Positions 1 through 50,814 of a stretch of DNA of 50,814 bases are shown in pieces. The position numbers were made by a program, and so were the translations under genes. Source of the DNA: an uncultured Coriobacteriales bacterium (GTDB taxonomy: Bacteria; Actinomycetota; Coriobacteriia; WRKU01; JAENWW01). Within the stretch, counting starts at the first letter, position 1; each line of letters begins with the position of its first letter. The DNA lies in NCBI GenBank assembly GCA_937858655.1, contig CALLZE010000194.1, positions 1 through 50,814 on the forward strand, given 5' to 3'. The notes beneath the pieces are model-generated. The model made no database searches. It saw only the letters and a list, made by a program, of their open reading frames with translations, and was not told where the DNA came from.

Positions 1-687
1 AAGTTCTTTGTTCACTTCAATGCGCAAGGCTTGAAATGTTTTCTTAGCAGGATGGCCTCCCGCACGACGTGCCGATGCGGGGATGGCTGCTTTAATGATG
101 TCTACGAGTTCATCACTTTGCGTGATGGCATGACGAGCGCGCGCAGTGCAAATAAACTTGGCAATGCGACTCGCCCACTTTTCTTCACCATATTCCCGAA
201 TAACACGCGTCAGTTCTTTCTCGGAATACGTGGCAAGAATATCTGCCGCGGTAGGTCCGGTTGAGTTCTGATCCATGCGCATATCAAGCGGACCGACGTC
301 TTTAAAGGTGAAGCCGCGCTCCGCGCTATCAATTTGTGGAGACGAAACGCCGAGGTCCATGAATATAGCGTCAGCGTAAGGAATGCGCGCTTTTGAAAGA
401 AGCTCATCAAGCTCTGAGAAATTTCCTTTGAGTAAAATGACTTCTTCATCAGTGCGTTGGTCGAGGTTGAGTGTGATGGTTGCTGCGTGAAGCGCCACGT
501 CATCTTGGTCAATACCAACAAGCGTGCCGCCGGGTGTGATTATGTCCGCAAACCTGCTCGAGTGTCCTGCTCCTCCGAGGGTGCAGTCAACAACAATTGA
601 TCCAGGTTTGAGGGCAAGGTGTTCTAAAACCTCGGCCAACATTACGGGAATGTGCTCGTATTCATCTGTCAAGTTTCGAGTGTTCAT
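1..687 (-). CDS. rsmH: 16S rRNA (cytosine1402-N4)-methyltransferase RsmH/MraW, C-terminally truncated by the window edge
   Basis: Absent from the ORF track because it runs off the window. My minus-strand translation from the ATG at 687 reads MNTRNLTDEYEHIPVMLAEVLEHLALKPGSIVVDCTLGGAGHS...DLGVSSPQIDSAERGF...FQALRIEVNKEL. It is in frame to nt 1, carries the RsmH SAM-binding and DLGVSSxQ motifs, and lies directly downstream of mraZ as in dcw clusters. Confidence 0.9.
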   Translation of the reverse strand, partial: MNTRNLTDEYEHIPVMLAEVLEHLALKPGSIVVDCTLGGAGHSSRFADIITPGGTLVGIDQDDVALHAATITLNLDQRTDEEVILLKGNFSELDELLSKARIPYADAIFMDLGVSSPQIDSAERGFTFKDVGPLDMRMDQNSTGPTAADILATYSEKELTRVIREYGEEKWASRIAKFICTARARHAITQSDELVDIIKAAIPASARRAGGHPAKKTFQALRIEVNKEL

Positions 688-695
688 CTCTGAAC

Positions 696-1127
696 TCACG
701 CGAGGAATCCGGCTGCCACAAGTTCGCTGGCAAGATCTTCAACATCAATGTCGTTAATGTATGCCTCCCAAGCCTCAGGATTCCAAAGTTCAATATGGTC
801 GCCATCACCATTGACGATGACGCCCTTTTCAAGTTCAGCAAATTCACGAAGCAGTTGAGGAACACGGATGCGACCTGCTCCGTCTAATTCAACGGGAGCC
901 GACCCCGACATAAAATAGCGACGCATTTTACGTATACGAGGTTCGATTGATCCTCCTGCAGTGAAATTACTCAAGAACTCTTCGTAGGCAGCTTGTGGGA
1001 AAAGCTGCAAACAATTATCGAAGCCCTTTACGACCACGAGGTCGCCCACGAGATTTTTACGGAAGTTCGCCGGCAGCGATAATCTGCCTTTGACATCAAT
1101 CGTATGTTGATACGTTCCAGTAAACAT
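696..1127 (-). CDS. mraZ: Transcriptional regulator MraZ
   Basis: 143-aa ORF. MFTGTYQHTIDVKGRLSLPANFRK and the second repeat GAGRIRVPQLLRE are the two SpoVT/AbrB-like MraZ half-domains. It precedes rsmH. Confidence 0.95.
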   Translation of the reverse strand: MFTGTYQHTIDVKGRLSLPANFRKNLVGDLVVVKGFDNCLQLFPQAAYEEFLSNFTAGGSIEPRIRKMRRYFMSGSAPVELDGAGRIRVPQLLREFAELEKGVIVNGDGDHIELWNPEAWEAYINDIDVEDLASELVAAGFLA

Positions 1128-1176
1128 CGGGCCTCAAATGTGCTGTGCTCAAATCATGAGCAGGTTCATTAGGCAT

Positions 1177-1260
1177 AGAATACCCCACTTTATCCCCCAA
1201 TACAACACTTTATGGTAAATTCATCCCACTTTAATGGACTTCTACGAACCCCTATCCCAC
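1177..1260 (-). promoter_or_regulatory. Putative mraZ promoter overlapped by MraZ-box-like direct repeats
   Basis: On the minus strand TAAAGTG(G/T)(G/T)G occurs three times (plus-strand CACTTTA at 1186-1192, 1206-1212, 1227-1233; spacing 20 and 21 nt). GTGGGAT also occurs at 1254-1260 and TGGGGGAT at 1192-1199. A possible promoter is TTGTAT (1205-1200) - 17 nt - TATTCT (1182-1177). The repeats resemble published MraZ operators (GTGGG repeats in E. coli, AAAGTG[G/T] repeats in Mollicutes). Confidence 0.45.
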
Positions 1261-1282
1261 CAAGAAATTTTTCGCTTTTAAG

Positions 1283-1311
1283 TTGCGTCTGGTGAAAGGA
1301 CTGGGTAAAAT
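1283..1311 (+). promoter_or_regulatory. Putative sigma-70-type promoter for the small membrane protein gene
   Basis: TTGCGT (1283-1288) - exactly 17 nt - TAAAAT (1306-1311), about 34 nt upstream of the ATG at 1345. Confidence 0.5.
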
Positions 1312-1344
1312 GAAAGGCAGATTAACACTACTCGGAGGTATACT

Positions 1345-1560
1345 ATGACCAAATGGATGTTCTCGGATAACGTACCAGTCGTAATGAACAACTTCTTCTA
1401 CTTTGTTTTCATTGCATTGGTTATCATTGCTGTAGCTTTTGGTATCTATGCAGCTAAAGCAGCAAAGAATGCTGAGCAGTATATGCCAACTGACCCAGAG
1501 TTTGAAGCTTGGAAAGCTGAGAAGGAAGCCGAGAAGGCTTCAAAGAAAGCTGCTAAGTAG
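1345..1560 (+). CDS. Small (71 aa) single-pass membrane protein, function unknown
   Basis: GGAGG at 1334-1338 lies 6 nt before the ATG. It has one hydrophobic helix (FFYFVFIALVIIAVAFGIYAA) followed by a Lys/Glu/Ala-rich tail. It is flanked by its own promoter-like and terminator-like elements. I recognise no family. Confidence 0.6.
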   Translation: MTKWMFSDNVPVVMNNFFYFVFIALVIIAVAFGIYAAKAAKNAEQYMPTDPEFEAWKAEKEAEKASKKAAK

Positions 1561-1600
1561 TTTCAGTTTTTTACTGCCTCAGAGTTTATCTAATACACTG

Positions 1601-1629
1601 AAAATCCCCGTTTATACGGGGATTTTTTA
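1601..1629. terminator. Rho-independent terminator, probably bidirectional (small ORF on + and xerD on -)
   Basis: Stem ATCCCCG (1604-1610) / CGGGGAT (1617-1623), loop TTTATA. An A-run lies upstream and TTTTTT (1623-1628) downstream, so a U-tract follows the stem on either strand. Confidence 0.8.
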
Positions 1630-1691
1630 TATATGCCTATAAATCTCGCAAAGTCTCGCGCATAAGTATGGACCTCACGCCGAGCGCATAG

Positions 1692-2654
1692 TTATCGTTT
1701 ACGGGCGCGTGGGTGCTTCAGCAAATACTCTTCGCGCATATAGCTTTGATCAACATGCGTGTAAATTTGAGTCGTGGAAAGATCTGAGTGGCCAAGCAGC
1801 TCCTGAAGCGAACGCAAGTCTGCCCCACCCTCAAGCATATGCGTCGCGTACGAGTGTCGAAGAGTGTGCGGATGCAGGTTCTCGATACCCACGCTCTCTC
1901 CTGCACTCTTCACCATACGAAAGACAATTTCGCGCGCAAGAGGATTTCCGCGCGACGATAGAAATACTTTTGAGCTCACTGGTGCAAGTTTCTTTTTGGG
2001 GTGAAGCTTGTCTCGCCCCCGCGCTAAATAATCTTTGAGAGCTCGAGCCGCCGAACTACCCAGTGGCGCGATGCGTTCTTTTGAGCCTTTTCCAAAGACA
2101 CGCAACACGCCTTCTTCGAAAAGAACATCCATCAATTCAAGATTGCACAACTCACTCACACGCAATCCACATCCATACAGCACCTCAAGAATGGCGCGGT
2201 CACGAAGCGATGCGGGATCGTGACGCTCATCAAATTGCTCAATAAGGGCATCAATACGCTCGACCGAGATAATATCAGGCAGGCGTGAAGGATGCTTAAA
2301 ACGAGGAAGGCTGTCGGCTGGGTGCACCGAGCACAGACTCTCGGAAAGCAGGAACTTATGAAAGCCTTTAACGCTTGCAATTTTTTGGTCAACTGACGTT
2401 GCGGCATATCCTTCGTTGCGCAGGTGCGCAATATAGGCAAGCACATCGTCTTTTGTGATTTCCTGAAGCGATTGAAGTGCGCGATCATCATGCATGAACA
2501 GCAGGTACTGCGTGAGATTTCGCTTATACGCCGCTACGGTATGGGCAGACATCCCCCGCTCAACTGAAAGATAAGCAGTGTATTCAAGCAAAAAAGCAGA
2601 GAAAGGGATTTCCTCTGCTTTCAGCGTTGAATTTTTGTCTTTTGCGACTGACAT
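1692..2654 (-). CDS. xerD: Tyrosine recombinase XerD (chromosome dimer resolution)
   Basis: The SAM-like N-domain (FLLEYTAYLSVERGMSAHTVAAYKRNL) and catalytic C-domain (HPHTLRHSYATHMLEGGADLRSLQELLGHSDLSTTQIYTHV) contain the R..HxxR..Y signature. I place the start at MSVAKDK (2654) because the upstream gene stops at 2659. The track ORF extends to 2747. Confidence 0.9.
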   Translation of the reverse strand: MSVAKDKNSTLKAEEIPFSAFLLEYTAYLSVERGMSAHTVAAYKRNLTQYLLFMHDDRALQSLQEITKDDVLAYIAHLRNEGYAATSVDQKIASVKGFHKFLLSESLCSVHPADSLPRFKHPSRLPDIISVERIDALIEQFDERHDPASLRDRAILEVLYGCGLRVSELCNLELMDVLFEEGVLRVFGKGSKERIAPLGSSAARALKDYLARGRDKLHPKKKLAPVSSKVFLSSRGNPLAREIVFRMVKSAGESVGIENLHPHTLRHSYATHMLEGGADLRSLQELLGHSDLSTTQIYTHVDQSYMREEYLLKHPRARKR

Positions 2655-2658
2655 ATCG

Positions 2659-3786
2659 CTATACTTCTCTTTCAGACGCAACTTGCGCCGCGAGAGCACC
2701 TGCCGCGAATGCAGCCTCAAAGAAGACCGGATCCTCATCATAACCACGACGCATCGTTGTTACGCGCAGCCCCTTAAGAGCGGCTTCATCATACACGCTT
2801 TCTTCAAGTTGAACAGCCTCGTGTCCACATGAATTCACAAATTGCGACAACTTTTCATTGAGCAATGCTGCTTGTTCCCCATCCTCAAGATGAGGGAGTG
2901 CCACAAGAGCTTTTGTAAGCGCGACATTTTCGAGTGCGGCCATAGTGTGGTGACTGATAACACGATGCCGTTCACGCTCATCGGCAAACGACATGCGCAC
3001 GCACGCGATAGGCAGACCCTCAAGAGCGCCTACAGCATTAATAGCTTCGCCTTGCGCTACGCCACCATGCCCAAACGGTGTGCCCGTTCCAGCGACGCCT
3101 GGCCCGATGGCCACAATAAGCACGTCGCAGCCTCCCACATGGCAAGCCGCAAGCATGCCTGAGTGAACATTAATCGCCTCGTAGTCTCCACCAAACGCTT
3201 GGCCCGTCGCGACCGTCACATCTATGAGGCCCTTTTCTTTTGCCTGAGAAACAATCTGAGAAAAATCGAGAGAAAGCGCCGCTTGATCAGTCATCACATA
3301 ACCCACGCGCAAATGAGGCGCACGCGCTTTTATGGCTGCCGCAACAAGGGGCACTTGGCTGTGGAGTCCGCAGCAGACAACGGGAATATGATCGAGGTCA
3401 ACGGCTCGCTCCATAGTGCGGTGCCACGGCGACTCTTGCGACTCAACGCTCAACACATCACGCTGCATTGGAGTATAGCGCAGCTTCATAATGTGACCGC
3501 CGTGAGGGCTTGGCGCGTCAAACGCGACACCACGTGCCTCCTGCCCAGCCGCAACGCGCGCGACAACAAAATGCTTGCCACCCGTGCCGAGCGCAAGTTC
3601 CACAGCAGTAGTGTTCAGCAATACCCTATCGTTTTCGTGAACCTCACCCACTAAATCACTATAGACGACAGCGCTCCCTTGCGTGCCATCATCGAGCAAA
3701 CAAGAGCACTCGAATACCTTTGGTATCGAGTGCTCAGTGCTGTGTGTTAATTGAGAAGTGAGTACGGTTGCCCAAACCAGCTTCAT
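2659..3786 (-). CDS. Conserved hypothetical protein (possibly DUF3866 family)
   Basis: A 375-aa uninterrupted ORF, tightly packed between pyrG and xerD, with soluble, globular-looking composition. The family assignment comes only from my memory of similar sequences and is not verified. Confidence 0.55.
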   Translation of the reverse strand: MKLVWATVLTSQLTHSTEHSIPKVFECSCLLDDGTQGSAVVYSDLVGEVHENDRVLLNTTAVELALGTGGKHFVVARVAAGQEARGVAFDAPSPHGGHIMKLRYTPMQRDVLSVESQESPWHRTMERAVDLDHIPVVCCGLHSQVPLVAAAIKARAPHLRVGYVMTDQAALSLDFSQIVSQAKEKGLIDVTVATGQAFGGDYEAINVHSGMLAACHVGGCDVLIVAIGPGVAGTGTPFGHGGVAQGEAINAVGALEGLPIACVRMSFADERERHRVISHHTMAALENVALTKALVALPHLEDGEQAALLNEKLSQFVNSCGHEAVQLEESVYDEAALKGLRVTTMRRGYDEDPVFFEAAFAAGALAAQVASEREV

Positions 3787-3816
3787 GAAGCCACCAACCT
3801 TTTCCCTCTGAGGCGC

Positions 3817-5430
3817 TTAAGCGCGCGCATCCTTGTGTGCTACTGCAGCGCCAATGAAGTCCCTGAAGAGAGGAGCAGGACGAGTTGGGCGGCTCTTGAA
3901 CTCAGGGTGGCCCTGGTTTCCAACAAACCAAGGGTGATCCTCGAGCTCGACCATCTCAACAAGTGAGCCATCAGGTGATACACCTGAGATAATGAGACCA
4001 GCAGCCTCAAGTTGCTCACGATAATCATTATTAACCTCAAAGCGATGACGATGACGCTCGGCAATATCTTCTGAGCCATATGCCGCGAATGCCTTAGTTC
4101 CTGGCTTTACTTTGCAGGGATATGAACCGAGGCGCATGGTACCACCCATGTCTTTTACGCCCTCTTGTGTATGCATCAAGTCGATAACGGGGTATGGGGT
4201 AGCAGGATCAAACTCGACTGAATTCGCTCCCTCAAGACCTGCAACATTGCGCGCAAATTCCGCAACAGCCATTTGCATGCCAAGACAGATACCAAAATAG
4301 GGCACCTTATTCTCGCGAGCATACTGAGCTGCCGCCATCTTGCCTTCTGAACCTCGGCTACCAAAACCACCGGGAACCAAGATTCCGTCAAAAGCGCCAA
4401 GTTCTCGTGCCACTTCATCAGGAGTAATATTCTCTGAATCAACCCACTCCACCTCAACGCTGTGTCCATGGAAGACACCTGCATGCGTGAGTGCCTCATG
4501 GACTGAAAGATAAGCATCGGGGAGCGATACGTACTTGCCCACGAGCGCAATTTTTACGGTTGGCTTCTTGGCAAGTGAACGCTCAACATATGAGTCCCAC
4601 TCAGCCAACTCTAACTCGCCAGCCTCCATGCCAAGACGGTCGAGAACCTTCTCGTCGAAGCCCTGCTTGCGCAGCGCCTCAGGAATAGCATAAATTGAAG
4701 GCGCATCAAGAGCCGAAAGCACTGAATCGTTTTCAACATCGCAGAACAGCGCGATTTTGCGAATAATGTCTTCATTCAGCTCGCGCTCTGAGCGACACAC
4801 GATAAAGTCAGGCAAAACTCCGATTGAGCGAAGCTCCTGAACAGAGTGCTGCGTTGGCTTGGTTTTAAGTTCTTTAGATGCTTGCAAGAAAGGTACGAGG
4901 GTTACATGAATGTAGCAAACATTTTCGCGGCCCTTATCCTTGCGCATCTGGCGAATCGCCTCAATAAAAGGCAGCGACTCAATGTCGCCAACGGTTCCGC
5001 CAACCTCAGTAATGACAACATCAGCGCCCGACTCTTCGGCCAAGCGATTTATGCGGCCTTTGATTTCGTTAGTCACATGAGGGATAACCTGAACCGTGCC
5101 GCCCAAAAAGTCGCCATGGCGCTCTTTGTTGATGAGCGTTTGATACACAGAACCAGCCGTCACATTACAATCACGACGGAGAGACTCATCAATAAAGCGC
5201 TCATAGTGACCAAGGTCGAGGTCCGTTTCAGCACCATCATCGGTTACGAAAACCTCACCGTGCTGGAAAGGGCTCATCGTACCAGGGTCGACGTTGAGAT
5301 AGGGGTCAAGCTTCTGGAGAACAACATTGAGACCACGCGATTTAAGCAGACGTCCCAAAGATGCCGCAGTAATTCCTTTACCGAGTGAAGAAACTACTCC
5401 TCCAGTTACAAAGATGTGCTTAGTCGCCAT
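3817..5430 (-). CDS. pyrG: CTP synthase
   Basis: N-terminus [20 protein letters not shown]. The synthetase domain is followed by a type-1 glutamine amidotransferase with the GICLGMQ nucleophile elbow and HPEF. Length is 537 aa. Confidence 0.97.
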
Positions 5431-5501
5431 AGCTGCTCAAAGTCTCCTTAAAAATTGTTGTTCTCTACATAAATAAAGCCCTCAAGGAATTACCATGAGG
5501 A

Positions 5502-6452
5502 CTATTTTTTCTTGCCCTTATCAAGTCTACCAAGATTATCGACTTTTGAGAGAAATTTGTTGTTCGAAATCAGTTGAGAAAAGGAAAATTTCTCGCTCGC
5601 GAGATTCAGGAGCAGCATGAAAAAGACATATACTGCCAGCGCGATATAGTGTGAACCACAACTGAAAACGATAAGGCATCCCGCTAAGACGCCAAAGGGA
5701 TTGGCGCCCGTGTCACCGAGCATGCCGAGTTCGCGCAAATCATAGCCGAAAATTGCTCCCAAAGGAATTAGCACAATCAAAGCGCTCAAAAGCGCAACGG
5801 GCAGATCGTTGGTGAATCCGACGATAATGAGTCCGATGATAGCCAACAAAAAGTATGCTTTGAGCGCGCGCCCTGGACGTAAATCGCAAAGATTTAAAAA
5901 GTTGCTCGTGAGAGCAATGCCCGCACCAGCAAGAAGGCCATATCCGGCTGCGGGGAGAAGCGTCTTCATCGTCATCACACTCGATTGCCCCACACCGTAC
6001 AGCACCATGCCGTTAGTTGTGGGAGCCATCATCATGGCCACCAAAAAAGCGGCAGCAGAAATACCGAACAACTTGAGGCCACCGGTAGTAAGTTTGCCGC
6101 TGAGCAACGACTTAATGTGTCCCTTAAATCCGCGCGAGGCACTTGATCCGTACACATCATCAACAAAGCCAAGGACCATCGAAATGAGAATCAAAATCAC
6201 AACAGGCAGCTGTGCAACAGGGCACAGCGACAAGATTGTATTCTTCAAAAACACGTGTAATGTGAGCATGCCAAGCGCGAAAAAGAGCCATACGAGGCCG
6301 AGGCCATACGCGACGGTGCGCCCCGCAAAATTTTGAGCTTGGGCAGCGGGTGCTTCACGAAGTGCTGGGAAAACAAGGCGCATACCGGCGAAACAGCACA
6401 CCCCTAAAATAAGAGTTGTAATAAGCGCAACAAGTAACGCTGAACTACTCAC
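5502..6452 (-). CDS. Polytopic membrane protein of the MraY/WecA (polyprenyl-phosphate N-acetylhexosamine-1-phosphate transferase, GT4) superfamily, divergent
   Basis: About 10 hydrophobic segments. GFVDDVYG, NFLNLCDLRPGRA (compare NxxNxxDGxDGL) and LGDTGANPFG (compare MGDTGS..LG) match the three cytoplasmic-loop motifs of this superfamily, but the DGxDG box is altered. The start ATGAGTAG overlaps the stop of the upstream 788-aa gene. Confidence 0.6.
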   Translation of the reverse strand: MSSSALLVALITTLILGVCCFAGMRLVFPALREAPAAQAQNFAGRTVAYGLGLVWLFFALGMLTLHVFLKNTILSLCPVAQLPVVILILISMVLGFVDDVYGSSASRGFKGHIKSLLSGKLTTGGLKLFGISAAAFLVAMMMAPTTNGMVLYGVGQSSVMTMKTLLPAAGYGLLAGAGIALTSNFLNLCDLRPGRALKAYFLLAIIGLIIVGFTNDLPVALLSALIVLIPLGAIFGYDLRELGMLGDTGANPFGVLAGCLIVFSCGSHYIALAVYVFFMLLLNLASEKFSFSQLISNNKFLSKVDNLGRLDKGKKK

Positions 6453-8811
6453 CCTTTGTCGACCTCTTTCCTACCACCAAATCAAGCATGAGCCAAACAA
6501 TACCGCATCCCAAATAGAGCACCATGAGCGCCGGGAGCACAACGCCCGAATCCTCAGTGAAGTACGCCACGGCACCCGACACAAGAATCGTCGTCATCCC
6601 TGAGCCAAAGTACGGGTTCTTGTTGAGCGTTATCGCAAACTCGCCCGCTGGTCGCCAGCGCATAAGGCTCAAAAACGCGATAACGGCAAGCAGAATCCAT
6701 ACGAGATTAGTGTGCGTTAGAACGCGGAAATTCGTTGTGACCTTTCGGACGATAATATCCCAAAGCTGCACGATGCCGCCCTGCTCCGCCGAATTGACCG
6801 CGCGCGCAAGATGGGTTTCTTGTCCCGAGCCAAACTTATCCAATGCAATAAACATACCCACAACGAGCACTACAATTAAAAACATAAGGACAATGCTCTT
6901 CCATGTGAGCTTTTTTTCATTCACAAGGAACCAGAGCAGCACAAAGCCAACCGTTGCCCACGCCGCAACACCAACGTTTGCACCCAGCATAGGAGCAGCG
7001 GAGACAAACATAGTAATAAAGCCAATAAGAGGGATACCCCATTTTTTAAGGAAAGGCACCCACCGAGCCGTTGGCCACTGGTCAAGCGTCATCACGATGC
7101 CAATAACAACAGCGCCAAAGAGAACAGCTGCGCCCTCATTTCCGATGCCATAAAAACGAGCTGCGGCAATAGGTGAATACCCAAAGAAACTAGTAAATGA
7201 CGCTGGCGCGCCAAGCAGTTGGTCAACCAAAATTACCAGAGAGGTCACACCCGAAAGGAAGATAAGTGGAACACGCGAGCCAAAGCGCCATGAGAGCGCA
7301 AGAGTAAGTAACCACAGCCCTGCCGCGACTACGAGAAGTTGAGCAGTAACCTGCAAAGGTGAGCCAGGCCAACGATAAATCAGGAACATGAGCCAACTCG
7401 ATGCTGGAACACTCAACACCGCTAAAATGAGCAAACGTATGGCGCGTCGGACCGCTGTTTTTGTACCCTCTCCCCAATGCTTAGGAGCACGAATAATGAC
7501 GATTGCTCCGAACACGAGAATCAATACCGTCAAAACAATAAAAGTGTTGAGGACAATGGGGCGGTTATTCTCAATAGAAACCGCCGTCTTATTCATCTTC
7601 TTCAGCAGGTCGATGCGATGCGCGGAACTGTCTTTCTCATCGCCCACTACGTTCACAGAATAGTGCGTTGTCGACTCCATCGAAGAGCCAAGCACTTCAA
7701 CGGGTTGCTGAATGTTTAAGACATCGAGAATGGTCGCCGAGAGGTCAAGGTTGGTCACAAGGCCCGCGCGCTGTGTTGAATCTGACGTGAGCAAACCAGT
7801 CTTAATGTTTGATATGACAATCGGTCCAAAGCCCTCTGAATCGACCTCTTTGTCCTTAGAAGCTTGAGCGGCAAGAATGACTGTGTCGTTTGGATAAAGA
7901 CTGCGAGCCATCTCATACATGTCATCAAGTTGAGAGAGAGCGTCGTTCCAGTTTTTCTCCGATACCTTATCAGTCACGACAGAATTGTAGTTATAGGCTC
8001 GATAAAGGTCGCCCGAATCGAGCACAACGAGACCAGGCTTATCGGCTGGCATCTGTTTTCGAATATTCTCTAATGATTTTGTCAGTTTTTGAATGTCGGT
8101 CGACACGCCATAGGGCGCCTGGCCGTCGCGCTTCAGCACTGACTCAGAGATGTCACCATAATCAACAACGCCCTTTTCATCCATCGCCGCAAGTGCCGCG
8201 GGACGAGCAAGACGTAGCGTCGTATCAGTAGAGTAGCCCAGGTCAGAGTTACCAAGCGCAGCGGTATAGCCGCCCGCCTTTTTAATTGTTGAGCCCAAAA
8301 GACCAGGAATCGCGTTGAACGTATTCTCGGCGTTAGCATTGATAATTCGTGGCAAGCCAAGATACACAATCGATTGGCTTTCGAGAGAGTTGCCCGTAAG
8401 ACGATTGTAAGCCTGAGCCGCGGTATCGAAATCAACCCGCTCATCGACGTTATAGGCAGAGAATGCGAGGTTATCAACTTTTGCCCACGCTCCCGCAGAA
8501 ACCGTCAACGCTCCCTCAGTAATTGAGGGCTCTCCGCTGTCCTCCTTGGCGCGCGAGCGTGCGTTGATGTCACCAACAGCACCCTTCTCCGCGGCACGAT
8601 ATATCGCCGGTGTTGTCTGGGGCGTAATGTCATCCCACGTTAAAAAGGGAGCAAGAATGAGAATAACTTTTGATGAAGCGACAGGCTGCCCAAAATCCTG
8701 AGTTTTTTTGTTCGTTTCAGCGTAAGCCGAAGACAAAAGCGCAAACATAAGAACGCTTACAAGGACAAATAAGGTGAGTGTTCTAGTGAGTTTTTTCATG
8801 AGTATCATCAT
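6445..8811 (-). CDS. Large envelope protein: signal peptide + ~400-aa extracytoplasmic domain + ~11-TM C-terminal domain, function unknown
   Basis: Signal peptide KKLTRTLTLFVLVSVLMFALLSSAYA-ET. The soluble domain ends with LVTNLDLSATILDVLNI, reminiscent of the D..PT(I/L)L motif at the end of alkaline-phosphatase/sulfatase-fold domains. It is followed by many hydrophobic helices. It is translationally coupled to the MraY/WecA-like gene. Confidence 0.6.
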   Translation of the reverse strand: MMILMKKLTRTLTLFVLVSVLMFALLSSAYAETNKKTQDFGQPVASSKVILILAPFLTWDDITPQTTPAIYRAAEKGAVGDINARSRAKEDSGEPSITEGALTVSAGAWAKVDNLAFSAYNVDERVDFDTAAQAYNRLTGNSLESQSIVYLGLPRIINANAENTFNAIPGLLGSTIKKAGGYTAALGNSDLGYSTDTTLRLARPAALAAMDEKGVVDYGDISESVLKRDGQAPYGVSTDIQKLTKSLENIRKQMPADKPGLVVLDSGDLYRAYNYNSVVTDKVSEKNWNDALSQLDDMYEMARSLYPNDTVILAAQASKDKEVDSEGFGPIVISNIKTGLLTSDSTQRAGLVTNLDLSATILDVLNIQQPVEVLGSSMESTTHYSVNVVGDEKDSSAHRIDLLKKMNKTAVSIENNRPIVLNTFIVLTVLILVFGAIVIIRAPKHWGEGTKTAVRRAIRLLILAVLSVPASSWLMFLIYRWPGSPLQVTAQLLVVAAGLWLLTLALSWRFGSRVPLIFLSGVTSLVILVDQLLGAPASFTSFFGYSPIAAARFYGIGNEGAAVLFGAVVIGIVMTLDQWPTARWVPFLKKWGIPLIGFITMFVSAAPMLGANVGVAAWATVGFVLLWFLVNEKKLTWKSIVLMFLIVVLVVGMFIALDKFGSGQETHLARAVNSAEQGGIVQLWDIIVRKVTTNFRVLTHTNLVWILLAVIAFLSLMRWRPAGEFAITLNKNPYFGSGMTTILVSGAVAYFTEDSGVVLPALMVLYLGCGIVWLMLDLVVGKRSTKGE

Positions 8812-9026
8812 ACCTTATTGCTGACTTTTAATCACACCAGAGCACCATTAAGATACAATAGATACACACTACAGAGCTATCATCGCTCACATTTCATCCC
8901 CTAAGGAGATACACCATTACCGAATCTATTACCATAGAAGACCAAACGCTTGGCGGAGACGAAGCGCTTGTCGTTGAGGAAAGCGGCGGAGCGAACAAAC
9001 CACCCGTAGCGCGCTCGACCGCCATT

Positions 9027-10595
9027 ATGTCGATGGCGACGCTCCTTTCTCGCGTTACCGGCTTCGCCCGAATGTGGGCGACGGCGCTAGCCCTCGGCGC
9101 AACCGCAATTTCTTCAAGTTACAACATCGCCAACAACGTCCCCAATATGATATTTGAACTGATTGCGGGCGGAATTTTATCATCGCTCTTTATTCCTACC
9201 TTTATGGATGTCAAAAAGGAACGGGGCGAAGCACAATCGTGGCGCTTCGCAAGCCATGTGTTTAATATCTTTGTTCTTGCCTTGGGACTTGTCGCCCTTG
9301 TGGGCACTATTTTCCCCGAGCCCTTTATCTGGACGCAAACATTTCGCATGACCAGCCAAGAGGCGCTTTCTGTTCGTGCCACTGCGGGATTTTTGTTTAG
9401 ATTTTTCGCTATTCAAGTTGTTTTATATGGTGGCGGTATGGTTGTTCAAGCTGTGCTCAATGCGCAACGCCGTTATCTCTGGACAGCGCTGGGACCAGTT
9501 TTCAACAACCTCGTTGTCATTGCGACAATGGTTTATGTGGCCACGCAACCCCTCACCAACAAAACATTAATTATTCTTGCTTGTGGCACGACATTTGGTG
9601 TCGCCGCTATGTTCTTAGTTATGCTCCCTAGCCTTAAGAAAACAAACGTAAAATACTACTTCGAATTAGGGCTCAACGACCCCGCGGTTCGTCGCATGCT
9701 CAAACTGGCGATACCAGGACTGCTCTATGTCATCACCAACCTTGTCACCGTATCTTTTCGCAATGCCTCGGCGCTCAGCGTCAAGGCATCAGGTCCTTCG
9801 GTGCTTACCTACGCATGGACTTGGTATCAACTCCCCTACGGCATTCTCGCGGTCGCGCTTGCCACTGCGCTCTTCACAGAACTTTCCGAGTGCGCCACCA
9901 ATAAAGACATCAGCGCATTCAAGCAAACTCTCTCGAGTGGTCTGCGCCAGACGGCACTCTTGATTATGCCCTGCGCCGCGCTCCTCTATGCGCTTGCCAC
10001 ACCGCTTACCACACTGTATATGGGGGGAAGATTCACTTCACAAGACATCCCAGCCGTTGCGGGCGTTTTGCGGACTTGGGCTCTTGCGCTCACGTTTTAT
10101 GCTTGCATGATGTTCGTGCTGAGGTCGTTTTACTCGCTTAAGGACACGCGCACGCCCGCCTACGCAAACCTTGCGACGAGCCTCGTTCAAATCGCGGGCT
10201 ACACTTTTCTTACCACGGGATTTGGATCATGGAAGGGTTTTGGACTTAAAGGTATTCCCTTATCGGATTTGATTTTTTGCTTCCTTCAATTTTCAATTCT
10301 GACGTTATTGCTCAGGAGAAAGATCGGCTCGTTCGACCTCAAATCATTTATCTCTGTCGTTGCGCGCATGCTCATTGCGTCAGTTGCTGGCGCCGCAGTA
10401 TCCGCGGGAATACTCCATGTGCTCGACCCCTTTTTCACAGGCGTAAGCGGCGCGCTCATCAAAATCATTATCTGTGCTGTTGCGGGACTCTGCGTATCAT
10501 TTGGACTCGCAGCGCTTATGCGAGTAAAAGAAGTCGCCACAGCGCGCGCAATGCTCACTAAAGTAGTTAAAAAATTCTCACGAAAGAAAGCCTAA
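9027..10595 (+). CDS. murJ: Lipid II flippase MurJ (MOP superfamily); true start probably upstream of the first ATG
   Basis: MSMATLLSRVTGFAR...NNVPNMIFELIAGGILSSLFIPTF is the canonical MurJ N-terminal region, and the protein has about 14 TM segments. The frame is open back to 8862. The upstream in-frame residues ...ARSTAI extend the similarity to E. coli MurJ (KSLAAVSSMTMFSRVLGFAR). See the finding at 8862-9029. Confidence 0.9.
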   Translation: MSMATLLSRVTGFARMWATALALGATAISSSYNIANNVPNMIFELIAGGILSSLFIPTFMDVKKERGEAQSWRFASHVFNIFVLALGLVALVGTIFPEPFIWTQTFRMTSQEALSVRATAGFLFRFFAIQVVLYGGGMVVQAVLNAQRRYLWTALGPVFNNLVVIATMVYVATQPLTNKTLIILACGTTFGVAAMFLVMLPSLKKTNVKYYFELGLNDPAVRRMLKLAIPGLLYVITNLVTVSFRNASALSVKASGPSVLTYAWTWYQLPYGILAVALATALFTELSECATNKDISAFKQTLSSGLRQTALLIMPCAALLYALATPLTTLYMGGRFTSQDIPAVAGVLRTWALALTFYACMMFVLRSFYSLKDTRTPAYANLATSLVQIAGYTFLTTGFGSWKGFGLKGIPLSDLIFCFLQFSILTLLLRRKIGSFDLKSFISVVARMLIASVAGAAVSAGILHVLDPFFTGVSGALIKIIICAVAGLCVSFGLAALMRVKEVATARAMLTKVVKKFSRKKA

Positions 10596-10596
10596 C

Positions 10597-11289
10597 ATGA
10601 CACTAGATTCCAAGCCGCGCGTTGTTGCTCTCGTACCAGCCCATAACGAAGAAGAGCGCATCGCTCAAACCGTTTCAGCCATTCTTTCTCTCGAAGATGT
10701 TAACGAGTGTATTGTCATTGATGACGCTAGCAGCGATGAGACCGCGCAAAAGGCGGCAGACTGCCGCGCGCGCGTCGTGCGTCTGCAGCGCAATGTTGGC
10801 AAAGGTGCAGCGCTTAATGCGGGGGCAAAATATTGCGAAGATGCCGATATCGTTTTGCTGCTTGACGGAGATTTGGGATCGAGCGCGAGTCAAGCCGATC
10901 TCTTATTGAAGCCACTTCTTGAGGGCACAGCCGATATGACGATTGCCCGCTTTCCACGACCAACAGGCAAAGCTGGCTTTGGACTTGTTAAAAATATGGC
11001 ACGTAAAGAGATTGCCAAAATGGGCAACGGCTTTGATGCTCAAGCGCCGCTCTCTGGCCAACGCGCGCTGACCCGTGCTTGTCTCGATGCGGTGTTGCCC
11101 TTCGCTTCAGGCTATGGCGTAGAAGTTGGCCTCACCATTCGCGCGCTTCGTCAGAATTTCCGCTTACTTGAAGTTGAAACGACCATGACGCACGCAGCGA
11201 CAGGCCGCGATTTGAGCGGTTTCATTCACCGCGGCAAACAGTTCGTCCATGTATGGAGCGCCCTTATGAAACTAAAGCATAAAGGCTAA
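10597..11289 (+). CDS. Family 2 glycosyltransferase
   Basis: VVALVPAHNEEERIAQTVSAI...IVIDDASSDET...GKGAALNAG...LLLDGDL is the GT-A/GT2 fold with DxD. The ATG lies 1 nt after the murJ stop, so the two are probably co-translated. Confidence 0.85.
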   Translation: MTLDSKPRVVALVPAHNEEERIAQTVSAILSLEDVNECIVIDDASSDETAQKAADCRARVVRLQRNVGKGAALNAGAKYCEDADIVLLLDGDLGSSASQADLLLKPLLEGTADMTIARFPRPTGKAGFGLVKNMARKEIAKMGNGFDAQAPLSGQRALTRACLDAVLPFASGYGVEVGLTIRALRQNFRLLEVETTMTHAATGRDLSGFIHRGKQFVHVWSALMKLKHKG

Positions 11290-11302
11290 GTCTCAATTTA
11301 GA

Positions 11303-12145
11303 TTATTTAAATGGAGGATAGACGGCTTTTGCGCCTTCCATCGTTCCGTACAATCCCTCATCAGCACCACTCATAACAGCGGCAATAGTGTACGTTCCGA
11401 TAGAAGTAGACAACATATTCGTTGAACTGAGTTCGTTCTTCCATCCTCGCTCAGCAAGAATGTTGTTGCCCTGAAATATGCTCGCGCAGAGTACGGGCTT
11501 GTTTGCCGCCTTGAAGGCTTCCGTAAGTGCGAGACCCCAGGTATCGACCCTATCGCCATCTATGGCGGTATTCACAACCCCATCAACGCCTTTAAATTTG
11601 TTGTAGTCATTCATCTTTAACACGCCGTCTTTGATAAGCGCATCAGTAAGCGGACGTGTCTTGGCTTTCGAATCCCACTCAAGAGCAAGCGTCTGAGCGA
11701 CCACATCTTTATCATCAGTTGCATTCATTGATGTCTTAAGCTGCGTAATGAGTTGGGTACTCGCAGCATCCGCATTTTTCATATCAAGTTTGTCAAAATT
11801 GAGGTCGACGAGCTCTGCTTTACCTCCCGTTGCGACAATATCATCATGTGCAAGTTCGGTCGCCTTATTGTTAAGCCCCAGAACGGCAATAGTCTTGCCT
11901 TCAAGCATCGTGCCCATATAGCGCTTTGTGACTGCCGCCGAATAATTGCCGTAAGCGTCCATGCCCGTCTGAAGGTTATCGTTATCGGCCCTCAAGGTCT
12001 CAAATTCCTGTTTCAACCCCGTTACAAGCGATGACTGTGAAGTAGCAGGAGTCTTGTCAACAATGAGGCCGCCTAGCACAAGGCCTAAGGCCAAGGCCAA
12101 AAAAACCGAGACAAGCGATGCGATATGATAGCGAACGTTATACAT
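11303..12145 (-). CDS. SteB / MctB-family ('copper transporter', DUF3186-like) membrane-anchored protein
   Basis: The N-terminus MYNVRYHIASLVSVFLALALGLVLGG matches the family's typical M(I)xFRYHxxSLxAVFLALAxGxxLG. It lies directly downstream of steA, as in Mycobacterium/Corynebacterium (Rv1697-Rv1698, from memory). Confidence 0.7.
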   Translation of the reverse strand: MYNVRYHIASLVSVFLALALGLVLGGLIVDKTPATSQSSLVTGLKQEFETLRADNDNLQTGMDAYGNYSAAVTKRYMGTMLEGKTIAVLGLNNKATELAHDDIVATGGKAELVDLNFDKLDMKNADAASTQLITQLKTSMNATDDKDVVAQTLALEWDSKAKTRPLTDALIKDGVLKMNDYNKFKGVDGVVNTAIDGDRVDTWGLALTEAFKAANKPVLCASIFQGNNILAERGWKNELSSTNMLSTSIGTYTIAAVMSGADEGLYGTMEGAKAVYPPFK

Positions 12146-12160
12146 GAAAACTCCTTGAGC

Positions 12161-13288
12161 CTATAAGCCAAACATCAAACGAATACGAATAATGAGCAGC
12201 GAGATATTGTTTCTTAAAACTGGGGAAAGCGAAATGACCGCCGCCGCAACAACAAGCGCGGCAACAAGGATAAAAAAGAGATGATTTGCTGAAACGGTTG
12301 AACGATACAGCTTATTTACACCCTTTGCGTCAACAAGTTTCGGGCCCACTTTGAGGCGCACCAAGAATGACGATGCCATCCCCTTTCGGCCTTTATCAAG
12401 GTACTCGACCAAATTAGTGTGTGTGCCAAGAGCAATAATGAGGTCAGCTCCACATTCCCATGCGAGAAGCAAAGCGAGGTCTTCGCTCGTTGCCGCGAGT
12501 GGCCAAACAAGTGCCTGGTCGCCTACTCCGAGCTGATTAAGCCGCTCAAGACCTGGTGCTTTACCATCCTTGTACGCGTGAACAATAAGTTCAGCACCAC
12601 TTGTTAAAGCGCTGTCGGTAACGGAATCCATATCCCCTACGATAATATCGGGAGAAAAACCAGCGTCAATAAGGGCATCTGCGCCGCCATCAACACCGAT
12701 GAGCACCGGTTTCATTTCGCGGATATACGAGCGCAGCGTTTCAATGTCTTCTTTAAAATCATAGCCACGCACTACTACAAGAACATGGCGCCCATAAATC
12801 GTCGTCTTGACTTCAGGGACCCACATCTCATTAGTGAGAATGTCTTTTTCGTTTTCGAGGTACTCAATAGTATTGCGTGCGAACTTATCAAGCTGTACGC
12901 CAATATTATCTTTTGCGACTTCCATGGCGCTTTCAATTGAGGCAACGGAAAGCCGCGTACCTTTGCCGACAAGCACCCCGTCTTTTAAAATGTTTTCGCC
13001 CTCAACAACTATGTCATCGCCTTCGCGCAATGCACCAAAGATACCTTCGCCCGTATTATCAATAATGGTAATGCCGCCACGGGCAAGAATGAGCGGCCCA
13101 ATGTTGGGGTATGCTCCAGAAATTGACTGAGCCGCATTAATGACGACTTCGACCCCACTCGCAAGTAGTGTCTCGGCGCTCACGCGGTCCATATCAACAT
13201 GGTCAATAATCGCAATATCATTAGGGCCTAGTCTTTTGACCAGGTCTTTGGTCCGCTTATCTAGTTTCGCGGTACCTTCGTGACGCAT
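12161..13288 (-). CDS. steA: Putative cytokinetic ring protein SteA
   Basis: GTAKLDKRTKDLVKRLGPNDIAIIDHVDMDRVSAETLLASGVEVVINA... is followed by a thiamine-pyrophosphokinase-like middle part (GVDGGADALIDAGFSPDIIVGDMDS) and a C-terminal TM helix. It sits in the conserved actinobacterial position after recN. Confidence 0.75.
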   Translation of the reverse strand: MRHEGTAKLDKRTKDLVKRLGPNDIAIIDHVDMDRVSAETLLASGVEVVINAAQSISGAYPNIGPLILARGGITIIDNTGEGIFGALREGDDIVVEGENILKDGVLVGKGTRLSVASIESAMEVAKDNIGVQLDKFARNTIEYLENEKDILTNEMWVPEVKTTIYGRHVLVVVRGYDFKEDIETLRSYIREMKPVLIGVDGGADALIDAGFSPDIIVGDMDSVTDSALTSGAELIVHAYKDGKAPGLERLNQLGVGDQALVWPLAATSEDLALLLAWECGADLIIALGTHTNLVEYLDKGRKGMASSFLVRLKVGPKLVDAKGVNKLYRSTVSANHLFFILVAALVVAAAVISLSPVLRNNISLLIIRIRLMFGL

Positions 13289-13348
13289 AAGATGCCTCTC
13301 TCATATATTCAGTGCAACTGTTTAATTTTAGCACGTCAAAGAGCGTCT

Positions 13349-14974
13349 TCAGGAGATGGCTGCGGATTCCAACAATTCGCGCGCGTGCGCACACGCCAAA
13401 TCGCTTACCTCGCCTGAAAGGAGACGAGCAATTTCCTTGATGCGCGTTTCGCCCCTTACCTCAGACACGGTCGTGACGGCCCGCGATGACTCTTCGCACT
13501 TTTCGACGACATAGTGTTTATCAGCATAGACCGCGACTTGGGCCAAATGAGTAATAACCAAAACTTGATGGTTGCGAGATAATTCTTTAAGACGACGCGC
13601 CACGCTTTGCGCCGTTGATCCACCAATACCTGCATCAATCTCATCAAAAACAAGAATCGATACTGCATCGCTTTTACCCAAGATTGTCTTGAGCGCAAGC
13701 ATGACGCGTGAAATTTCGCCACCAGAAGCAATCTTAGCCAAGGGCCTACAGGGCGCACTGGCAACAGGACTGTAGAGAAACTCGATTTTTTCGCTCCCCT
13801 CAAGCGTCCATTGCTCAAAGGGTAATTCATAAAATTCAACCTCAATGCGCGCATTCTCTAAAGCCAAATCGCGCAGTGAATCTCTCAGCTCGTCACAAAA
13901 ACGCCGCGCGGCCTGCGCACGCTTCACATGCAATTTCGCCGCTGCAGCCTCAAAATCTTGTCGAGCATTTTGGCAGTTTTTGCGCAGCTGATTCAAATAA
14001 AGTTCTGAATTATCCACAGCATCGATAAGCTCAGAGAGTTGTTCCTTCTTTTTTAATACTTCATCAAGAGAAGGCCCAAAACGTTTGCTCAATGATTCTA
14101 GTTCTTTAAGACGGTTCTGCATTTCGTCAAGCCGGCGCGGATCATGATCAACCGTTTGGGCATAGTCACGCATTGACGCCCCGATTTCTTGTGCCTCAAT
14201 AAGCAGTGAAGAAAGCTGTTGATGCGTGGCCTCAAAGCTAGCGTCATAGGTGAGCACGCGCTCCAAAGATGTAAGCGCGCGTGACAGCTGATCGCCCACG
14301 GCGCCCTCGCCCGTCATGAGTGCCCAAACCTCATCACTCGCCTGCGCGATTTCTTCACTATGAGCAAGCGCTGGAAGAGCACTGCGTAACTGTTCGTCTT
14401 CATCCGGCAAAGGATTGACACGCTCTATTTCCTGCAGGATTAACCGATTTGCCTCGAGAGCCCGCGAATCTTGAGCCGCCTGCTCCTGCAACTCCGTCAA
14501 AGCGCGGGATGCTTGCTCAAAGATATGTCGTGCCTCTTTATAGGCCGAAAGTTCCCCAGCAATGTCTTCGCCCGCATATGCGTCAAGAATTCCACGATGA
14601 AAGGCAGGTTTAAGCAATGTTTGATGATCATGTTGACCATGCAAATCAACGCGCAGGGCAAGCACGTCAGAAAGTGATTTAACGGGGACCATTTCGCCGT
14701 TGAGCATACACTTATTTCTACCTGCATTCGTAAGGGTACGCGACGCAATATACTCATCGTCGTTAAAATAAAAACGCCCCTCAACTTTCATTTCTTCCGC
14801 ATCAGGAGAAATTGTCTGTACATCTCCGCGCTGACCCAATAAAAGTTTAATGGCTGACATGAGTACGGTTTTTCCCGCGCCCGTTTCACCTGTGAGCACA
14901 TTAAGTCCCGGCGAGAACTCAAGCCATGCGTCTTCCACTAGAGCAAGATTTTGAATATGGAGTTCTTCGAGCAT
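13349..14974 (-). CDS. recN: DNA repair protein RecN
   Basis: MLEELHIQNLALVEDAWLEFSPGLNVLTGETGAGKT (Walker A), a long coiled-coil middle, then SGGEISRVMLALK (signature) and LVFDEIDAGIGG (Walker B). Confidence 0.97.
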   Translation of the reverse strand: MLEELHIQNLALVEDAWLEFSPGLNVLTGETGAGKTVLMSAIKLLLGQRGDVQTISPDAEEMKVEGRFYFNDDEYIASRTLTNAGRNKCMLNGEMVPVKSLSDVLALRVDLHGQHDHQTLLKPAFHRGILDAYAGEDIAGELSAYKEARHIFEQASRALTELQEQAAQDSRALEANRLILQEIERVNPLPDEDEQLRSALPALAHSEEIAQASDEVWALMTGEGAVGDQLSRALTSLERVLTYDASFEATHQQLSSLLIEAQEIGASMRDYAQTVDHDPRRLDEMQNRLKELESLSKRFGPSLDEVLKKKEQLSELIDAVDNSELYLNQLRKNCQNARQDFEAAAAKLHVKRAQAARRFCDELRDSLRDLALENARIEVEFYELPFEQWTLEGSEKIEFLYSPVASAPCRPLAKIASGGEISRVMLALKTILGKSDAVSILVFDEIDAGIGGSTAQSVARRLKELSRNHQVLVITHLAQVAVYADKHYVVEKCEESSRAVTTVSEVRGETRIKEIARLLSGEVSDLACAHARELLESAAIS

Positions 14975-14980
14975 CCAGCA

Positions 14981-15838
14981 CTACCCCTCTTGCTGTCCGC
15001 GGAAAAATTCTGAAGCGACCGTATCATAAAACAACCGGCTATCAAGTTTAATGAGCGATATGGTCTCTTGGGCAACCCGAAACACGGCGCGCGATGGTTT
15101 GTGCACCTGAACAGTCGAAAGACCATCGAACGAAAACTCTACTAGAGCGCGTTGTTCATCAGGGAAATCAAGCGTAATTATTTCTTGGGAACCAGTCACG
15201 ACCGCGCGCTGGATGAGCGTATGCGAAGCGAGCGGCACGACAACGAGGCCATCAAATTCTGGCGACATAATGGGCCCACCTGCTGATAGAGCGTAAGCCG
15301 TAGAACCCGTTGAGGACGAAATGATGAGACCGTCACCACTCGTCGTATAGAGTTGGTGACCATTAATTTTTAATCGTGTTGTTATGAGCGGCGCGCCAGC
15401 AGGGCGTCCAGCGACAATTTCATTTAAAGCATGCTCAAGAACAACAAGTTTTTCATCTTTATAAATAGACACTTCAACAAGATTGCGCTTCTCGATACAA
15501 GCGCGCCCTTCAAGCGCCGCGTCAATAGCTTCGCGCGCTTCTTCGAGCGTAGCGCCTGTCAAAAAGCCGAGTTTTCCCAGCTTAATACCTAAAAAGGGAG
15601 CAGCTTTTGAGCGAAAACTGCGCACAGCGCGCAAAATCGTACCATCGCCACCGAGCGTCACAATAAGGTCGGGACGCTCGTTGATGTCCATGGCGGGCAG
15701 CCCTGACACCGTTGAGCTCTCGTTGTCCGTAACAAAAACATTGCAGCCTTTATGTGTACAGCGAGATGCAAGATCAAAGGCGGCTTCGCCTAATTGTTCA
15801 TTATTGTCTTTCAAAACAAAAAGAATACTTTTGGTCAT
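14981..15838 (-). CDS. nadK: NAD kinase
   Basis: LIVTLGGDGTILRA (GGDGT motif) and STGSTAYALSAGGPI. I prefer the ATG at 15838, which is preceded by GAGGTG. The track ORF begins at an in-frame GTG at 15847. Confidence 0.93.
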   Translation of the reverse strand: MTKSILFVLKDNNEQLGEAAFDLASRCTHKGCNVFVTDNESSTVSGLPAMDINERPDLIVTLGGDGTILRAVRSFRSKAAPFLGIKLGKLGFLTGATLEEAREAIDAALEGRACIEKRNLVEVSIYKDEKLVVLEHALNEIVAGRPAGAPLITTRLKINGHQLYTTSGDGLIISSSTGSTAYALSAGGPIMSPEFDGLVVVPLASHTLIQRAVVTGSQEIITLDFPDEQRALVEFSFDGLSTVQVHKPSRAVFRVAQETISLIKLDSRLFYDTVASEFFRGQQEG

Positions 15839-15868
15839 TTCTCTCACCTCACTCTTTCTATTCTCATT

Positions 15869-16690
15869 TTAGCCCAATACCTCGTACGCCTGAGCAACAA
15901 CTCGTGCTGCGCACTCTTCATACTGATGAGGAAAAATTGAGGTTTCGGCCTGTTGCCTGCTTGCGTAAATCCAAAACTCAATATTTCCTTCAGGTCCCTT
16001 AATGGGCGAAAAAGTTACATCACAAACAGTCAGACCGTAACGCGCGAAATCCTTGAGAACATCAGCTAGGATACGACTATGCGTTGACTGACCGCTTACC
16101 ACACCTTTATGCCCAATCTCACTTTGTGCGGCTTCAAACTGTGGCTTCACCAAAATAATCAAATCACCGCGTTGATTGACTAACTCAATAAGAGCCGGCA
16201 ACACGCGATCAAGGGGAATAAACGAGAGATCAGCCACGGCAACGTCAAACGGCCCCCCAACGGCACCTGCGTCTGCTTCGCGGATATTCATGCGTTCGTA
16301 CACACTCACCCGTTGGTCGTTGCGCAACTTCCACGCAAGTTGACCATACCCCACGTCGATAGCGCTCACATGTGCCGCGCCCTCTTGCAGCGCGCAGTCA
16401 GTAAAGCCGCCCGTCGAAGCGCCCGCATCCACTACGTTCTTACTGCTCAAATCATAGTGAAAAGCGCTTAAGGCTCCCTTAAGCTTTTCTCCTCCACGAC
16501 TTACATATTGCTTAATAGTTTTTACGTCAAACGTTGTCGCATCGCTCAACTGTTCGCCTGGTTTTAAAACCTTGCGATGAGCGGCATCATTAATAAAAAC
16601 TTCTCCCGCCAAAATGGCGCGAGCAGCTTCTTCTTGTGTTGAAAAGTATTCCTGTTGGGTGAGGAGTTCATCGACGCGTTGTCGTGTCAT
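15869..16690 (-). CDS. tlyA: TlyA-family rRNA (cytidine-2'-O)-methyltransferase
   Basis: An S4-like N-terminus (RVDELLTQQEYFSTQEEAARAILAGEV) followed by the FtsJ-like SAM domain (VVDAGASTGGFTDCALQEGAAHV). I prefer the ATG at 16690, 9 nt after GAGGAG. The track ORF starts at a GTG at 16699. Confidence 0.9.
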   Translation of the reverse strand: MTRQRVDELLTQQEYFSTQEEAARAILAGEVFINDAAHRKVLKPGEQLSDATTFDVKTIKQYVSRGGEKLKGALSAFHYDLSSKNVVDAGASTGGFTDCALQEGAAHVSAIDVGYGQLAWKLRNDQRVSVYERMNIREADAGAVGGPFDVAVADLSFIPLDRVLPALIELVNQRGDLIILVKPQFEAAQSEIGHKGVVSGQSTHSRILADVLKDFARYGLTVCDVTFSPIKGPEGNIEFWIYASRQQAETSIFPHQYEECAARVVAQAYEVLG

Positions 16691-16695
16691 TATTA

Positions 16696-18585
16696 TCACT
16701 CCTCAACAAAAGCGAAGCGCTCCTCGACCGAGAGGGCGATACCCGCTCCATCAAGGCCATATTGCGCAAGTAATTCATCCATTGTTCCCTGAGTAGTAAA
16801 CTCATCGGGAGTGCCTAAAACACACGTCGGCGTTTGGACATTATGAGCAGATAGCACCTCGAGAACACCTGCCCCAAAACCACCCCGCACCGTATTTTCT
16901 TCAACGGTCACCAAGAGCTTATGTGAACGAGCAGCCGCAATAATGGTTTCTTCATCAAGCGGCTTTACCCAGCGCATATCAATAACGCTTGCCTCGATTC
17001 CTTTGGCACGCAAGAGCTCAGCAGCTTGCAGGGATGTGTTGGCCATGCGGCCTACCGCGAGGAGGGCTACATCTGAGCCTTCGCGCAAAGTGACGCCCCT
17101 ACCCACTTCCCAACTACGTGGATGCTCGGGCATTTCAACGCCCTCTGAAGCCCCGCGTGGATAGCGCAAAGCAACGGGCCCATCGAGTTCCAGGGCAGTA
17201 TGAAGCGCATCGACCAACTCGGCCTCATTGCGTGGTGCCATAATGCGCATGGTTGGCACGGTGCGCAGATACGAAAGATCATAAAGACCATGGTGCGTTG
17301 GGCCATCTTCGCCAACAAATCCTCCGCGATCAAGAGCAAAAACAACATGTGCCCCCTGCAGGGCAACGTCGCCCATTACCTGATCATAAGCGCGTTGGAG
17401 GAAGGTGGAATAAATTGCCACAACTGGCATTTCTCCACCAAAAGCTAGTCCAGCGGCGAAAGCTACTGCATGCTCTTCGGCAATTCCAACATCATGAAAG
17501 CGCTCGGGAAAATGGTGCGCGAATTTATCGAGTCCCGTTCCGGGGGCCATCGCCGCAGTGATTGCGTGAATACGTGGATTGCGCTGTGCTTCAGCTATGA
17601 GTGCGTTAGCAAACACTGAGGTATAAGACGCGGGTTTACTTGAAGGAGCAACCTTGCCCGTCGTTGGATCGAAGGGAGAAATTCCATGAAAAGCCATGGG
17701 TTGTTCTTCTGCCGGCGTGTAACCCTTTCCCTTTTCGGTCACCGCATGAATGAGAACTGGGCCATCCGCGCCCTTAGCGCTCTGAATAGCCGCCTGAACC
17801 TGAGCAATATCATGTCCGTCGATAGGACCCACATAGCGCAGCCCCATCTCCTCAAAGAGCATGCCAGGAACCATCAACTGTTTAAACGAATCCTTAAGCG
17901 TCTTACCTGCATTTGAAAGCGTTTGTCCCACCATGCCAGATTGCTCAAGACGCGTTTGCAGCGACTCACGCAACCCCCAGTACCGTTTATTGAGACGGAT
18001 GCGGCCCAGATAACTGGCCAACGCTCCCACATTGCGAGAAATCGACATTTCATTGTCGTTGAGAATGACAATGACGCGTGATTGCGTGTGGCCCAAATGA
18101 TTGAGGGCTTCCCATGCCATACCGCCCGTTAAAGAGCCATCGCCAATCACAGCGACAACCTCATAATCCTCGCCCTTTGCGTCACGAGCAGCGGCAACAC
18201 CAGTAGCGATGGAAATTGAATCACTCGCGTGACCTGAGCCGAACAAATCGTATTCAGATTCGCTGCGCTTAGGAAAGCCGGAAATGCCTCCGTGCGTGCG
18301 GAGCGATGAAAACGACGAGCAACGCCCAGTGATAAGTTTTTGAATATATGACTGATGACCAACATCGAAGGCAACTTGGTCTCGAGGGCAATCGAGGCTG
18401 CGATAGATGCCAAGAGTGAGCTCAACGACACCTAAGTTCGGAGCCAAATGCCCGCCCGTTTGCGAAACTGAGTCAACAAGCTCACGACGAATTTCAGCAG
18501 CAAGTACTTCGAGCTGCTGATTATCAAGAGCCTTGAGGTCGCCTGGACAATGTATGGTATCAAGAATGCGGACTGCCATAGGCAT
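16696..18585 (-). CDS. dxs: 1-deoxy-D-xylulose-5-phosphate synthase
   Basis: GGHLAPNLGVVELT and the ThDP motif GDGSLTGGMAWEALN...NDN, followed by transketolase Pyr and C-terminal domains. Length is 629 aa. Confidence 0.97.
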   Translation of the reverse strand: MPMAVRILDTIHCPGDLKALDNQQLEVLAAEIRRELVDSVSQTGGHLAPNLGVVELTLGIYRSLDCPRDQVAFDVGHQSYIQKLITGRCSSFSSLRTHGGISGFPKRSESEYDLFGSGHASDSISIATGVAAARDAKGEDYEVVAVIGDGSLTGGMAWEALNHLGHTQSRVIVILNDNEMSISRNVGALASYLGRIRLNKRYWGLRESLQTRLEQSGMVGQTLSNAGKTLKDSFKQLMVPGMLFEEMGLRYVGPIDGHDIAQVQAAIQSAKGADGPVLIHAVTEKGKGYTPAEEQPMAFHGISPFDPTTGKVAPSSKPASYTSVFANALIAEAQRNPRIHAITAAMAPGTGLDKFAHHFPERFHDVGIAEEHAVAFAAGLAFGGEMPVVAIYSTFLQRAYDQVMGDVALQGAHVVFALDRGGFVGEDGPTHHGLYDLSYLRTVPTMRIMAPRNEAELVDALHTALELDGPVALRYPRGASEGVEMPEHPRSWEVGRGVTLREGSDVALLAVGRMANTSLQAAELLRAKGIEASVIDMRWVKPLDEETIIAAARSHKLLVTVEENTVRGGFGAGVLEVLSAHNVQTPTCVLGTPDEFTTQGTMDELLAQYGLDGAGIALSVEERFAFVEE

Positions 18586-18590
18586 GCCTT

Positions 18591-18887
18591 CTATTCTGAA
18601 TCTCTTATGTCTTGCTCAATATCCTCGAGAGTAACCTCTTCGAGATTTTCTAGGTCGTCTGCATCATCCTCGGTGTCGCTTGACTCATCTTGAACTTCAC
18701 CATTTTCGGGGAGCAAGGCATCCCAGTCAGCCTGGTCAATAAGTTCAGTGCACTGATTCGCAAGGCGCACGCCTTCTTCAAGTAAATCGAGACTCTTCTC
18801 AAGAGAGATATCTTTTTTACGCACCTCGTCTACGAGGACGTCAAGACGCTCTTTGGCCTCGGCATATGAAAAAGTCTCTTGTGCCAT
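18591..18887 (-). CDS. xseB: Exodeoxyribonuclease VII small subunit with acidic C-terminal extension
   Basis: FSYAEAKERLDVLVDEVRKKDISLEKSLDLLEEGVRLANQCTELI is the XseB helical hairpin. The last ~40 aa are strongly acidic (DESSDTEDDADDLENLEE...). The start overlaps the nusB stop (TAATG). Confidence 0.85.
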   Translation of the reverse strand: MAQETFSYAEAKERLDVLVDEVRKKDISLEKSLDLLEEGVRLANQCTELIDQADWDALLPENGEVQDESSDTEDDADDLENLEEVTLEDIEQDIRDSE

Positions 18888-19648
18888 TACTCTTCAGCTC
18901 CCTGCTCCTGCTGCCCGCGTTCACGAGCAACCTTGCCAAGAATACCGTTAATAAACTTTGAAGAATCCTCGCCGCCATATTCTTTTGCAATACGAACGGC
19001 TTCATTGATTGCTACCGAGGTAGGAATGTCATCATTATAGAGAAGCTCCCACACCGCCATACGCAGAATCGTGCGATCGACCAAAGGCATGCGGCTGAGC
19101 GACCAATTTTCAGACGTCTGCTGCAAAATCTCGTCAATCTCCACCAGATGGTCCTCGACACCATAGCTCAACAAAGTGGCATAGGCATCAGGTGCACCCT
19201 CAAAACTTTCATAAAACTTGCGATACTCGCATGAAGCATAGTGCGCGCAGCGACAACGGTTCTTTGACCAATCGCCATCCTGATAAGGATACCCTTTTGG
19301 AGGACATTCCTTATGATCCATGTAAAAACGGCGACAGCGACACGTTGTCGCGCGACGGCAAGCCGCCCTTTTCTCAGTCGGCTGGAGCGACTCGTGAGGG
19401 CACTCGTAGTCAAGCGGCCACTCACCGAACTGCTCAAAATACTTATAAGGAGTGCATTCATCCATATAAGGACACTGGCACTCGTCGCGCATTGAGTTTT
19501 CAATTTCGTAATCGCCATGCTGTATTATTTTTGACAGCGGTTCACAAACAATTTCGCGTTGATACAGCAAACGAAGCGCGTAAATACGTGCATGCGCGCG
19601 AGGATTTTGCTCGGTGCGAGCTTTTTTATTAGTACTATGTGATTCCAT
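18887..19648 (-). CDS. nusB: Transcription antitermination factor NusB with a ~105-aa Cys-rich insertion
   Basis: ARIYALRLLYQ at the N-terminus and NWSLSRMPLVDRTILRMAVWELLY..DIP..VAINEAVRIAKEYGGEDSSKFINGILGKV at the C-terminus are canonical NusB. I place the start at MESHSTNKK (19648), because the asp23 stop is at 19659-19661. The track ORF starts at 19675. Confidence 0.85.
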   Translation of the reverse strand: MESHSTNKKARTEQNPRAHARIYALRLLYQREIVCEPLSKIIQHGDYEIENSMRDECQCPYMDECTPYKYFEQFGEWPLDYECPHESLQPTEKRAACRRATTCRCRRFYMDHKECPPKGYPYQDGDWSKNRCRCAHYASCEYRKFYESFEGAPDAYATLLSYGVEDHLVEIDEILQQTSENWSLSRMPLVDRTILRMAVWELLYNDDIPTSVAINEAVRIAKEYGGEDSSKFINGILGKVARERGQQEQGAEE

Positions 19649-19658
19649 GAATTCTTCT

Positions 19659-19988
19659 CTACTCTGCAAAAACAAGGGAGTCGATGAAGATGTCGATATG
19701 TACAGGGGTTACCCCAAGCTGCACTGAAAGCGCATCCGCAATTCCATTCTGAATTGCTTCACCTAACTCGCGCAATTTTGCGCCAAAAAATACCTGAACG
19801 TGAACAGAAATTTCGAGTTGTCCCTGCTCATTAGTTGTGATTTCTATACCGCGGCCACCCTGCGCTTTACGAAGCGTGGGAGCATAAATTGACGCAACAC
19901 CCTCAACACTGGTCGTTGCGATGCTTACGATAGTAGTAATAACATTGGGGGCTACGGTGAGCCCATCAAGAACTAATTTATCTGCCAT
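19659..19988 (-). CDS. Asp23/Gls24-family envelope stress protein
   Basis: LTVAPNVITTIVSIATTSVEGVASI...VHVQVFFGAKLRELGEAIQNGIADAL is typical Asp23. It sits immediately upstream of nusB, like yqhY in Bacillus. Confidence 0.85.
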   Translation of the reverse strand: MADKLVLDGLTVAPNVITTIVSIATTSVEGVASIYAPTLRKAQGGRGIEITTNEQGQLEISVHVQVFFGAKLRELGEAIQNGIADALSVQLGVTPVHIDIFIDSLVFAE

Positions 19989-20016
19989 GATGTTTCTCCT
20001 AACAGTCTTTTCTATT

Positions 20017-21375
20017 CTACTCTATTGAGGAGTCATTCATCTGCGTTTCGATAAAATCAGTGTAAACTTCTCCGCGCCTAAACGCTTCGTTTTCAAGGAC
20101 CGCTCGATGAAAAGGAACCGTTGTAGGGATTCCTTCGATAACAAGCTCACTCAACGCACGTTTCCCGCGAGCAATCGCTTCGTCTCGCGTAGCGCCCCAA
20201 ACAATGAGTTTTGCGAGAAGCGAATCATACGTAGGAGGTACTTTATAACCGTTATAAAGATGCGTGTCAACTCTCACACCAAAACCACCCGGAAGGTTCA
20301 TATTCTTTATCGTACCCGGGCAGGGCATAAAATTGCGCGCAGGATCTTCGGCATTAATGCGAAATTCGATTGCGTGCGCAAGCACCTTCAAATCTTCTTG
20401 ACGCGTAATGGTGAGAGGAAGGCCTGAAGCGACACGAATCTGTTCTTTAATAATATCAACGCCCGATATTTGCTCACTCACAGGATGTTCAACCTGCACA
20501 CGAGTATTCATTTCCATGAAATAAAACTTACCATCGGTGTCAAACAAAAACTCAATAGTGCCCGCACCCTCATAGTTGACCGCGCGCGCCAAGGCCACGG
20601 CCGCCTCACCCATCTGAGCTCGCGTTGCTTCATCGAGTGCAGGCGAAGGAGCTTCCTCGAGGAGTTTTTGATGGCGACGCTGAATTGAGCAATCGCGCTC
20701 AAAAAGGTACAGCGCATGACCGAACGTATCGGTCAGAAGCTGAATCTCAACATGCCGAGGACGGAGCAGATAGCGTTCGAGATAAACTTCATCGTTGCCG
20801 AATGCTGCGCCTGCCTCCGTTTTGGCCGCGACGAATTGCTTTGCCAAATCTTCCTCGTCAGTAGCAACGCGCATACCCTTGCCGCCACCACCTGCCGATG
20901 CTTTAACGAGCACTGGAAAGCCTACTTTGCGCGCAAACGTGAGTGCCTCTTCAATAGAGTCAATCGTTCCATCTGAGCCCGGCACAACAGGAACGCCAGC
21001 CGCAATCGCGCTGGCTCGAGCCTGCGCCTTGTTGCCCATTGAATCAATGGCATCAGCGCTTGGTCCGATAAACTTTATGCCCTCTTCCTTGCACTTACGC
21101 GCGAAATCGGCGTTCTCAGCCAAAAAGCCATAGCCAGGGTGAATGGCCTGCGCGCCCGTATTGAGCGCTGCCATAATAATGTTAGCCTGCACAAGATACG
21201 AGCTCATGGAAGGCGCTGGTCCAACGCACACTGCTTCATCAGCGAGACGAACGTGAAGCGCGTCTTTATCAGCCTCTGAATAAACAGCAACCGTTTTGAC
21301 ACCGAGCTCTTGAGCTGCGCGAATGATACGAACCGCAATCTCACCACGGTTAGCAATAAGGATTTTTTCTATCAT
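20017..21375 (-). CDS. accC: Biotin carboxylase (AccC-type); by context probably the PycA subunit of a two-subunit pyruvate carboxylase
   Basis: MIEKILIANRGEIAVRIIRA, an ATP-grasp (GGGGKGMR) and EMNTRVQVEHPVSE. Length is 452 aa. The gene upstream is a 5S carboxyltransferase-BCCP fusion rather than accB. Confidence 0.9.
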   Translation of the reverse strand: MIEKILIANRGEIAVRIIRAAQELGVKTVAVYSEADKDALHVRLADEAVCVGPAPSMSSYLVQANIIMAALNTGAQAIHPGYGFLAENADFARKCKEEGIKFIGPSADAIDSMGNKAQARASAIAAGVPVVPGSDGTIDSIEEALTFARKVGFPVLVKASAGGGGKGMRVATDEEDLAKQFVAAKTEAGAAFGNDEVYLERYLLRPRHVEIQLLTDTFGHALYLFERDCSIQRRHQKLLEEAPSPALDEATRAQMGEAAVALARAVNYEGAGTIEFLFDTDGKFYFMEMNTRVQVEHPVSEQISGVDIIKEQIRVASGLPLTITRQEDLKVLAHAIEFRINAEDPARNFMPCPGTIKNMNLPGGFGVRVDTHLYNGYKVPPTYDSLLAKLIVWGATRDEAIARGKRALSELVIEGIPTTVPFHRAVLENEAFRRGEVYTDFIETQMNDSSIE

Positions 21376-21387
21376 GAATTAGCTTTC

Positions 21388-23235
21388 CTACTCGTAGTAG
21401 AACAATACCGTACCGTACTCGACAGCTTCACCGTTGCTCACGGGAATCTCTTTAATGACGCCCATCTCAGGCATCTCAATTTCGTTCATTAGTTTCATTG
21501 CCTCTACAATACAGAGGGCATTACCCGCCTCAACGCAATCGCCTACCGAACAGTACACCGGCGCCTCAGGAGACGGCGAAGCATAGAACGTGCCAACCAT
21601 TGGAGCAATAACCGTTTTCCACGTGCTTGGGCGGCTTGACTCAGGCGCGCCCACATGTGAAGCGGGGCTTGCAAAAGCAGCCTCGGGCGCAGATTGTGTT
21701 ACTACTGGCGCAGTTGGGATTGGTGAAGCGCTTGGCTTGCGAAGAGTAATCTTAGTATCTCCCTCTTCAATAACAACCTCGGCTACATCACTTGTTTCTA
21801 GCGTGCGAATTAAGTCGCGAATCTGTCCTACGTCCACAGCTTCTTCCTCTCGTGAAATCTGGCCCTCAGTTCCCATCATAAAGACGGCACTCTCAGCACC
21901 CTTTTGGTGATTCTCCAAATACGTACGTGCCTCATTGGGGAACAAGGCATACATCAATACATCCTCCTCGCTATGCGCAAGGTCGCCAATCTCTTCGGCG
22001 AAGTCATCAAACGTTTGCGTAGCAAGTGAGCCGGGGCGAACCGATGGATCAAGTGGCACAATGTCACCGAGCACCTGCTGATAAATTTCTTTGTTGACGG
22101 GGCCAGGAGCTTGTCCATAAAGCCCGCGCAAGTAATCCTTCATTTCTTGAGGAACAATCGACCAACGCTTACCCGTCAGCACATTAAGTACCGCCTGAGT
22201 TCCAACGATTTGTGACATTGGCGTAACAAGTGGAGGATAGCCCACCTCAGCGCGAACTTTAGGAATCTCATTGAGTACGTCGTCGAGACGGTCAAGAGCC
22301 TTTTGTTGTTCAAGCTGGCTCACCAAGTTCGACATCATGCCGCCAGGAACTTGGTGCGAAAATACTTCCATTGAGAGTAGCGAAGTGAAGCCGCGCTTAA
22401 CGTTTTTCTTCTCGCGCACGTCTTCCCAATAATGCGCAATCTCAAAGAGCAAATCGAGGTCAAGGCCTGTATCATAAGGGCTTTCTTTGAGAGCAGCCAC
22501 CAGCATCTCACCAGCTGGCTGGCTGTTGCCAAACGCAAGAGAAACAACGGCCGTATCAATAATTGACGCGCCCGCTTCAACTCCCTTGAGGTAATTCATA
22601 GGAGCCATACCACCGATGTAGTGGCAGTGCAGGTGAATAGGTAAATCGACCTCTTCTTTGATGGCGGCTACCATGCGCTCTGCCCTGAAGGGGGTCAGCA
22701 TACCCGCCATATCTTTAATACAAATCGTATCGGCGCCTAAATCTCTGAGAGCAAGCGCATACTCGATATATGAGTCGATAGTATGAACAGGAGAAATCGT
22801 ATAGCTAATCGCGCCCTCAAAATGTCCACCGCAGTCTTTAATAGCACGTGCCGAAGCTTCAATGTTGCGAATATCATTAAGCGCGTCAAACACGCGAAAT
22901 ACATGCACGCCATTGCGCTTTGAGGCTGCGGTGAAACGATTAACAATGTCATCTGAATAATGGTGATAGCCCACGAGGTTTTGGCCACGAGTCAGCATTT
23001 GAAGAGGAGTTTTTGGGCAGTGCTTTTTGATGGTGCGGAGACGTTCCCAAGGGTTTTCGTCAAGGAAGCGTAAACAGGTATCGAAGGTGGCGCCACCCCA
23101 CGCCTCCAGCGACCAGTAGCCAACCGAGTCCATCTTCGACAAAATGGGAAGCATGTCCCCAATTTCCATGCGAGTGGCCCACAGTGATTGGTGAGCGTCG
23201 CGAAGTGTGGTATCGGTGATGTGGACTGGCTGCAT
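21388..23235 (-). CDS. Pyruvate carboxylase subunit B / oxaloacetate decarboxylase alpha-type carboxyltransferase with C-terminal biotinyl domain
   Basis: ITDTTLRDAHQSL (HMGL-like TIM barrel), the PYC_OADA region, a Pro/Ala/Ser linker, then the biotinylation motif IVEAMKLMNEI. No membrane beta/gamma (Na+ pump) genes are adjacent, which favours PycB over OadA. Confidence 0.8.
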   Translation of the reverse strand: MQPVHITDTTLRDAHQSLWATRMEIGDMLPILSKMDSVGYWSLEAWGGATFDTCLRFLDENPWERLRTIKKHCPKTPLQMLTRGQNLVGYHHYSDDIVNRFTAASKRNGVHVFRVFDALNDIRNIEASARAIKDCGGHFEGAISYTISPVHTIDSYIEYALALRDLGADTICIKDMAGMLTPFRAERMVAAIKEEVDLPIHLHCHYIGGMAPMNYLKGVEAGASIIDTAVVSLAFGNSQPAGEMLVAALKESPYDTGLDLDLLFEIAHYWEDVREKKNVKRGFTSLLSMEVFSHQVPGGMMSNLVSQLEQQKALDRLDDVLNEIPKVRAEVGYPPLVTPMSQIVGTQAVLNVLTGKRWSIVPQEMKDYLRGLYGQAPGPVNKEIYQQVLGDIVPLDPSVRPGSLATQTFDDFAEEIGDLAHSEEDVLMYALFPNEARTYLENHQKGAESAVFMMGTEGQISREEEAVDVGQIRDLIRTLETSDVAEVVIEEGDTKITLRKPSASPIPTAPVVTQSAPEAAFASPASHVGAPESSRPSTWKTVIAPMVGTFYASPSPEAPVYCSVGDCVEAGNALCIVEAMKLMNEIEMPEMGVIKEIPVSNGEAVEYGTVLFYYE

Positions 23236-23282
23236 AGCTTCTCCTCGATAAAACTAAATATGTCAAAATTCTTTAAAAGTAT

Positions 23283-23317
23283 ATTATACCTTACATACAC
23301 TTTACTTTACTAAAGTA
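23283..23317 (-). promoter_or_regulatory. Candidate promoter (-10 TATAAT) with a 15-bp perfect palindrome over the -35 region, upstream of the carboxylase operon
   Basis: The minus strand reads ...TACTTTAGTAAAGTAaagtgtatgtaaggTATAATat. The palindrome TACTTTA-N-TAAAGTA is at 23303-23317 and TATAAT at 23288-23283. There is no good -35 hexamer. Confidence 0.35.
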
Positions 23318-23341
23318 TCTCCACTCACCGGAAAAATATTG

Positions 23342-23374
23342 AAAAAAAGCCCGAAGCTTAAGCTCCGGGCTTTT
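23342..23374 (-). terminator. Rho-independent terminator of efp
   Basis: The minus strand reads GCCCGGAGC-TTAA-GCTTCGGGC followed by TTTTTTT, 20 nt after the efp stop. Confidence 0.8.
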
Positions 23375-23394
23375 GCACTTCGCGTGATACAAAT

Positions 23395-23955
23395 CTATAC
23401 GCGTGTTACGTAGCGCCCGTCGCGTGTGTCGATTTTAAGCTTGTCTCCGATGTTGACAAACATAGGAACCTGAACAACGGCACCTGTCTCAAGCGTAGCA
23501 GGCTTATTGCCGCCCTGAACCGTATCGCCTTTAAAGCCAGGCTCAGTCTCGGTAACCTCAAGTTCAACGAACATAGGAGGCTCAACGCCGATGTAGTCAC
23601 CATCAGCAGTGAGAATTTGAACTTCATCGTTCTCCTGAAGCCATTGACGCGCATCGCCTACAAAATCACCGTCGAGTTCAACCTGATCATATGATGTTGT
23701 GTCCATGAAATAGTAGGTACCGCCATCGTTATAGAGGTACTGCATCGTCTTGTTCTCAACGCGTACATCATCAAACTTCTCACCTGCACGGAACGTATAT
23801 TCAACAACACGGCCTGACTCAAGTTCTTTAAGCTTAGTACGCACAAATGCCGCACCCTTACCTGGCTTAACGTGCTGGAACTCAATAATGACCCAGCGCT
23901 TGCCATCGTGCATAATGCACATACCGTTTTTAAAGTTTGCCGTTGTGATTGCCAC
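23395..23955 (-). CDS. efp: Elongation factor P
   Basis: FKNGMCIMHDGKRWVIIEFQHVKPGKGAAFVRTKLK, including the conserved KPGKG loop. Length is 186 aa. Confidence 0.97.
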   Translation of the reverse strand: MAITTANFKNGMCIMHDGKRWVIIEFQHVKPGKGAAFVRTKLKELESGRVVEYTFRAGEKFDDVRVENKTMQYLYNDGGTYYFMDTTSYDQVELDGDFVGDARQWLQENDEVQILTADGDYIGVEPPMFVELEVTETEPGFKGDTVQGGNKPATLETGAVVQVPMFVNIGDKLKIDTRDGRYVTRV

Positions 23956-23979
23956 GGTGTTGCCTTTCTCGTATTAATA

Positions 23980-25074
23980 CTATCCAACAAAAACGAGTTC
24001 GTGCGGAGATTGCGTAAAGATGCGCGCCCCGCCCTCTCGTACTTCTACTAGGTCTTCTATTCTAACACCACAGTCACCGGCGAGATAAATGCCTGGCTCT
24101 ATAGTGATAATATCTCCAGCCTTAAGCACGTCTACCGATCGAGGTGATGCATTAGGTCCTTCATGAATATCAAGACCAACGCCATGCCCTAAACCATGTC
24201 CAAAGAACTTACCAAAACCGGCATCCTCAATAACTTGACGAGCAGCACTATCGACATCCTTGCCCGAAACGCCTGCCTGTACCGCTGCGCTACCTGCCGC
24301 GTTCGCCGCAAAAACGGTATCGTAAATCTTCTTTTTCTCATCGGAAATTTCAATCACGGCAACCGTGCGTGTCATGTCTGACTTGTAGCCCGCCACTTCG
24401 GCACCAAAATCCATCGTAATGAAATCTCCCCGACACGCTTTACGATCCCCTGGAACACAGTGTGGCAGTGAACCGTTAGGGCCGCTCGCTACAATGGTTT
24501 CAAAGGCAATACGATCAGCGCCAAGGCGTTTCATTGCATACTCAAGTTCAACCGCAATCTCGCGCTCGGTCATGCCTTCTTTGATAAATGAACAGATATG
24601 AGCAAAAGCCTTATCAGTAACCGCCTGCGCGGCAGCGATACGCTCAATCTCCTCATCACTCTTTTGATAGCGGATCTTTTCTACCCATCCGTCAGCAACA
24701 ACAAGCTCAACAGGGCTGCACTTTTTCTCATACGCGCAGAAAGCTCTGTGAGAGATTCCGCCTTCGATGGCGCACGCCTTTTCACCAAGATCCTTAATAT
24801 TGTGCGCAACTTCATCAGCAAGCACGGCTGTTGTGCAAATTACCTCGTACTCGCTCGTAGCAGCTTGCTTTGTCGCGACCTCAATGTAGCGACTATCGGT
24901 CAAAAAGAACGCCTTATCTGGCGTAATAATGACCGCATGAGGGTCTTCTTCATCGTGAATCCCATCGAAACCAGTCGCATAATCAACATTGCTTGAATGA
25001 GTAATCAAGAAAACTTTGACGCCTTCTGCCGCCATTTTTTCCCGAATTTTTTTGATGCGCAAAGATGAATCCAT
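23980..25074 (-). CDS. M24B-family Xaa-Pro aminopeptidase/dipeptidase
   Basis: A creatinase-like N-domain plus the pita-bread domain, with metal ligands in DFGAEVAGYKSDMTRT, HGLGHGVGLDIHE and TIEPGIY...RIED. It sits in the conserved position between aroQ and efp. Confidence 0.9.
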   Translation of the reverse strand: MDSSLRIKKIREKMAAEGVKVFLITHSSNVDYATGFDGIHDEEDPHAVIITPDKAFFLTDSRYIEVATKQAATSEYEVICTTAVLADEVAHNIKDLGEKACAIEGGISHRAFCAYEKKCSPVELVVADGWVEKIRYQKSDEEIERIAAAQAVTDKAFAHICSFIKEGMTEREIAVELEYAMKRLGADRIAFETIVASGPNGSLPHCVPGDRKACRGDFITMDFGAEVAGYKSDMTRTVAVIEISDEKKKIYDTVFAANAAGSAAVQAGVSGKDVDSAARQVIEDAGFGKFFGHGLGHGVGLDIHEGPNASPRSVDVLKAGDIITIEPGIYLAGDCGVRIEDLVEVREGGARIFTQSPHELVFVG

Positions 25075-25532
25075 TAGTCCACTTCCCTTTCTACCAAATC
25101 TTGCAAAAAGCTCATCGCTTTTTTATAACTTTCGATCCCCTCACCAAAATACTGCGCTCTACACGCGGGAGCCGTCACGCTCGTTGCGCGAAATGCCTCT
25201 CGTCCGTTAATGTCGGAGAGGTGAACCTCCACAACAGGAACATCTATTGCTCGAATGGCATCATAAATTGCATAGGAGTAGTGTGTGAGCGCTCCTGGAT
25301 TAATGATGACACCATCGTACTCACGCGACGCTTCATGGAGCGCATCAATGAGGTCCCCCTCGTGATTAGACTGATAGAGGTCAACGTCTCTTTGGCTCAC
25401 ATCACAAATCGTCTGGGCAATTCTATCTTCGGTGAGCGTCCCATAAATATCTGGCTCTCGCTCTCCTAGCAAATTGAGATTGGGCCCATGGATAATAAGA
25501 TAGCGATACTCATTGCTTGATTTGCTCCCCAT
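25074..25532 (-). CDS. aroQ: Type II 3-dehydroquinate dehydratase
   Basis: YLIIHGPNLNLLGEREPDIYG, SNHEGDLID, NPGALTHYS and EVHLSD are the AroQ signature blocks. Confidence 0.95.
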   Translation of the reverse strand: MGSKSSNEYRYLIIHGPNLNLLGEREPDIYGTLTEDRIAQTICDVSQRDVDLYQSNHEGDLIDALHEASREYDGVIINPGALTHYSYAIYDAIRAIDVPVVEVHLSDINGREAFRATSVTAPACRAQYFGEGIESYKKAMSFLQDLVEREVD

Positions 25533-25535
25533 GGT

Positions 25536-26699
25536 TTACGCCTCTTTCGGTTGGTGTGCCCACGCATTGAGATGGTCATACATCGTTGTTTCGTCAATAG
25601 TCACGCACTGCCATGTTCCCGGAGTGGTCACGAGCACCATGCGCACCGCGCCTGAACGAACCTTTTTATCATTGCGCATAGCCTCCATCATCGTCGCTGA
25701 ATCAGCGGGAGATGGCATTGGTGCAATGCCAAATACATCAAGCAATTGGTCTTGCTTGCGTACAAATTCGAGGTCGGCGCCAAGCACCTGAGCACTCACA
25801 CGCGCCGCAAAGCGCATGCCCTGAGCGATAGCTGCGCCATGAGAAACGGCACCATATCCAAGGACTTTCTCAATAGCATGACCAAGCGTATGCCCATAGT
25901 TGAGACATTCACGAGCATCGAAATCGTGCTCGTCTTGAGCAACGACAGATGCTTTAAACGCAATACAACGCGTCACCATCTCGCGCACAACCGCGGCTTC
26001 ACGGTTACGAATACCTTCTGCATGTTCTAAGAGAAAGTCTACAAAATCATCGCCCTCAAGAAGGGCGGTTTTGCACACCTCAGCGAGACCACACACATAT
26101 TCGCTTTCAGGGAGCGTGGCGAGCGTGTCGCTATCCATCAGTATCGCGACGGGCTGCTTAAACGCTCCCGCAAGGTTCTTGCCCGCCTCTAAGTCAACAC
26201 CAGTTTTCCCACCGACAGAAGCATCGACCATACTCAGAAGCGATGTGGAAATCTGAGCGAAATGCACGCCACGCTGATACACCGAGGCAACAAATCCCGC
26301 CAAATCTGAAATCACACCACCACCCAGTGACACAATGAGATCTCTGCGTTCAACATGATTTTGGGCAAAAGCCTCAAGAAGTTGACCGGCCGTATTCCAG
26401 TTTTTGACCGTTTCCCCTGCGGTGACCGTAAGCGCGACCACTTCGAAACCGGCCGAAATAAACATCGATTCATAGAGCACGCCAAAAAGTTCTGCCGTAT
26501 TTTCGTCAGCAATTATGACAACACGACTCGCCTCATAGTGCTCTTTGAGGAAATTGACAAAATACGCGGGGGCATTTTCTCCCCAGAATATTGGATAGAA
26601 TGCGCTTGAAAGCTCAACATCAAGCCTGAGCGTTGTAGCGTCTAAATTAGTGCTCTCGCAAGAACTCATAACCAGCCTCCTTGAGCCGCTCGACAACAA
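25536..26699 (-). CDS. aroB: 3-dehydroquinate synthase
   Basis: GGGVISDLAGFVAS, GGKTGVDL, and NYGHTLGHAIE...HGAAIA metal ligands. The real start may be the internal Met at 26669, because the track ORF overlaps aroK by 53 nt. Confidence 0.93.
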   Translation of the reverse strand: MLSSGSRRLVMSSCESTNLDATTLRLDVELSSAFYPIFWGENAPAYFVNFLKEHYEASRVVIIADENTAELFGVLYESMFISAGFEVVALTVTAGETVKNWNTAGQLLEAFAQNHVERRDLIVSLGGGVISDLAGFVASVYQRGVHFAQISTSLLSMVDASVGGKTGVDLEAGKNLAGAFKQPVAILMDSDTLATLPESEYVCGLAEVCKTALLEGDDFVDFLLEHAEGIRNREAAVVREMVTRCIAFKASVVAQDEHDFDARECLNYGHTLGHAIEKVLGYGAVSHGAAIAQGMRFAARVSAQVLGADLEFVRKQDQLLDVFGIAPMPSPADSATMMEAMRNDKKVRSGAVRMVLVTTPGTWQCVTIDETTMYDHLNAWAHQPKEA

Positions 26700-27258
26700 C
26701 CCGTTCCACTTCTTCGGGGGTTCTGCGGTCAGTCGTCACGTAGACGTCCCCTGCTGCTTCCATGAGACCGATACGCGCCTCCATGAGCGCAAAAATAGCA
26801 TCAGTACAGCCAGCCCGTGCCAAAAGTGGACGCGAAGCATAGTCATCAAAACGAGCTAATGCCTGCTCAAGCTGAATAGTAAGGTAAACAACATATGCTT
26901 TCTTTTCTAAAAGAACCCGATTTTCTGGTTGCGTTATCACGCCTCCGCCGCACGCCACAATACTGGGCTGCGTAGATTCAAAAGCGCGCGCAAGAACTTC
27001 AGTCTCGCGATTGCGAAAATAGGTTTCACCCTTTTTCTCAAAAATATCGGAGATACTCATACCTTCTTCTTTTTCAATTTCGGCATCCGTATCAACAAGA
27101 ATCAGGCCAAAGTCACGCGCAATGAGCTGCGCTACAGTAGATTTTCCAGCACCCATAAACCCAATAAGCGCGACGTGAATCTTTGGGGCTTCTCCCTGGG
27201 AGGAGCCCACCGCTTTGAATTGCGTAGTGTTTTCGAGGTCTGGTACACCGATGGTCAT
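26647..27258 (-). CDS. aroK: Shikimate kinase
   Basis: Walker A LIGFMGAGKSTV, DTD, FRNRETEVL and GGGV blocks. It has a ~25-aa N-terminal extension. Confidence 0.9.
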   Translation of the reverse strand: MTIGVPDLENTTQFKAVGSSQGEAPKIHVALIGFMGAGKSTVAQLIARDFGLILVDTDAEIEKEEGMSISDIFEKKGETYFRNRETEVLARAFESTQPSIVACGGGVITQPENRVLLEKKAYVVYLTIQLEQALARFDDYASRPLLARAGCTDAIFALMEARIGLMEAAGDVYVTTDRRTPEEVERVVVERLKEAGYEFLREH

Positions 27259-28181
27259 TTTGATTCGCCTTCTCCGTGCGTTAATACTGATTCATACATG
27301 GCGCGCGCAACCTGTGCGGCGATAGTTTCATTATCCCAAAAATGAAATGTTTCATTCCAAATATTTTGTGCGGCTATTCCCTGTTCAACAAGCATACGCC
27401 GTCCATCGCACGCTGGCACACCCGAGAGGCGAGCTTCACGTACCAAACGGGTTGCGTGCTCTTTGCGATACACCGCATCAAACACAAAACCCTTAGCAGC
27501 CTTAAGCCATGCAGCCTCGGCAAACGCCGGATCATCATCGCGCAGGCCCAAGGGCGTTGCGTTTACGACAACGTCAAACTCTCCAACAGCGTTGTGTGTA
27601 GCGTCCTCGCAAGCACACAAGTTGACGCCCTTTGTTTGCGCAAATTCGTTCAATGAGGCAATAAAGTCTTGGGCACTCTGCAGATGGCGAGATGAAACAG
27701 TCACACTGCTTATGCGGGAATCGATGAGCGCATAAGCAATCGCGCGTGCCACGCCGCCCGTACCGACTACAAGCGCGGTTGAATGGTTTGAGAGCGCTGG
27801 CAAATCATGCGCGCCAAGTTCATGGGCAAGACTTTGCACGAATCCAATCGCATCCGTATTATCGCCCTTAAGCAGCCCATCACTCTGGCATGTTACGGTA
27901 TTTACGGCGCCAATGACGCGCGCAGCGGGCGACAAAATTTCACAGCGCTTAAAAGCTTCTTGTTTATAGGGAATCGTCACACAAAAGCCACCAACGCCCG
28001 CGCCCGCCTGTGAAGCAAACTCGTCGCACAATGCTAAAAATCCCTCAACATTGCGAGGGTCACGCGCTTCAAAGGTAGCGTTTGCCCGCGCCGCCTCAAA
28101 GGCGGCATTATGCATAAGCGGAGACAACGAATGGGTAATGGGGGTTCCTAACACAAAAAACTTGAGAGGCGCGTTCTTCAT
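27255..28181 (-). CDS. aroE: Shikimate dehydrogenase
   Basis: FVLGTPITHSLSPLMHNAAF, TIPYK, GDNTD and VVGTGGVARA (Rossmann). I place the start at MKNAPLK (28181), immediately after the upstream stop at 28183-28185. The track ORF extends to 28229. Confidence 0.92.
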   Translation of the reverse strand: MKNAPLKFFVLGTPITHSLSPLMHNAAFEAARANATFEARDPRNVEGFLALCDEFASQAGAGVGGFCVTIPYKQEAFKRCEILSPAARVIGAVNTVTCQSDGLLKGDNTDAIGFVQSLAHELGAHDLPALSNHSTALVVGTGGVARAIAYALIDSRISSVTVSSRHLQSAQDFIASLNEFAQTKGVNLCACEDATHNAVGEFDVVVNATPLGLRDDDPAFAEAAWLKAAKGFVFDAVYRKEHATRLVREARLSGVPACDGRRMLVEQGIAAQNIWNETFHFWDNETIAAQVARAMYESVLTHGEGESK

Positions 28182-28182
28182 C

Positions 28183-28677
28183 CTACATCGACTCTTGTGG
28201 CATGCGATCGCGAATAATAAGTTTCTCAACTTTCCGCAGCATCAATGTGTGCTTAAGATCTTGCTTCGAGAGAGGAAGCACCATAATTGTGGTCATCCCC
28301 ATCAAGGTACCGCCGAGCACATCGGTAAAGAGTTGATCACCGATCATAACGGTATTTTTTGCCTTCGCCTTAAGTTTATGCAGTGCCATCAAATATGCGG
28401 GAGGAAACGGTTTAACCGCCTTTGACACAAGTTCAAAGTCTAAATCTCCCGCAACATCCACAATGCGACCATGCCAATTATTTGACAAAAGGCAAACTTT
28501 GAAGCCCTTGGCCCTAATCAGATGAGCCCATTCTTTGAACTCTGAGGGTATTTCATCACGGTCACGTGGCAACAACGTGTTGTCGAGGTCAAGCAAGATG
28601 TTTTTGATACCCTGAGACCACAGAGCATCAAGGTCAATTGAGAGTACTGAGTTGAGATAGTAGTCCGGAAAAGCCAT
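28183..28677 (-). CDS. YqeG-family HAD-IIIA phosphatase
   Basis: ILLDLDNTLL (DxDxT nucleophile motif), LLSNN, and GDQLFTDVLGG (HAD motif IV). The size (164 aa) and the position before aroE match Bacillus yqeG. Confidence 0.8.
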   Translation of the reverse strand: MAFPDYYLNSVLSIDLDALWSQGIKNILLDLDNTLLPRDRDEIPSEFKEWAHLIRAKGFKVCLLSNNWHGRIVDVAGDLDFELVSKAVKPFPPAYLMALHKLKAKAKNTVMIGDQLFTDVLGGTLMGMTTIMVLPLSKQDLKHTLMLRKVEKLIIRDRMPQESM

Positions 28678-28678
28678 G

Positions 28679-29764
28679 CTATCTTCCTATCGTTGCTTTT
28701 GCGCGCGCTTTAGTGTTGTTAAAAGCGGCCGCAGTTTTATCGAATTTGGTTGTTCCCTTTTTATCGATCACTTGGAAGTACAGATAATCCGAAGTCGCTG
28801 GTTTTATAGCAGCCTCAAGTGCCGCTTTTCCAGGATTTGCGATGGGACCGGGAGGAAGACCCTGGTTCTTATAAGTGTTGTAGGGACTGTCGATACTGAT
28901 ATCAGCATTAGTCAATCGAATCTTCGTGCGCTCTTCTTCGCCAGGGAGTAAAAACTGTACTGAAGAACAAAATTGAAGGCGCATACCTTGCGCAAGACGA
29001 TTATCGATAACGCTCGCGACGAGGGGGCGGTCCGATGCTTTAGACACCTCACGCTCAACAAGCGATGCGATGGTAACCAATTGATTAGTGTTATATTTTT
29101 GCGCGCGCGCAGCTGGGATGGTGAGTGATGAATAGACCTCGTTGAAACGACCGACCATCATCGCGGCAACTTCCTTCACCGTAGCATTCGCTGCAACGCG
29201 ATACGTATCGGGAAACAGATAGCCCTCAAGAGAATTGTTATATGCTCCCTGAAGGACCGGATATTTCTTCGCAAATTCTGGTGCCGCCGATTGTGCATAT
29301 GCAACAAATTCGTCAGCACTAATGCCCGCTTTTTTCTCGAGAATTTGCCCAATCTGAGCGACGGTCTTTCCCTCGGGAATGGTAACGGTCACATAGACCG
29401 CCTCGGGGCCCTTTTTTAAGACATCCATGACTTTGCCCAGAGACTCACCCGCAGTCAACTTGTACACACCCGCTTTATACTGGCCATCAGAGCCATTCAA
29501 GCGTGACTGAAGGCGAAACATCAAAGGACTTCCTATGATGCCCGCATCAGAAAGCGATTGGGCGATATCAGACGTTCCTGAACCCTCTTTGATCTCAACA
29601 GTGACAGCTTGGCCCTTAGTTACTTTCGACGAAGATGCCGAGCCAAACATCGCCCACATAAATCCAAGCGCAATAATCAGACAAAGGGCAACAGCAATGC
29701 CAATAGCAGCCTTGAGTCCCTTGTTGCCTTTTTGACTATGACGAGATTGCATCTTTTCTCCCAA
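28679..29764 (-). CDS. mltG: Endolytic murein transglycosylase MltG (YceG-like)
   Basis: An N-terminal TM anchor, a LysM-like segment, and the catalytic block LVTIASLVEREV...SPYNTYKNQGLPPGPIANPG. Confidence 0.93.
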   Translation of the reverse strand: MGEKMQSRHSQKGNKGLKAAIGIAVALCLIIALGFMWAMFGSASSSKVTKGQAVTVEIKEGSGTSDIAQSLSDAGIIGSPLMFRLQSRLNGSDGQYKAGVYKLTAGESLGKVMDVLKKGPEAVYVTVTIPEGKTVAQIGQILEKKAGISADEFVAYAQSAAPEFAKKYPVLQGAYNNSLEGYLFPDTYRVAANATVKEVAAMMVGRFNEVYSSLTIPAARAQKYNTNQLVTIASLVEREVSKASDRPLVASVIDNRLAQGMRLQFCSSVQFLLPGEEERTKIRLTNADISIDSPYNTYKNQGLPPGPIANPGKAALEAAIKPATSDYLYFQVIDKKGTTKFDKTAAAFNNTKARAKATIGR

Positions 29765-29766
29765 CT

Positions 29767-30213
29767 CTATGCATTGTGCGCATCGAGATAGCTCTGCAAA
29801 AAGAGCGCGGCCGCAATCTTATCGACCTTGCCCCTCATTTCACGTTCACTTAGTTCATGCTCCGCAAGCGCTTGCTTTGCCGCAACACTTGAGAGACGCT
29901 CATCATAGAAGGTAACGCGCTCTTCCTCAAGACACGCGTCATCGTCTGCAGAATAATTACACGCTTTAAAAATTTTTGCAGCGAGGGCGCGAACGTGACG
30001 CGCCTGCGATCCCTCTTCCCCACTGAGCGAAAGCGGGAGCCCCACCACAAAATGCTCGATTTCATAATCATCAATAAACTGACGAAGTTTTGTTCCACTC
30101 GAGATAAGTTCGCGCGTCTCAAATACGGCAAAAGGTGTCGCGATACGACCTCGAGCGTCTGCAAGAGCAACGCCCGTACGCGTATCACCAATATCGAGCG
30201 CAGCGATTCTCAC
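29767..30213 (-). CDS. ruvX: Holliday junction resolvase-like / pre-16S rRNA nuclease RuvX (YqgF)
   Basis: MRIAALDIGDTRTGVALAD ... VVGLPLSLSGEEG ... DERLSS is the YqgF pattern. It lies directly after alaS, as in most bacteria. Confidence 0.93.
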   Translation of the reverse strand: MRIAALDIGDTRTGVALADARGRIATPFAVFETRELISSGTKLRQFIDDYEIEHFVVGLPLSLSGEEGSQARHVRALAAKIFKACNYSADDDACLEEERVTFYDERLSSVAAKQALAEHELSEREMRGKVDKIAAALFLQSYLDAHNA

Positions 30214-30218
30214 GACTG

Positions 30219-32858
30219 TTACAGCCCCAACTCGCCTTTGGCGTAGCTCAACGCTTCATCAAGTTTTGAAGCGTCTGCCGCTCCACCCTGAGCCATTGTA
30301 GGCTTTCCGCCACCACGGCCTCCCAAGATTTCAGCAACACCTTTAACGAGTGCGCCGGCGTTAAATCCACGCGCTACCGCCGCGTCATTTGCCGCAGCAA
30401 TAAAGATTGGCTTGCCCGTTTCGGCATCTGCACCCATGAGAACAAACGCATCGATGCCGCGAGAACGAACAACGTCCCACGCTGGCTTTAATTCTGCTGC
30501 TCGCATACCCTCAACTTTTTCAACAACAACCTTGTATTCATTGATTACAGAAGCATGCTCTGCGAGACCCGCAAGATTGTCGGATGCTGCTGCGTCCTTG
30601 GCCTTTTTGGCAAGAGACTCTGCTTCTTTCGCTTTTTTGAGTGTTGACGATACTCTTTCCGAAACATCATGCCAAGACACTTTCAATTCTTGAGCGGTTT
30701 CGAAAAGTTCACGCTGATGCTCAAGCGTCAATGCATAAGCGTCAAAACTCGTGACCGCTTCAATACGACGAACATTCGCACCTACCGAAGATTCACTCGC
30801 AATCTTAAAGAAACCGATTTCAGAGGTAGCGCCAACATGCGTGCCTCCGCAGAGTTCCTTGCTAAAATTACCCGCTTCAAGCACACGCACAAAATCGCCG
30901 TACTTCTCACCAAAGAGCGCAGTGACGCCACTCTCACGAGCTGTCTCAAGCGATGTTTCGTAGTTGCGCACAGGATGATTCTCGAAAATCTTTGCATTGA
31001 CGAGGCGCTCAATCTTATCAAGTTGCTCACGCGTGAGGCCCTCGAAATGCGTAAAGTCAAAACGTAAACGCTCAGGAGAAACGTGGCTACCAGCCTGCGA
31101 AGCGTGAGAGCCAATCACTTTATGAAGCGCCCAGTGCAGCAAATGGGTGGCCGTGTGATTACGACGAATACGCTCACGACGAAGAACATCAATGCGAGCG
31201 CATACGCTATCGCCTACGGTAATAGTGCCTTCTTCAACAACTGCTTTATGTGAACGCAAAATCTTTTCTTGTACGTTTGTATCTTCAACCTTGAGCGCAG
31301 CGCGCGTAGTACCATCTTCAGGGTTTGAAACCGTAAGAGTGCCCGTATCGCCAACCTGTCCACCCTGCTCACCGTAGAACGGTGTTTTGTCGAGCACTAC
31401 TTCAACATGCTCGCCAGCAGTAGCGGTCTCCACGGCAATGCCGTCTTTCACCAGCGCAATAACACGTCCGGTATCTTCATCATGGTCATAGCCCGAAAAA
31501 TACGTCGGACCATACTCTTTTGCAAGGTCAGCATATACGCCGCCATAGGTGTTCCACACGTCGTCCTTGACGTGTGAGCGCGCGCGATTCTTCTGCTTAT
31601 CCATCTCGGTGAGATACTGTCCCTCATCAACCGCAATACCCTGCTCACCAGCAATTTCTACCGTGAGGTCATAGGGGAATCCATAGGTGTCATGAAGCGT
31701 AAACGCCGTAACTCCGCTCAGGGTGTCGCCTTCTTTCATCCCGTCAAGCGCTTCTTCGAGGTAAGCAAGTCCCGTGCGCAGGGTTGCCCCGAAGCGCTCT
31801 TCTTCGGCACCGATAATGCCCTCAATAAGGTCATGATGAGTGACGATTTCAGGATATGCCTGTCCCATGAGTTCGACGACTTTATTAGACATGCGCACCA
31901 TGAAGGGCTCTTCAACGCCGAGCAAGCGACCATAACGTACGGCTCGTCGAAGCAGACGGCGCAACACATAACCGCGTCCCTCGTTGGAAGGCAAAATACC
32001 ATCGGCAATCATAAAGGTCACTGAACGCGCATGGTCCGCGATAATGCGCAGCGCTACGTCAGTCGAACCGTCTTCACGATATTTCTTGCCGGTGATTTCT
32101 TCGCTCAGTCTTATGAGGTCCTGCATGAGGTCGGTATCATAGTTCGAGTCACCGCCTTGCAATATTGCCGCAATGCGCTCAAGACCCATACCCGTATCGA
32201 TATTTCTGCGAGGAAGCGGCGTGAGGTTGCCCTCCTCGTCGCGGTTGTACTGCATAAACACGAGGTTCCAAAACTCAAGATAACGGTCGCAGTCACAACC
32301 TACCGCACAGGTATCTTTTCCGCAGGAGTACTCTGGACCCTTGTCGTAGTGAAGCTCTGAACAAGGACCACACGGTCCCGTTGGCCCAGCGGCCCAGAAG
32401 TTGTCTTCGTCGCCAAGACGCACAATGCGCTCAGCAGGAATCTCGGTTTCTTCAAGCCAAAGGTCATAGGCCTCATCGTCATCTTTGTAAACAGAAACCC
32501 AGATGCGCTCGGGGTCAAGACCGAGCACCTTAGTTGAGTACTCCCAAGACCACGCGATTGCTTCACGTTTAAAATAATCTCCGAAACTAAAATTTCCCAG
32601 CATTTCAAAGAATGAAAGGTGACGGCCCGTGGTACCAATGATGTCAATATCGGTGGTTCGCACGCATTTCTGAACGGTCGTTGCGCGGGTAAAAGGAAGT
32701 TTCTTTACACCCAAAAATACTGGCTTGAACTGCACCATACCGGCGGCAGTCAACAACAGCGAAGGGTCTTCAGGGATAAGCGACGAACTTGGACGACGCG
32801 TGCAACCCTTTTCTTCAAAGAAACTTAAAAAGCTTTCGCGAATTTCTGCGGTCTTCAT
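30219..32858 (-). CDS. alaS: Alanine--tRNA ligase
   Basis: EIRESFLSFFEEKGCTRRPSSSLIP and FEMLGNFSFGDYFK, the editing domain HxxxH (HTATHLLH) with CGGTHV, and a C-terminal DHHA1 (GGGGKPTMAQGG). Length is 879 aa. Confidence 0.98.
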   Translation of the reverse strand: MKTAEIRESFLSFFEEKGCTRRPSSSLIPEDPSLLLTAAGMVQFKPVFLGVKKLPFTRATTVQKCVRTTDIDIIGTTGRHLSFFEMLGNFSFGDYFKREAIAWSWEYSTKVLGLDPERIWVSVYKDDDEAYDLWLEETEIPAERIVRLGDEDNFWAAGPTGPCGPCSELHYDKGPEYSCGKDTCAVGCDCDRYLEFWNLVFMQYNRDEEGNLTPLPRRNIDTGMGLERIAAILQGGDSNYDTDLMQDLIRLSEEITGKKYREDGSTDVALRIIADHARSVTFMIADGILPSNEGRGYVLRRLLRRAVRYGRLLGVEEPFMVRMSNKVVELMGQAYPEIVTHHDLIEGIIGAEEERFGATLRTGLAYLEEALDGMKEGDTLSGVTAFTLHDTYGFPYDLTVEIAGEQGIAVDEGQYLTEMDKQKNRARSHVKDDVWNTYGGVYADLAKEYGPTYFSGYDHDEDTGRVIALVKDGIAVETATAGEHVEVVLDKTPFYGEQGGQVGDTGTLTVSNPEDGTTRAALKVEDTNVQEKILRSHKAVVEEGTITVGDSVCARIDVLRRERIRRNHTATHLLHWALHKVIGSHASQAGSHVSPERLRFDFTHFEGLTREQLDKIERLVNAKIFENHPVRNYETSLETARESGVTALFGEKYGDFVRVLEAGNFSKELCGGTHVGATSEIGFFKIASESSVGANVRRIEAVTSFDAYALTLEHQRELFETAQELKVSWHDVSERVSSTLKKAKEAESLAKKAKDAAASDNLAGLAEHASVINEYKVVVEKVEGMRAAELKPAWDVVRSRGIDAFVLMGADAETGKPIFIAAANDAAVARGFNAGALVKGVAEILGGRGGGKPTMAQGGAADASKLDEALSYAKGELGL

Positions 32859-32892
32859 TACCTATGCGCTCCTTAACAACGACAAAACACAA

Positions 32893-32924
32893 GTGTAGAG
32901 CTCACTTTGGGCTCTACACTTTTT
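32893..32924. terminator. 9-bp perfect hairpin between the sigma-factor operon and alaS (terminator and/or alaS leader/operator element)
   Basis: GTGTAGAGC (32893-32901) - 9 nt - GCTCTACAC (32911-32919). TTTTT follows on the plus strand. TTGTGTTTTG follows on the minus strand, which is the strand of both neighbouring genes. It lies 85 nt after the sigma gene stop and 35 nt before the alaS ATG. Confidence 0.5.
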
Positions 32925-33008
32925 ATACAGTGATAGGTTAAAGAATACCACGAAAGACCGCGAATACCTACGCTCGGGCACCCATGAAAAAGTCAAAAAT
33001 AGACAACT

Positions 33009-33791
33009 CTATGAATTTGATAAATGCGAACGCATTGAGTCGAGCGATCTTCGTAAAATACGCGAGACCTGCATTTGAGAAATTCCTAAGGATCGCGCAA
33101 TATCTGTCTGAGAACACTCTTCGAAAAATCTGAGCCGAATGATAGTACGCGCGGTTTCATCAAGTTGAGACAACGCGTCTTCGAGGAGCTCGCGATCCTC
33201 GATATGATAAATCTCTAAATCATCTTTGCCGTAGTAATCAAGTATCGATAGTGCATCATCCGTTCCACACGTATCAACAGAATCATAACTCGTGGTTGCG
33301 TAAGCCTCGCTTGCTTCAAGTGCGTCAATAACCTCATCTTCAGAAACGCCGAGGTGCTGCGCGATAACGCCAATCGTTGGCACTTCCTGATTCTTTACCG
33401 AGAGAAACTCGATGGCCTTATTGACCTGAGCCGAAAGCTCTTGCATACGCCGCGGCACCTTAATGGCCCATCCTCGGTCGCGAAAATGTCGTTTAATTTC
33501 TCCCATAATTGTCGGGGTCGCATAGGTGGTGAATTCAAGATTGCGGTCAAGATCAAAACGCTCAATAGCCTTGAGGAGTCCTATCATGCCAACTTGTACC
33601 AAATCATCAAACGGTTCACCGCGGTTGCGAAATTTCGAAGCAAGATAACGGACAAGATTTGAATATGTTTCAGCAAGTTCATCGCGTGCGGCAAGGTCAT
33701 GATTCTCATGATAGCGAGCGAAAAGCTCGGCTGTTCTTTTTTTATCCCAATTAAGCCCTTTTGAGGACTTTGATCTGCAACGATTATGCAC
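33009..33791 (-). CDS. SigB/SigF/SigG-type (group 3) RNA polymerase sigma factor
   Basis: Region 2: FDDLVQVGMIGLLKAIERFDLDRNLEFTTYATPTIMGEIKRHFRDRGWAIKVPRRMQEL. Regions 3 and 4: EECSQTDIARSLGISQMQVSRILRRSL. Confidence 0.9.
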   Translation of the reverse strand: MHNRCRSKSSKGLNWDKKRTAELFARYHENHDLAARDELAETYSNLVRYLASKFRNRGEPFDDLVQVGMIGLLKAIERFDLDRNLEFTTYATPTIMGEIKRHFRDRGWAIKVPRRMQELSAQVNKAIEFLSVKNQEVPTIGVIAQHLGVSEDEVIDALEASEAYATTSYDSVDTCGTDDALSILDYYGKDDLEIYHIEDRELLEDALSQLDETARTIIRLRFFEECSQTDIARSLGISQMQVSRILRRSLDSMRSHLSNS

Positions 33792-33819
33792 GGTTTCACG
33801 CTGCTTTCATAACGTATCC

Positions 33820-34203
33820 CTATGACCCCTGCATATGAAGGCTATGGCGAATCGTCAAAGCCCAGATATCCCCCGCCTCGATAGTGCATTCATCACAAAA
33901 GGACTCTAAGATGACAGCGTTGAGCTCTTTATTAAATTCTTCTGGATTGTAATCACAGGATTCGCTTGCACGAGCGTGAGTAATAAGCTCATCGTCGGTA
34001 ACCGTAAATTCAAACGATAAAAAACCGTTTTCACGACAATGCGCATAGCCCTGGACGAACACTTCTTCGATGGCATGATGGACATTATCAACGATAAAAA
34101 CATTGGCGCCCGCGCTCGTAGCGACTGACTTCGCCGTCATTCGAGCAACAAGGGCATACCTCTTTTTTGCGGGAACACGAAGGGTTATAGTGTCGCCCAT
34201 CAC
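33820..34203 (-). CDS. RsbW/SpoIIAB-like anti-sigma factor with degenerate ATP-binding boxes (putative pseudokinase)
   Basis: By eye it aligns to B. subtilis RsbW: ITLRVPAKKRYALVARMTAKSVATSAG....HAIEEVFVQGYAH vs IEMKVPAQPEYVGIIRLTLSGVASRMG....VSEACTNAVQHAY, and AVILESFCDECTIE vs LYLMETLMDEVRVQ. The N-box Asn, the DxGxG box and the GxGL box are not conserved. It lies immediately upstream of the sigma gene. Confidence 0.5.
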   Translation of the reverse strand: MMGDTITLRVPAKKRYALVARMTAKSVATSAGANVFIVDNVHHAIEEVFVQGYAHCRENGFLSFEFTVTDDELITHARASESCDYNPEEFNKELNAVILESFCDECTIEAGDIWALTIRHSLHMQGS

Positions 34204-34213
34204 GTTTTCTCCT

Positions 34214-34732
34214 CTAGTCTTTTACCTGAAAGTATGAAGTTTTTTTCTTTGACTTTGCGGATGCCGCAGTGGAAACATCCTCCCCTGCTGGTGCTGAGTT
34301 GGGCGCCTGAGCAGGAGCGCTCGCGGCTTTCTCCTCAAGTTGATGAGCCTTGTGGTCCGCTTTCTTCTGGCGCCACATTGAAAGAACGCGATCAGTAACG
34401 CCTGAGACAATTTCAACAGGGGCATTCACAAGGCCAGACACCGTGTCAGAAGCTTCCGCGACCCTCTCAGTTGTCTGTTCAAGGCTCGTGATAATGCCAT
34501 CGACACGAAGCATTTCGGCATTAACCGCGTCAATAGTCACTTCTGCCTTGTTGACAATAGGGAGAGCAGCATCGCGCAACTCGGCCATTGTCTTGGCTGC
34601 CTCGTTGGACGTTCTGCTCAGAGAATCTGTGAGTTCATTGACATGGCTTAAGGTACGAACAAGCGCAATGAGAACGATAACTCCCACAACAATCAGTAGT
34701 GCCAATAAAATTGTGATGAGATTTAATTCCAT
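34214..34732 (-). CDS. DUF948-like membrane-anchored coiled-coil protein
   Basis: An N-terminal TM helix (LITILLALLIVVGVIVLIALV) followed by helical repeats (LSHVNELTDSLSRTSNEAAKTMAELRDAALPIVNKAEVTIDAVNAE...). This is the architecture and composition I associate with DUF948/YtxH-type proteins. It ends 10 nt before the anti-sigma gene. Confidence 0.55.
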   Translation of the reverse strand: MELNLITILLALLIVVGVIVLIALVRTLSHVNELTDSLSRTSNEAAKTMAELRDAALPIVNKAEVTIDAVNAEMLRVDGIITSLEQTTERVAEASDTVSGLVNAPVEIVSGVTDRVLSMWRQKKADHKAHQLEEKAASAPAQAPNSAPAGEDVSTAASAKSKKKTSYFQVKD

Positions 34733-34771
34733 GATTTGCCTCCACGACCTCTATACCCAACAAAATGTCTA

Positions 34772-36088
34772 TTATTTACTTTTATACTTCTTATTATAGA
34801 TTTTTTCTTCAACACCTTGGCGTTTTGGCCGGTAAAACTCTGTTCCAAGCAAGTCATCGGGCAAGTATTGCTGCTGTACCCACCCTCCTTCGTAGTCATG
34901 AGGATAGAGATAATCACCATAAGCCTCAGAGCCAGGACGATGGCGGTCACGCAAGTGATTCGGTACACGATGAGCCTTGCCTTTTTTCACCTCGCGCAGC
35001 GCCTCGTTGATAGCCATATAGCAAGCGTTGCTCTTAGGAGCGCAAGCAAGGTATATAGCCGCGTGCGCAAGGTTTATGCGACATTCAGGCATACCAATCA
35101 CTTCGCACGCTTTAAAGGCCGCCTCCGCAACAAGAAGCGCATGAGGGTCGGCATTACCGATATCCTCTGATGCCAGAATAAACATACGGCGCGCGATAAA
35201 TTTCGGATCTTCCCCCCCGTCAAGCATATGAGCAAGCCAGTATACAGCCGCATCAGGATCGCTGCCACGCATCGACTTAATGAAAGCCGAGATTACATCA
35301 TAATGATTGTCGCCTTTTTTATCGTAGGGGATATTTTTCTGAGGGAGCACATCCTCCAAAATCGCTCGCGTAATGCGCGGCTTGGCTCCCTTTTTCTCAG
35401 GCCCCTTATGGAAAGCCACTTGCGCAGCCGATTCGAGTGTCGAGAGCGCTACGCGGGCGTCACCTCCCGCAAGTGAAACGAGCGCCTCAAGCGCATCTGG
35501 CTCAAGAGCATACTCATTCTTAAGCCCACGCTCTGAAGTGAGCGCTCGCGCGATAATCTCGCCAATTGCTTCATCGCTTAAATAGCCAAGTTCTACGACA
35601 CGTGAGCGGCTGACAAGCGGTGGGTTCACCTCGAAGTAGGGGTTTTCGGTGGTAGCGCCAATAAGAATCACCGTGCGATCTTCAACCGCATGCAATAGCG
35701 CATCCTGCTGAGATTTCGAAAAACGATGGATTTCATCAATAAAGAGAATGGTGCGCTGGCCCTGAATGCCTAAGCGAGTCTGCGCTTCCGCAATCGCTTT
35801 GCGCAAGTCAGCCACAGTGCCTGTCACGGCAGATACTTCATCAAAATAGGCATGTGTTGTTTGGGCAATTATGCGCGCGAGGCTTGTCTTTCCCGTGCCA
35901 GCGGGGCCGAAAAGAATGATTGAAGAGAGGGTGTCGCTGCTAATGGCATTGCGCAACCACGTACCTTCGCCAACGGCTGCTTCTTGTCCGCAGTATTCGT
36001 CAAGGGTTTGGGGGCGCATGCGAGCAGCAAGAGGAGCGACTTTCATCTTATTTTCATCGCTCATTGAGTCGAATAAAGAATTTTGCAA
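34772..36088 (-). CDS. rarA: Replication-associated recombination protein A (MgsA/RarA AAA+ ATPase)
   Basis: PLAARMRPQTLDEYCGQE, Walker A GPAGTGKTSLA, Walker B LFIDEIHRFSKSQQD, and the MgsA C-terminal block AAVYWLAHMLDGGEDPKFIARRM...SEDIGNADP. Confidence 0.95.
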   Translation of the reverse strand: MQNSLFDSMSDENKMKVAPLAARMRPQTLDEYCGQEAAVGEGTWLRNAISSDTLSSIILFGPAGTGKTSLARIIAQTTHAYFDEVSAVTGTVADLRKAIAEAQTRLGIQGQRTILFIDEIHRFSKSQQDALLHAVEDRTVILIGATTENPYFEVNPPLVSRSRVVELGYLSDEAIGEIIARALTSERGLKNEYALEPDALEALVSLAGGDARVALSTLESAAQVAFHKGPEKKGAKPRITRAILEDVLPQKNIPYDKKGDNHYDVISAFIKSMRGSDPDAAVYWLAHMLDGGEDPKFIARRMFILASEDIGNADPHALLVAEAAFKACEVIGMPECRINLAHAAIYLACAPKSNACYMAINEALREVKKGKAHRVPNHLRDRHRPGSEAYGDYLYPHDYEGGWVQQQYLPDDLLGTEFYRPKRQGVEEKIYNKKYKSK

Positions 36089-36105
36089 AACGCATCTCCG
36101 ATTCG

Positions 36106-36296
36106 AGGATTGTACCTTGCTCTAGGGTCGTCTGGGTGAACCTGCAATAAACAGGTGGGTGCTCGCATCAAATTCGTCAGCTTCCACAACTACTTACGGA
36201 GGATACCTGTTGAGATCTGAGATTAAAGCTCCCGATAAAAAAGTGTTGGTTCAGCCGCATATCTGCGACCCCAGAGCAACGTACAATCCTTTTTTC
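36106..36296 (-). ncRNA. ssrS: Candidate 6S RNA (SsrS-like), ~190 nt
   Basis: It lies in a 329-nt gap between aspS and rarA for which the supplied track lists no ORF. 36266-36290 pairs with 36106-36130 over 25 positions. On the minus strand there is 1 G.G mismatch and 1 G.U; on the plus strand the same positions are C.C and A.C. An 8-bp extension pairs GGCTGAACC with GGTTCACC (one bulge). Next come an asymmetric internal bubble and an apical stem (TCGGGAGCTT / AAGCTGACGA). A small hairpin (ACCTG-TTTATTG-CAGGT) in the 3' bubble strand matches known 6S architecture. I cannot run a covariance model, and the strand call is moderately uncertain. Confidence 0.55.
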
Positions 36297-36338
36297 AAGC
36301 GCTCTCTTACCTGTGCTTAGTTTACCCCCAAAGCACGT

Positions 36339-36388
36339 AAAAGGACGCAATATTCACAAAAGTTTTGTGGAATCTATATACGTCCTTT
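36339..36388 (-). terminator. Possible terminator of aspS (long imperfect hairpin)
   Basis: The minus strand reads AAAGGACG...(inner ATAT/ATAT and ACAA/TTGT pairs)...CGTCCTTT followed by TA, 30 nt after the aspS stop. The U-tract largely overlaps the 3' stem arm. Confidence 0.4.
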
Positions 36389-36417
36389 AGACACGTTTAA
36401 AATCGCGCTTAGATATT

Positions 36418-38187
36418 CTAATTTATATGTATATGAGTTTCCTTAAGCTGGCGAGGAGCAACCGCAGAAGGAGCGCCCGACATAGGATCAGCACCGCTTG
36501 AGGTCTTGGGGAACGCAATAACGTCACGAATAGAATCCTCACCCGCGAGGATCATTACCAGTCGGTCGAGACCAAGAGCGATACCACCATGAGGAGGCGC
36601 ACCGAACGAAAGCGCTTCGAGAAGGAATCCGAACTGCTCACGAGCGGTCTCTTCATCCAAGCCAATCGTCTTGAGTGTGCGCATTTGAACATCCGCGTTG
36701 TGAATACGCAGAGTGCCTCCGCCAACCTCAAGGCCATTCATAACCAAGTCGTATGAGTATGAGAGGACGTTTTCGGGGTCTGTCTCAAGCATATCGACAT
36801 GCTCATCAAAGACGCGTGTAAAGGGATGATGATTTGCGGCCCAGCGGTCGTTTTCTTCATCGCGCTTAAACATAGGGAAATCAACAACCCAAAGAGGAGC
36901 ATAGCCCGCGCGCTCAACACCCAACTCATCGGCCATAGCCAAACGAACGGCACCAAGCACCTCGTTTGCGACTTGGCGCTTATCAGCACAGAATAAGAGC
37001 AGGTCGCCAGGCTCAACGCCCGCGCGCTCCTTGATAGCATTCATCTCGTCCTCGGTAAAGAACTTAACAATTGGGCTCTTTACTTCTCCCTCGCTCGTAA
37101 ACGCAATCCACGCGAGACCCTTTGCGCCATTGTCAAGCGCAAGCTGGTTGAAACTATCAATCTTGCCGCGGCTCAAATCGCCCGCACCCTTTGCATTAAT
37201 GGTCTTAACAACGCCGCCATTTTGCGCAACGCTCGCGAATACTTTAAAGCCGCAATCTGCAACGAGGTCGGAAATCTCAATGAGTTTCATATCAAAGCGC
37301 ACATCAGGACGGTCGCTACCATAGTTGTCCATAGCGTCATGCCAGGTCATACGATTAAGTGGCGTCTGGAATTCGTGGCCAGCGGCAGCCATTACCTCGG
37401 TCATAACATCTTCCATCATAGTGAGAATGTCTTCCATTGACACAAAGCTCATCTCAATATCCACTTGCGTGAACTCGGGCTGACGGTCAGCGCGGAGGTC
37501 CTCATCACGGAAGCAGCGTGCCATCTGGTAATAACGCTCGACACCGCCCACCATGAGCAGCTGCTTAGAGAGCTGAGGTGATTGTGGGAGCGCGTAAAAC
37601 TTTCCAGGATTAAGACGTGAAGGCAAAATGAAGTCGCGTGCTCCTTCTGGCGTTGACTTACCCAAAATAGGAGTTTCTACCTCGAGAAATCCACGCTCAC
37701 CTAATGCCTTGCGAAACGCCTGCGTCACATCGTTACGCAGCTTAAGCGCACGAGCAACCTCAGGACGACGAATATCCAAATAACGCCAACGCAGACGCGT
37801 TAGCTCATCAGTTTCAATGTTTTCTTCAATTTCAAAAGGAGGAGTCTTTGAGGTGTTGAGTACCTCAATATCAGAAACGACAACCTCGACCTCGCCCGTT
37901 ACCATTGAGGGGTTGGCGGTTCCTTCAGGACGCTGGCGAACTGTTCCCGTCACCTTAATAACCCACTCGGGACGAATTTGCTCAGCTATTTTAAAAGCAT
38001 CACCCGAATGGTCAGGGTCAAACGTTGTCTGTACGATGGCACTTCTATCGCGCAAGTCAACGAAAATCAGACCACCATGGTCGCGGCGCTTCCCTACCCA
38101 ACCGGCGAGGGTAACTGTTTGGCCAATGAGGTCAGACGTAACTTGCTCGTTTACATGCGAGCGCATTGAATACTTGCCATCAAACAT
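36418..38187 (-). CDS. aspS: Aspartate--tRNA ligase (possibly non-discriminating)
   Basis: MRSHVNEQV...VTLAGWVGKRRDHGGLIFVDLRDRS (OB anticodon domain), class II motifs (FRDEDLRADRQPEFTQ, GGGTLRIH, GIALGLDR) and a GAD insertion. Alternative start at the Met at 38166. Confidence 0.97.
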   Translation of the reverse strand: MFDGKYSMRSHVNEQVTSDLIGQTVTLAGWVGKRRDHGGLIFVDLRDRSAIVQTTFDPDHSGDAFKIAEQIRPEWVIKVTGTVRQRPEGTANPSMVTGEVEVVVSDIEVLNTSKTPPFEIEENIETDELTRLRWRYLDIRRPEVARALKLRNDVTQAFRKALGERGFLEVETPILGKSTPEGARDFILPSRLNPGKFYALPQSPQLSKQLLMVGGVERYYQMARCFRDEDLRADRQPEFTQVDIEMSFVSMEDILTMMEDVMTEVMAAAGHEFQTPLNRMTWHDAMDNYGSDRPDVRFDMKLIEISDLVADCGFKVFASVAQNGGVVKTINAKGAGDLSRGKIDSFNQLALDNGAKGLAWIAFTSEGEVKSPIVKFFTEDEMNAIKERAGVEPGDLLLFCADKRQVANEVLGAVRLAMADELGVERAGYAPLWVVDFPMFKRDEENDRWAANHHPFTRVFDEHVDMLETDPENVLSYSYDLVMNGLEVGGGTLRIHNADVQMRTLKTIGLDEETAREQFGFLLEALSFGAPPHGGIALGLDRLVMILAGEDSIRDVIAFPKTSSGADPMSGAPSAVAPRQLKETHIHIN

Positions 38188-38262
38188 GGAAAACTTCTCC
38201 TTTAAGGATTGAAATCGTGTAACTGAACTATTTTAACAGTTTATGCTTAACGCTGTGTTACT

Positions 38263-39531
38263 TTATGCCCCAATTGCTTCTTGCACCTCTGAGGGAGCGA
38301 CGAGTCGCTCTTCTTTGGTGGCCATATTGCGCACGACAACTTTGCCTTGCGCGTACTCATCGGGAGCAAAAATAACCGTATAGCGCGCCGAAGCGTGATC
38401 GGCCTGCTTAAATTGAGCCTTCAATGACTTGCCCGCAACGTCAACAAGCGCTCCGACATCGTTGCGGCGCAATTCAGTTGCAAGTTTAAATGCCTCATCA
38501 CGATAGAGGTCGTCCGCAACGGCGACATACACATCGATGCTTGAGCCATCCTCAAACGTAACGCCTGATGCTTCAAGCGCGAGCAAGGTCCGTTCAAAGC
38601 CGAGAGCAAAGCCTAGGCCCGAAGTTGGCTTTCCGCCCAATGACTCAAACAACCCGTCATAGCGTCCGCCACCGCCAATCGCGTTTTGTGAACCGAGGCC
38701 ATTATCGACCTGAACCTCAAAAACAGTGCGCGTGTAATAGTCTAAACCACGTACAAGCGTTGGATCTTCAACATAAGGAACACCGGCCGCCTCGAGTAAC
38801 GACAACACACGCGCATGGTGTTCAGCACACTCGTCGCATAATTCGTCTTTCAAAAGTGGAGCCGACGCAAAAACCTCCCGGCATGAGGGATTCTTGCAGT
38901 CAAAAGCGCGGAGCGGATTCGTGTTGGCGCGTGCATTGCACTCTTCACACAACTCATCACCATGCTCCTTAATAAACGCTGCCACCTTATCTCGATAGGC
39001 TGGGCGACATGCCCCGTCGCCCATAGAATTAACTAGCAGGCGCATTGAGTCAGCAGGAATACCCGCCTGACAAAAAAAGTGCCACAGCATAATGATCATT
39101 TCGGCATCAGCCTCGGGCGAGTTTAAGCCAAGGGCTTCCGCGCCGATTTGATAGAACTGACGCTGACGACCCTTTTGGGGACGCTCATAACGAAACATCG
39201 GCCCAGCGTAATAGAGCTTTGCAGCCTGCCCATTTGCGGTAATATTTGCATTAATAGCCGCGCGCACTACACTCGCGGTATTTTCGGGGCGCAGCGTTAA
39301 AGAGCGGCCACCCTTATCTTCAAAGGTGTACATCTCCTTGCCCACCACATCGGTTGCCTCGCCAATTCCGCGCGTAAAAAGCTCGGTGTGCTCAAAAATT
39401 GGAGTATACAGCGGCTCATAGCCATAATGAGAAAACACCTCGCGTGCTGTAGTGGTCAAAAACTCCCAGCCGCGCGCCTGTGCTCCTATGAGGTCTGTTG
39501 TGCCTTTTGGCGCCGTATATTTATCAGCCAC
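38263..39531 (-). CDS. hisS: Histidine--tRNA ligase
   Basis: PKGTTDLIG, LRPENTASVVRA, FRYERPQKGRQRQFYQIG, and GGGRYDGL, plus a C-terminal anticodon-binding domain. Confidence 0.97.
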   Translation of the reverse strand: MADKYTAPKGTTDLIGAQARGWEFLTTTAREVFSHYGYEPLYTPIFEHTELFTRGIGEATDVVGKEMYTFEDKGGRSLTLRPENTASVVRAAINANITANGQAAKLYYAGPMFRYERPQKGRQRQFYQIGAEALGLNSPEADAEMIIMLWHFFCQAGIPADSMRLLVNSMGDGACRPAYRDKVAAFIKEHGDELCEECNARANTNPLRAFDCKNPSCREVFASAPLLKDELCDECAEHHARVLSLLEAAGVPYVEDPTLVRGLDYYTRTVFEVQVDNGLGSQNAIGGGGRYDGLFESLGGKPTSGLGFALGFERTLLALEASGVTFEDGSSIDVYVAVADDLYRDEAFKLATELRRNDVGALVDVAGKSLKAQFKQADHASARYTVIFAPDEYAQGKVVVRNMATKEERLVAPSEVQEAIGA

Positions 39532-39598
39532 CGTATTCTCCTTTTATGCGTAAAAACCCAATGTTTGAATGTTTTTTATTATAGCGAGTAAACGTACG

Positions 39599-40033
39599 CT
39601 ACAGTTCGTTTTGTTTCAAGATATGCTTGAGAGCCAAAAACGCATGGCGCGAAAAGAGGGAGCGAGGTCCGCTGTACCGCATAACTTTACGCGAGTACTC
39701 TTGCATCCTTGAGGCATAGCATTTGATTGAGCAGTTTGCGCAGAAGGGTTTAGGGTCTTGTGTGCAAAACGCGGTGCGCTTTTCGGAATACTGCAAAAAC
39801 TCGGCGCACTCCTCGCATACAACCGCTCTCTTTTGGACTGGAGTCTCACTCAACTCATATGACACCAGTTCAGCGGGGGCCTTTGGCCTCTCCTTATGCT
39901 TTGCCTTGCAGTACCATGCGGTAAAGTCTGCCATTAGCTCAACATCGGAGATATGGCCGGGGCGATTCAGGCCCTGAATTATGCGCTCTTTTTGGATATC
40001 CGGCTTGGTCTCGCTCATAAAATTCTCATTCAT
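39599..40033 (-). CDS. Nitrous oxide-stimulated promoter family protein (YgbA-like Cys-rich protein)
   Basis: WYCKAKHKER...VCEECAEFLQYSEKRTAFCTQDPKPFCANCSIKCYASRMQEYSRKVMRYSGPRSLF matches the family pattern C..C...C....KP.C..C...CY...R....VMRYSGPRM. Confidence 0.7.
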   Translation of the reverse strand: MNENFMSETKPDIQKERIIQGLNRPGHISDVELMADFTAWYCKAKHKERPKAPAELVSYELSETPVQKRAVVCEECAEFLQYSEKRTAFCTQDPKPFCANCSIKCYASRMQEYSRKVMRYSGPRSLFSRHAFLALKHILKQNEL

Positions 40034-40157
40034 CTATACTTTACACTCAGGTAACTGCTCAGGTGACTGCGCTGCTCGCACCCACCATAATCAGTATACT
40101 TAATCTAACTACGTGTATAAAGCGTGCCTGAGGTGCGCATATCGATTGTGAGATGTC

Positions 40158-41558
40158 ATGGGCGATAATTTGGATGATGCGTTAGAAACATTCGTGGCAA
40201 GCGACGAGCTTGAAAAAGAAATCGAACAAGAGGTTAGGTCGGCTGAACCCGTTCTTGAACAAGGCAGTGAAGAAAACGAGGTTGCCGCCGAACAAGCTAC
40301 ATCGGCTACAGATGCCGATGACGCCTTTATTGCCGAGCACTTAAACTCGCTACAGAGTGCCGATGACGCAACATCTTCTGAGGGCTCAACACCACATGAC
40401 GCTCCAAATGAGTCAGAGGGCGCATTTCTAGAGGGAGCACCAGCGGGAGATTTCGCAGAACTTGCCCCCAAAAAACACACCGCGCGCACCATACTCCTCA
40501 TCCTATTAACCCTCATAATTCTTGCTATCGCTGGCCTCTGCGCGGGCGTGTACTATGTTGAGAAGCAGGCGGAAGGCATCGTTCCCGCAGGAGTAACTTT
40601 TGCGCAAGGCACCTCTCTCGCAGGTAAAAATGAATCCGAAGTACGCTCAATTATCGAACAGGATGCAAAAGCGATTCTCGCGAGCAATGTTGTGGCCTCT
40701 TCTTCGGGAGAAGCAACCGACACCATCGAGGCAAATAGCGTCAGCAAACCTACGAACTCTTTTGTCACCATTGATACTGAAACGATGGTTAAAAATGCGC
40801 TCGATGTACGTCAGAATGCCTCACTACTTGACCGATTCAAAGTTGATGTTCTGAGTGAGACCATCGATAAAAATATTGCCTATGAGTACAAAATCGACGA
40901 GGAAAGCATAACTAAGTTTGCTGATGAAGTCGCGGGCGCCTACGACCAAAAAGCGAAGAATGCCACCCTTAAGCAAAAGAGCGGCTCAATTATCATTGCT
41001 GAAGGCCAAAACGGTTTTGAAACAGATAAGGAAGCGCTTACCGCCGCCCTACAGAGCTCCCTCGAGGATGAGTTTAGAATGGGCGCGCAGACTGGAGATA
41101 TCTCCGTTGAGATCACAGGGAAAACTACCACGCCGAAAAAGACTGCCGAAAGTTTGCAGTCAACGCCAGCGATTGTGGTCACTCTCTCAAAAAGAACTGT
41201 CGCGCTCTATAACGGCGAGAAGCACATCAAAACATATCGCTGCGCCATCGGAACACCCGACCATCCAACTCCTGTAGGAAATTGGAAAATTGTGCTCAAA
41301 CGTAAGAACCCCACCTGGGTAAACCCGGGAAGCGCTTGGGCAACGTCAATGCCAAAAACCATCGCCCCAGGACCAAGCAACCCCTTGGGCTTGCGCGCCC
41401 TCAACTTGAACGCAAGCGGTATTCGCCTTCACGGAACCACATCGCTGAGTTCAATTGGAACCGCGGCGAGCCATGGGTGCATGCGTATGCGCAATCAAGA
41501 CATCGTTGACCTGTTCGACCGCGTAAAAGTGGGAACACCCGTCTTTATAATTCCTTAG
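40158..41558 (+). CDS. L,D-transpeptidase (YkuD domain) with acidic N-terminal tail, TM anchor and long extracytoplasmic linker domain
   Basis: C-terminal catalytic block NPLGLRALNLNASGIRLHGTTSLSSIGTAASHGCMRMRNQD (H...SHGC[IM]R). TM helix ILLILLTLIILAIAGLCAGVYYV. The N-terminal ~110 aa are Asp/Glu/Ala/Ser rich. Confidence 0.9.
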   Translation: MGDNLDDALETFVASDELEKEIEQEVRSAEPVLEQGSEENEVAAEQATSATDADDAFIAEHLNSLQSADDATSSEGSTPHDAPNESEGAFLEGAPAGDFAELAPKKHTARTILLILLTLIILAIAGLCAGVYYVEKQAEGIVPAGVTFAQGTSLAGKNESEVRSIIEQDAKAILASNVVASSSGEATDTIEANSVSKPTNSFVTIDTETMVKNALDVRQNASLLDRFKVDVLSETIDKNIAYEYKIDEESITKFADEVAGAYDQKAKNATLKQKSGSIIIAEGQNGFETDKEALTAALQSSLEDEFRMGAQTGDISVEITGKTTTPKKTAESLQSTPAIVVTLSKRTVALYNGEKHIKTYRCAIGTPDHPTPVGNWKIVLKRKNPTWVNPGSAWATSMPKTIAPGPSNPLGLRALNLNASGIRLHGTTSLSSIGTAASHGCMRMRNQDIVDLFDRVKVGTPVFIIP

Positions 41559-42837
41559 GCAAAAGTGCTTGAGCCGCGCTCCGGCCGGCCAAATAACCGC
41601 TTGAAAAGGCCCACTGCAAATTGTAGCCACCCGTATCACCGGTGACGTCCACAAAATCACCAGTTACAAAAATGCACGGGGCCTTTTTTAGTGACATCTG
41701 AGGTAGCAGGATTTCTTCAAGTGCAACCCCACCGCGCGATACCATCCCCTCGCCACTCGAGCCTCGCTTTTTTACCACGAAGCGAGCGTGCAAAATTCGC
41801 TCACACAAAAGAATACATTCCGCCTTCGACATATCGCGTGCGTATAACTTCTTGAAATCGGCGGGCATACCCCAGCATACAAGCGCTTCCGCTAGCTTTT
41901 TGGGCAAATCAAAGAATGATGCCACAAATGTTGAAATCTCTTTTTTGGTAAGGCGACTTTGCTTAAGCATATCTGCGGCGACTTCCTGCGCAGGGCGCGA
42001 CTCATCCGGCACAAAATTAATGAAAAACGCGTCACCCACATCACCACAAACACTTGCGTCCATTGCCGCCGGACCCGAGAACGAATCTGCCCTAAACAGT
42101 AGGCCTTTTTGCTCAAGTTTAGCCTTGGTTTCTTTTTCAAACCAGAGCAGCACAGGCAATGAAAAACCTTCGAGGCTCGCAAAGGGATATGCTTCAGGAT
42201 AAAGCGGTGTTAGAGCAGGACTAAAAGACGAAAAACGTATGGAGTGTTGTTTGAATACAGGTTCGAGCATCTTCACAAATGAGCCATCTGACCCCGTTTT
42301 GGGATACGTAATACCGCCTGTCGCGATAATGCATGAGTGCACCGAAATACTGATTTCGCCACCCTTGCCCAGGAGTTCAAGACGACAGCCCAACGGGCCG
42401 CCCTTCACATCGAACTGTGTTGGTTCGGTCTCGCACAGCAGCGTACCGCCTAATGCCTCAAACGATTCGCGGAGCGCCTTAAGCACATCTCCAGCCGCGA
42501 GCGAGCGCGGAAAGACTTTCCCGTCATCTCTCTCAATCGTTTCTACACCATGCCTTGAAAACCATGCGCGTACACCTTCATTGCTCATGGCATAAAGTAC
42601 TTTACGAATCTTGGCGCCAGCGGGCCCATAATGTTCGATAAAGTCTTTTATCGAACCACCATGGGTAAAGTTGCACTGCCCTCCACCCGTCACGAGTAGC
42701 TTGCGTCCTGGCTTCTTTTGATGCTCGACGATAATAACGCGCGCATGCGGGTCAGTTTCAAGTGCCGCTATACCAGCAAAAAGCCCGGCAGGACCTGCGC
42801 CAACAATAACGATATCGGCTTGCAACGCGCTACTCAT
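41545..42837 (-). CDS. HI0933/BaiN-like NAD(P)/FAD-dependent oxidoreductase
   Basis: DIVIVGAGPAGLFAGIAA (FAD dinucleotide fold) and LLVTGGGQCNFTH (the family's TGGGRCN motif). A C-terminal GDFVDVTGDTGGYNLQWAFSSG follows. I place the start at MSSALQ (42837), where ATGAGTAG overlaps the nitroreductase stop. The track ORF starts at 42855. Confidence 0.85.
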   Translation of the reverse strand: MSSALQADIVIVGAGPAGLFAGIAALETDPHARVIIVEHQKKPGRKLLVTGGGQCNFTHGGSIKDFIEHYGPAGAKIRKVLYAMSNEGVRAWFSRHGVETIERDDGKVFPRSLAAGDVLKALRESFEALGGTLLCETEPTQFDVKGGPLGCRLELLGKGGEISISVHSCIIATGGITYPKTGSDGSFVKMLEPVFKQHSIRFSSFSPALTPLYPEAYPFASLEGFSLPVLLWFEKETKAKLEQKGLLFRADSFSGPAAMDASVCGDVGDAFFINFVPDESRPAQEVAADMLKQSRLTKKEISTFVASFFDLPKKLAEALVCWGMPADFKKLYARDMSKAECILLCERILHARFVVKKRGSSGEGMVSRGGVALEEILLPQMSLKKAPCIFVTGDFVDVTGDTGGYNLQWAFSSGYLAGRSAAQALLPKEL

Positions 42838-43675
42838 GAGCGCACCAGCGGTCAATCCACCAGCGCACCGACTCGTTCATGTCAGCCATAAAGACGGATG
42901 TATGTTTGCGCACAAACACCGCTTCGGGGTAAGTGGCTAACGTCTCGTTCATGCGCGATGAAGGCGCCCACTCAGTTATCTCTTGAATATGTTGCTCTAA
43001 TTTGGCGCCCTCGAGACGCTGATAAGAGTTTTGCATCACAGCATTTTTACAAAAATGTGATGTCGGCTGAAGAGCTTTTTTGGCGCGCCCGAACACGACA
43101 AACGCGGCAGGAAAAGTATACTGAGGCAATTCAAGAAGTTCGGCAATCTGAGGACCTTTTTCCATGATGTCACCGATATAACAAGATCCAATCCCCAGCG
43201 ACTCTGCCGCAATCACGGCGTTTTGCGCCGCAATCACCGCATCATTAATACCAAGCATGAGAGACCCGAGCCCAGGTGCCTCTTGAGCGTCTGGCGTGGT
43301 GACTGTTCCGTTGGCAATATGGCGAGCGCAATCAGTGGCCCGAAACATGTCTGCCCACTTCTGATAATCCGCGACAAACACCAGTGCAAACGGTGCGCGC
43401 GCAACAAAAGGTTGATCATCACAAAGGAGCGCAAGTTGTTCTTTTCGCCCCTCATCAACAATATCAAGAATCGAATACGCAAGAAGATTGCCGGCTGTTG
43501 GAGCGCGCAACGCCGCCTTCAAAATAGTGTCTTTTTCTTGGTCAGTAATGGCGCTCGATTCCCGCGTACTCTCCGCAAAATTCCGTGTAGAAAAACGCTT
43601 GCCTAATAATGCAAGCGTTTCGTTGGTTAAGGGATATTGTTCTGACGCAATTTCGAGTGATTCATCTTGGTACAT
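42830..43675 (-). CDS. Nitroreductase-family flavoprotein (long form, 281 aa)
   Basis: RFSTRNFAES...ILKAALRAPTAGNLLAYSILDI, and later AAESLGIGSCYIG, are the nitroreductase fold blocks. Confidence 0.8.
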   Translation of the reverse strand: MYQDESLEIASEQYPLTNETLALLGKRFSTRNFAESTRESSAITDQEKDTILKAALRAPTAGNLLAYSILDIVDEGRKEQLALLCDDQPFVARAPFALVFVADYQKWADMFRATDCARHIANGTVTTPDAQEAPGLGSLMLGINDAVIAAQNAVIAAESLGIGSCYIGDIMEKGPQIAELLELPQYTFPAAFVVFGRAKKALQPTSHFCKNAVMQNSYQRLEGAKLEQHIQEITEWAPSSRMNETLATYPEAVFVRKHTSVFMADMNESVRWWIDRWCAHE

Positions 43676-43692
43676 GGCTACTCCAAAGCTTT

Positions 43693-44343
43693 TTATCGTG
43701 GCCAGAATTGATTAATAGCGCGCTCAAGCTCAAGCGTGGTCGTAGTCCCATGGCCAGGAAAGACCTCAACATTATCGGGGAGAGTGTCAAGCCTCTCAAG
43801 CGATTGCGTCATCTTAGTTTCATCGCCACCGACAAGGTCGGTGCGCCCAATCGATTGCGCAAAAAGCGTATCGCCACTGAAGAGATAATATTTCTGTTCA
43901 TCGGTATCGTCCTGCAAAAGAAGGCAAACGCTACCTGGAGTGTGCCCTGGTGTCATTATGACGTCAAATTTTAATGCCCCCACCTCAAGGATATCTCGAT
44001 CATGAAATTTAAAATCAACAATGGGCACAGGCGCCTCAAGGTCAAATTCGCGACCGCCCGTTCCCTGCTCGCCCTGAATAAAGGAAAATTCTTCTTCGGA
44101 CATATAAACAAAACTACCGTTGTCATCCGCGACCTCATCGGCTGAACCCACGTGGTCAAAATGACCGTGAGTTAAAATGACGGCACCAGCATTCTTGTGC
44201 TCAGGCGCAAGGCCATCAATAACGGCGCAAATTGCGTCGGTATCATCGCCTGGATCAATAACAGCAATGTCACCTTTATCGTTTGATACAATCCAACAGT
44301 TGGTTTCGAGATGTCCAACAACCACACGATCAATCTTTATCAT
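43693..44343 (-). CDS. MBL-fold metallo-hydrolase (glyoxalase II-like)
   Basis: VILTHGHFDHVG (HxHxDH), TPGHTPGS and GDTLF. It lies 3 nt after the relA stop, in the same position as the MBL gene near relA/hisS in mycobacteria (from memory). Confidence 0.88.
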   Translation of the reverse strand: MIKIDRVVVGHLETNCWIVSNDKGDIAVIDPGDDTDAICAVIDGLAPEHKNAGAVILTHGHFDHVGSADEVADDNGSFVYMSEEEFSFIQGEQGTGGREFDLEAPVPIVDFKFHDRDILEVGALKFDVIMTPGHTPGSVCLLLQDDTDEQKYYLFSGDTLFAQSIGRTDLVGGDETKMTQSLERLDTLPDNVEVFPGHGTTTTLELERAINQFWPR

Positions 44344-44346
44344 AGG

Positions 44347-46584
44347 TCACCCTTTTTTACCTTTTTTCGCGGTCTTCTCGCCCGGCAGCGCACGGCGTGC
44401 TTCAAACACACCGTCAACCCCGCGCAAATCATTTACTAAAATATCGAGACGTGACATTTCGCCAATCTCAAAAAGAAAGCGCATATCAACCATGCCGTCT
44501 TTTTGCGTGGTCGTTGCTGAAGACAAGATATTGACGCCTGACTCAGCGATAAGCATTGTCACATCCTGCAAAAGACGCAAGCGATCGAGCGCTTGAATGA
44601 AAACTTCAACATGGTAGGTGGTTTTAGCCTTGCTATCCCATTCGACTTCAATAAGACGTTCTTGCGAGGCCATCAAGTTTGCCGCATTTGGACAGTTCGC
44701 GCGGTGCACTGATACACCGCGACCCCGCGTCACAAATCCAATAATCTCGTCACCTGGGACAGGATTGCAACATTTGGCCAATCGCACCAGCACATGGTCA
44801 ATGCCCTTGACGGAGATTCCATCACCGGGGTGCGACTTACGCGCGTGACGTGGTGGAGCCATAGGCATGTCAGGAGCAAGCTCTGCCTTTTCCTGCTGCT
44901 TATTTAGGGCATCTTCAGAAATCAGACCTTCCTTGGCCATATTTTTCAATATGCGTGTTGCTATGAGTTTGGCGCTCAGCTTGCCTGCGCCGATAGAAGC
45001 CACAAGGTCTTGAGCGGCAGTATAGTTCATTTCATCAGCGAGTTCTTGTAAGACTTTTTGAATACGCTTGCTCGTTATGGCAAGGCCATGTTTGCGCAAG
45101 GCCTTAACAAGCTCATCATGACCATGCTGCAAATCGTCTTCGCGCGTTGTCTTTGCTAAATAACTCTTAATTTTTGATTTCGCGGAACTCGTCCGAACAA
45201 TATTAAGCCAGTCACGTGAAGGATGAGCGTTTTTGTTGGTAAGTATTTCGACACGGTCGCCCATTTGCAACTCAGAGGCAAGCGGGACAATTTGCCCATT
45301 AACTTTAGCCCCAACGCAGTGATGGCCCACCTCAGTGTGGATAGCGAAAGCGAAATCGAGAGGTGTTGAACCTCGCTTGAGAGAGCGCACGTCGCCCTTC
45401 GGAGTGAAAACAAACACTTCTTCCTCAAAAAGGTCTACGCGCAAAGCGTCCATGAACTCTTTGGGGTCTTTGAGGTCCGTTTGCCACTCGAGCATCTGGC
45501 GCAGCCACGCAAGGCGTTCATCAAAGCTTTTGTCCTCTTGGAAGTTGCCCTCTTTGTAGCGCCAATGAGCCGCAACGCCGTATTCGGCCATACGGTGCAT
45601 TTCTTCGGTACGAATCTGAATCTCGAGAGGGCGACCAGAAGGGCCAATGACTGTCGTGTGCAACGATTGGTACATATTGAACTTAGGCATCGCGACATAA
45701 TCTTTAAAGCGTCCTGGCATCGGCTTGTACAGGCTGTGAACCGTTCCCAGCGCACCGTAAACATCCTTGACCGAGTCAACAATAATTCTCAGAGCAATAA
45801 GGTCGTAGATTTCACTGAAATCCTTACCCTTATTTATCATTTTCTGGTAAATGCTATACAAGTGCTTTGGGCGTCCACCAATCTCCGCCTTAATATGCAC
45901 CGATTCAAGTTCTTCTTGGATTTCTTCCATAACCTGCGCTGCGTATGCTTTTCGCTGGTCGCGACTCTCACGAACCATGCGAGAAATCTGTTCATACTTA
46001 ACGGGGTCAAGATACGAAAACGCGAGGTCTTCAAGCTCCCACTTGATTTGAGAAATGCCCAAACGGTGAGCAAGTGGCGCAAAAATATCCATTGTTTCGC
46101 GCGCTTTAACAAGTTGGCGCTCAGGCTTTAGCGCACTGAGAGTACGCATATTATGCAAACGGTCGGCAAGTTTGACGAGAATGACGCGGATATCACGCGC
46201 CATGGCGATGAGCATTTTGCGCATCGACTCGCTTTGCTGCTCGCTGTTGGTTTCAAAATCAATGCGGCCCAACTTCGTGACACCATCCACAAGAGAAGCC
46301 ACCTCTTCGCCAAATTCTTTCTGAACAGATGCAAGCGTGACATCAGGCGAATCCTCAACGGTGTCGTGAAGCATCGCTGCTTGAATAGTGGCGAGGTCCA
46401 TATTGAGGTCGGCCAAAATCAGCGCAGTGTTTAAGGGGTGAATTATAAAAGGTTCACCACTTTTGCGCTTTTGACCTTCATGCGCTTTCTCTGCAAACTC
46501 ATAAGTCTTGCGCAACAGGTTAACGTCAGCTGCTGGATTATTTGCGAGTACACGCTCTTCTATTTGTCCATAAATTACATTCAT
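44347..46584 (-). CDS. relA: Bifunctional (p)ppGpp synthetase/hydrolase (RSH, Rel/SpoT type)
   Basis: HD hydrolase domain (GEPFIIHPL...HDTVED), synthetase (KHLYSIYQKM...DLIALRIIV...YQSLHTTV), and TGS, then a C-terminal ACT-like domain. Length is 745 aa. Confidence 0.97.
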   Translation of the reverse strand: MNVIYGQIEERVLANNPAADVNLLRKTYEFAEKAHEGQKRKSGEPFIIHPLNTALILADLNMDLATIQAAMLHDTVEDSPDVTLASVQKEFGEEVASLVDGVTKLGRIDFETNSEQQSESMRKMLIAMARDIRVILVKLADRLHNMRTLSALKPERQLVKARETMDIFAPLAHRLGISQIKWELEDLAFSYLDPVKYEQISRMVRESRDQRKAYAAQVMEEIQEELESVHIKAEIGGRPKHLYSIYQKMINKGKDFSEIYDLIALRIIVDSVKDVYGALGTVHSLYKPMPGRFKDYVAMPKFNMYQSLHTTVIGPSGRPLEIQIRTEEMHRMAEYGVAAHWRYKEGNFQEDKSFDERLAWLRQMLEWQTDLKDPKEFMDALRVDLFEEEVFVFTPKGDVRSLKRGSTPLDFAFAIHTEVGHHCVGAKVNGQIVPLASELQMGDRVEILTNKNAHPSRDWLNIVRTSSAKSKIKSYLAKTTREDDLQHGHDELVKALRKHGLAITSKRIQKVLQELADEMNYTAAQDLVASIGAGKLSAKLIATRILKNMAKEGLISEDALNKQQEKAELAPDMPMAPPRHARKSHPGDGISVKGIDHVLVRLAKCCNPVPGDEIIGFVTRGRGVSVHRANCPNAANLMASQERLIEVEWDSKAKTTYHVEVFIQALDRLRLLQDVTMLIAESGVNILSSATTTQKDGMVDMRFLFEIGEMSRLDILVNDLRGVDGVFEARRALPGEKTAKKGKKG

Positions 46585-46632
46585 ACAAAAATTGTAGCCT
46601 TAAACAAGGCGTATACAAGCAACTCCTCTCAC

Positions 46633-49600
46633 TTATTGAACAACCGTCACATTTAGGGCCTGCGCGTTAGGCAAAATGGGCTTATTAAACCGCTCAAGCA
46701 AATCAATGCTATCTGCCAGTAATACCCATTCTCTGAATGAATCGAAACTCTCGATTTCATCAAGACCTTCGCTGTAACGCGTACTCATGGTGAGATCGAG
46801 CTTACCTGTCACAGGCAACATCTCGATAGTTCGGGCAACACTGCGACCTTCGGTTGATAAAAATCCAAGATCTCGAAAAACGCCGATGCCTGTCGAGATG
46901 CTCTTATCATCCACTTTGGCGACCCCTTTGGGGATATAGGCATTCGCGCGCGTGGCAATATCAGCATTACTTATGCTGAAACAATTACCCTCTTTCATTT
47001 CGATATCTTTCAGCGCCTTATACACCGCCGCGAGCGCGTCGCGCTGCGGGGCAAGAGACTGCAAGATGTATTCGTTGATGCGCGCGTCTTTTTTGCCAAA
47101 GAGCAGATGAATAGTCGCAGTAGCACCATCACGCCCACCGCGGCCCGCCATCTGATTAAACTCAACATCATTAAAGGGCAGATGATAGAGGACGACGTGA
47201 CGAATATCAGGAATGTTTACGCCTTCACCGAAAGCGGACGTTGCAATACAAAACTCCACTTCCCCTGTGCGGAATCGGCGCTCAATCTCATGGCGCGCCA
47301 CTTTGGTGAGTCCGCCATGATAGAAGGCCGTTTTCCATGCCAAATTGCCCACAGCCTTGCGCACAATACGCGCAATCTTAACCGCTTCCTCGCGTGAGTT
47401 CACATACACAACCGTCTTTTCTTGCTTACGAGCAAGATCAAGAATAAAGCGCTCTTTGTGCTCATGATTACGCTGGTCATCAATGACTAGATTATTTCGC
47501 ACACTCGGATCGAGTACCGCGTCAGTGATATGAAGTGTTTCGATAATACGTTGAGCAACCTCATCGGAAGCTGTTGCAGTCACCGCAAGCGTTGCCGGTA
47601 GCGAACCGTCACTATTGACTGCTCCAAGAGCATGACCCAGTTGTGCGTAGGCAGGACGATTTCCTGCGCGCGCTTGCCCGATATGGTGAGCTTCATCGAC
47701 CACAACGAAGCCGATTCGATTGGCGGGCGCGAATTCGCTGCCATGAAAGTGCAAGTACTCAGGCGTTGTAAGCACTATGTCGAGCGTACCCTCTTTGAGT
47801 GCCTCAAATGCCTCAGTTTGGTGAGTTTTTGAAGTCTCTCCTGTTACAACGGCAACTTCTAGGCCGAGTTCAGAAAAAGTCTCTTTGAGGTGAAAAGCCT
47901 GATCGGCAACAAGGGCACGCAAGGGATAAACGAAAATGCTTGCTTTATTGTGAAGGAGCGCCATTTTTGCCGCATGCATATGGAAAATGAGCGACTTACC
48001 CCGCCCTGTCGCCATAACAGTCAACACATTGCGACCACGCTCCAGAAGTTCGAGAGAGCGCTCTTGAGCTCCATGAAGACTGCCTTGTCCGATAAACGTT
48101 TCAATTAAGTACGCCTGCAACTCTTGGGCGCTCAGCCTTGATAGCGCCTTTCTTCTGCTGGCGCGGTAGTGGCGCGCTTCCTCTTGAAGAGCAAGCGATT
48201 CCTTACGCGCAATTTCGACATTAACACCGCGCGATTTGCCCTCGTTGCCTCCCGTTACTGACCCAAGCGCAACGGTATACTCAACCCCCTCATCGAGAGC
48301 AGGTGCAATCACCGCCGCAAGATCACGGTTTAAAAATCCAATTTGAGCTTCGAGCCGAGGCGCGTACACGGCGACCGCTTGGGGGTCATACTCATTAAGG
48401 GGGTCTCGTCTCAATATGAGCGCTTCATCATCGACAAGACGCGCAATCACTTCTTGACGTCCCTCGAATGTTACCCCCGCGAGTTTTGTAAAGAATGAAT
48501 GAGCCTCGAGAATGCCTTCGTACTCTCGTGATTTGAGCGAATCATCCGCAGAAGCGAAAAGTTCATCGAGAAACTCATGCGCCTCCTTGTCAGCGTCATC
48601 CTCTTCAAGAAGAGGCTCGCTTAAAATATCTATACTTTGAACCATAAGTTGCAGGCGTTTATGTCCCTGCCATGTATCAATTTCAAAACGATACGAGATA
48701 TTGGCGAGTTGCTCCGCGCCCAAGGCTCGCTCAATGCCGGGACATCTGAAGAAAATGGCGGGAACTTGCGCACCGTTTTCATAAGCTTGGAACTTGAGAT
48801 GCTGGCCTTCTTTACCAACGGTACAGGTGTTTTTCATCATGATGGCATGAGATAAAAACAGTGGTCGCTTATTGGCTTCGCCGAAAGGCTCAAGAAGCGC
48901 AATTTCGTCGGCGAGACTCACTGATAGTTCGTCTATGCTGGTGCTAGCATCAATAAATTTTCGACTTCTGCGCGCCTCAAGAGGGAGCGTTTCAAGGTAA
49001 GCATAGAGCTCTTCTTTAAAAGCATCGAGATTATTGACATCTACCGCAAGGCCCGCTGCTCCCGCGTGACCACCATAGCGCAACAAATGACTAGAACAGC
49101 ATTCGAGCGCCTGAAATAAATCAATAGAACCCACGGAGCGCGCCGAACCAATCGCAATGCCATCCTCAATTGAACATAAAATGGTAGGCACATTATATTT
49201 CTGGGCGATGCGAGAAGCGACTATTCCTTTTACGCCGTCATGCCAACCCTCACCCGCCACAACAATGGCAGGTTCGCCCTGATAGGTGCGCTCAAGCAAA
49301 GCGCTCACGCCTTGGCTTAAATCAGCCTCAGCCATCTGACGCGTCTTATTGTGCTCATCGAGAATAAGCGCTAATCGAGCAGCCTCAAGTGGGTCATTCT
49401 CAAGCAACAGCGCAAGAGCATCAACCGGAGAAGCAACACGGCCAGCAGCATTGAGTCGGGGAGCAAGAGTGAACGAGATTTTTTCTGATGTTAGGGAGTC
49501 AAGAGGAACCTTTGCGAGCGCAGCCAATGCCGCGATGCCCACATTGGGGTTGACGCGCATCTTCTCCAAGCCAGCTGCCACCAACGCTCGGTTTTCTCCC

Positions 49601-50361
49601 AAGAGAGGCATAACGTCAGCGACGGTACCCAGCGTAGCGAGATCAACAAATTCTCGCCATAGCGCTGGCTTTCCCATGCTTTGAGACACGGCCTGAACTA
49701 ATTTAAGAGCGACGCCCGCTCCCGCAAGCTGGCTGCCGTCATCACTATAATTCGCATCAAGTTTAGGGTTTGCGATAGCAATCCCTTGAGGCAATAAATC
49801 ACCGGGCTCATGATGATCGGTCACCACCACATCAAGCCCCTGCTCGCGCAGAAGTGTTATTTCTGGCGCGGCAGAAATGCCACAGTCAACCGTAAGTACT
49901 AAATTCGGTCGCTTAGCTAGAATGCGCTCAACTGCCGCGGGAGTGAGACCGTAGCCATCTTCGAGCCTGCGAGGCAAGATTGCTTCGACATTTCCGCCAC
50001 AGGCACGCAACCCACGCAAGGCGAGCGCCGTCGCGCTGATCCCATCAAGATCGTAGTCACCAAAGACGCAAATGCGCTCGTGATTTTCGATAGCAGTTCT
50101 GACCCGCTCTGCCACCTCTTTAATGCCGGGCAATAAAAGAGGATTCTTCCAATCGCGTGCAAGTGATGGCTCCAGAAAGCGGCGCGCGGTATGCGCGTCA
50201 TTAAGCCCGCGACTTGACAGAATTCGCGCGAAAAGACGCGAGACCGACAGCTCTTCCTCTAAGGTGCGCACAGCATCTTCGTCGAATTCAGCTTGTACAA
50301 ACTCATACTCTGGACACCCAGAGGGTTTTTGAAATTGATTATTCATAGGTGTGCATCTCAA
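46633..50361 (-). CDS. recJ: RecJ exonuclease - HIRAN - RecQ-family helicase fusion protein (1242 codons)
   Basis: aa 1-580 are RecJ: VFGDYDLDG, TVDCG, VVTDHHEP, GTVADVMPL, GGHAGAAG. aa ~622-720 are HIRAN-like: LAGVTFEGRQ..LRRDPLNEYDPQAVAVY..IGFLNRDLAAVIAPALDEG. aa ~750-1100 are a RecQ core: MATGRGKS, VYPLRALVADQ, VVVDEAHHIG..NRPAY, VTATA, QMAGRGGRDG. The track start is a TTG at 50361. The first ATG (MNNQF) is at 50346. Confidence 0.85.
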   Translation of the reverse strand: MRCTPMNNQFQKPSGCPEYEFVQAEFDEDAVRTLEEELSVSRLFARILSSRGLNDAHTARRFLEPSLARDWKNPLLLPGIKEVAERVRTAIENHERICVFGDYDLDGISATALALRGLRACGGNVEAILPRRLEDGYGLTPAAVERILAKRPNLVLTVDCGISAAPEITLLREQGLDVVVTDHHEPGDLLPQGIAIANPKLDANYSDDGSQLAGAGVALKLVQAVSQSMGKPALWREFVDLATLGTVADVMPLLGENRALVAAGLEKMRVNPNVGIAALAALAKVPLDSLTSEKISFTLAPRLNAAGRVASPVDALALLLENDPLEAARLALILDEHNKTRQMAEADLSQGVSALLERTYQGEPAIVVAGEGWHDGVKGIVASRIAQKYNVPTILCSIEDGIAIGSARSVGSIDLFQALECCSSHLLRYGGHAGAAGLAVDVNNLDAFKEELYAYLETLPLEARRSRKFIDASTSIDELSVSLADEIALLEPFGEANKRPLFLSHAIMMKNTCTVGKEGQHLKFQAYENGAQVPAIFFRCPGIERALGAEQLANISYRFEIDTWQGHKRLQLMVQSIDILSEPLLEEDDADKEAHEFLDELFASADDSLKSREYEGILEAHSFFTKLAGVTFEGRQEVIARLVDDEALILRRDPLNEYDPQAVAVYAPRLEAQIGFLNRDLAAVIAPALDEGVEYTVALGSVTGGNEGKSRGVNVEIARKESLALQEEARHYRASRRKALSRLSAQELQAYLIETFIGQGSLHGAQERSLELLERGRNVLTVMATGRGKSLIFHMHAAKMALLHNKASIFVYPLRALVADQAFHLKETFSELGLEVAVVTGETSKTHQTEAFEALKEGTLDIVLTTPEYLHFHGSEFAPANRIGFVVVDEAHHIGQARAGNRPAYAQLGHALGAVNSDGSLPATLAVTATASDEVAQRIIETLHITDAVLDPSVRNNLVIDDQRNHEHKERFILDLARKQEKTVVYVNSREEAVKIARIVRKAVGNLAWKTAFYHGGLTKVARHEIERRFRTGEVEFCIATSAFGEGVNIPDIRHVVLYHLPFNDVEFNQMAGRGGRDGATATIHLLFGKKDARINEYILQSLAPQRDALAAVYKALKDIEMKEGNCFSISNADIATRANAYIPKGVAKVDDKSISTGIGVFRDLGFLSTEGRSVARTIEMLPVTGKLDLTMSTRYSEGLDEIESFDSFREWVLLADSIDLLERFNKPILPNAQALNVTVVQ

Positions 50362-50381
50362 CTATCTTCGTTTGTTCTCTT

Positions 50382-50428
50382 TAATAATAACCGAGGGGAC
50401 CGACATTTGAAAATGCCAGTCCCCTCGG
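50382..50428 (-). terminator. Rho-independent terminator of secF
   Basis: A 10-bp perfect stem CCGAGGGGAC (50391-50400) / GTCCCCTCGG (50419-50428) with an 18-nt loop. On the minus strand it is followed by TTATTATTAAAG. Confidence 0.6.
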
Positions 50429-50471
50429 GAACAAAAAATCAGTTAGTTACGCACAAAAATGAGAAAACAGA

Positions 50472-50814
50472 CTAGGCTGCTGCCTCAGTCTTCTTGCCAT
50501 CCTTGCCATACTTCTTACGAAGAGAAGCGTACTTTGGCTCAGTTTCCTTCCACATAGTGTAGAGAGGAGCCGCAAGACCGATTGAAGAATAAGCGCCAAC
50601 GGCCAAACCAATGGTGAGCGCAAGAGCAAAACCATTGAGAGCGTCAACATTAAAGACAAGCATAACAACTACAGGGAGCAGTGAGGTGATGGTCGTGTTG
50701 ATGGAACGAGCAAATACCTCGTTGATTGAGAGGTTCGCCATCTCCATAAACGACATCTTGCTCAAATTGGTCGTGTTCTCCTTGATACGTCCAAATACTA
50801 CAACGGTATCGTAG
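50472..50814 (-). CDS. secF: Protein translocase subunit SecF (or SecDF), C-terminal part; 5' end outside the window
   Basis: The frame stays open to the window edge: DTVVVFGRIKENTTNLSKMSFMEMANLSINEVFARSINTTITSLLPVVVMLVF...LAVGAYSSIGLAAPLY. This is the conserved SecF DT(I/V)VVFDRIREN block plus the last two TM helices. Confidence 0.88.
   Translation of the reverse strand, partial: YDTVVVFGRIKENTTNLSKMSFMEMANLSINEVFARSINTTITSLLPVVVMLVFNVDALNGFALALTIGLAVGAYSSIGLAAPLYTMWKETEPKYASLRKKYGKDGKKTEAAA

What the first reader, a model, noticed from the sequence alone, without database searches (positions are those of the whole stretch)
19196..19513. Cysteine-rich ~105-aa insertion with three CxC..C repeats inside NusB
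NusB is normally a compact ~130-160-aa helical protein. Here the canonical N-terminal helix (ARIYALRLLYQREI) is separated from the canonical remainder (from ~DAYATLLSYGVEDHL to GILGKV) by about 105 residues. This insert holds 11 Cys, arranged as three similar units: CQCPYMDEC, CRCRRFYMDHKEC and CRCAHYASCEY (CxC-x4..8-C, each with a Tyr). Single Cys also occur in YECPHE and AACRR. The insert is additionally rich in Tyr, Arg and Asp. The pattern suggests a metal (Zn or Fe-S) or redox-active module grafted onto an antitermination factor. That could couple rRNA antitermination to metal or redox state in an anaerobe.
Basis: seen in the sequence. Interest (0 to 1): 0.6.

Follow-up and report, generated by a model that had tools for sequence, protein, structure and literature searches.

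The report
Cysteine-rich domain inserted in NusB
The only NusB (a small factor that helps RNA polymerase finish ribosomal RNA) of an uncultured anaerobic-digester actinobacterium carries a conserved 106-residue extra module with eleven never-changing cysteines, most likely a metal-binding domain of a kind not seen in any other protein, whose job is still unknown.

Summary
Window 18887-19648 (-) encodes a 253-aa NusB. Its NusB fold is intact (Z 20.3 to M. tuberculosis NusB). A 106-residue insert (19196-19513) sits between helices alpha2 and alpha3.

The insert is not an artefact. An independent 2016 run holds it on one contig. Fifteen metagenome homologues, one related genome and one JGI contig also carry it.

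All 11 insert cysteines are invariant in 16 of 16 sequences, at 53-92% identity. The insert is under purifying selection like the core (dN/dS 0.07 against 0.05).

It is the genome's only NusB. BoxA-binding residues are kept.

A profile of the insert finds no real relative among 1.84 billion representative proteins. Pfam, PDB sequences and fold search give nothing either.

Sister families of the same order carry a short 3-4-Cys loop at the same site. Other Coriobacteriia have none.

Units 1 and 3 of the insert look like duplicates of one motif. Unit 2 does not.

Best reading: an orphan metal-thiolate module, probably zinc, grafted onto a working NusB. An Fe-S or redox sensor is not excluded. 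Which metal it binds and what it does were not tested here.

The parts
18887..19648 (-). nusB coding sequence: 253 aa from the ATG at 19648, stop at 18887-18889. An in-frame TTG at 19675 would add 9 residues that no homologue has.
19517..19603 (-). NusB helices alpha1-alpha2 (residues 16-44: PRAHARIYALRLLYQREIVCEPLSKIIQH), upstream of the insert
   Evidence: AF2 helices H16-34 and H38-44; structural alignment to NusB chains starts at model residue 13-14
19196..19513 (-). 106-residue Cys-rich insert (residues 46-151) with 11 invariant Cys
19454..19480 (-). Unit 1: C57-x-C59-x5-C65 (CQCPYMDEC)
   Evidence: invariant in 16 of 16; similar to unit 3
19400..19402 (-). Single invariant Cys C83 in the W-P-x-D-Y-x-C-P motif
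19304..19360 (-). Unit 2: C97-x5-C103-x-C105-x9-C115 (CRRATTCRCRRFYMDHKEC), followed by the invariant PP-G-Y-P motif
19229..19255 (-). Unit 3: C132-x-C134-x5-C140 (CRCAHYASC), followed by EYRKFYESF. Its last two Cys and the CEYRxF[FY] tail are shared with the short loops of a sister family.
18923..19210 (-). NusB core helices alpha3-alpha7 (Pfam PF01029 positions 38-133), including the conserved E-D-S-x-K-F BoxA-contact motif
19659..19988 (-). Upstream neighbour, Asp23-family gene (conserved synteny accC-asp23-nusB-xseB-dxs)
18591..18887 (-). Downstream neighbour xseB (exonuclease VII small subunit); its start abuts the nusB stop

Best explanation
This is the cell's working NusB. A compact, cysteine-ligated metal-binding module has grown out of its alpha2-alpha3 loop. 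The metal is most probably zinc, held either in a multi-metal thiolate cluster or in about three Cys sites.

The NusB helical core and its BoxA-RNA contact residues are unchanged, so the protein should still pair with S10 on boxA during rRNA transcription. The module is an orphan. At least part of it arose by duplication of a small Cys motif (CxC-x5-C followed by an aromatic tail), a motif the sister families carry in a short form at the same site.

The module presents a conserved surface rich in Arg, Tyr, Trp and Pro. This probably gives NusB an extra contact, to leader RNA or to another member of the antitermination complex.

Shown: the insertion, its site, its conservation and selection, its orphan status, the intact core, and the single gene copy. 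Inferred: metal binding, the identity of the metal, retained S10 and boxA binding, and the extra-contact role.
For: Core and copy number
- The NusB core is intact: Pfam E 7.1e-34.
- AF2 gives pLDDT above 90 for the core.
- Fold search gives Z 20.3, rmsd 1.9, 125 of 133 residues to 1eyv_B, and Z 19.2 to E. coli NusB in 3d3b.
- E. coli E117-D118-S119-K121-F122 align with identical residues, and E81 with Asp. Passages of PMC3177189 name these residues as the BoxA surface.
- The 96%-complete genome has only one NusB; its other PF01029 hit is a 460-aa frame.
- Synteny is conserved in 3 of 3 loci.

Conservation and selection
- 11 of 11 Cys are invariant in 16 of 16 sequences.
- Mean pairwise identity is 0.58 for the insert, 0.66 for the core and 0.50 for the N-terminal helix region.
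- dN/dS between L004 and L023 is 0.071 for the insert, 0.052 for the core and 0.27 for the C-terminal tail.

Genome context
- Of the 11 other ORFs in this genome that are as Cys-dense, 9 are Fe-S or haem proteins and 2 look like spurious frames. High Cys density here marks cofactor binding.

Cys spacing (seen directly in the sequence)
- Spacing is CxC, x5 and x9, with no CxxC and no invariant His.
- From recall, this is the style of polynuclear metal-thiolate clusters rather than of ferredoxin or radical-SAM sites.

Origin
- Insert GC (0.49-0.55) is like the flanks.
- Unit 1 against unit 3 gives hhalign probability 93.9%.
- Sister families have 3-4 Cys loops at the same site.
Against: - No metal was measured or modelled.
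- No known Zn-binding family or fold matched. The best Pfam hit at E up to 10 was 0.19. The best PDB sequence hit was 0.41. Fold search with the insert model gave Z of 2.4 or less, on a poor model.
- AF2 is only moderately confident for the insert in context (block means 60-81) and poor for it alone (pLDDT 54.6). A defined fold is therefore not demonstrated.
- 11 is an odd number of ligands and there is no invariant 12th His.
- The organism is an anaerobe rich in Fe-S proteins, so an Fe-S cluster is a live alternative.
- E. coli NusE-pocket residue E75 aligns with Ser.
- The N-terminal helix was aligned only structurally, not by sequence.
Confidence: 0.5

Rival explanations
1. The module carries an iron-sulfur cluster, or a redox-labile or metal-sensing thiolate site. 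It acts as a switch: oxidation or metal loss changes NusB's ability to join the rRNA antitermination complex, tying ribosome synthesis to redox or iron status.
For: - 11 invariant Cys.
- Near-identical DNA occurs in runs labelled anaerobic digester, wastewater and sediment.
- The genome is rich in 4Fe-4S and multihaem proteins.
- Several Cys are followed by Pro (C83-P, C115-P-P), as is common at Fe-S ligands (recalled).
- CxC-x5-C recalls part of the SoxR 2Fe-2S motif (recalled).
Against: - No Fer4 or other Fe-S profile matches the insert at E up to 10. The same library detects 5 Fer4 proteins in this genome.
- There is no CxxC and no CxxCxxC spacing.
- The SoxR-type first Cys, three residues before the CxC, is absent in both units.
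- Nothing shows regulation.
Confidence: 0.25
2. The insert binds no metal. It is a spacer or a protein-protein or RNA-binding loop whose cysteines are conserved for another reason (packing, reversible disulfides, covalent modification).
For: - No known metal-binding family matched.
- AF2 confidence for the insert alone is low.
- Many invariant aromatic, Pro and Arg residues could build a fold or an interface on their own.
Against: - Eleven Cys invariant across sequences down to about 41% insert identity is unusual for anything but ligands.
- Other Cys-dense real proteins in this genome are all cofactor binders.
- Stable disulfides are unlikely in the cytoplasm of an anaerobe (established knowledge).
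Confidence: 0.12
3. The gene no longer acts as NusB: a NusB-like scaffold has been recruited to a new function centred on the Cys module.
For: - The whole Cys-loop clade sits on a long stem branch in NusB trees (0.77 changes per column with loop columns removed).
- E. coli E75 aligns with Ser.
Against: - It is the only NusB in a 96%-complete genome.
- Core dN/dS is 0.05.
- BoxA-contact residues are identical to those of E. coli.
- Housekeeping synteny is conserved.
- 24 core positions are invariant between insert-bearing and insert-less NusB.
Confidence: 0.05
4. The insert is an assembly or sequencing artefact, or drifting low-complexity sequence.
For: None found.
Against: - One 1546-nt contig of an independent 2016 run spans 18800-19750 with 2 differences and no gaps.
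- 15 runs from at least 8 studies hold at least half of the sampled words.
- 15 homologous proteins, one GTDB genome and one JGI contig carry the insert.
- dN/dS of the insert is 0.07.
Confidence: 0.01

Closest known systems
NusB (PF01029; E. coli 3D3B/1EY1, M. tuberculosis 1EYV, T. maritima 1TZT, A. aeolicus 3R2C/3R2D)
   Same: - Same all-helical fold (Z 18-20).
- Same C-terminal motif carrying the BoxA-contact residues.
- Single copy in the usual accC-asp23-nusB-xseB-dxs neighbourhood.
   Different: - 253 aa instead of about 130-160.
- A 106-residue module with 11 invariant Cys between alpha2 and alpha3. It is absent from all solved NusB chains matched and from the 144-aa NusB of other Coriobacteriia.
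Short Cys-loop NusB of the sister families of the same order (about 170-190 aa; P0017-P0020, P0025, P0055; loci L006-L016)
   Same: - Insertion at the same site.
- 3-4 Cys.
- The last two Cys and the CEYRxFF tail align with unit 3 of the long insert.
- One clade with the long forms, support 100/99.
   Different: - Only about 35 extra residues.
- Spacing C-x3-C-x5..8-C or C-x12-C-x6-C.
- They lack units 1-2 and the W-P-x-D-Y-x-C-P and C-P-P-x-G-Y-P motifs.
CxC-type polynuclear zinc-thiolate domains: tesmin/TSO1 CXC, pre-SET Zn3Cys9, metallothionein M4Cys11 (names and patterns recalled, not from a call)
   Same: - Repeated CxC motifs.
- Cys-only ligand set with no invariant His.
- Eleven Cys, the ligand count of a metallothionein alpha-domain.
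   Different: - No sequence-profile match.
- Much lower Cys density than metallothionein.
- Many aromatic and Pro residues.
- Bacterial, and embedded in NusB.
- Fold not comparable because the model is poor.
Zinc-thiolate redox switches in stress and transcription control: Hsp33 (CxC...CxxC), anti-sigma RsrA/ZAS (recalled)
   Same: Cys-only metal site in a cytoplasmic regulator; the idea that metal release gates activity.
   Different: The insert has no CxxC or HxxxCxxC element. There is no profile match and no evidence of switching.

Membership tests
NusB (PF01029) | Profile HMM match above Pfam's gathering score | tested here: met
   117.5 bits against a cut-off of 23.1, E 7.1e-34, profile positions 38-133
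NusB (PF01029) | Seven-helix NusB fold that includes the N-terminal helix | tested here: met
   1eyv_B: Z 20.3, rmsd 1.9, 125 of 133 residues, model range 14..241. 3d3b_A: Z 19.2. 1tzt_A: Z 19.0
NusB (PF01029) | BoxA-RNA contact residues of alpha6-alpha7 (E. coli E117, D118, S119, K121, F122) | tested here: met
   Identical residues in the phmmer alignment to 1ey1_A and 3d3b_A. Their role is taken from passages of PMC3177189.
NusB (PF01029) | NusE (S10)-pocket residues (E. coli Y18, E75, E81) | tested here: inconclusive
   E81 aligns with Asp and E75 with Ser. Y18 lies in the helix that HMMER did not align; the equivalence to Tyr29 is my inference. The pocket residues come from passages of PMC9820117.
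NusB (PF01029) | Forms a heterodimer with S10 and binds boxA | not testable with these tools
The genome's own S10 is ordinary: 102 aa, 95% identical to that of G001.
NusB (PF01029) | Single housekeeping copy in conserved gene order | tested here: met
   Two PF01029 hits in G000; the other is a 460-aa frame. accC-asp23-nusB-xseB-dxs in the window and L023; in L004 the same neighbours, with no separate xseB ORF in the 90-aa listing.
Known Cys-rich zinc domains (CXC/tesmin, pre-SET, metallothionein, zinc ribbons) | Match to a family profile | tested here: not met
   Pfam scan of 3 insert sequences at E up to 10 gave only DUF6565 at E 0.19. The PDB sequence profile search gave a best E of 0.41.
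Known Cys-rich zinc domains (CXC/tesmin, pre-SET, metallothionein, zinc ribbons) | Shared fold | tested here: inconclusive
   The insert-alone model has pLDDT 54.6. Only 2 of 48161 chains reached Z of 2 or more, best 2.4.
Known Cys-rich zinc domains (CXC/tesmin, pre-SET, metallothionein, zinc ribbons) | CxxC / CPxC knuckles typical of zinc ribbons and treble clefs | tested here: not met
   Spacings in the insert are x1, x5, x17, x13, x5, x1, x9, x16, x1, x5, with no CxxC.
Iron-sulfur proteins (Fer4-type, SoxR-type) | CxxCxxCxxxC(P) or Cx2CxCx5C motif, or a profile match | tested here: not met
   No Fer4 profile hit, although the library finds Fer4 in 5 other proteins of this genome. Neither motif is present. 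This does not exclude a non-canonical cluster.
Any metalloprotein | Bound metal | not testable with these tools
   Needs purified protein.

The most novel reading that the evidence does not exclude
NusB in this lineage is a metalloregulated antitermination factor. The 11-Cys module holds a polynuclear metal-thiolate or non-canonical Fe-S cluster, and its occupancy or oxidation state decides whether NusB can nucleate the rRNA antitermination/chaperone complex. This would link ribosome production directly to metal or redox status, through a cofactor-binding fold with no known relatives.
Probability: 0.15. Interest if true: 0.8.

Novelty: new variant of a known kind. Interest (0 to 1): 0.55.

Why it matters
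NusB is one of the most compact and uniform bacterial transcription factors. Five full-text searches found no report of a cofactor-binding or cysteine-rich NusB.

Here an essential-type factor has kept a 106-residue, 11-Cys module under selection as strong as on its own core. The module has no detectable relative among 1.84 billion representative proteins.

If it binds metal, it is a new metal-binding fold. It would also be the first hint that the NusB/S10/boxA step of rRNA synthesis can carry a metal centre.

The series within one class, from no loop through a 3-4-Cys loop to an 11-Cys domain, is also a clean case for studying how a new domain grows inside an old protein.

The limits are that the lineage is narrow and uncultured, and the function is unknown.

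Tried and rejected
- **Complex prediction.** The question whether the insert leaves the S10 surface free stays open.
- **Insert folded alone.** With 18 rows (A5), pLDDT was 54.6 and pTM 0.34. A fold search with that model gave 2 of 48161 chains at Z of 2 or more, best 2.4, so nothing can be read from it.
- **ESM Atlas on residues 46-150.** Three attempts were unanswered. The fourth gave a best feature score of 0.79, below the chance level the tool itself states.
- **Insert profile against 1.84e9 representatives.** The second hit, P0122 (E 4e-4), is a translated tandem repeat, not a relative.
- **Genome-contig scan with the insert.** 8 pattern matches, none confirmed.
- **Idea that the module replaces a lost SuhB.**
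  - PF00459 was not found in 0 of 6 genomes of the order that are at least 90% complete.
  - It is equally missing from families with ordinary NusB (f4 0/16, f6 0/6, f7 0/15, f16 0/1) and present in others (f5 21/21).
  - The loss is therefore not specific to the insert.
  - Rho is present in 5 of 5.
- **Foreign origin.** GC of the insert (0.49-0.55) is like the flanks. There are no long DNA repeats, only three two-copy matches of 13-17 nt, which may be chance.
- **Polarity (short loop first, or long insert first).**
  - In trees with loop columns removed (119 columns, 47 rows), all Cys-loop NusB form one clade (100/99).
  - Inside it there is a polytomy, and family f3 joins the long forms P0014/P0015 (93/86, not starred).
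  - The AU test does not reject monophyly of the 18 long-insert rows (p 0.16).
  - Polarity is unresolved. The first tree kept some loop columns and is the weaker one.
- **RNA evidence.** A 239-nt contig of a metatranscriptome run covers 19403-19641, and a 261-nt contig of a run guessed to be RNA covers 18909-19168. The tool warns that DNA can be present in such runs, so transcription is not shown.
- **Papers.** PMC2627990 (NusB-S10 structure) is not held. PMC4642336 gave no passage on NusB surfaces.
- **Earlier findings of this scan.** No note on this genome, and no cysteine-rich NusB.

Full report
**What is there**

The minus strand of the window holds an ORF at 18887..19675, 262 aa from a TTG. 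The homologues all begin at the Met ten residues further in. That ATG (19648) lies 10 nt after the stop of the upstream Asp23-family gene. I therefore take the protein as 253 aa.

Pfam finds NusB (PF01029, E 7.1e-34), but only for the last 96 residues, which are profile positions 38-133. The finding's coordinates, 19196-19513, translate on the minus strand to the 106 residues described. This stretch holds 11 Cys, arranged as follows (253-aa numbering):
- C57-x-C59-x5-C65
- C83
- C97-x5-C103-x-C105-x9-C115
- C132-x-C134-x5-C140

The neighbours are accC, asp23, xseB and dxs.

**It is a real insertion inside an intact NusB**

An AlphaFold2 model of the 253-aa protein, built with a 50-row alignment, has pLDDT above 90 in the core and block means of 60-81 in the insert.

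An all-against-representatives fold search gives:
- M. tuberculosis NusB at Z 20.3 (rmsd 1.9, 125 of 133 residues, model range 14..241)
- E. coli NusB from the NusB-S10 complex at Z 19.2
- T. maritima NusB at Z 19.0
- A. aeolicus NusB at Z 18.4

So the N-terminal helices and the C-terminal part close up into one NusB fold, and the 106 residues leave it between helix alpha2 (H38-44) and alpha3 (H155-166).

In the phmmer alignment to E. coli NusB, residues E117, D118, S119, K121 and F122 are identical, and E81 aligns with Asp. Passages of PMC3177189 name alpha6, E117/D118 and alpha7 around F122, together with the N-terminus and the Y69-G78 loop, as the BoxA surface. Passages of PMC9820117 name Y18, E75 and E81 as the NusE pocket. 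E75 aligns with Ser here. Y18 lies in the part that HMMER did not align.

The alpha2-alpha3 region is not among the BoxA-contact elements listed in those passages. I could not check the geometry.

**It is not an artefact, and it is the only NusB**

The 96%-complete genome (1.39 Mb, 225 contigs) has two PF01029 matches. One is this gene. The other is a 460-aa frame on another contig, which I did not examine further; its length fits the RsmB/Fmu-type enzymes whose N-domain is NusB-like.

Near-identical DNA is held by 15 runs with at least half of the sampled words, from at least 8 studies. The runs are labelled anaerobic digester, wastewater, sediment or plain metagenome. In one 2016 run a single 1546-nt contig spans 18800-19750 with two differences and no gap.

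**Conservation**

A search of 5.8 billion clustered proteins returned 243 hits among 432 candidates. Of the 120 listed, 15 (P0002-P0016, 223-272 aa, 53-92% identity) cover 78-97% of the query. The rest cover 46% or less.

Across the window protein and these 15:
- All 11 insert Cys are invariant, 16 of 16. There is no invariant His.
- Also invariant are P76, W86, D89, P93, R115, R116, Y118, K122, P126, G128, P130, Y151 and F158 (262-aa numbering).
- Mean pairwise identity is 0.58 in the insert (0.53 without the Cys columns), 0.66 in the core and 0.50 in the N-terminal helix region.

Between the two loci for which I have DNA at suitable distance (L004 and L023, 87% identical proteins), dN/dS is 0.071 for the insert, 0.052 for the core and 0.27 for the acidic C-terminal tail.

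**Chance**

Cys makes up 1.35% of 1226 ORFs of 150 aa or more in this genome. Only 12 of these ORFs reach 11 Cys in any 106-aa window. The other 11 are:
- five 4Fe-4S dicluster proteins
- four multihaem c-type cytochromes
- two frames without a Pfam family that look like non-coding frames

**Distribution**

In GTDB species genomes the window's family has two members, and both carry the long insert. G001 is 66% identical and matches query residues 2-258.

In the order, 14 of 15 genomes have a match. The miss is 59% complete. The 12 matches from the two other families begin only at about query residue 142, apart from one cut by a contig end at 187.

In a class-wide sample of 401 genomes, 396 have a match. 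Only G000 and G001 have a best E below 1e-100; the next best is 2.0e-39.

Reading the sister-family genes shows a short loop at the same site:
- Family f2: C-x3-C-x5..8-C.
- Family f3: C-x12-C-x6-C or C-x3-C-x4-CC. Here the last Cys is followed by EYRxFF, as in unit 3 of the long insert.

The 144-aa NusB of other Coriobacteriia has neither a loop nor Cys there.

Synteny (accC-asp23-nusB-xseB-dxs) is the same in the window and the JGI contig. In G001 the neighbours are the same, though no separate xseB ORF was listed at the 90-aa cut-off.

**Orphan status**

- A profile of the insert alone (3 sequences read from DNA, A3) was run against 1.84 billion representatives. It found only the cluster of the insert-bearing NusB (E 2.8e-58) and one spurious repeat translation.
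- Pfam at E up to 10 gave only DUF6565 at 0.19.
- PDB sequences gave a best E of 0.41.
- The Atlas feature search gave 0.79, below chance level.
- The insert-alone model was too poor for a meaningful fold search.

**Origin**

Insert GC matches the flanks, and there are no long DNA repeats.

Profile-profile comparison of sub-alignments gives 93.9% probability (E 1.6e-7, 23 columns) for unit 1 (ECxCPYxDxCxPxxYFExFG) against unit 3 (RCRCxHYxxCEYRxFYxSF). Unit 2 resembles neither, at 2-3%. Cys-rich profiles may inflate such scores.

So part of the module is probably a duplicate of the small motif that the sister families carry.

Whether the long form grew from the short one, or the short ones are reductions, is unresolved:
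- With loop columns removed (119 columns), all Cys-loop NusB form one clade (100/99) on a long stem (0.77).
- Inside that clade there is a polytomy, and f3 joins two long forms at 93/86.
- The AU test does not reject a single clade of the 18 long forms (p 0.16).

**Mechanism**

*Shown:* a single-copy NusB with an intact core and conserved BoxA-contact residues, bearing a strongly constrained 11-Cys orphan module at the alpha2-alpha3 loop.

*Inferred:* the cysteines are metal ligands. My grounds for preferring zinc (or another thiolate-cluster metal) are these:
- The spacing is CxC, x5 and x9, with no CxxC and no ferredoxin-type motif.
- No Fe-S profile matches, although the same library recognises five Fe-S proteins in this genome.
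- From memory, CxC-rich all-Cys sites are typical of polynuclear zinc-thiolate clusters: metallothionein, tesmin-type CXC and pre-SET domains.

An Fe-S cluster or a redox- or metal-sensing role remains possible in an anaerobe rich in Fe-S proteins.

The invariant Arg, Tyr, Trp and Pro residues suggest an added binding surface. [quoted passage not shown] A larger NusB could extend that wall; this is speculation.

I tested one concrete version, that the module compensates for a missing SuhB. It is not specific: SuhB-family genes were not found in the order, but they are equally missing in families with ordinary NusB.

S10 of this genome is ordinary: 102 aa, 95% identical to that of G001 and 85-92% to f2.

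**Literature**

Five full-text searches returned nothing on a cysteine-rich or cofactor-bearing NusB. Their terms were:
- NusB + cysteine-rich
- NusB + zinc-binding + insertion + antitermination
- NusB + NusE + BoxA + crystal structure + helix
- NusB + iron-sulfur + antitermination factor
- NusB + Coriobacteriia

I saw only listings and abstracts for most of these papers. I read passages of PMC3177189, PMC9820117, PMC8632103 and PMC4642336. Subscription papers are not covered, and PMC2627990 was not held. The scan's own notes hold other NusB oddities (an S10 fusion, a Nudix fusion, palindrome inserts) but nothing like this.

**Verdict**

This is a real, conserved, lineage-restricted domain insertion in NusB, and the domain is an orphan. 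It is a new variant of a known protein. The metal-binding reading is likely but unproven, and the regulatory reading is speculative.

Noticed in passing
G000 contigs outside the window: L057 and L058 (C77:1163-3219), L060 (C203:2540-3721), L061 (C133:17304-19358): Four multihaem c-type cytochrome genes (Cytochrome_C7, MtrC/MtrF-like and NapC/NirT families) in a 1.39-Mb Coriobacteriia genome from digester or wastewater habitats. This may point to extracellular or anaerobic respiratory electron transfer.
   Followed up: partly
Whole genomes G000, G001, G003, G004, G009, G013 and the class sample: No SuhB/inositol-monophosphatase family gene (PF00459) was found in the order (0 of 6 genomes at least 90% complete) or in Coriobacteriia families f4, f6, f7 and f16. 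It was found in all 14 control genomes and in f5 (21 of 21). rRNA antitermination in these lineages must work without a SuhB homologue.
   Followed up: partly
L025:1301-1606 (S10 of G000) and alignment A4: S10 of all 16 Coriobacteriia aligned has Glu at residue 16 (motif D-H-E). PMC3177189 describes Aquifex NusE-R16 as stacking on BoxA U8. The numbering equivalence is my assumption and was not checked by alignment to Aquifex or E. coli S10.
   Followed up: no
window 19649-19675 (-): An in-frame TTG 27 nt upstream of the ATG overlaps the end of the asp23 gene. ORF callers may annotate a 262-aa protein, but the homologues support the 253-aa form.
   Followed up: yes
NusB trees: The clade of all Cys-loop NusB (long and short) sits on a long stem branch (0.77 changes per column with loop columns removed). 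The NusB core itself changed fast when the loop arose.
   Followed up: partly
window 19325-19411, run X6: In one wastewater run this part of the insert is covered by several short alternative contigs with 0-2 differences and higher summed depth. This suggests co-existing strains that differ in the middle of the insert.
   Followed up: no
L023:281-2140 (+): In the JGI contig a 619-aa carboxylase-type gene with a C-terminal biotinyl/lipoyl-like end precedes accC. I did not check whether the window has the same gene upstream.
   Followed up: no

Follow-up and report, generated by a model that had tools for sequence, protein, structure and literature searches.

A conserved RecJ-HIRAN-RecQ-like helicase fusion of Coriobacteriia, a candidate single-chain resection enzyme

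The window, which is the whole 50,814-nucleotide stretch of uncultured Coriobacteriales DNA that was analysed, codes for a single protein in which a complete RecJ is followed by a HIRAN domain, a RecQ-like helicase, and a predicted winged helix. The catalytic motifs of both enzyme halves are intact, the layout and the gene position are conserved among relatives, and the C-terminal half also occurs as a separate module. We hold with moderate confidence that its most likely function is that of a single-chain 5'-end resection enzyme, and it probably readies broken or gapped DNA for repair within one protein.

The fusion gene lies at 46633..50361 on the reverse strand, as do all of its parts described below, and is defined by the ORF listing, Pfam, NCBIfam, and the database gene model. 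The listing gives one ORF of 1242 codons with a TTG start at 50361; the database model (P0001) begins with an ATG at 50346 and is 1237 aa long. The earlier note had described a single uninterrupted ORF, and this is what is present: there is no frameshift or stop in the window translation, and the same ORF is found in relatives. The nucleotide ranges given for the RecJ, HIRAN, and helicase modules convert correctly from their amino acid positions, and a Pfam search of the translation recovers all six domains for which an HMM check had been suggested (DHH, DHHA1, RecJ_OB, HIRAN, DEAD, and Helicase_C), each above its gathering score. The identical layout is shared by more than 160 independent full-length homologues (29 to 85% identity) drawn from NCBI, JGI, ENA, and Logan assemblies. 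Database proteins with the unbroken ORF number at least 120, and of 80 genome loci compared nearly all have it too, with continuous fusions in the cultured genomes of Olsenella, Parafannyhessea, Kribbibacterium, and Collinsella. The chance that a sequencing or assembly error fused adjacent recJ and helicase genes is negligible; the ORF is divided in two at 2 of the 80 loci (L058 and L071), but a split gene is excluded by the conservation of the full-length ORF in many genomes, cultured ones among them, and the RecJ-HIRAN linker region is itself conserved in the homologue alignment.

The N-terminal half is a complete RecJ, as first read from the sequence. It scores 472.4 bits against the RecJ equivalog TIGR00644 (cut-off, 396.9), with aa 41 to 576 aligned to model positions 2 to 545 of 546. 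The DHH domain (aa 96 to 246; 49624..50076; Pfam, 75 bits) contains motifs I (GDYDLDG), II (TVDCG), and III (TDHH), with motif IV (VADV, aa 247 to 250) just C-terminal to it, and is followed by a DHHA1 domain (aa 365 to 457; 48991..49269; 51 bits) with an invariant GGH motif. RecJ_OB (PF17768; aa 470 to 575; 48637..48954), the OB fold that in RecJ shuts the single-stranded DNA hole, scores 84.5 bits, and its Foldseek matches are the RecJ structures 5f55, 8y30, and 2zxo. Motifs I to IV and GGH, which supply the metal and phosphate ligands, are invariant in an alignment of 68 full-length homologues (51 to 85% identity). On these matches, the gene is the RecJ orthologue of its source organism.

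An acidic linker had been placed between RecJ and HIRAN, and EPLLEEDDADKEAHEF is indeed found in the translation. The junction (48499..48630; translation, alignment, and model) consists of the acidic stretch EPLLEEDDADKEAHE and a conserved helix, F..LF..A, that belongs to the helicase module because the stand-alone HIRAN-helicase proteins described below also have it. The HIRAN domain itself (aa 622 to 720; 48202..48498; Pfam match, 622 to 695) is supported by Pfam, profile, and alignment, which bears out its earlier assignment. Its match to PF08797 is 38.2 bits (E 1.3e-9; cut-off, 24.7), and homologues score 45 to 51 bits. A profile built from 19 HIRAN segments of the family matches only HIRAN structures in the PDB, namely those of HLTF (2mzn, 5bnh, 4xzf, 4s0n, and 4xzg; E about 4e-11, more exactly 3.7e-11) and one bacterial structure, that of the stand-alone HIRAN protein lp_0118 (3k2y; E 1.9e-8). 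The RDPxNxYDxxA motif, RRDPLNEYDPQA in the fusion protein, aligns with RDPNNPYDKNA of HLTF. In HLTF, D94 reads the 3'-OH, and Y72 and Y93 are base-stacking aromatics (PMC5773155, PMC4666394). The Asp equivalent to D94 (aa 659) is invariant across the family alignment, the position of Y93 (Tyr 658) is Y, F, H, V, or A, and by hand alignment the Phe of GVTFEG lies at the position of Y72. By analogy with HLTF, the HIRAN of the fusion protein would bind free 3'-OH ends of single-stranded DNA.

A helical connector (aa 721 to 764; 48070..48201; alignment and model) leads into the RecQ-type motif 0 (..LHGAQ..), of which Gln 766 is invariant. RecA-like domain 1 (DEAD; aa 765 to 936; 47554..48069; Pfam, 88 bits) has motifs I (MATGRGKS), Ia (YPLRALVADQ), Ib (TTPE), II (DEAHH, then ..NRPAY), and III (TATA), and RecA-like domain 2 (Helicase_C; aa 973 to 1079; 47125..47445; 90 bits) has motifs IV (YVNSR), V (TSAFGEGVN), and VI (QMAGRGGRDG); all nine motifs, 0 to VI, are invariant in the 68 homologues. 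The best solved relatives of the core are E. coli RecQ (1oyw), with an alignment spanning motif 0 to motif VI, and then WRN, RECQ4, RECQ1, RECQ5, and BLM. The earlier designation as a RecQ-family SF2 core stands for the motifs, which are of RecQ type, but not for the family: the protein scores 164.9 bits against recQ_fam TIGR00614 (cut-off, 219.8) and 182.1 bits against recQ TIGR01389 (cut-off, 640.2; only model positions 7 to 359 of 591 matched), and because it falls below both cut-offs we class the helicase as RecQ-like rather than as a RecQ family member. In the RecQ loop after DEAH, the aromatics W and F of DEAHCISQWGHDFRPEY are replaced in the fusion protein (DEAHHIGQARAGNRPAY). The PADLOC models for DpdF (193 bits) and PsyrT (182 bits) also match, and by score the core is as similar to these defence-system RecQ-like helicases as to RecQ; a Pfam match to SNF2 (19.6 bits) is under its cut-off. 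A 3'-to-5' polarity is predicted solely from the similarity to RecQ.

The C-terminal domain (aa 1100 to 1242; 46636..47064), about 140 aa that had been left unassigned, is predicted to be a winged helix (about aa 1107 to 1181; helix-strand-helix-helix-strand-strand in the model), followed by a long helix and finally a conserved (F/I)N(R/K)PI(L/Y)P tail. The accompanying claim that the zinc-binding, RQC, and HRDC modules are absent holds by sequence: Pfam gives no match in the fusion protein to PF16124 at E≤1, to RQC (PF09382), or to HRDC (PF00570), a domain found in many but not all RecQ members. The translation has only one Cys after motif VI, where the RecQ zinc-binding subdomain has four, and the homologue alignment has no conserved Cys in this domain. 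Foldseek returns weak generic winged-helix matches (best E 4.8e-3), with RecQ RQC absent from the top 50. Since the domain is predicted to be a winged helix, its fold may nonetheless include an RQC-like element that the sequence does not show.

Structure prediction, which had been proposed as a check, agrees with the domain assignments. The AlphaFold model of aa 43 to 1242 has a mean pLDDT of 89.5 and a pTM of 0.73, which for a multidomain model of 1200 residues suggests a defined domain arrangement; by Foldseek its N-terminal half matches the RecJ-DNA structure 5f55 (E 2e-45 over 569 columns) and its helicase part matches RecQ, WRN, RECQL5, and BLM. Within the RecJ-HIRAN junction, pLDDT is lowest at the acidic linker (blocks of 69 to 80).

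In the window as in related loci, the gene is found at the canonical secF-recJ-relA housekeeping position. Upstream is a SecF-like membrane protein, represented by its C-terminal part (50472..50765, reverse strand; read from its translation), and downstream is a relA/spoT-type (p)ppGpp synthetase/hydrolase of 745 aa (44347..46584, reverse strand; read from translation and position); most loci that extend far enough downstream have an ORF of mostly 740 to 800 aa, and up to about 840 aa, 3' of the fusion. The gene order in the window is secF, fusion, relA, and an MBL hydrolase, with hisS, aspS, rarA, and alaS further on. Between secF and the fusion gene is a hairpin (50383..50428, reverse strand, from the sequence) of 17 paired positions, with TTATTATT after it, and this terminator-like element suggests that the fusion gene is not simply cotranscribed with secF.

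Carriers of the fusion are mostly Coriobacteriia, including Olsenella, Parafannyhessea, and many MAGs, together with some MAGs labelled Clostridia or Peptococcaceae. This is no rare architecture, being the standard RecJ in a large part of the Coriobacteriia. All of these proteins are annotated in databases as plain "RecJ," and we found no account of the RecJ-HIRAN-helicase architecture in open-access PMC papers or bioRxiv; the suggestion that it is uncharacterised thus survives as regards the literature, where it is apparently unstudied, but these are widespread proteins already in the databases under the name RecJ. Collinsella and Slackia have a RecJ-helicase fusion without HIRAN and with very short linkers of about 20 to 45 aa, and this retention of the RecJ-helicase link where HIRAN is lost points to nuclease-motor coupling as the selected core. 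Conversely, an Armatimonadota MAG protein (P0260) keeps RecJ and HIRAN with every helicase ATPase motif destroyed, so the motor is not always required. Genes for stand-alone HIRAN-helicase-winged-helix proteins of about 650 aa occur in prophage-like loci, with small ORFs, HTH_3 repressors, and PHROG-family genes nearby; two of these (P0167 and P0144) share 38 to 42% identity with the whole C-terminal half of the fusion, from the pre-HIRAN helix to the C-terminal INRPIYP motif, and PHROG matches include a 'Holliday junction branch migration helicase.' Judged by this similarity, the fusion is a separately occurring HIRAN-RecQ-like helicase-winged-helix module attached to the RecJ C terminus, and the presence of stand-alone relatives in prophage-like DNA means that the ancestral role of the module may differ.

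A resection or fork-remodelling machine, as the earlier note envisaged, would fit the strand polarities of the parts. E. coli RecQ (3' to 5') and RecJ (5' to 3') are partners in RecFOR-pathway resection and in degradation of the nascent lagging strand, and with these polarities both enzymes travel in the same direction along the duplex. In the single-chain resection that we favour, HIRAN would capture, and perhaps fray, a DNA end with a free 3'-OH, whether at a break, a gap, or a fork; the SF2 motor would load on the 3'-OH-ended strand and move 3' to 5' while the winged helix grips or splits the duplex; RecJ would receive the displaced 5'-ended strand in its active site and degrade it 5' to 3'; and the remaining 3' single-stranded tail would serve RecA loading. 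We infer both the strand hand-off from helicase to RecJ and the in vivo substrate. A broader version of this proposal, possible but doubtful, is that the fusion is the principal end- and gap-resection machine of Coriobacteriia and some Clostridia, which may stand in for separate RecQ and RecJ proteins and even AddAB or RecBCD, with HIRAN as a 3'-end sensor that would fray the terminus and license coupled unwinding and 5' degradation.

The same chemistry could instead serve at a stalled fork or a daughter-strand gap, in place of a double-strand end, with HIRAN docked on the nascent leading-strand 3' end, like the HLTF HIRAN or the 3'-end-binding domain of PriA, and with the motor unwinding and RecJ degrading the nascent lagging strand, leaving a larger gap for RecFOR/RecA loading or restart. 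The known role of HIRAN is 3'-end recognition at forks, at UV-blocked forks E. coli RecQ and RecJ break down the nascent lagging strand, and RarA-like (34772..36088) and RecN-like (13349..14974) genes are also in the window; however, neither rarA nor recN, both ordinary housekeeping genes, is in an operon with the fusion, from which they lie many kilobases distant, Collinsella and Slackia dispense with HIRAN, and nothing in the sequence distinguishes fork from end substrates, so we regard this substrate as unlikely. Less likely still is a simple tether of two independently acting enzymes for coexpression, stoichiometry, or colocalisation, with no direct hand-off, in which the helicase-winged-helix part might perform branch migration or disrupt secondary structure or G4 DNA in the manner of RecQ. 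The existence of the helicase module as a stand-alone protein, the PHROG branch migration match, and an acidic, lowest-pLDDT linker would all be expected of a tether, but retention of the fusion over 29 to 85% identity, and in HIRAN-less forms with linkers of about 20 to 45 aa, argues for selection on physical coupling, and the pTM suggests a defined arrangement. It is very improbable that a helicase derived from mobile elements or defence systems directs the fusion against phage or foreign DNA rather than to chromosome repair: the surroundings of the stand-alone homologues and the good DpdF and PsyrT scores hint at such an origin, but the fusion sits in its housekeeping position in the window and related loci, no partner defence genes adjoin it in the window, and the PADLOC matches are to a generic helicase core (model positions about 8 to 368 of 610) and no better than those to RecQ.

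Recombination and fork processing in bacteria involve RecQ-type helicases and RecJ as separate partners, and to our knowledge there is no agreed account of how the displaced 5' strand gets from one to the other. That the two are fused in nature, and that the fusion is conserved, argues strongly on comparative grounds for their acting as a physical unit, and the fusion provides a compact single-protein system for the biochemistry and cryo-EM of coupled unwinding and degradation; were it the principal resection machine, it would show the hand-off in the RecQ-RecJ partnership to be direct and physical. It also places HIRAN, whose function is as far as we know understood only through eukaryotic HLTF and Rad5, in a bacterial housekeeping repair enzyme, and under that broader proposal this would be the first defined cellular function of a bacterial HIRAN domain. 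The fusions with and without HIRAN, the dead-helicase form, and the stand-alone prophage module constitute a ready-made dissection series. Some of the carriers are gut and oral genera, such as Olsenella, Collinsella, Slackia, and Parafannyhessea, and the current "RecJ" annotation hides half of the protein.

Among known systems, RecBCD, AddAB, AdnAB, and Dna2/Sgs1 share the logic of a motor and a nuclease that make 3' single-stranded tails, but have unrelated folds (SF1 motors and PD-(D/E)XK nucleases) and several subunits, and the fusion showed no sequence resemblance to them. P0167 and P0144 resemble the C-terminal half but lack RecJ, have prophage-like surroundings, and are likewise uncharacterised. 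In HLTF/Rad5, HIRAN is N-terminal to an SF2 ATPase as in the fusion, and the HLTF domain has the RDPxNxYDxxA motif and the 3'-OH-reading Asp in common with it; however, the HLTF motor is a SNF2 double-stranded DNA translocase with a RING E3 ligase and without a nuclease, whereas the fusion motor is RecQ-like, with its SNF2 match under the Pfam cut-off, and is coupled to a 5'-to-3' exonuclease. WRN, whose helicase structures rank with the best structural matches, similarly combines an N-terminal exonuclease and a RecQ-type helicase in one chain with a winged helix, in the fusion a predicted one, after the core, but its nuclease is a DnaQ-like 3'-to-5' exonuclease rather than a DHH-family 5'-to-3' RecJ, and it has zinc, RQC, and HRDC elements and no HIRAN. 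E. coli RecQ and RecJ pair the same enzyme classes with complementary polarities; compared with E. coli RecQ, the fusion helicase has no zinc subdomain, no HRDC, and no detectable RQC and scores under the family cut-offs, and the two separate E. coli proteins are here one polypeptide with HIRAN in between.

The fusion gene is one continuous open reading frame of 1,242 codons at 46633 to 50361, as the earlier note had described; the ORF listing of the window bears this out and gives it the minus strand and a TTG start. There are two candidate starts, the TTG at 50361 (1,242 aa) and an ATG at 50346, which is used in the database copy (P0001; 1,237 aa), and at neither of them (50346-50361, minus strand) is there a clear Shine-Dalgarno sequence. 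Six Pfam domains score above their gathering cut-offs and follow the order previously proposed: DHH (aa 96-246; 75.3 bits), DHHA1 (aa 365-457; 51.1 bits), RecJ_OB (aa 470-575; 84.5 bits), HIRAN (aa 622-695; 38.2 bits, E 1.3e-9, cut-off 24.7), DEAD (aa 765-936; 88 bits), and Helicase_C (aa 973-1079; 90.2 bits); the nucleotide ranges first assigned to the modules agree with these residue numbers on conversion. The claim of a complete RecJ also holds, in that the N-terminal 576 residues match the full-length RecJ equivalog in NCBIfam (472 bits, against a cut-off of 397), and the metal and phosphate ligands (GDYDLDG, TVDCG, TDHH, VADV, and GGH) are invariant in the alignment of 68 homologues (51-85% identity) on which motif conservation was scored. 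AlphaFold2 models aa 43-1242 with good confidence (mean pLDDT 89.5, pTM 0.73), and the N-terminal half of the model resembles RecJ-DNA complexes in Foldseek (5f55, E 2e-45, 35% identity).

The HIRAN segment, predicted to lie between RecJ and the helicase, is conserved in the same alignment, with blocks TK..GV, R...N..D..A, and G..N invariant. When a profile built from it is run against the complete set of PDB sequences, the only matches are the HIRAN domain of HLTF (E about 4e-11) and the stand-alone bacterial HIRAN protein lp_0118 (3k2y), and the family motif RDPxNxYDxNA pairs residue for residue with RDPNNPYDKNA of HLTF. We take the YD pair of this motif to be Y93 and D94 in HLTF numbering. 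The 3'-OH of the primer is read in HLTF by D94, and the last two bases are clamped between Y72 and Y93 (PMC5773155; PMC4666394). The aspartate that aligns with D94 (aa 659) is invariant in the family, and both base-stacking positions appear to be filled by aromatic residues in the fusion.

The helicase part carries invariant motifs 0 (..AQ..), I (MATGRGKS), Ia (PLRALVADQ), Ib (TTPE), II (DEAHH), III (TATA), IV (YVNSR), V (TSAFGEGVN), and VI (QMxGRxGRDG) in the 68 homologues. Its closest solved relative by sequence is Escherichia coli RecQ (1oyw, E 1e-31), followed by Cronobacter sakazakii RecQ, WRN, RECQ4, RECQ1, RECQ5, and BLM, and the helicase part of the AlphaFold2 model resembles RecQ, WRN, RECQL5, and BLM in Foldseek. 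The proposal of a RecQ-family core is thus supported in its motifs and nearest relative but not in its family assignment, as the protein falls below both curated RecQ cut-offs in NCBIfam, with the core alone aligning (model positions 7-359 of 591). The four zinc cysteines of RecQ are missing, and in the loop after DEAH R-P-x-Y is retained but the Trp and Phe that E. coli RecQ has there are absent. Judged from sequence, the helicase is RecQ-like and not a RecQ family member. The defence-system RecQ-like helicases DpdF and PsyrT score equally well against the core; membership in a defence system was considered and rejected because of the housekeeping synteny of the gene, the PADLOC matches to DpdF and PsyrT covering the generic core only.

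Pfam matches none of RecQ_Zn_bind, RQC, and HRDC in the fusion. The C-terminal 140 aa or so, reported as unassignable, are predicted in two structure models to fold as a winged helix (helix-strand-helix-helix-strand-strand) followed by a long helix. This topology would put a winged helix at the place where RecQ carries its RQC winged helix. The region is conserved, with fifteen invariant columns and a final motif (F/I)N(R/K)PI(L/Y)P. It has no sequence match to RQC, its Foldseek matches are weak and generic winged helices (best E 4.8e-3), and RecQ RQC is not among the top 50; an RQC-like element may nonetheless be present at the level of structure.

The fusion is not an artefact. A search of 5.8 billion proteins recovers at least 120 full-length proteins of 1,170-1,310 aa with 50-84% identity to it, all sharing the same Pfam set except P0009, a partial entry, and P0109, which has no ResIII. 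Among genomes sampled at one per species there are at least 594 relatives; in nearly all of the best 80 of these loci the gene is one intact ORF coding for about 1,210-1,270 aa. Cultured carriers include Olsenella porci, Olsenella kribbiana, Parafannyhessea umbonata, Kribbibacterium absianum, and Collinsella tanakaei. With the C-terminal half as query, exhaustive HMMER searching yields 535 clusters (50% identity) at E<=1e-30, and the best 150 of these are mostly proteins of ~1,200 aa aligned at residues ~580-1210, representing the same fusion at identities down to 29-34%. Further carriers are metagenome-assembled genomes (MAGs) with bin labels of Clostridia (MDD2401180.1), Peptococcaceae (MDO4281270.1), and Armatimonadota (MBI4279602.1). 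In two MAG loci (L058, 5839-9535; L071, 5863-9695) the ORF is broken into two overlapping ORFs; possible causes are an assembly indel, a frameshift, or decay into a pseudogene.

In the window the fusion lies downstream of a SecF-like gene and is directly flanked downstream by a gene read as relA/spoT, with genes for an MBL hydrolase, hisS, aspS, rarA, a sigma factor, and alaS further downstream and a CTP synthase gene, murJ, a recN-like gene, dxs, and aroB elsewhere. Most related loci with enough downstream sequence have an ORF after the fusion, mostly of 740-800 aa (up to about 840). From its RecJ score and synteny, the gene is evidently the organism's recJ plus extra domains and not an island gene. 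Two other DNA maintenance genes, neither adjoining the fusion, are on the minus strand and code for a RecN-like SMC_N/AAA_23 protein (541 aa; 13349-14974) and a RarA/MgsA-type AAA ATPase (438 aa; 34772-36088). The sigma factor (33009-33791, minus strand) is of the SigB/SigF/SigG family (TIGR02980, 275 bits), here in an organism that resembles the Coriobacteriia; a 172-aa ORF between its gene and rarA (34214-34732, minus strand) has no NCBIfam match at E<=1e-10, and a 788-aa ORF amid the housekeeping genes (6445-8811, minus strand) matches no Pfam family at E<=1e-8. The gap between secF and the fusion (50383-50428, minus strand) contains a strong hairpin, in which 10 of the 17 paired positions are G-C, and then a T-rich stretch (TTATTATT); the two together resemble an intrinsic terminator. 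Overlapping this hairpin, at 50413-50384, are weak promoter-like hexamers.

The architecture varies in nature. The form in the window (variant A) is RecJ-HIRAN-helicase-winged helix, and variant B, in Collinsella, Slackia, and related gut Coriobacteriia, has no HIRAN. In four Collinsella loci (L077-L080; match from about 6001 to 9192-9225) the alignment to the window protein falls into two stretches, aa ~3-603 and ~734-1233 with limits that vary among the loci, and in the subject only some 20-45 residues bridge them. Short-linker proteins of 1,046-1,137 aa, one of them from a Slackia MAG, are of this variant as well (P0147, P0171 of the Slackia cluster, P0185, and P0210); Pfam was run on four proteins of this size class and gave no HIRAN match in any. 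This variant looks like a secondary loss of HIRAN. Variant C consists of stand-alone HIRAN-helicase-winged helix proteins of 633-677 aa, with 38-42% identity to the whole C-terminal half of the fusion, from the helix before HIRAN through the C-terminal motif. The two such loci inspected (L081, 6001-7974, P0167; L082, 265-2193, P0144) have prophage-like surroundings with many small ORFs and HTH_3 repressor pairs, neighbors matching PHROG families that have no assigned function (phrog_10048, phrog_5889, and phrog_37082; E 1e-40 to 1e-57), and no recJ adjoining the stand-alone gene. Among catalogued phages, tblastn against INPHARED finds generic RecQ-like cores alone (<30% identity, HIRAN uncovered), IMG/VR gives one moderate match at a contig end (L083, 34% identity), and Foldseek against BFVD finds no viral protein covering both halves of the fusion; the prophage link therefore comes from L081 and L082 only. 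A neighbor-joining tree of the helicase and C-terminal region, built from 69 sequences of the fused, HIRAN-less, and stand-alone kinds, is star-like, with stand-alone forms dispersed among deep fused branches; several short entries that look stand-alone are probably contig-end fragments. The tree is compatible with fusion as well as fission, and with the prophage copies being either ancestral or derived. In variant D (P0260, from the Armatimonadota MAG) the RecJ and HIRAN motifs are intact and helicase motifs I, II, V, and VI are destroyed (GRGKS to GSRS in motif I, DEAH to DDLG in motif II), so that its motor part is apparently a pseudo-helicase.

A 3'-to-5' motor and a 5'-to-3' exonuclease on complementary strands move the same way along a duplex, which is the logic of E. 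coli RecQ and RecJ, and we lean toward coupled resection as the general mechanism of the fusion. HIRAN would capture, and perhaps fray, a 3'-OH terminus; the motor would then load on the strand with that end, with the winged helix aiding in holding or splitting the duplex; and the displaced 5' strand would pass into the RecJ hole and be degraded, leaving a 3' tail for RecA loading. That variant B drops HIRAN yet keeps the nuclease-motor link suggests that the coupling is the core, with HIRAN as an accessory for targeting. Judged from sequence, the preferred substrate may be a double-strand end, a daughter-strand gap, or a stalled fork; the fork is the main rival reading and is compatible with action at double-strand ends. 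The fusion is a useful natural system in which strand hand-off and the function of bacterial HIRAN become directly testable.

Wherever a source names the protein, it is only as "single-stranded-DNA-specific exonuclease RecJ," and no paper describing the architecture was found in open-access PMC and bioRxiv full text, where most co-occurrences of "HIRAN" are the surname Hirano. The suggestion that it is uncharacterised thus stands in that literature, and since it is visible in public databases as RecJ, it is uncharacterised rather than undiscovered. Motor-nuclease machines are familiar from RecBCD, AddAB, AdnAB, WRN, Dna2-Sgs1, and Cas3, as are the RecQ-RecJ partnership and, from HLTF and Rad5, the combination of HIRAN with an SF2 motor; what is new is that a 5'-3' exonuclease of the DHH family is covalently joined to HIRAN, to a RecQ-like core that lacks zinc and HRDC modules, and to a winged helix.
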